Assembly (NCBI GenBank): GCA_012295275.1
Contig: CM022676.1
Coordinates: 15,066,001-15,130,000 of the forward strand
DNA from: Chrysomallon squamiferum
Lineage: Eukaryota > Animalia > Mollusca
Length of the DNA stretch: 64,000 nt
Reading direction: 5' to 3'
The notes beneath the pieces are model-generated. The model did not search any database. It saw nothing but the letters and a program-made list of their open reading frames with translations, and was not told the origin of the DNA. Both the position numbers and the translations under genes were made by a program. Of the stretch, positions 1-64,000 are shown one piece after another. The stretch's first letter is position 1; the number at the start of each line of letters is the position of its first letter.

Positions 1-13599: not shown

Positions 13600-15365
13600 T
13601 TGAGATTTCCTTTCTGATCGAAAAAACATTATAGTAGAAACAGAACGCTGGAAACAGATCTCTATGTTCGCCTGCTAGTTGATGCAGACAGAACTAGAAC
13701 ATTTAACAGAGGTTTTCACTATCAACACATTATCATCACTATCTGCATTTAAAGACTCGATACCTTTGTCCTCCAGTTTTCCATCAACAAACGGATGAAG
13801 TGCTGTGCTTATTATTCCTTTTCTGACGTCAGTGTCATTCTCAGTCAGAATGAGACCCGTGAACCGAGTTTCTTCTCCTTTCGTAACATTTTGCCAGATG
13901 GACCTGGTGAAAAACGAAAATGGGATTATCTTAATACCTTTTGAAAAGCCTGATAATCTGTTCACAGATCTACCGACTGGAGTCATGTTACTTCCAATGG
14001 ATTCTGTGAAAGACTGATTCTCCAGCCAATGCGAGATAATCAGTAATGATAGTAGATGGAATGCCACCAAGTAATGGAATGTTCGGCTCTCTGAGATGTT
14101 TGTTGACTTGGTACTTCATGTTTAAACAAGTTAGTTAAATCATTGCCAGTCTTAATATCACCTACAACAGGAAGGCTTCGAAAGTGCAGTTGAGGATCTA
14201 CTCGGACAACAATAGTTTCATTATCTTTGGAAGTAGACTTTTGTCCCATTATTCTGACTGAGACTCCTCTTTTAACGGAATATTCTTATGAAGAGTTGCA
14301 GTACTGACGTCAATAGTTATATGTAGATCAGCAGTGACTTGTCTGTAATTACTCCAATCGCTATGTTTACAGTGTGGTCCGACTGTTGAAATTATACATA
14401 TAATATGTGTATTCTCCGGACTTGATATCCTTGACTTCAACTTTGCAATAATGGATCTAAGTAAGAATCTGCATTCCCTAGTTGACAGATGTTCATGCTA
14501 GCAAAATTAGCAGCCATCACGTTCTCTGTGGCGATCACAGATTACATCTCCTGATGATTTAAGCTGTTGATTAGCTGGATTACAAGGTCCGTGAAAAGGC
14601 CAGCCCCAAACCTGTCGTTCTTTCGCTTTTCAAAACAGAAAGCATAGTTAAAAATAAGAGCTGGACTTCTGTATTTCACTGAGGGTTCCATTAGCCAATG
14701 TATGACCCCGGAAAGCTCTAACGTAGGCTTTGCCATTTAGAAAATAGTTTACATCATTTTTCGGAACAGGTCACTTGAATCACGTCCCTATAACCTCAGG
14801 CGTTCTATTAGGTGCTCAAGGCAGTAAAGATAGGACATCCTGGTGTCATGAATTATTGTGCTTGTTTTAACCATGAATGTTGATGAAAGATAAGGACTGA
14901 ACTGTGCAACGATTCCTCTTTCCAGAGGCAACGAATAACAAAGTGGAATATACTACAAGACGTGTTGGTGTGATTCATATCCATCATGGTAGGAAGAGAA
15001 GAGATGATTTTCCAGGAAGATCATCCTTGCATTCTGACTGCATCATTCCTGACCATTCAGTTCTTCTGAGACGAAGTCGCAAGGATATCGTCCTGAGAAG
15101 ATTAAGCTTGACATCACGTCTTCTGTAGTTATGTCAGGCAGCTTTTCGTACACTGGTGCTGAGACCTGTCCAAGAAATCTGTTACAATATCGGGTTGCAC
15201 TGTTTGCTTAAAGGACTTGATCCGATGAATTTGCGAGTCTTGGTATGTGCCACTTCTCTGTCCATCCAACTCAGTATTCCACTCCAATCTAGTGCGCGGA
15301 GGTCATGGTTGATGACCAAACAGACCCGATTTGGGGCAGGTATCAATCAGATTTCTGCATTGTAG
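13600..15365 (-). mobile_element. Decayed large invertebrate DNA-transposon-type ORF (many stops and frameshifts)
   Basis: Minus-strand fragments occur in the expected order: NHDLRALD, EWSGMMQ, PGKSSLLFLP-MMDMN...YSTLLFV, DRFGAGLFTDLVIQ, VDPQLHFRSL...DLTNLFKHE, NADSDDNVLIVKTSV, LAGEHRDL. They resemble from memory the motifs DHNIRTLDG, WSGMMQ, PGKSSVxFLPMIDMNP, DRFWAGLSTDLVIEQ, DPQLLFQRL...FKHEL, ADGDADVLIVKTAV and VGEDTDL of a widespread transposase-like family. No termini were identified. Confidence 0.65.
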
Positions 15366-15530
15366 GAACAACAGAAAACTTTATCATAGTGCACGTATAT
15401 GTAGCAATATTCATAGTGACCCTACAACTCAGAGGCAATGAAAAATAAAATACTACTACAACTACTATTACTACTACTACTACTATATAATAATAATAAT
15501 AATAATACTACTAAAATAATAATAATAATA

Positions 15531-15565
<35 letters not shown>

Positions 15566-15853
15566 AATAATAATAATAATACATTATTCATTCTTGGTTA
15601 ACCCATTCCCTGGCTTATATCTACTGGAGAAATAATTAAGATTAATTTCATACAGATATTTTACAATTTTAATTATTTCTTTATATATGTATGTTTATGT
15701 TTGTTTATACAATTTAATTTTTATTTATTGGTTTATTCGTATATTTATTTATTTATTTATTTATTTATTTCCGTATGTTTGTATTTATTTATACAATTTA
15801 ATTTTTATTTATTGGTTTATTTGTATATTTGTATATTTATTTATTTATTTATT

Positions 15854-15910
<57 letters not shown>

Positions 15911-16477
15911 TAAATTCTCTTCACTACATTTAATATTAGTTTAAATATTTGCTACTGCCGCGTACGAGTCAGTCAGTTCACCTAAGCACATTTGTCTTAT
16001 TGTTATCGGCTGCACGTGTATTTCTGTCTGTCCTTGCATATTAGTCAGATCTCTCACATCGTATCCAAATTTGTATTTGTGTCAGAACTGTTTACCACAA
16101 CGTGATCAAACTCAAAATGATATCGACCAACGTTGATGACAGCATAACAAAAATTAATGTGTTAATATTTTAACTGTTTGTGACTAGTGTTCAACATCGA
16201 CTTTGAATATACAGCTTCGTTCTTCACAGGTTAAGTTTACTGTATATTTACTTTCATCTTCCATCATCATCATCATTATCGTTGTTGTAATAATAATAAC
16301 AATAATAACGATAATAATTATGATGATGTTGTTGATGATGATGATTATATTAATGAAAATAACAATAATAATAATGAAATAGACATTGTTAACGTAGATA
16401 CATCTGCCTGTAGAGATTTCCATTAATTTTCAGTTTAACTCTTCGAGTTTTTGTATATAAAGGTTCATTTCTGCGTG

Positions 16478-16528
<51 letters not shown>

Positions 16529-16701
16529 GTTGTTGTTGTTGCTATCATTATTATTCTTATTCTTATTGTTATAATAATTATTATTATTTTATTATTATTA
16601 TTTTATTATTATTATTATTATTATTATTGTTATTATTGTTGTTAGATAGATAGATGGATAGATAAATAAAATATATTTGCACCATTCTCTTCTTCAGTAA
16701 G

Positions 16702-16887
16702 ATGAACGTGTGGCAGCTGACAGTTGTTTGTGTTCTTGTTTTGCTCGGTGAGGTGGAATCATGCAATCCAGGGGAACTGATAAACAAACATTTCCAGCCA
16801 TGTACGTACACATTTCCAAAAGAAATCCAAAGCACCGCTTCCAAATTCGAGCTGCCCTGCAGACGTCTCCGATTATGCTATGCCTGT
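16702..16887 (+). CDS. Conodipine/group IX PLA2-like secreted protein, divergent paralog D, coding exon 1
   Basis: Signal peptide MNVWQLTVVCVLVLLGEVESC. Motif FELPCRRLRLCYAC has HD replaced by LR. Phase-0 donor TGT|GTAAAT at 16888, at the same position as in copies A-C. Confidence 0.8.
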
Positions 16888-16902
16888 GTAAATTATATTC
16901 TT

Positions 16903-17215
<313 letters not shown>

Positions 17216-17409
17216 AGAAATATGAAAACATACACACAGAGAAGTATAAACATACAAAGATAAACGTACAAATGCAGAAAAATATTTAAAAATGTGGAAC
17301 TGAAGAGAGAGGTAGATTTACATAGAAAAATGTACACATATAGAAACACCATACGAAATATAAAGCTCACAGTTCTACGTTTGTTGAAACATTTCTATTT
17401 CGTTTGAAG

Positions 17410-17604
17410 GGCAGACAGATAGATGTTTCGAAAGAGTTGTGTGATTTGATGTTCTTCAAGCATCTGGAAAGCGCTTGCGATTTCGAAGATCATTGCTTCC
17501 AAACAGTTATGAAGTTTTATGTAGAAAACACAAAACAGCAACTTATGAACCAAATACCTCCGACTTGGTGCAGACAAAACTGGGTTACCATTTGCGTAAT
17601 TTGA
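17410..17604 (+). CDS. Conodipine/group IX PLA2-like secreted protein, divergent paralog D, coding exon 2
   Basis: Acceptor ttttcgtttgaag|GGC. Encodes GRQIDVSKELCDLMFFKHLESACDFEDHC...PPTWCRQNWVTICVI*. It has the same length (195 nt) and Cys spacing as exon 2 of A-C, and the C-terminal P-x-W-C-x3-W-V-x2-C is typical of conodipine-like proteins. Confidence 0.82.
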   Translation, partial: GRQIDVSKELCDLMFFKHLESACDFEDHCFQTVMKFYVENTKQQLMNQIPPTWCRQNWVTICVI

Positions 17605-17834
17605 TAACAGCCATTAGAAGACGCCGGAGAGATTCGTATTTCTTTTGTAATATCAGTGCTAATTTTGCTGACTTCAATATATCCACGAATAAAACTTTTA
17701 GAAAGTTACTAAATACTTACTTTATAGGTTAATCAACCAATTTATTAATAAATTATTTATTTATTTATTAATGTTTAAATTTTGAACATGCTTTGGAATT
17801 GAATTATTATTATTTTTATTGTTATCGTTGTCAT

Positions 17835-18355
17835 TAGAAATATGAGTGTCAGTGCGTGTCGGTATATAAATATCAGTGTGTGTATGTGCCAGTATATAAA
17901 TATGATTGTCTGCGTTTCAGTATATAAAGATGAATGTCTGTGTTTCAGTATATAAATATTAGAGAGTGTATGTGTCAATACAAATATCAACGTTTGTCCG
18001 CGTTAGTATATAAATATTAGTCTCAGTACCTGTCAGTATAAAAATTTAGTGTCAGTATATAAATATCACTGTTCGTATATGTGAATATAAATATCACGTG
18101 TATATGTATCAGTATATAACTATCAGTCTATGTATATGTTAATGTGTGTATGTGCCAATATAATTTTCAATTTGTATATGTTTCAGCATATAAATATCAG
18201 TCTGTATACGTGCCAGTGTTTATATGTCAACATAAACATGCGTTTCTATATATGTCAGTATACATATCAGTGTGTGTATTTGTCAGCATATAAATACCAG
18301 TATATATACATGTCAGAATAAATATATGTTTACGTATGTGCCAGTATATAAATGT
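17835..18355. repeat. Degenerate ~28-30-bp minisatellite (core CAGTATATAAATATCAGT)
   Basis: Recurring cagtatataaatat motif at roughly 28-30-bp spacing. Confidence 0.8.
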
Positions 18356-19378
18356 TAGTGCACGCACACACACAGACACACATACACACACATACATACT
18401 GTATATACTGTATATATTGTATATATAAGCTGTATACCAATGTGTGTATATCAGTGTATGTGTCAGTATGTCTATGTTTCAGTATAGGTGTTTTTTCTCA
18501 GTTTGTATATGTCAGTATGTACGATTGTCACTGGGTGTCACTGTGCATGGATGCCAGTGTGAATGTGTCATTATGTGTGCCTTTAGTGTGCGTTATTATG
18601 TATTCAGGTTGGCGGTGTATGTGTTATTACGTGTGTTTTTCATTATTTCACTGTGAGTGTGTCTGAATGTATTCATGGTAATGTGTGTCCCTACGTATCA
18701 CTCTGTATTTATTCGTATGTGCCGGTTTGTGTGTTTGATAATGTATGCATTTTTCTGTGAATGTGGCTGTGTGCGTCTATCTGTGCGTATATTTGTCAGT
18801 GGGTATATGTCAGAGAATGTTTTAGTGTATGTATGCACCAGTTTTGATACCTCAGTGTATATGAATACATATTTCTGTAAGTAAATGCCTTTAAATGTGT
18901 GTGTGTGTTTTTATGTGTGCGTGTGTATGAATATATATATATATATAGAGATAGATAGAGAGAGAGATAAATCAAATTGCTGTAAGTAAAATATACATGC
19001 ATAAATAAAGACGAAGAAAAAGCACACAGATCATAAACATACAAAAACACATATACATGCACGTGTAGACCAAGACAGATGGCTTGATAGACAGATATAT
19101 ACGTAGGAAGGCAGAAAGAGAGACCGTTAGACACAGACAGATAGACAGACAGACAGATAGGCAGATACAGAGATAGACAGACAGATTGACTGACTGACAG
19201 ATTTACTGACAGACAAATGTAGAGAAATGATATTTATTCATTTACTTATTTACTTCTTTCCTTCTGTACTTATTTATTTATTAATTTATTCATTTATCTC
19301 TTTGCTTGTGTACTGAATTTCATTATCATTATTTTGATTATTATCAATAACGTTATTTTATTTATTTTATTTTGCAGA

Positions 19379-19561
19379 ATGTTCATCCTTTTGGTGTGTT
19401 TTTATTTCGTATTTTCTGTCGCTGACGTGCACTGTTGTTTCTTTAAGAAGCGTAGTGAGATAATACTGAAGGGTTGGGAACGAGACATCCGTACTGAAAT
19501 GAGGAAATTTTTACCCATGTTTGACAGTTCGTGTAAACGATATGACCTCTATTACATTTGT
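19379..19561 (+). CDS. Conodipine/group IX PLA2-like secreted protein, copy B, coding exon 1
   Basis: ttttgcag acceptor then ATG. Encodes MFILLVCFYFVFSVADVHCCFFKKRSEIILKGWERDIRTEMRKFLPMFDSSCKRYDLYYIC. Donor GTAAGT at 19562. Same 183-nt length as copy A. Confidence 0.78.
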
Positions 19562-19567
19562 GTAAGT

Positions 19568-22500
19568 AAACGTCCTGTTCTCAATTATCTTTGTGTAAGT
19601 AAACGTCATGATCTCAGTTATCTTTGTGTAAGTAAACGCCCTGATATCAGTTATCTTTGTGTAAGTAAACGTCCTGATATCAGTTATCTTTGTGTAACAA
19701 AACGTCCTGATCTCAGTTATCTTGGTGTAAGTAAACGTCCTGATCTCAGTTATCTTTGTGTAAGTAAACGTCCTGATATCAGTTATCTTTGTGTAAGTAA
19801 ACGTCCTGATCTCAGTTATCTTTGTGTAAGGAAACGTCCTGATATGAGTTATCTTTGTGTAACAAAACGTCCTGATCTCAGTTATCTTTGTGTATCTTTG
19901 TGTAAACGTCCTGATCTCAGTTATCTTTCTTTGTGTAAGTAAACGTCCTGATCTCAGTTATCTTTGTGTAAGTAAACGTCCTGATCTCAGTTATCTTTGT
20001 GTAAGTAAAACGTCCTGATCTCAGTTATCTTTGTGTAAGTAAACGTCCTGTCTCAGTTATCTTTGTGTAACAAAACGTCATGATCTCAGTTATTTGTGTA
20101 AAAACGTCCTGATCTGATATCATCTGTGTGTTATAAACGTCCTGATCTCAGTTATCTTTGTGTGTAAACGTCCTGATATCAGTTATCTTTGTGTAAAAAC
20201 GTCCTGATATCAGTTATCTTTGTGTAAAAAACGTCCTGATCTCAGTTATCTTTGTAAATAAACGTCCTGATCTCAGTTATCTTTTTGTGTAAAAACGTCC
20301 TGATCTCAGTTATCTTTGTGTAAGTAAACGTCCTGATCTCAGTTATCTTTGTGTAAGTAAACGTCCTGATCTCAGTTATCTTTGTGTAAGTAAACGTCCT
20401 GATCTCAGTTATCTTTGTGTAAGTAAACGTCCTGATCTCAGTTATCTTCGTGTAACAAAACGTCCTGATCTCAGTTATCTTTGTGTAAGTAAACGTCCTG
20501 ATCTCAGTTATCTTTGTGTAAGTAAACGTCCTGATCTCAGTTATCTTTGTGTTGTAAAAACGTCCTGATCTCAGTTATCTTTTTGTGTAGTAAACGTCCT
20601 GATCTCAGTTATCTTTGTGTAAAACGTCCGTCCTGATCTCAGTTATCTTTGTGTAAGTAAACGTCCTGTTTCTGATGATCAGTTATCTTTGTGTAAAACG
20701 TCCTGATCTCAGTTATCTTTGTGTAAAGTAAACGTCCTGATCTCAGTTATCTTTGTGTAAAAAACGTCCTGATCTCAGTTATCTTTGTGTAAGTAAACGT
20801 CCTGATCTCAGTTATCTTTGTGTAACAAAACGTCCTGATCTCAGTTATCTTTGTGTAAGTAAACGTCCTGATCTCAGTTATCTTTGTGTAAGTAAACGTC
20901 CTGATCTCAGTTATCTTTGTGTAAGTAAACGTCCTGATCTCAGTTATCTTTGTGTAAGTAAACGTCCTGTCCTGATCTCAGTTATCTTTTGTGTAAGTAA
21001 AAACGTCCTGATCTCAGTTATCTTTGTGTAAGTAAACGTCCTGATCTCAGTTATCTTTTTTTGTGTAACAAACGTCCTGATCTCAGTTATCTTTTGTGTA
21101 AGTAAACGTCCTGATCTCAGTTATCTTTGTGTAAGTAAACGTCCTGATCTCAGTTATCTTTGTGTAACAAAACGTCCTGATCTCAGTTATCTTTGTGTAA
21201 GTAAACGTCCTGATCCTCTCAGTTGTGTTTTATCTTTGTGTAAAAAAACGTCCTGATCTCTCAGTATATTTTGTGTAAAAAACGTCCTGATCTCAGTTAT
21301 CTTTGTGTAACAAAACGTCCTGATCTCAGTTATCTTTTGTAAGTAAACGTCCTAAAACGTCCTGATCTCGTCCTGATCTCAGTCTTTTGTGTAAGTAAAC
21401 GTCCTGATCTCAGTTATCTTTCTTTGTGTAAGTAAACGTCCTGATCTCAGTTATCTTTGTGTAAAGTAAACGTCCTGATCTCAGTTATCTTTGTGTAACA
21501 AAAAACGTCCTGATCTCAGTTATCTTTGTGTAAGTAAACGTCCTGATCTCAGTTATCTTTGTGTAAGTAAACGTCCTGATCTCAGTTATCTTTGTGTAAG
21601 TAAAAACGTCCTGATCTCAGTTATCTTTTTGTAAGTAAACGTCCTGATCTCAGTTATTTTCTTTGTGTAAAAGTAAACGTCCTGATCTCAGTTATCTTTG
21701 TGTAAGTAAACGTCCCTGATCTCAGTTATCTTTGTGTAAAGTAAACGTCCTGATCTCAGTTATCTTTGTGTAAACGTCCTGATCTCAGTTATCTTTGTGT
21801 AAGTAAACGTCCTGATCTCAGTTATCTTTGTGTAAGTAAACGTCCTGATCTCAGTTATCTTTGTGTAAGTAAACGTCCTGATCTCAGTTATCTTTGTGTA
21901 AGTAAACGTCCTGATCTCAGTTATCTTTGTGTAAGTAAACGTCCTGATCTCAATTATCTTTGTGTAAGTAAACGTCCTGATCTCAGTTATCTTTGTGTAA
22001 GTAAACGTCCTGATCTCAGTTATCTTTGTAAGTAAACGTCCTGATCTCAGTTTATCTTTGTGTAAGTAAACGTCCTGATCTCAGTTATCTTTGTGTAAGT
22101 AAACGTCCTGATCTCAGTTATCTTTGTGTAAAACGTCCTGATCTCAGTTATCTCTTTGTAAGTAAACGTCCTGATCTCAGTTATCTTTTTGTGTAAGTAA
22201 ACGTCCTGATCTCAGTTATCTTTGTGTAAGTAAACGTCCTGATCTCAGTTATCTTTGTGTAAAAAAACGTCCTGATCTCAGTTATTATCTTTGTGTAAGT
22301 AAACGTCCTGATCTCAGTTATCTTTTTGTGTAAGTAAACGTCCTGATCTCAGTTATCTTTTGTGTAAGTAAACGTCCTGATCTCAGTTATCTTTGTTTGT
22401 AAGTAAAAAACGTCCTGATCTCAGTTATCTTTTGTGTAAGTAAACGTCCTGATCTCAGTTATCTTTGTGTAAGTAAAAACGTCCTGATCTCAGTTATCTT

Positions 22501-25500
22501 TGTGTGTAAAAACGTCCTGATCTCAGTTATCTTTGTGTAAAAAACGTCCTGATCTCAGTTATCTTTGTGTAAACGTCCTGATCTCAGTTATCGTCCTGAT
22601 CTCAGTTATCAGTTTTTTGTGTAAGTAAACGTCCTGATCTCAGTTATCTTTTTGTAAGTAACAAACGTCCTGATCTCAGTTATCTTTGTGTAAGTAAACG
22701 TCCTGATCTCAGTTATCTTTGTGTAAGTAAACGTCCTGATCTCAGTTATCTTTGTGTAAGTAAACGTCCTGATCTCAGTTATCTTTGTGTAAACAAACGT
22801 CCTGATCTCAGTTATCTTTTTATCTTTGTGTAAGTAAACGTCCTGATCTCAGTTATCTTTGTGTAAAAACGTCGTCCTGATCTCAGTTATCTTTGTGTAA
22901 GTAAACGTCCTGATTCTCAGTTATCTTTGTGTGTAAAACGTCGTCCTGAATCAGTTATCCTTTGTGTAAGTAAACGTCCTGATCTCAGTTATCTTTTTGT
23001 AAAGTAAAACGTCCTGATCTCAGTTATCTTTGTGTAAGTAAACGTCCTGATCTCAGTTATCTTTTGTAAAGTAAACGTCCTGATCTCAGTTATCTTTGTG
23101 TAAAGTAAACGTCCTGATCTCAGTTATCTTTTGTGTAAGTAAACGTCCTGATCTCAGTTATCTTTGTGTAAGTAAAACGTCCTGATCTCAGTTATCTTTG
23201 TGTAAGTAAAACGTCCTGATCTCAGTTATCTTTGTGTAAGTAAACGTCCTGATCTCAGTTATCTTTGTGTAAGTAAACGTCCTCCTGATCTCAGTTATCT
23301 TTGTGTAAAAAAACGTCCTGATCTCAGTTATCTTTTTGTAAGTAAACGTCCTGATCTCAGTTATCTTTGTGTAAGTAAACGTCCTGATCTCAGTTATCTT
23401 TGTGTAAGTAAACGTCCTGATCTCAGTTATCTTTTGTGTAAGTAAACGTCCTGATATCTCAGTTATCTTTTTGTGTAAGTAAACGTCCTGATCTCAGTTA
23501 TCTTTGTGTAAGTAAAAACGTCCTGATCTCAGTTATCTTTGTGTAAGTAAACGTCCTGATCTCAGTTATCTTTGTGTAAGTAAACGTCCTGATCTCAGTT
23601 ATCTTTGTGTAAGTAAACGTCCTGATCTCAGTTATCTTTGTGTGTAAGTAAACGTCCTGATCTCAGTTATCTTTGTGTAAACGTCCTGATATCGTCCTGA
23701 TATCAAACGTTATCTTTTTATGTAAGTAAAACGTCCTGATCTCTCAGTTATCTTTGTGTAAAAGTAAACGTCCTGATCTCAGTTATCTTTGTGTAAGTAA
23801 ACGTCCTGATCTCATCATCTTTTTGTGTGTAAGTAAACGTCCTGATCTCAGTTATCTTTGTGTGTAAGTAAACGTCCTGATCTCAGTTATCTTTTTGTGT
23901 AAGTAAACGTCCTGATCTCAGTTATCTTTGTGTAAGTAAACGTCCTGATCTCAGTTATCTTTTGTGTAAGTAAACGTCCTGATATCAGTTATCTTTGTGT
24001 AAAGTAAACGTCCTGATCTCAGTTATCTTTGTCCTGATCAATAAACGTCCTGAAACGTCTGATCTCAGTTATCTTTGTGTAAGTAAACGTCCTGATCTCA
24101 GTTATCTTTGTGTAAGTAAACGTCCTGATCTCAGTTATCTTTGTAAAGTAAACGTCCTGATCTCAGTTATCTTTTGTAAGTAAACGTCCTGATCTCAGTT
24201 ATCTTTGTGTAAGTAAACGTCCTGATCTCAGTTATCTTTTGTGTAAGTAAACGTCCTGATCTCAGTTATCTTTGTGTAAGTAAACGTCGTCCTGATCTCA
24301 GTTATCTTTGTGTAAGTAAAACGTCCTGATATCAGTTATCTTTGTGTAAGTAAACGTCCTGATCTCAGTTATCTTTGTGTAAAAAAACGTCCTGATCTCA
24401 GTTATCTTTGTGTAAGTAAAAACGTCCTGATCTCTTTGTTATCTTTTGTGTAAGTAAAACGTCCTGATCTCATTATCTTTGTGTAAGTAAACGTCCTGAT
24501 CTCAGTTATCTTTGTGTAAGTAAACGTCGTCCTGATCTCAGTTATCTCTCAGTTATCTTTTATCTTTGTGTAAGTAAACGTCCTGATCATCAGTTATCTT
24601 TGTGTAAGTAAACGTCCTGATCTCAGTTATCTTTGTGTAAGTAAACGTCCTGATCTCAGTTATCTTTGTGTAAGTAAACGTCCTGATCTCAGTTATCTTT
24701 GTGTAAGTAAACGTCCTGATCTCAGTTATCTTTGTGTAAAGTAAACGTCCTGATCTCAGTTATCTTTGTGTAAGTAAACGTCCTGATCTCAGTTATCTTT
24801 TTGTGTAAGTAAACGTCCTGATCTCAGTTATCTTTTGTGTAAAAAACGTCCTGATCTCAGTTATCTTTGTGTGTAAGTAAACGTCCTGATCTCAGTTATC
24901 TTTGTGTAAAGTAAAAACGTCCTGATCTCAGTTATCTTTGTGTAAGTAAACGTCCTGATCTCAGTTATCTTTGTGTAAGTAAACGTCCTGATCTCAGTTA
25001 TCTTTTGTGTAAGTAAACGTCCTGATCTCAGTTATCTTTTTGTGTAAACGTAAACGTCCTGATCTCAGTTAATCTTTGTGTAAGTAAACGTCCTGATCTC
25101 AGTTATCTTTGTGTAAGTAAAACGTCCTGATCTCAGTTATCTTTGTGTAAAGTAAACGTCCTGATCTCAGTTATCTTTGTGTAAAAAACGTCCTGATCTC
25201 AGTTATCTTTGTGTAAAGTAAACGTCGTCCTGATCTCAGTTATCTTTGTGTAAAAAACGTCCTGATCTCAGTTATCTTTGTGTAAGTAAACGTCCTGATC
25301 TCAGTTATCTTTGTGTAAGTAAACGTCCTGATCTCTCAGTTATCTTTGTGTAAGTAAACGTCCTGATCTCAGTTATCTTTTTGTAAGTAAACGTCCTGAT
25401 CTCAGTTATCTTTTGTAAGTGTCCTGATCTCAGTTATCTTTGTAAAAAACGTCCTGATCTCAGTTATCTTTGTGTAAGTAAACGTCCTGATCTCAGTTAT

Positions 25501-28500
25501 CTTTGTGTAAGTAAACGTCCTGATCTCAGTTATCTTTTGTGTAACAAAAACGTCCTGATCTCAGTTATCTTTGTGTAAGTAAACGTCCTGATCTCAGTTA
25601 TCTTTGTGTAAGTAAACGTCCTGATCTCAGTTATCTTTTTTTGTGTGTAAGTAAAACGTCCTGATCTCAGTTATCTTTGTGTAAGTAAACGTCCTGATCT
25701 CAGTTATCTTTGTGTAAACGTCCTGATACGTCCTGATCTCAGTTATCTTTTTGTAAAGTAAACGTCCTGATCTCAGTTATCTTTGTGTAAGTAAACGTCC
25801 TGATCTCAGTTATCTTTGTGTAAGTAAACGTCCTGATCTCAGTTATCTTTGTGTAAGTAAACGTCCTGATCTCAGTTATCTTTGTGTAAAGTAAACGTCC
25901 TGATCTCAGTTATCTTTGTGTAAGTAAAACGTCCTGATCTCAGTTATCTTTGTGTAAAGTAAAACGTCCTGATCTCAGTTATCTTTGTGTAAGTAAAACG
26001 TCCTGATCTCAGTTATCTTTTGTGTAAGTAAAACGTCCTGATCTCAGTTATCTTTTGTGTAAGTAAACGTCCTGATCTCAGTTATCTTTGTGTAAGTAAA
26101 AACGTCCTGATCTCAGTTATCTTTGTGTAAGTAAAAACGTCCTGATCAGTTTATCTCTTTGTGTAAGTAAAACGTCCTCATCTCAGTTATCTTTGTGTAA
26201 GTAAACGTCCTGATCTCAGTTATCTTTTTGTGTAAGTAAACGTCCTGATCTCAGTTATCTTTGTGTAAAAAACGTCCTGATCTCAGTTATTATCTTTGTG
26301 TAAGTAAACGTCCTGATCTCAGTTATCTTTGTGTAAGTAAACGTCCTGATCTCAGTTATCTTTGTGTGTAAGTAAACGTCCTGATCTCAGTTATCTTTGT
26401 GTAAGTAAACGTCCTCCTGATCTCAGTTATCTTTTGTGTAAGTAAACGTCCTGATCTCAGTTATCTTTGTGTAAAAAAACGTCCTGATCTCAGTTATCTT
26501 TGTGTAAAGTAAACGTCCTGATCTCAGTTATCTTTTGTGTAAAGTAAACGTCCTGATCTCAGTTATCTTTTGTGTAAGTAAACGTCCTGATCTCAGTTAT
26601 CTTTTGTGTAAAGTAAACGTCCTGATCTCAGTTATCTTTTTGTAAAAAAAACGTCCTGATCTCAGTTATCTTTTGTGTGTCAACGTCCTGATTATCAGTT
26701 ATCTTTGTGTAAGTAAACGTCCTGATCTCAGTTATCTTTTTGTGTAAACGTCCGTCCTGATCTCAGTTATCTTTGTGTAAGTAAACGTCCTGATCTCAGT
26801 TATCTTTGTGTAAGTAAACGTCCTGATCTCAGTTATCTTTGTGTAAGTAAACGTCCTGATCTCAGTTATCTTTGTGTAAGTAAACGTCCTGATCTCAGTT
26901 ATCTTTGTGTAAAGTAAACGTCCTGATCTCAGTTATCTTTGTGTGTAGTAAAACGTCCTGATCTCAGTTATCTTTTTTGTGTGTAAACGTAAACGTCCTG
27001 ATCTCAGTTATCTTTGTGTAAGTAAACGTCCTGATCTCAGTTATCTTTGTTATAAAAAAAACGTCCTGATCTCAGTTATCTTTGTGTAAGTAAAAACGTC
27101 TGATCTCAGTTATCTTTGTGTAAAGTAAACGTCCTGATCTCAGTTATCTTTGTGTAAAACGTCCTGATGTCCTGATCTCAGTTATCTTTGTGTAAAAAAC
27201 GTCCTGATCTCAGTTATCTTTGTGTAAGTAAACGTCCTGATCGTCCTGATCATTTATCTTTTTGTAAGTAAAACGTCGTCCTGATCTCAGTTATCTTTGT
27301 AAGTAAAAACGTCCTGATCTCAGTTATCTTTTGTGTAAGTAAAACGTCCTGATCTCTGATCTCAGTTCTCATATCTTTGTGTAAGTAAACGTCCTGATCT
27401 CAGTTATCTTTGTGTAAAGTAAACGTCCTGATCTCAGTTATCTTTTGTGTAAGTAAACGTCCTGATCTCTCAGTTATCTTTGTGTAAGTAAACGTCCTGA
27501 TCTCAGTTATCTTTGTGTAAAAAAAACGTCCTGATCTCAGTTATCTTTGTGTAAGTAAACGTCCTGATCTCAGTTATCTTTGTGTAAGTAAACGTCCTGA
27601 TCTCAGTTATCTTTGTGTAAAGTAAACGTCCTGATCTCAGTTATCTTTGTGTGTAAGTAAACGTCCTGATCTCAATATCTTTATCTTTGTGTAAGTAAAC
27701 GTCCTGATCTCAGTTATCTTTGTGTAAGTAAAACGTCCTGATCTCAGTTATCTTTTTTGTAAAAACGTCCTGATCTCAGTTATCTTTGTGTAAGTAAAAA
27801 ACGTCCTGATCTCAGTTATCTTTTGTGTAAAAAACGTCCTGATCTCAGTTATCTTTGTGTAACAAAACGTCCTGATCTCAGTTATCTTTGTGTAAGTAAA
27901 CGTCCTGATCTCAGTTATCTTTGTGTAAGTAAAAACGTCCTGATCTCAGTTATCTTTGTGTAAGTAAACGTCCTGATCTCAGTTATCTTTGTGTAAGTAA
28001 ACGTCCTGATCTCAGTTATCTTTGTGTAAGTAAACGTCCTGATCTCAGTTATCTTTGTAACAAACGTCCTGATCTCAGTTATCTTTTGTGTAAGTAAACG
28101 TCCTGATCTCAGTTATCTTTGTGTAACAAACGTCCTGATCTCAGTTATCTTTGTGTAAGTAAACGTCCTGATCTCAGTTATCTTTGTGTAAGTAAACGTC
28201 CTGATATCAGTTATCTTTGTGTAACAAAACGTCATGATCTCAGTTATCTTTGTGTAAGTAAACGTCCTGATCTCAGTTATCTTTGTGTAATAAAACGTCC
28301 TGATCTCAGTTATCTTTTGTAAGTAAACGTCCTGATCTCAGTTATCTTTGTTTTGTAAAACGTCCGTCCTGATCTCAGTTATCTTTGTGTAAAAAAACGT
28401 CCTGATCTCAGTTATCTTTTTTGTAAAGTAAACGTCGTCTGATCTCAGTTATCTTTGTGTAAAAAACGTCCTGATCTCAGTTATCTTTGTGTAAGTAAAC

Positions 28501-30061
28501 GTCCTGATCTCAGTTATCTTTTGTGTAAGTAAACGTCCTGATCTCAAATCTTTGTGTGTAAGTAAACGTCCTGATCTCAGTTATCTTTGTGTAAGTAAAC
28601 GTCCTGATCTCAGTTATCTTTGTGTAAGTAAACGTCCTGATCTCAGTTATCTTTGTGTAAGTAAACGTCCTGATCTCAGTTATCTTTGTGTAAGTAAACG
28701 TCCTGATCTCAGTTATTTTGTGTAAGTAAACGTCCTGATCTCAGTTATCTTTGTGTAAAAGTAAACGTCCTGATCTCAGTTATCTTTGTGTAAGTAAACG
28801 TCCTGATCTCAGTTATCTTTTGTAAGTAAACGTCCTGATCTCAGTTATCTTTTTGTGTAAGTAAACGTCCTGATCTCAGTTATCTTTGTGTGTAAACGTC
28901 CTGATCAATCTATCTTTGTCCGTCCTGATATCTTTGTGTAAGTAAAACGTCCTGATCTCAGTTATCTTTGTGTGTAAGTAAACGTCCTGATCTCAGTTAT
29001 CTTTCTGTAAAAAACGTCCTGATCTCAGTTATCTTTTTTGTAAAGTAAACGTCCTGATATCATGTTATCTTTTTGTAAAGTAAACGTCCTGATCTCAGTT
29101 ATCTTTTGTGTAAGTAAACGTCCTGATATCTGTTATCTTTTTGTAAGTAAACGTCCTGATATCAGTTATCTTTGTGTAACAAAACGTCCTGATCTCAGTT
29201 ATCTTTGTGTAAGTAAACGTCCTGATATCAGTTATCTTTTTGTGTAAAAAACGTCCTGATATCAGTTATCTTTTGTAACAAAACGTCCTGATCTCAGTTA
29301 TCTTTGTGTAAGTAAAAACGTCCTGATCTCATTTATCTTTTTTTGTAAGTAAACGTCATGATCTCAGTTATCTTTGTGTAACAAACGTTCTCATCTCATT
29401 TATCTTTTGTAAGTAAACGTCATCCTCATATCTGTTATCTTTGTGTATGTAAACGTCCTCATATCTGTTATCTTTGTGTAAGTAAACGTCCTCATATCAG
29501 TTCTCTTTGTGTAACAAACCGTCATGATCTCAGTTATCTTTGTTTAAGTAAACGTTCTGATCTCTGTTATCTTTGTGTAAGTATCCGTCCTGATCTCGGT
29601 TATTTTTTTGTAAGTAAACGTCCTGATCTGAGTTACCTTTGTGTAATTAAACATCCTGATCTCAGTTATCTGTGTGTAAACGTCCTCATCTCGTCCTGAT
29701 CTCCTGTTATATTATGTTTGTGTAAGTAAACGTCGTGATTTCTCTTATCTTTGTGTAAGTAAACGTCTTGATCTGAGTTACATTTGTGTAAGTAAACGTC
29801 CAGATCTCAGTTACCTTTGTGTAAGTAAAAGTCCTGATATCAGTTATCTTTGTGTAACAAAACGTCCTGATCTCAGTTATCTTTGTGTAAGTAAACGTCC
29901 TGATATCTGTTATCTTTGTGTAAGTAAACGTCATGGTATCAGTAATCTTTCTGTAAGGAAACGTCCTGATATGAGCTATGTTTCTGGAAGTAAACGTCCT
30001 GATATCAATTATCTTTGTTTAAGTAAACGTCTGGATTTCAGTTATCTTTGTCTAAGTAAAC
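19568..30061 (+). repeat. 33-bp tandem array, ~10.5 kb (roughly 320 units), of exon end plus splice donor
   Basis: Same unit as 1319-1903. In frame for about the first 11 units, indel-ridden in the centre, and substitution-diverged at the 3' edge. Confidence 0.97.
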
Positions 30062-30317
30062 TTTCTATATATATATGCATACAAATGTACAAAAACGCAC
30101 AAACATACACACAAACATATATGAAAGGACATGCATAGACACAGACAAATACACATGCAAAAACACAGATACAAACATACAAATATATCCAAGCACACAT
30201 ACAAACGCCTGCACGCACATATACAAATTCAGAGATATGTATGCATAGAGCCAAGCACACATGCTGTCCTAAATATAATACATAGAAACACACATTGAAA
30301 ATCGTTTCGTATTTCAG

Positions 30318-30512
30318 GGGAAAGCGTTGAACAATGATAAGAGTTACTGTGACTTCTGGTTTTTCAAACATCTTGAAGCACGATCCAACATGAGGAAGGA
30401 GTGTCAAAGCGCGCTATTATATTTCTTTAAAAACAACATTCAAAACGCAGATGTATTAGACCATTCACCAAACATGTGTAAAAGTATTGATATCCAGAGG
30501 TGCATCGTTTAA
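30318..30512 (+). CDS. Conodipine/group IX PLA2-like secreted protein, copy B, coding exon 2
   Basis: Acceptor tttcgtatttcag|GGG. Encodes GKALNNDKSYCDFWFFKHLEARSNMRKEC...SPNMCKSIDIQRCIV*. AATAAA follows the stop. Confidence 0.78.
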   Translation, partial: GKALNNDKSYCDFWFFKHLEARSNMRKECQSALLYFFKNNIQNADVLDHSPNMCKSIDIQRCIV

Positions 30513-31029
30513 CCAAAGCAAATAAACGATATTGAAGATATCCTTGATTTTGTCGTTTCTTTCTGCCTGTACCACTAATAGTATTACTAACTATTCTTAC
30601 TGTAATTTCTACTGCTATCACTCGTAGAATTAGTATAGACATAGAACGTTTACTTCCAATACAGAAAAAATATATACTACTATTACTGTACTTGTAGTAA
30701 TTACTAACACTAATACTACCAGTAATAATACTACTAGCATTACTACTACTAGTAATATTACTGATATTGCTCCTACTACTACCATTCCACCGGTTACTAC
30801 TAGTGCAGCTGCTGTTATTACTACTACTCTTACAACAATAACAACTGCTACTACTACAACTACTATTACCACTATTGTTGCTGTTCCTAGTACTACTACA
30901 TAGTTGCATAGGTTGAAAAACTGTTATCCTAATATACAGTGATGCCTTATAGTTTAAGTTAACATTAGTTACTGTATAGAGATACAAAACAAATAAGATA
31001 ACAAATATGTGTACGCTCTCTTCCATTCG

Positions 31030-31096
<67 letters not shown>

Positions 31097-32100
31097 TTTT
31101 TTTTTTTTTTTGTTCATGTTGTTTTTGCTATTATTATTGTTGTTCTTCTTATTATTATAGCTGTTGTTGTCTTTGTTACTATTGCCACTATCAGTGATGC
31201 TTTTTCTATTATTACAACACAAATACAGCTGTTTTTGCTGTTTATTTTACTATTACAACTACTACTACAGTTCTCACTAATTATGTTTTTTAGTACTGTT
31301 ACTAATACTACAGTGGCTGCTATAGAAACATCTGCTACAACTGAGAAAAGTAATGTTAGAATGACTCTTCGTGTTATTTGTGAGAACACAGAAAAAACCA
31401 GAAAAACTGAAACTCGGTGACGATGAACTAAGAAAAAAAAAAGAATCCTTATTTTAATTGTCATTGCATATTTCCTGCAAATACTAGCAAGAATTAACCG
31501 TGTTTCAATCTCTCACTGATATTTACTCTTAGTCTTCAAACAGTGATACCGACGCGTTGATTGGAAACTCGACATTACTACTTTTATTCGTCGTAAAAAT
31601 ATCGCCAAAACCATTTATAAAGATTGCCCATAAACTTTTCTCCATAACCCTTTATTTCCATCTGCATTTTGTTATTATCGGTATATATTAGCGTATGTGT
31701 GGGCACCTTTTCAGATATTCTGTACATGTGTTTTTGTCCCGAACAAATGATTAGCCTCCTCTTTTAAACGATTACTTAGTTTGTTATTTGCGTTGGCGTG
31801 TCAAATATATATTTTTACGTGAACAAATTTGTAATTATTCTCTTAAATAATGCTGTTGTATATCAACAAAGAACGTAGCAAATAATAAATTAATGAACGA
31901 ACGAATGAATGAATGAATGAATGAATGAATGAATGAACAAATAAATATAAATGAATATACGGGAACTGATGAAAACATAGTCAAACACACATTGTTTGTC
32001 TAGTTCTATCGAGTACCGACAGGTCTAAGTTTTTGTTCTTCTTGTTGTTTTGTCATCATCATTCTCATCATCGTTATCGTGGTAATCATCATCATCGTAT

Positions 32101-32174
<74 letters not shown>

Positions 32175-32579
32175 GTTATTATTATTGATGTTGTTGTTGT
32201 TCTTATTGTTGTTGTTGTTACATATCATTATTTTCGTTTTTAAGCTCTTTATTTGTGTTTTAATTGATCATTACGTACCGCCGACATCCTCTGTACCTAC
32301 CTACAGACAGGCAGATGCATAGACTGATAGACAGATTGACTGTCTGACAGATTTAATGACAAACAGACAAATGTTGAGAAATGATATTTATTCATTTATT
32401 TATTTACTTCTTTCCTTCTGTACTAATTTTTGTAAATTAATTAATTTACTTATTTATTCATTTACCTATTTGCTTTTGTACTTAATTGTTTAAACATTAT
32501 TTTGATTATTAGCAGTATCTTTTTTTCTTTCGTTCTCTTTGATTTATTTGTTTTATTTTATTTTATTTTATTTTGCAGA

Positions 32580-32762
32580 ATGTTCATCCTTTTGGTGTGT
32601 TTTTATTTCGTAGCATCTGTGGATCACACGCAGTGTTGTTTGTACAAGAAGAATAGTGAGATAATACTGCAGGGTTGCAAACGAGACATCCGCACTGAAA
32701 TGCAGAAATTTTTACCCATGTTTGAGAGTTCGTGTAAACGATATGACCTCTGCTGCCTTTGT
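32580..32762 (+). CDS. Conodipine/group IX PLA2-like secreted protein, copy C, coding exon 1
   Basis: Near-identical to copy A exon 1 (2 aa differences). Donor GTAAGT at 32763. Confidence 0.8.
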
Positions 32763-32768
32763 GTAAGT

Positions 32769-33194
32769 AAACGACATGATCTCAGTAATCTTTGTGTAAA
32801 TCGTAAACGTCCTGATCTCAGTTATCTTTGTGTAAGTAAACGTCCTGATCTCAGTTATCTTTGTGTAAGTAAACGTCCTGATCTCAGTTATCTTTGTGTA
32901 AGTAAACGTCCTGATCTCAGTTATCTTTGTGTAAGTAAACGTCCTGATCTCAGTTATCTTTGTGTAAGTAAACGTCCTGATCTCAGTTATCTTTGTGTAA
33001 GTAAACGTCCTGATCTAAGTTATCTTTGTGTAAGTAAACGTCCTGATCTCAGTTATCTTTGTGTAAGTAAACGTCCTGATCTCAGTTATCTTTGTGTAAG
33101 TAAACGTCCTGATCTCAGTTATCTTTGTGTAAGTAAACGTCCTGATCTCAGTTATCTTTGTGTAAGTAAACGTCCTGATCTCAGTTATCTTTGT
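32769..33194 (+). repeat. 33-bp tandem array (~13 units) of exon end plus splice donor
   Basis: Same unit. The first unit reads KRHDLSNLC|GTAAAT and is followed by a 3-nt insertion. The array is entirely in frame. Confidence 0.97.
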
Positions 33195-33630
33195 GAATAT
33201 ATGACATTATCTCAGTCATTTTTGTGTATAAAAATCACGTGTTACAAATAACGTGATCTGAGTTATATCTGTGTAACAGAGGACAGGTTATCTAAGTATT
33301 AGTAAACGACACACATATAATGCTACACTCTCTCCATGACGCACACACATATATACATATAAATATACGTACATATTTATATATGTATATGTATACAAAT
33401 GTACAAAAACGCAGAAACATATACACAAATATACAAACATAGACATGCATACGTACACAGAAACACACATACAAAAACACACGTATAAGCACAGAAATAT
33501 ATCCTAGCACACATATACACGCATACACGCACATATACAAATTCAGAGAGATGCATACACAGAGCAAAACACACATTCTGTCCTAAATACATACACAGTA
33601 ACACACATTTAAAATCGTTTCGTATTTCAG

Positions 33631-33825
33631 GGGAGAGCGTTGAACAATGATAAGACTTACTGTGACTTCTGGTTTTTCAAACATCTTGAAGCCAGATGCA
33701 ACATGAGAATGCAGTGTCTAAGTGCGCTATTATATTTCTTTGGAACTAACGTTCACAACACAAGTGTTTTACCTCCTTCACCAAAGATGTGTAAAAGCAT
33801 CGTTGTCCAGAGGTGCATCGTTTAA
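33631..33825 (+). CDS. Conodipine/group IX PLA2-like secreted protein, copy C, coding exon 2
   Basis: Acceptor tttcag|GGG at 33630. Encodes GRALNNDKTYCDFWFFKHLEARCNMRMQC...SPKMCKSIVVQRCIV*. Confidence 0.8.
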   Translation, partial: GRALNNDKTYCDFWFFKHLEARCNMRMQCLSALLYFFGTNVHNTSVLPPSPKMCKSIVVQRCIV

Positions 33826-34845
33826 CCAAAGCAAATAAACGATGCTGAAGATATCCTTGATTTTGTCGTTTCTTTCTGCCTGTAGTACTAATAGTATTAC
33901 TAACTATTCTTACTGTAATTTCTACTGCTATCACTACTAGTACTAGTCTCGACATAGAACATTTACTTCCAATACTGAACTAATATCTACTACTATTACT
34001 ATACTTGTAGTAATTACTAACACGACTTCTAGAACTAATAATACTAGAATCATTACTACTAGTAGTAACATTAGTGTTATTGCTATTACTACTACCATTC
34101 CAACCTTTACTACTACTGCATCTGGTGTTATTACTACTACTGTTACATCAATAACAACTGCTACTACTACAACTACTATTATCACTATTGTTGCTGTTCC
34201 TAGTACTACTACATACTTACATAGGTTGAAAAACTCTTATCCGAATATACAGTGATGCCTTGTCGTTTAAGTTAACATTAGTAACTATAGAGAGATGCAA
34301 AACAAATAAGATAACAAATATCTGCACGCTCTCTTCTATTAGTTTTATTATTATTATTAAAAAAAAAAAAAAAAAATCCTTATTTTAATTGTCATTGCAT
34401 ATTTCCTGCAAATACTAGCAAACATTAACCGTGTTTCAATTTCTCACTGATATTCACTCTTAGTCTTCAAACAGTGATACCGACGCGTTGATTGGAAACT
34501 CGGCATTACCGCTTTTATTGGTCGTAAAAATATCGCCAAAACCGTTCAGAAATGTTGGCCATAAACTTTTTCTCTATAACCCTTTATTTCCATCTGCATT
34601 TTGTTATTACTTTCCTGCGCTAATAGGTGCTGAAATGCGCGATTCAATTAGCAGCCTGTGATAAAGACGTTTGCAATGAATACAGGTGTAAATTATGAAT
34701 TTCACACAGCTAAGTCCTATAATGAAAGAACAAGTCTAAAGAAATTTAATCACAATCATTCAGAAAGGTTTATACAGTCCGATCAAATAGGCTCTTTTGC
34801 ATAATTATAATAATAATAATAACAATAATAATAGTAGTAGTAATT

Positions 34846-34906
<61 letters not shown>

Positions 34907-35965
34907 GAATAATTAAAATAATTAAAATAATGATAATAATAATAATAATGATAATAATAATAATAAATCCAAAATGAAAGTCAGAAAGAGAGAAAGAAAA
35001 GTATTTGATGATCAAAATGTTGATGGTGATGACGACGGTAGTAATTCCGTAAGTGTGCAATCATTACTGTAATGACACTCACACCTATACTACTACTACT
35101 GCTACTACCACCACCACCACTACTACTACAGTGACTGTTATTACTAAAACCTCTGCTACTATTACAGTGATTTTTATTATTAACACCTCTACTACTACTA
35201 CTAGTAGAACTACAACAACCACTGCTACTACTACATTAACAGTTGTTACTGACATCTGTTCTACTGCTGTTGAGACTACCACCGCTACTACTACTACTTC
35301 TACTACAACCACCACCACTACTGTCACTACTACTACTACTTTACAACAATGAGTCTTATTACTACTTATTTTACTATTACTTTGGTATTTCTGGTATCAG
35401 TTATCACAATTTTGCTTCTTTATTGTTCTTCTTTCTTATCTTGTTCTACTCCGTCTATCCAAGTTAACTACCGTTACGCAAGTTCCGTCTGCGATAGAAA
35501 CTCAAATGAAAGTTGATGTTACGTCACGATTCGTCGGTGACACTAATTCCCGCTCTGTCATGTGACGTGATTGTGACGTCACGGAGCCAGGCGACACTGC
35601 GACTGGCGGATGACAAAGAGTTAATTATTTCATGCTGGATTATCTTGTCAGAATTAACACTGACGTGTCTCTTATCTGATTATCGTGTCACAGTCGGCAA
35701 TTAGAATGACAGCAAGCTTTAAAGTGAATAGATTTTAAAAACTACCAAACACTGAGTTTGAATAAATGGTTTTATTTAATTATTATTAGTTGTAATAGTA
35801 GTAGCAACAGTACTATTAGTAATAGTAATAATAGCAGTAATAGTAGTAACAGTAATATTAATAATAGTAATAATAGCAGTAATAGTAGTAACAGTAATAG
35901 AAACTGCATTAGTAGCAGTAGTAGTGTTAGTAGTAGTACAACTTATTGTTTATGCGTCTTTTTAT

Positions 35966-36063
<98 letters not shown>

Positions 36064-36475
36064 TGAGTATTAAAAATGTGTATATGTGTGTGTTTAACCA
36101 AAAATGAATTTAAAGTTTCAATGAAAGAACGAATAAATAAACAAACAAATAAATAAATAAATAAATAAACACTATGATACATTATTTAGTGTCTACGAAA
36201 TACAGTCATAAATTACTGATTAACGTCACGACTTCTACCCACAGCTGGTGCGACAATTGTTTTTTATATATTTTCTTTTTACTTTGAACCATCATTCCAG
36301 AATAATAAATTCAGTTTTAGCTTGTCCACTGTTTACACTGTCAAACGTTTGATCTGGTATTTTCTGTTTATTTATACTCCTCTCTCTCCCACAACTGGTG
36401 CGAATACGTTCCTGAATAATAAATTCAGTTTTAACTTTACTACTGTTCAGACTGTCAAGCATTAGATCCAGCACA

Positions 36476-36518
<43 letters not shown>

Positions 36519-36522
36519 CAAA

Positions 36523-36627
<105 letters not shown>

Positions 36628-36990
36628 GAATACAAATACAAAAAAAATAGGAAGGAAAGAAAAATGTATAACATTCTTTATTAGTAAAAAGTACTATTGT
36701 ATACAATAACTATTTTGATACTCTTCTTTAGTATTTACTTTATGCAGTACAATAAATGAATAAACATGTTTTGCAAATTTCTGGTATTATAATTGTAGAT
36801 TTTGCTGGTAGTTGCCAATCGATAAAATAACAATAATGTAATATGATGATAAATGACGTTTTATAAAAATTGACATTCCTGTATACAAGATACTTGATTA
36901 AAACAAAATATTAAACTTTATAAACGAATATCCCTTCTGATAAAAGGAGAAAAGTACGTTTTTACTTGATATTTATTAACTAGATAATAA

Positions 36991-37062
<72 letters not shown>

Positions 37063-37132
37063 CACAATAACAAGAGAACAAGTATGTAAGAAAGTTTTGA
37101 AAAATGTGTACGTAATAAAAAGTTGATAACAT

Positions 37133-38591
37133 TTATCCAAACAAGAGTTGTCGTTCATGGTAATTATTGATGATTAAATCCGACAGAAGGCGATTGTTAC
37201 TAGCACGTGATTTGTAGATATCGACAGAATCGAAATTTCGAGATTTTGCAATTTTGTTAGAATGGAACGATTTTCTAGTCCGGATGTCGCAAACATCTGC
37301 CGAGTACGCATGCGTGTATTCATACTCTTCTGCCTCGTGCGTTGCCTGTTGATCTGTGTGTGTTCTGTTACTCGTGTTACTGAGCTGTTCAATCGAATCA
37401 GTCTGCAGGTCAGTTACAGAACAAGAAAGCCTGCACACAGAAGTATTTTCTTCCACGCTGTTGTGTTTGTCCGTGTGTGCTTCTGTCATAAGTGAACTGG
37501 TTTTAGATTTGGACCGTCCTGAGTTCAAATCTCTCACCTGTCTAAGAGATTTTGTTTTCGGAGCGGTTTGAGTCGCTGAAAGTCTGTTTGTGATGAGACG
37601 AACGTGAAATGTTTTGTCTGAGCCGCTGTTCACCTCGGCTCGTCTTTTCACTGAGGCCTGCACACGAAAGTGAAGCACACTGAGAACAGGGTGTGTCGCT
37701 GTAACGAGTCTGGTCCGCGCGGCTGTGTATCACACACGTCCTACACGTGCCAGCCAGTTTGGCAAGATCGCATTTCCACGTTTTGCTCATCCGAAATTCA
37801 GTCTCGTAGTAACCGCTACTGTTCTCCGATTCGGAATAGTCCGCCAGAGCGCCTTCGTCATCGGAATAGCTTTTAGACACCAAATGACATCCTTGTATCT
37901 GTGACGTCATAGACAGAGTAGAGACAGTCGTCATGGATTCGCTGTCAGACTCCTCGTTGACTGGCGTCATCTGTTGGATTATCTCCCTTATTTTGCACTT
38001 GTGGGCTAAGTTTTGCTCAATTCTCGCTAACTGCAACTCGTAATTCGTGGGATCTCCGTCGCTGGAGGTGCTGACGTCATACCCGCAGCCCGTGTCGCTG
38101 CTCGCCAACAAGCTGTAGTCTCCGCAGTGCATCGGTCGATGTTCTCCCGTTTCCGGAAAACTGTCTGAACTTAAGTGACTAATGTCCACTGGACAGCACC
38201 GCTGTGAATCCGACAAGTCGTACGTGAGATCCACGCCACTCGAACTTGTTTCCGTGTTGCAGGACATGGACCAATTACGCCGACCAGTCAGAGTACAAGC
38301 GAAAACCGACGAAGCACGAGATCGGACTGTTGTGTCTCCGTCAGTTCTCGAACGGATATCAGGCTCGGGAATGTTTACCACCATGTAAGGTCCGTCCTGG
38401 CTTTGAAACTCTCCCTTGAAATCACCGTTTCTCCGTGTCTCCCGATCACACTGAAAATGCAGGTCGGAAATCTCCTCATAAATGTGGTAGTCCTTTGAGC
38501 CGAGATTCTCCTCGTTGAATCCGTACTCGCTGTCTGGCGGCTTGGAAGCAGGCGTCTTCTGCCTTCGCCTTCCTTTCAACCATCGAAACAT
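37133..38591 (-). pseudogene. Uncharacterised Ser-rich gene, copy 2 (56-nt frameshifting deletion at ~37560)
   Basis: Paralogous to 5817-7329 but lacks the equivalent of 6245-6300, which truncates the ORF at ~350 aa. Confidence 0.72.
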
Positions 38592-38898
38592 CCTCAACTC
38601 TCGCAACGATCTGGCAGTTAGCAGTCAACAGCTGCGTTCAGTCCTGAAGAAAAATATAAAATAAATAAATAAATCATACGTCGACTACGACTACTACTAC
38701 TACTACTACCACTACTGCTACTAGTAGTAGTAGTAATAATAAAGATAATAGTATAGATAATAAGAAGACATTTAGAAAAGGAAAAAGAAAAGAAAATGTC
38801 AGTCATGCACGTGGTACACAGAATATCTGACAAGGGGTCTGTTGGTTAAATTCTAAGAAGACAGCGAGGCAGAGGTAGACTATAAAATTAAATTAAAA

Positions 38899-38929
<31 letters not shown>

Positions 38930-38952
38930 CAAAACTACTACTACTACTACTG

Positions 38953-38991
<39 letters not shown>

Positions 38992-40097
38992 ATAATAATA
39001 ATAATAATAATAATAAAATTTAAATTTAAATTAAAAACAGTAAAAAGATATCACGTTATCTGTCGTGTTTTCTCTGTTTAACGAATCCATGATTTTTATA
39101 TTTCGCTCGTTGACGATGAGTGTTTGTAGTAACAGTAAGAGCGAACAAAACTAAAGTTTAATACCAGTACATAATTATTTTAATATTGATAAAACATTTA
39201 TTTCATTGAGCGTAAACCTAATTTTATTTTATTTTGTTATTTTAATACATTTTATTTTATCTACTTGTGTTTTATCTTACATTACATTACTTTTCTTTAC
39301 ATTATATTATGTTATATTATGTCATATTATGTTATGTCATATGATATTACAATTTTATATTAGAGTTGATCATTCAGGTTTTAGTTAATCAGATGTTAAT
39401 GGCTGAAAATGTGTTATTTTCATGTATGTGCATTTTTTAAATCTATATTGTGGCTAAACAAAAAATATTAAACTAAACAAAAATGGCAGATTTGGTATCC
39501 TTGTCATTTTGCCTTACTCCACAGCAATAAAAAACAGATTAAAACGTCGATGTTGACAAAGTAGACGTCAGATACAATGCGACTTTTATCACAAATTAAT
39601 CATCCAGAAAGTCCTTACACTGTGAAAAAAAAGGTTATGAACACAGCTGTCAAGAACATGTACCACAGAACATCATGGAGCATAGAAGCTAACGGAATAT
39701 AGAACAACATCAAACACAGAAATTTAAAAAAAAAAAAAAATAAGACTTAGAACAATGAGGAACACGGAACACGACGGAAACCTCTGATAAATAAATAAAA
39801 TTTAAATTAAAATTATTAAAAAATTATTAAAAAAAAATATCGAGGATCCAAGGATCTCCATTTTTGGGTGAAATGCGAGATGGCGACCAATCTGAAAGTG
39901 GTCACTGAAAATAAAACGACTCGCCGAGTCCAGACCTGACTTCGCTGTTGTTCTCTGGCGTTCATCAGACTCTCGGTTTCTGTACCCATTGTCGCGTTGT
40001 CGCGTTGTCGTGTTGTCGTGTTGTCGTGTTGTCTATTGACAGAGGTAACATAATAGTTTGTAAAAGTAGCTGTCTAAGCTACTTCTACAAACACACA

Positions 40098-40190
<93 letters not shown>

Positions 40191-40597
40191 ATATAGCTAT
40201 GATATATTTATTTGCCTTCTTACAATAATTCTTATTTTAATCCTAAAGAGAGTCAAGTTCTCACTGGTCAGATCCAGTCCCATGAATGTTATCGCGTTGC
40301 TAGGACTTAGACAGGCAAAGATGTATATTTATTTATTTATTTATTTATTTATTTATTGATACATTCATTCATTTTATACTCGCGGGGTTCACTAAAGACA
40401 TACACCCACTGACCAGTCATGTTAGTCAACTGGAATGAAGTCTGCTTTGTATTTGCAACGTACGAGGGTTGGTGTACCCTTAAATAAAATAAATCAGACT
40501 TACCACATATTTGAAATAGAAAATAAGTTTGAAACAATTAACTAAGTACGAGCTGATATCATACCTCTTCAAATAAATAAACAAACAAACAAACATA

Positions 40598-40676
<79 letters not shown>

Positions 40677-41534
40677 AAGGTTATAATAAATATTTATATG
40701 TATTGAAACCATAGAATTAAATAAATAAATTAATTAGCCAAAACAGGACTGAAAACCAACCGAATACCTGTCGTACTGATTTGAATATATCTTTTGAACC
40801 GCTGTACATAATTTTGTGTGTGTTTTGTTTCCTTTTGCTACAGCTTTCATTATGTGCTAATTAAAGTCAGAAAAAAATTCTCTGCCGGAGCTATATTTAT
40901 TTTACATCATAACATCATTAATTCATACAAAAAGCTGTAAGAGGCTGAGTATGCCAGCATATTACAGTAATTTACTCAGTCTGTGAGTTTTAATTTACAT
41001 TTCTCGTATTTAATGAACAATAAATCAAAATAAAATATTTTTTAACTCATCCTTTATTTACTCGCTTGTTAAAATAGTGTTATACTTTATTATTATTATT
41101 ATTAGAATAATTATAATAATAATAATAATAAATAAATAAATATAAAATAAACCAATAAATAAAAATTAAATTGTATAAATAAATACAAACATACAGAAAT
41201 AAATAAATAAATAAATAAATAAATATACAAATAAACCAATAAATAAAAATTAAATTGTATAAACAAATACAAACATACAGAAATAAAGAAATAATTAAAA
41301 TTGTAAAATATCTGTATGAAATTAATCCTAATTATTTATCCAGTAGCTATAAGCCAGGGAATGGGTTAACCAAGAATGAATAATTTATTATTAGTATTAT
41401 TATTAGTATTATTATTATCAGTATTATTATTATTATTATTATTATTATTTTGTTTTTCATTGGCTCTGAGTTGTAGGGTCACTATGAATGTTGCTACATA
41501 TACGTGCACTATGAAAAAAGTTTTCTGTTGTTCC

Positions 41535-42050
41535 TACAATGCAGAAATCTGATTGATACCTGCCCCAAATCGGGTCTGTTTGGTCATCAACCATGACCTC
41601 CGCGCACTAGATTGGAGTGGAATACTGAGTTGGATGGACAGAGAAGTGGCACATACCAAGACCCGCAAATTCATCGTATCAAGTCCTTTAAGCAAACAGT
41701 GCAACCCGATATTGTAACAGATTTCTTGGACAGGTCTCACCACCAGTGTAGGAAAATCTGCCTGACATAATTACAGAAGACATGAAGTCAAGCTTCATCT
41801 TCTCAGGACGACATCCTTGCGACTTCGTCTCAGAAGAACTGAATGGTCAGGAATGATGCAGTCAGAATGGAAGGATGATCTTCCTGGAAAATCAATTATT
41901 CTCTTCCTTCCATGAGGGATATGAATCACACCAACACGTCTTGTAGTATATTCCACTTTGTTATTCGTTGCCTCTGGAAAGAGGAATCATAGCACCGTTC
42001 AGTCCTTATCTTTCATCAACATTCATGGTTAAAACAAGCACAATAATTCA
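41535..42050 (+). mobile_element. Truncated duplicate of the decayed transposon ORF (5' part only)
   Basis: Reverse complement of ~14850-15365. Includes the WSGMMQ / PGKS region. Confidence 0.6.
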
Positions 42051-42428
42051 TACAAAATAAGTATATAGATATATAGATATATAATAATGAATTTCTATTT
42101 TTTAATGATTATTATCTTTCTGTTTGTTTCTCAGTAAGGTTGCTTCATCTTTACAAAATTATTTTTATTTCCATTAACCATCTTTACCATGAATTCAATT
42201 CTCGTCTTCTTTGTAATTTTTTCAAAGAAATATTAACTGCTGTCTATATGTTGAAATTTTTTTGTTTCTTATTTTTATTTTTTTTTTTTTTGTAAATGTT
42301 CGATAAAATAAATAAATAAATAAATAAACAAACAAAAGAACAGGAAAAACAAAAGAAAAGAAGAAATACATAAATAAAAACAAGGAAAACAACTGACATT
42401 TTGGTATCCAGTGGTTAAATAAAGTGTT

Positions 42429-42506
<78 letters not shown>

Positions 42507-42785
42507 GAATAGAAGAAATTCAAAAGACACTTTGAGATATTTATTCACAGAAACAAGGTAAGGCTATCAGTATCACAGCCAGTATTCAAGTATTAAAAGC
42601 ACATACAAGGATTTGTAAAACAAAAATTACAAATAGAAAAGAAAAATAATTATTCAGTGTGTTACAGGCTTATAGATCTGAACTATATCTGACACCCCAG
42701 CATTTAAAAAAAAATAATAATAATAATAATAATACATATAAAAATTATTGGTTGTAAATAATACAGAAATTTAATGGCATTAAGT

Positions 42786-42832
<47 letters not shown>

Positions 42833-44680
42833 CTTATTAATCTACCTGTAAATGTTGTCATTACACAAACTGTATAATTTTATACTGTTTATTGTTAATG
42901 TTTGCTGTAGGTAGCTGACCCTTCCAGCCATTTTGTGTAAGTACAGTGCAGGAAACTAACAGAAAAATAAAAACAAAATAACGAATTTTAAATAAGTAAA
43001 TAAAGTAATTAATTAATTTATTTATTTATTTATTTAAATTAGAGAATAATTTTAAATAAAAGAAGAAGAGAACAGAAAAATAAAACTACTAATTATATAA
43101 CAATGTGAAAACAAATATATAAATATAAAAACCGATACTTTCAAGTTTATTTACAAATAACAATAAAGATAATAACATTAAACACAAAATATAAAAATAA
43201 TAATAATAATAATAATAATAATAAGTGAAAAACAAAAACAGAATGTTGCAAATATTACATTAGACACTTTACATTATAAATACTACCAGAAATAATTAAT
43301 ACTTTATCACATAATTAATTTATTATAATAATTAACCACTTACTAAGTTTCATAATAAATTTTCCAGGAAAATTAGTCAAATGCTATAGGTAGTGTTATG
43401 GTTGTACATGCATGTAATAATACATAGTAATAAAGCTTAAATATTTCTGTCAAATTTAGCAATGGCTTAATTTGGTTTAGACAATAATAATTAGCAGGGA
43501 TTTAAAAATGAAAAAAATTAATAAAAAAATAGAGCAAGATAATTTAATCAAAACATATCCTGCAAAGAAAGATTTAAAATAATATTTTACGATATTACTG
43601 CCCTGTATTAATAACTGATATTATGCATCTAGATGATGATAATGATGATAAGGATGATCAAGAGGATTAAAATGGAGACTTTTACATGACAATACAGGAA
43701 GATTTTGTAGATGATAAATCAATTAATCTATAAATAAATGATGATATTGAAAAATATAAATAATAATAATAACAAAATGGTCATTTCTAACTAGATTATA
43801 AAGGCCATTATTTCTATATGGTGTAAATTCTACAAATACTGCTTACATTCATGTGTGCACTTTTGCAAATATTAAATACGTTTCTATAACACTGTTAGAA
43901 ACTGAAATATGTTTATATTATATTTTATATTATAATTATTTAAAACGATAAATTGCTAATTTCTTTTAATATACAAGTTATCTCTTTCTTGCTTATTTGG
44001 TTAGTATTCAAATTAGAGAATTTGTTAAATGTTAAAAAAATAAAGTTTAATATACATGACAGGCTGATGAAAACAGATGTGGATGACTAATCGAAGAAAT
44101 GATAAATATGTTTTAAACTAATGGATGATAAAACTGGTTAATTTTACTTATAGAAGTTGAACTTAATGAATACATGTCATGCTATAATAGACCTAGTGTA
44201 TTTTGTATATTACAGTTTTACTTGTACCAGCCTTTCCTAATAATAAAGTATAACACTATTTTAACAAGCGAGTAAATAAAGGATGAGTTACACAATATTT
44301 TATTTTTTTTTTTTATTAAATTGATTTCTATGTCATAAAATATGAGTGATATAAAAGTAAACCTCACAGACTGAGTAAATTTGTGTAATATGCTGGCATA
44401 CTCAGTCTTTTACAGCATTTTGTATGAATTAATGATGTTATGATAGAAAATAAATATAGTACCGGCAGACACATTTTTGTCTGACTTTAATTAGCACATA
44501 ATGGAAGCTGTAGCAGAAGTAAACAAAACACACACAAAATTATGACTATATCCAGCGGTTCAAAAGACATATTGAAATCAGTACGACAGGTATTTGGTTG
44601 GTTTTCAGTCCTGTTTTGGCTAATTAATTTATTTATCTAATTCTATGGTTTCAATACATATAAATATTTATTATAATCTT

Positions 44681-44731
<51 letters not shown>

Positions 44732-45026
44732 TTTGTTTATTTGTATTTGAACAGGTATGATATCAGTTCATACTGAGTTTATTCTTTCCAACTTATTTTC
44801 TTTTTCAAATACGTGGTTAGTCTGATTTATTTTATTTAAGGGTACACCAACCCTCGCACGTTGCAAATACAAAGCAGACTTCATTTCAGTTGAATAACAT
44901 GGCTGGTCAGTGGGTGTATGTCTTTAGTGAACCCCACGAGGATAAAATGAATGAATGTATCAAAAATATATAAATAAATCAATAAATAAATATACATCAT
45001 TCCGTGTCTTAGAGAGAGAGAGAGAT

Positions 45027-45102
<76 letters not shown>

Positions 45103-45430
45103 TGTGTGTGTGTGTGTGTGTGTGTCTGTGTGTTTGTGTTTTTTGTTTTGTCAATAGACAACACGAAAGTAGCTCAGACAGCTACTTTTACAAACTATTA
45201 TGTTGCCTCTGTCAATAGACAACGCGACAACACGACAACACGACAACGCGACAACACGACAACACGACAACGCGACAACGCGACAATGGGTACAGAAACC
45301 GAGAGTCTTATGAACGCCAGAGAACAACAGCGAAGTCAGGTCTGGACTCGGCGAGTCGTGTTATTTTCAGTCACCACTTTCAGACTGGTCGCCAGCTCGC
45401 ATTTCACCCAAAAATGGCGACCTTGGATCC

Positions 45431-45471
<41 letters not shown>

Positions 45472-45924
45472 TTTTTTTATATTATTTTTTTTTTATTTGT
45501 TTTTATTTAAATTTTATTTATTTATCACAGGTTTCCGTCGTGTTCCGTGTTCCTCATTGTTCTAAGTTTTATTTTTCTGTGTTTGGTGTTGTTCTATATT
45601 CCCTTAGGTTCTATGCTCCATGATGTTCTGTGCTGCATGTTCTTCACAGCTGTGTTCATAACCTTTTTTTTCTCAGTGTAAGGACTTTCTTGATGATTAA
45701 TTTGTGATAAAAGTCGCATTGTGTCTGATGTCTACTTTCTCAACATCGACGTTTTAATCTGTTTTTATTGCTGTGGAGTAATTGCCTAACAAAACTGTCG
45801 TTCTATATCCCACGTTTTCCTTTCCTTTGGGATCTCTACGTAGTTTCCCAAAACAAAACTTTCATTCATTGACAACAGTACTTTCAACCATCTCTGTGGA
45901 CCGTAAAACTACACACATCCAACG

Positions 45925-46030
<106 letters not shown>

Positions 46031-46129
46031 GTTACTTAGAGGTATTACATTTTATTTGTGGATTTATGAACGTTAAAAATGTTCAATTTGATTTTTGTTA
46101 GGTCATTGTCATGTTTGTACCTAAATTCT

Positions 46130-46255
<126 letters not shown>

Positions 46256-46795
46256 ACGTAATCTCAGTCCTAGAGGCAAAGCTGATCATCATCCGCTGCT
46301 AGCGAAATATATAATATAATATAACATAACATAATATAATATAATATAATATAATATAATATAATATAATATAATATAATATAATATAATATAAATAGAT
46401 AATGTAATATAATCTTATATGAGATGATATATGACATAACATAATATAATATAATATAATAATATAAAATATAATGTAATGAAAATTAATGTAATGTATG
46501 ATAAAACAGAAGTAGATAAAATAAAATGAAGTAAAATAATAAAATAAAATAAAATAAAATAAAATAAAATAAAATTAGGTTTACGCTCAATGAAATAAAT
46601 GTTTTATCAGTATTAAAATAATTATGTACTGGTATTAAACGTCAGTTTTGTTCGATCTGACTGTTACTGCAAACACTCATCTTCAGCGACCGAAATATAA
46701 AAATCATTGATTCGTTAAACAGAGAAAACATGACAGCTAACGTGATATCTTTTTACACTTTTTAATTTTAATTTTAATTTTATTATTATTATTAC

Positions 46796-46874
<79 letters not shown>

Positions 46875-47094
46875 TAGTTAGTTAGTTATTTTAATTTTAT
46901 TTTATTATTTCTTTACTTATTTATTTTAATTTTATTTTATTCTCTACCTCTGTTTCGCTGTCTTCTTACAATTTAACCAACACATATTCAGTGTACCACG
47001 TGCTTGATTGACATCTTCTTTTCTTCTTTCTTTTCTAAATTTCTTCTTATTATTTATACTATTATCATTATTATTATTACTACTAGTATGTTAC

Positions 47095-47125
<31 letters not shown>

Positions 47126-47239
47126 CGCAGTCGACGTACCATTTATTTATTTATTTATTTATTTATTTTTTATATATTTTGCTTGAGTTCTGAACGCAGC
47201 TGTTGAGTGCTAACTGCCAGATCGTCGCGAAAGTTGAGG

Positions 47240-48513
47240 ATGTTTCGATGGTTGAAAGGAAGGCGAAGTCAGAAGACGCCTGCTTCCAAGCCTGTGCTCT
47301 GACTGGTCGGCGCAATTCGTCCATGTCCGGCAACACGGAAACAAGTTCGAGTGGCGTGGATCTCACGTACGACTTGTCGGATTCACAGCGGTGCTGTCCA
47401 GTGGATATTAGTCATTTAAGTTCAGAAAGTTTTCCGGAAACGGGAGAACATCGACCGATGCACTGCGGAGACTACAGCTTGTTGGCGACCAGCGACACGG
47501 GCAGCGAGTATGACGTCAGCACCTCCAGCGACGGCGATCCGACGAATTACGAGTTGCAGTTAGCGAGAATTGAGCAAAACTTAGTCCACAAGTGCAAAAT
47601 AAGGGAGATAATCCAACAGGTGACGCCAGTCAACGAGGAATCTGACAGCGAATCCATGACGACTATCTCTAGTCTGTGTATGACGTCCCAGATACAAGGA
47701 TGTCACTTGGTGTCTAAAAGCTATTCCGATGACTAAGGCGCTCTGGCGGACTATTCCGAATCGGAGAACAGTAGCGGTTACTACGAGACTGAATTTCGGA
47801 TGAGCAAAACGAGGAAATGCGATCTTGTCAAACTGGCTGGCACGTGCAGGACGTGTGTCAGACACAGCCACGCGGACCAGACTCGTTACAGCGACACACC
47901 CTGTTCTCACTGTGCTTCACTTTCGTGTGCAGGCCTCAGTGAAAAGTCGAGCCGAGGTGAACAGCGGCTCAGACAAAACATTTCACGTTCGTCTCATCAC
48001 AAACAGACTGTCAGCGACTCAAACCGCTCTAAAGTTCCTCTCACAGTTTCGATCCCGAAGCACAAGCATCACAGCACTGCCGTTCCGAAAACAAAATCTC
48101 GTAGACAGGTGAGAGATTTGAACTCAGGACGGTGCAAATCTAAAACTAGTTCACTTATGACAGAAGCACACACGGACAAACACAACAGCGTGGAAGAAAA
48201 TACTTCTCTGTGCAGGCTTTCTTGTTCTGGAACTGACCTGCAGACTGATTCGATTGAACAGCTCAGTAACACGAGTAACAGAACACATACAGATCAACAG
48301 GCAACGCGCGACGCAGAAGAGTATGAATACACGCATGCGTACTCGGCAGATGTTTGCGACATCCGGACTAGAAAATCGTTCCATTCTAACAAAATTGCAA
48401 AATCTCGAAATTTCGATTCTGTCGATATCTACAAATCACGTGCTAGTAACAATCGCCTTCTGTCGGATTTAATCATCAATAATTACCATGAACGACAACT
48501 CTTGTTTGGATAA
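47240..48513 (+). pseudogene. Uncharacterised Ser-rich gene, copy 3 (pseudogene)
   Basis: About 241-nt deletion at ~47292, a GAA>TAA stop at 47734-47736, and an altered upstream acceptor (ttcttcag becomes ttgcttgag). Confidence 0.78.
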
Positions 48514-48593
48514 ATGTTATCAAATTTTTATTACGTACACATTTTTCAAAACTTTCTTACATACTTGTTCTCTTGTTATTGTGATTATTATTA

Positions 48594-48658
<65 letters not shown>

Positions 48659-49102
48659 TGTATCTAGTTAATAAATATTAAGTAAAAACGTACTTTTCTC
48701 CTTTTATCAGAAGGGATATTCGTTTATAAAGTTTAATATTTTGTTTTAATCAAGTATCTTGTATAGAGAAATGTCAATTTTTATAAAACGTCATTTATCA
48801 TCATATTACATTATTATTATTTTATCGATTGGCAACTACCGGCATCATCTACAATTATATCAGAAATTTGCAAAACATGTTTATTCATTTATTGTACTGC
48901 ATACAGTAAATACTAAAGAAAAGTATCAAAATAATTATTGTATACAATAGTACGTTTTACTAATAAAGAATGTTATACATTTTTCTTTCATTCCTACTTT
49001 TTTGTATTTGTATTCGGTAGAGAGAGAGAAAGAAAGAGAGAAAGAGAGAGATAGTGAGTGTATGAGTGTGTGTGTGTTTGTGTGTGTGAGTGTGTGTGTG
49101 TG

Positions 49103-49180
<78 letters not shown>

Positions 49181-49258
49181 ACTAGTTAGGATGCTTGACA
49201 GTCTGAACAGTAGAAAAGTTAAAACTGAATTCATTATTCAGGAACGTATTCGCACCAG

Positions 49259-49458
49259 NNNNNNNNNNNNNNNNNNNNNNNNNNNNNNNNNNNNNNNNNN
49301 NNNNNNNNNNNNNNNNNNNNNNNNNNNNNNNNNNNNNNNNNNNNNNNNNNNNNNNNNNNNNNNNNNNNNNNNNNNNNNNNNNNNNNNNNNNNNNNNNNNN
49401 NNNNNNNNNNNNNNNNNNNNNNNNNNNNNNNNNNNNNNNNNNNNNNNNNNNNNNNNNN
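49259..49458. other. Assembly gap (200 N)
   Basis: Run of N. The sequence on either side is unrelated. Confidence 0.99.
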
Positions 49459-51950
49459 ATGCAAGTACAATCAAGTGCATGAAGCAAGTAAAGCATGTTG
49501 GTTTGTACTGCGGGCACGAAATTGAGGTAGTTTGCCATGAACAAGACATCGCTGTTTGTAATGCGAAATGCCTGACCGTTTTAAAATGTGGTCATGAAAT
49601 TGAGGTGGTTTGTCATGAACGAGACAAAGCAGTTTGTAATTTAAAGTGTAGTGCCGTTTTGAAATGTGGTCATATTTGTCGTGGTAGTTGTCACGAATGT
49701 GTTCAAGGGCGACTTCACGTTGCTTGCAAGGAGAAATGCAGGGAACGTCTGCTGTGTGGACACGAATGTGTCAGTGACTGTTCTGCGTGTCCACTTTGTC
49801 CTCTGCCGTGTGAGAACAGCTGTGTCCATCTGTGCCGTGAAAGGTCATGTGGTGACCGCTGTAGAGTGTGCCGTGAAAACTGCGTCATCAGGTACAAGGG
49901 AAGGAACATTCGTAGACGATGTTGTGATGTGTGAAATGTGCCACGCTCCAATCAGCGTTGTATGTAGAACCTGTCGTGTCAGCACAGATGCAGTCTTCAC
50001 AGATGCTCGAAGACTGCGAACATATCTTTGAGGTGCAAGCTCTCGACGAGCTGATGGAGTCGAAATCCAACACAATCCAGTTGAAACGTTGTCCACGCTG
50101 CAACGTAGTCATTAGACATAGTGGAAGATATAGAGACGTCATCAAACAGACTTTACTGGACGTAGATTATATCAAGCTTGAATTAATAAAGCAGGAAAGA
50201 AAAGACTATTACGAAATACAAAGTGAGAAGCTTATGGCTCTTAACCATAACTGTTTGTACGTTTAAAACATATTTTCGTAAGATGGGGATCAGTCAACAT
50301 GATAAAGACGGGGATCCTTTCCAGACACGGATATCGAAGCACAGAAGAATATTTACGAAGCAGGAGGAATTCGATGCAGACAATGAAACGAAAAGACTGA
50401 AACTGATAATCGATCTAAAATCAGCTTCAGACGACGCCAACGAATCACAGAAAATCACAGACAATACAAATGATGTTACTGAAGTAATTAAAAAGTTCGC
50501 TATGGATGGAAATGCCTTTACTCCAGAACGTCAAGAAATAGTTCAATCGCGGGCTCCTTTCCTTCCTTCAAGTGAAATATCTCTTCGTTACATCTCCACA
50601 GACGAAATTACCATGAATTTCAGTACGGAAGGCTGGCTGAAATGTGAAGCAGGTGAGAACACTGTTTTTGTGTATCTCTGTTTTTAATTTAGAACTTATA
50701 AATGTCTGTCTCTAAATTTATATATCTAAAACAACGTCAAATGATATTTTAGTAATATCGAAATATTTTGTATTTGTTATTAAATTATTACCTTGATATA
50801 TCTCATTTTTGGCTGATTCACATATTTCCAGATCTAATTTTATTTATTTATTTACTTATTATTCAGTCATAATTTGGTGTTTATTTCTTCATATTTTTTT
50901 CACTTCTTTATTATTTTTTTGTTTTCATCATCTTTTTTTTCTGTTGTCTTCGACCTACAGCTAGTAACTTTTACATCCAATGATGGTTCAGTCCCTATAT
51001 CCAGCTATTCCATAGGATAATAAACAAAAAACAAAAAAATAAACACTATTTAAAAAACACCGTGACAGAAATCATAATTCTAGAATCATATTTGTGTTTC
51101 AGGTCATATCTATTTTGCCTATTTCGGGAAGAATGCAGAGTGCGAAATTTGTTCCAGTACAAAAAAAGATGTGACATCCTCCGAAATGACGTCCAACAGA
51201 TATTCTAAGAATAGGGCATCAGAAAGATACACTGACAGTAGGGCATCAGACAGATATACTCACAGTAGGGCATCAGACAGATACACTAACAGTAGGGCAT
51301 CAGACAGATATACTCACAGTAGGGCATCAGAAAGATACACTAACAGTAGGGCATCAGAAATATACACTAACAGTAGGGCATCAGACAGATATACTAACAG
51401 TACGGCGTCAGACAGATATACTAACAGTAGGGCGTCAGACAGATATACTAACAGTAGGGCGTCAGACAGATATACTAACAGTAGGGCATCAGACAGATAT
51501 ACTAACAGTAGGGCGTCAGACAGATATACTAACAGTAGGGCGTCAGACAGATATACTAACAGTAGGGCGTCAGACAGATATACTAACAGTAGGGCATCAG
51601 ACAGATATACTAACAGTAGGGCGTCAGACAGATATACTAACAGTAGGGCGTCAGAGAGATATACTAACAGTAGGGCGTCAGAGAGATATACTAACAGTAG
51701 GGCGTCAGAGAGATATACTAACAGTAGGGCGTCAGAGAGATATACTAACAGTAGGGCGTCAGACAGATATACTAACAGTAGGGCGTCAGACAGATATACT
51801 AACAGTAGGGCGTCAGACAGATATACTAACAGTAGGGCGTCAGAGAGATATACTAACAGTAGGGCGACAGAGAGATATACTAACAGTAGGGCGTCAGACA
51901 GATATACTAACAGTAGGGCGTCAGAGAGATATACTAACAGTAGGGCGTAA
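49459..51950 (+). pseudogene. ZNFX1: ZNFX1-like gene, 3' part: NF-X1-type zinc fingers, RING-like LEDCxHIFEV...CPxC, degenerate RZ finger and repeat tail; disrupted by frameshifts
   Basis: LKCGHICRGSCHECVQGRLHVACKEKCRERLLCGHEC...CENSCVH and LEDCEHIFEVQALDELM...IQLKRCPRCNVVIRHSGRY are characteristic ZNFX1 C-terminal motifs. A phase-1 intron at 50653-51102 (GTGAGA...tttcAG) joins EGWLKCEAG to HIYFAYFGKNAECEIC. Frame breaks occur near 49930, 50000 and 50265. Confidence 0.82.
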
Positions 51951-52870
51951 GAGAGATATACTAACAGTAGGGCGTCAGACAGATATACTAACAGTAGGGC
52001 GTACGAGAGATATACTAACAGTAGGGCGTCAGACAGATATACTAACAGTAGGGCTGTCAGACAGATATACTAACAGTAGGGCGTCAGTGAGATGTACTAA
52101 CAGTAGGGCGTCAGAGAGATATACTAACAGTAGGGCGTCAGAGAGAAATACTAACAGTAGGGCGTCAGAGAGATATACTAACAGTAGGGCGTCAGATAGA
52201 TATTCTAACACTAGGGCGTCAGAGAGATATACTAACAGTAGGGCGTCAGAGAGATATACTAACAGTAGGTCGTCAGATAGATATACTAACAGTAGGGCGT
52301 CAGTCAGATATACTAACAGTAGAGGATCAGACAGAGATATTTTCAGATGGACGTCAGACAGAGGTGGTAGCAGAAGGGTTTCAGATCGACATCTTGACAG
52401 CGAGGTGTCAGAAAACCATGCTAACAGAAAGACATCAGACAAATCTACCAACAGAAGAACGTCAGATAGAGATACCAAATAAATAGAGTCAGACAGAAAC
52501 CCAAACAGATCGACGTCGGACAAAAATAGTAACAGAAGGACGTCAGAGAGAGAGATACCAATAGTAGGGCGACAGACAAAAATAGTAAAAGAAGGACGAC
52601 AGAGAGAGATACTAATAGTAGTGCGTCATACGAAGATAGTTGCAGAAGGGCGTCAGATCGACATCCCGATAGTAAAGTATTATTCAGAACGGCATCACAG
52701 AAAGCTACTAATAGAAGGTCGTCAGCGGGAGATACCAACAGAAGAGAGTCAGACATAAATAGTAACAGATGGACGTCAGAGAAAGATAATAACAATAGGC
52801 TGGTAGATAAAGACAGTAACACAAGGACATCAGGCAAAGATACTAACAGAAGGGCATCAGATAGAGAGTC
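51198..52870 (+). repeat. 27-bp coding-frame tandem repeat (AGATATACTAACAGTAGGGCGTCAGAS = RYTNSRASD/E); ~42 regular units to ~52340, then degenerate
   Basis: Directly visible and in frame with the RZ-finger exon. Confidence 0.95.
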
Positions 52871-53954
52871 ATCTACTGTGGAGGCTGAAATCACACTTTC
52901 AGATATTCAGATGGAAAAATCACACGGAATACGTTCAGACACCCGTTATACGAGAACGGAACAAAACAAGTACATTTCGAGAATAAATCGAAAGAGCAAT
53001 AATCCCCCAAATAATTCCAAAACATACACAGAAAGAGATTTTACGAAAGCAAATACGGAGAAAGATCATCTCAAAAGAAAATTCGTGACCGTTTATCCAG
53101 GAGCAGATAAAGACAGATACAATCCTAAAACAAAGAGAGACGACTATTTTCAGAAAACAAATAAAAAGAAAAATTATCCCAGATGAATTAAAATGAGGGA
53201 TTATTCCACAGTAAAATTTCACAGCGATTATCAAGGAGAAAAGAGATTAAAGAATTATCCCATAGGAACTAAAGCCAAGGATTATATTATACCAAAAACT
53301 TGCACCTGTTATCGAGGAGAAGAGAAATTGAATGATCATCCGAAAATTACATCCGAACTGGATTATCGAGTAACGAACACAGACAGGGATTATGTCCAGG
53401 GAAACTCAGACAGTATCTCCAGACTGGATTCGCCTGATACAGATGACACTGTGACGGGACAAAGAAAAGAAGCATTTAACAGTGACAGAAGAAGTAGTCA
53501 CCAAATGAGCAGAGAAAAATAAAGAAGAAAGAAAGCAAGTAATCACAATTATCAATTTATTTTAATGTTTTCATACGTACGCATATACGCACTATATATA
53601 AAGACACAGATATACAACCACACACAAATTATAAATAAATATAATATAATATATATTCATATGCACATTTATCCATTTAATCGTAAAACTGGTACGCACA
53701 ATTAAAACAAATACAGGTTCACATATATCATAATTTACTTTGTGGTTCTCAATCAGTCAGAGTAAAAATGAATTTAAGTTGTTGGTGTTTTTTTATTATT
53801 ATTTCACAGAGTTGTTCAAAGTAAACATTTTATCAAAAAAAAAATCTCTGCCTCGCCAGTTTGTGCTTAAAACAGTCACACAACAACTGCAGAGAAGATT
53901 CAGACGAGTATGGTGATGAAGACGGTGACGATGATGCTGATTATCTAGCTGCTG

Positions 53955-64000: not shown

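Follow-up and report, generated by a model that had tools for sequence, protein, structure and literature searches.

Rare His-Asp units in a donor-duplicating intronic minisatellite of phospholipase A2-like genes: probable relics of a lost catalytic codon

Four PLA2-like genes and their surroundings

The window, i.e. the whole stretch of 64 kb of DNA analysed here, is animal-type DNA, AT-rich and with many microsatellites. It carries four paralogous genes on the plus strand, denoted A, B, C and D, each of which consists of two coding exons separated by a phase-0 intron (Table 1). Reading frames and splice sites are intact in all four. At the protein level, A and C are 92-97% identical (97% in exon 1), B shares approximately 74% identity with both of them, and D is down to about 30%. 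Exon 1 of B lacks several cysteines present in A and C. By eye, the N-terminus is hydrophobic, and the products are candidate secreted proteins. Among A, B and C, dN/dS lies between 0.64 and 0.70, a ratio that is based on few changes and is compatible with weak constraint without being decisive.

Table 1. Positions of PLA2-like exons, minisatellite arrays and in-frame His-Asp units in the window.
Feature	Position	Strand	Remarks
Copy A, coding exon 1	1130..1312	+	end reads KRYDLCCLC (1286)
Array A	1319..1940	+	about 19 units, opening with an ordinary consensus unit that has no His and closing with a degenerate one (1908, CAT)
Copy A, coding exon 2	2343..2537	+
Paralog D, exon 1	16702..16887	+	ends C-R-R-L-R-L-C-Y-A-C, no His-Asp; donor GTAAAT
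Paralog D, exon 2	17410..17604	+	30% identity to C
Copy B, coding exon 1	19379..19561	+	ends C-K-R-Y-D-L-Y-Y-I-C (KRYDLYYIC, 19535)
Array B	19568..30061	+	about 310-312 units of 33 bp
Copy B, unit 2	19601..19633	+	KRHDLSYLC; donor GTAAGT at 19628
Copy B, coding exon 2	30318..30512	+
Copy C, coding exon 1	32580..32762	+	hydrophobic N-terminus; ends F-x3-C-K-R-Y-D-L-C-C-L-C (KRYDLCCLC, 32736)
Copy C, exon-1 donor	32763	+	GTAAGT, phase-0
Copy C, unit 1	32769..32804	+	36 bp; KRHDLSNLC; CGA codon; donor GTAAAT at 32796
Array C after unit 1	32805..33230	+	consensus Pro units, closed by a degenerate one (33199, CAT)
Copy C, coding exon 2	33631..33825	+	64 codons and stop; C-D retained

All four proteins likely adopt a PLA2 fold of the PF09056 (group XIII/XIV) type, an assignment for which the sequence evidence is weak but concordant. 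The window genes share with secreted group XIII/XIV enzymes (PF09056; 4AUP, 1FAZ) the pattern F-x3-C-x2-[H]-D-x-C-Y ... C-D-x2-F-x3-[ML]-x3-C ... C, which is split collinearly over the two exons. They differ from these enzymes in that the position of the catalytic His is occupied by Tyr in A, B and C (Tyr-Asp), and by Leu in D, where the Asp is also exchanged for Arg (Leu-Arg), and the overall similarity is weak. In exon 2, C11 and D12 are invariant in 4 out of 4 paralogs; we take the Asp of this C-D pair to be the second catalytic Asp, which lies in the next helix of secreted PLA2s.

Support for the family comes mainly from profile comparisons, for which bacterial PF09056 matches were gathered from 2 of 301 and 7 of 401 genomes. 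A profile of two bacterial sequences matches solved group XIII/XIV PLA2s (4AUP with E = 3e-10, 1FAZ with E = 5e-6, as well as 7YGK and 8K1W). The exon-1 alignment meets this profile with its end at positions 32-48 (P = 0.005, hhalign probability only 7%) and the exon-2 alignment with its start at positions 50-72 (P = 0.013, hhalign probability only 3%), i.e. the two matches are adjacent and in collinear order. With a second profile, made from eight of nine bacterial loci after the one without the selection motif (L008) had been dropped, the four second exons were equalled or beaten by 0, 2, 0 and 0 of 500 shuffles and exon 1 of D was equalled by 3 of 500, while exon 1 of A, B and C scored weakly (36-66 of 500 shuffles equally good). 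The selection motif enforces Cys at -3, His, Asp and an aromatic residue at +4, so that counts in these profile columns are circular and the PDB alignments serve as the independent view: there, the solved relatives keep Cys -3 and Tyr +4 and carry Gly at +3. For exon 2 of D, the ESM Atlas returned PF09056 and PF06951 clusters below threshold (PF09056 on 27% of the members, with a score of 0.83 below the 0.9 line), and it returned nothing for exon 1 of C.

Other searches were negative. None of seven single-exon queries matched a PLA2 family in a Pfam scan, and PDB sequence searches with the exons gave non-significant matches only. Structure models of the protein halves are of low confidence (pLDDT 46 and 52), and the fold search ended in generic helical matches (best Z 5.0). 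When single exons or alignments of them were used to look for homologues, no usable relative emerged (none among 593 and none among 25 candidate stretches), apart from one spurious repeat protein and two short, chance-like bacterial matches; the bacterial PF09056 seed search found no relatives, and the search for the repeat pattern had 0 matches. Animal group IX or conodipine-like proteins are presumably nearer kin of the window genes; the homologue searches recovered no member sequence of them. Conodipine annotation is not confined to venom, as one report gives such genes for bivalve gonad (PMC8892766). Nor did the homologue searches find a relative of A-D with an exonic His, and hence a His-bearing ancestor is deduced from the distant bacterial and fungal enzymes.

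As all four exons are devoid of the catalytic His, A, B, C and D look like pseudoenzymes on the basis of their sequences. Catalytically inactive PLA2 homologues exist, such as the snake Lys49 PLA2s and PLA2G12B. These likewise retain the PLA2 fold after loss of a catalytic or Ca-binding residue, but belong to another PLA2 group than the window proteins. Paralog D, with its motif C-R-R-L-R-L-C-Y-A-C and no array in its intron, apparently lost the His-Asp pair separately, and its sequence suggests that inactive secreted proteins with a PLA2 fold may form a larger family.

Several further features were observed in the window. Recent segmental duplications at 700-8100, 32160-39360 and 42060-49260 (92-97% identity, one of them inverted) carry the PLA2-like gene and also an unannotated pair of long minus-strand ORFs (5820-7362 and 37136-38624, with the inverted copy at 47194-48510); two of these ORFs were tested against Pfam and gave no match. 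Exons of a gene with Ig and fibronectin-III domains lie on the minus strand at 61127-63165. The stretches 51196-52657 and 58487-59333 hold a 27-bp array of 54 copies, open in more than one frame, and a second array whose period is close to 32 bp, and at 49518-49673 a duplicated 78-bp Cys/His-rich segment adjoins an N gap.

The 33-bp minisatellite and its rare His-Asp units

The introns of A, B and C each carry, following the donor, a minisatellite whose 33-bp unit corresponds to the last 27 coding bases of exon 1 (9 codons) plus GTAAGT, such that exon end and donor together make up the first monomer. The unit matches each of the three exon ends in 25 and differs in 8 of 33 bases, and its consensus reads KRPDLSYLC(VS). 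The arrays comprise 19.3 (A), 312.5 (B) and 14.3 (C) copies. Indel-aware parsing gave 349 units, of which we counted the 345 with at least 24 aligned bases (20 in A, 310 in B and 15 in C). Between 20000 and 29300, the centre of array B shows many 1-base homopolymer indels, which are absent from arrays A and C; this part looks like unpolished long-read error.

Exon 1 stays open through arrays A and C without a stop (frames 1064-1957 and 32445-33248), and the odd units of 30 and 36 bp keep the frame; array B leaves it after about 11 units. Judged from these frames, an unspliced or late-donor transcript of A or C would be translated into repeats of 11 residues with Cys. We do not see coding constraint on the array, as 23 of 129 substitutions (hand count) fall on third codon positions, which make up 6 of the 19 columns.

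At the position of the catalytic His, the 345 units show CCT in 325, CAT in nine, TCT in two and TAT in no case. In columns 4-22 of the unit, we found 129 substitutions of 37 types out of 57 possible ones. The commonest are CTC>ATC (28 units), C>A in the His codon (9), AGT>TGT (9) and AGT>AAT (7). Counts near homopolymer indels are soft: a gap-free parse of 299 units gave 18 and 6 for the first two. The His units are tied second among the 37 types, with nine observed against a uniform expectation of 2.3 (Poisson P = 5.7e-4, Bonferroni 0.03), which is above chance; however, the units share descent and are not independent, and the relic units of A and C count as one event.

An earlier note on this DNA had read the exon ends of A, B and C and the array consensus as given above, and all of these readings were found in the sequence. 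It had also pointed to unit 1 of array C with its exon-type CGA codon and to unit 2 of array B, both in frame and followed by GT donors, which their coordinates confirm (Table 1), and to further CATGAT motifs at 20079, 28233, 29357 and 29523, which are indeed there. Three units had escaped that note (A 1908, B 29926 and C 33199), so that the nine CAT units are A 1908, B 19601, 20073, 28227, 29351, 29517 and 29926, and C 32769 and 33199. Of these, just two, C 32769 and B 19601, can be read in frame from the exon with no stop in between.

A public DNA run, possibly from the source sample or a close relative, was compared with the locus; the statements on it cover the 40 of 202 variants and the 24 of 192 loose ends that were listed. 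Among these variants, CAT occurs in 213 of a depth of 460 at 32911, whereas an exonic His is absent. Two of six loose ends listed show a diverged unit, both reading CAT GAC with the exon-type GAC; the consensuses of diverged units come from 7 contigs with an agreement of 0.87 and from 4 contigs with 0.68. At 32755, 68% of the depth gives Tyr at +4 in the exon. The run contains a genomic form without the His unit of C. A 36-base skip is seen in it, and at 32787 the whole depth (689 of 689) carries T, the A of copy C (the AAT state) being absent from the contigs. The listed variants also imply units in which the Cys is kept. At 33015-33018, three variants have a similar high depth, about 9,000-9,900 of 22,000-25,000; provided that these changes are linked on one contig, they hint at a subfamily of units with many copies in other parts of the genome that reads D-K-C-Y, with the Cys kept. 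The RNA runs (X2-X4) do not cover the exons and say nothing about expression.

Donor choice and a possible restoration of the active site

As one of two possibilities, the earlier note had named a splice-switchable enzyme: use of the donor at 32796 or 19628 would place His-Asp in the canonical register before exon 2. On this view, His-Asp would come to lie in the active-site helix and phospholipase activity would be restored. There are features in agreement with this proposal. The two in-frame His units occupy array positions 1 and 2 and are followed by GT donors; the donor GTAAAT of the C unit is off-consensus, but the same hexamer serves as exon donor of D; and exon 2 retains C-D in all four paralogs. 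As to the predicted canonical register, the exon's distance to exon 2 is indeed kept, whereas the residues around the His-Asp pair are not the canonical ones.

In both in-frame units, the context C-x-x-H-D-x-C fails, as they read S-K-R-H-D-L-S: Cys -3 is replaced by a Ser which the donor itself supplies, Cys +3 is likewise Ser, and the C unit in addition has Asn for Tyr +4. The PROSITE PA2_HIS pattern, as quoted in one paper (PMC6409743), requires the cysteines of this context, and so does the motif DACCxxHDxC in another (PMC6635587). With either donor in use, the exon motif, itself intact with its Cys, would be followed by an insert of 11 or 22 residues. When exon 1 and the His unit were scored contiguously, the PLA2 profile took the exon Tyr register in 2 of 2 cases, with low scores. 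From these sequence relations, the geometry of the His units would speak against a restored active site. Furthermore, copy A has no His unit at the array start in spite of its near-identity to C, the units of B and C differ in position and flanks, the AAT state of the C unit is missing from the DNA run, and D lost its His-Asp pair without any array. Taken together, we regard the splice switch as extremely improbable. The broader idea that the ancestral active-site codon is kept in store by the minisatellite, from which donor choice or exchange with the exon would let some copies regain a His-Asp enzyme in the manner of a repeat-switched pseudoenzyme, fares hardly better and is in our opinion highly improbable as well.

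Nor do the donors single out the His units. The 9-mer of the exon donor, TGT/GTAAGT, recurs at 17 of 18 array donors in A, 168 of 263 in B and 11 of 13 in C, and therefore the donors of the His units are not special; that of the B unit is identical to 168 other array donors. In two human genes with a comparable minisatellite, 6-16 and CBS, two pseudo-sites are used besides the authentic donor, which in 6-16 are the two most proximal ones, as stated for mammals (PMC1557585). By analogy, minor use of array positions 1 and 2, where the two in-frame His units lie, is plausible with no function implied, and we consider such minor use of proximal donors possible but somewhat doubtful.

Leaky proximal donors might still produce minor in-frame isoforms with one or more Cys-containing inserts of 11 residues, which would have a non-enzymatic function and in which the His would be incidental. 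The array donors equal to the exon donor, the two proximal pseudo-sites of 6-16 and CBS, and the frame maintained throughout arrays A and C (with one 30-bp and one 36-bp unit) would fit such inserts. On the other hand, any 33-bp unit taken from the end of a phase-0 exon must be in frame, array B soon leaves the frame, and third codon positions are not enriched among the substitutions. Functional insert isoforms thus seem improbable to us.

Origin of the His-Asp units

The reading that we prefer from the sequences is that the rare His-Asp units are probably a leftover of the codon of an ancestral enzyme. The claim of the earlier note that the array arose while the gene still encoded His is fairly well supported by parsimony, by linked rare variants at the array edges and by CAT in the diverged units of the DNA run. 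Starting from a His ancestor, hand parsimony requires two codon changes if the array was copied from a His-bearing exon (one to Tyr in the exon and one to Pro in the array), and three if it was copied after the change to Tyr. The rare changes are moreover linked across arrays. The pair CAT and AAT (with its A at 32787 in C) is common to C 32769 and B 29926 only, and CAT preceded by the A of the exon-type CGA (xGA-CAT) is confined to C 32769 and the degenerate units that close arrays A and C. According to the sequences, a single crossover between the exon end and a consensus unit cannot yield CGA CAT.

Alternatively, the array could have arisen after the exon had already acquired Tyr. The CAT units would then be recurrent or transitional variants, due to a C>A bias, to an intermediate stage between TAT and CCT or partly to assembly error, and their His would be a coincidence. 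This view draws on the fact that the most frequent variant, CTC>ATC, is also C>A and without catalytic meaning, that both C>A changes create palindromes (GATATC and TCATGA), and that a mutational or assembly bias could therefore remake CAT; the centre of array B, moreover, looks error-prone. With the unit already 8 of 33 bases away from each exon end, one further change is cheap. TCT, the other intermediate from TAT, exists in two units, and none of the 345 units joins CAT with TGT, i.e. His with Cys. Yet a late array demands an extra change that lands exactly on His, TAT itself occurs in none of the 345 units, CAT goes together with further rare changes in different arrays and at either end of them, and the diverged units of the DNA run read CAT GAC. 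We therefore hold a late origin of the array to be rather unlikely.

Returning to an array born with His, we envisage the following course. The common ancestor of A, B and C, still with His, would have undergone a tandem duplication across the exon-intron boundary. The exon would later have changed from His to Tyr, while unequal exchange may have swept the array to its Pro/Ser consensus and spared mainly the edge units. As in human F7, splicing would mostly take place at the first donor, the one or two donors behind it being used leakily at most, and the proteins A-D would be catalytically dead secreted PLA2-fold proteins. The His-Asp units would accordingly survive from an older unit that was copied before the gene lost its His, and it seems likely that they have no enzymatic role today.

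If true, an intronic repeat would constitute a readable record of a lost catalytic codon, and the order of events in the making of a pseudoenzyme family could be read as birth of the array followed by loss of His. A splice-switched enzyme would have been remarkable, but the sequence argues against it. The locus is also an extreme case in which nature puts 5' splice-site choice to the test, since in this invertebrate-type genome as many as 168 identical donors of in-frame type follow the real one.

Minisatellites that start with a monomer lying across an exon-intron boundary have been described before, namely in human F7 IVS7 (37 bp), 6-16 intron 2, CBS IVS13, LMNB2 and PDGF intron 4, and in F7, LMNB2 and PDGF the authentic donor is the only one used (PMC1557585). 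A literature search for the exact situation observed here found no report, which is not proof of its being unpublished. Donor-duplicating minisatellites are a known class, and the twist of the present case is a repeat that likely preserves a lost catalytic codon. The window arrays resemble F7- and CBS-type minisatellites in two respects: the exon end lies within the first monomer, and identical copies of the donor recur along the intron as pseudo-sites. They differ in that 27 of the 33 bases of the window unit are a coding copy, in frame, that the arrays reach about 310 units, and that the repeated motif is the former active-site motif.
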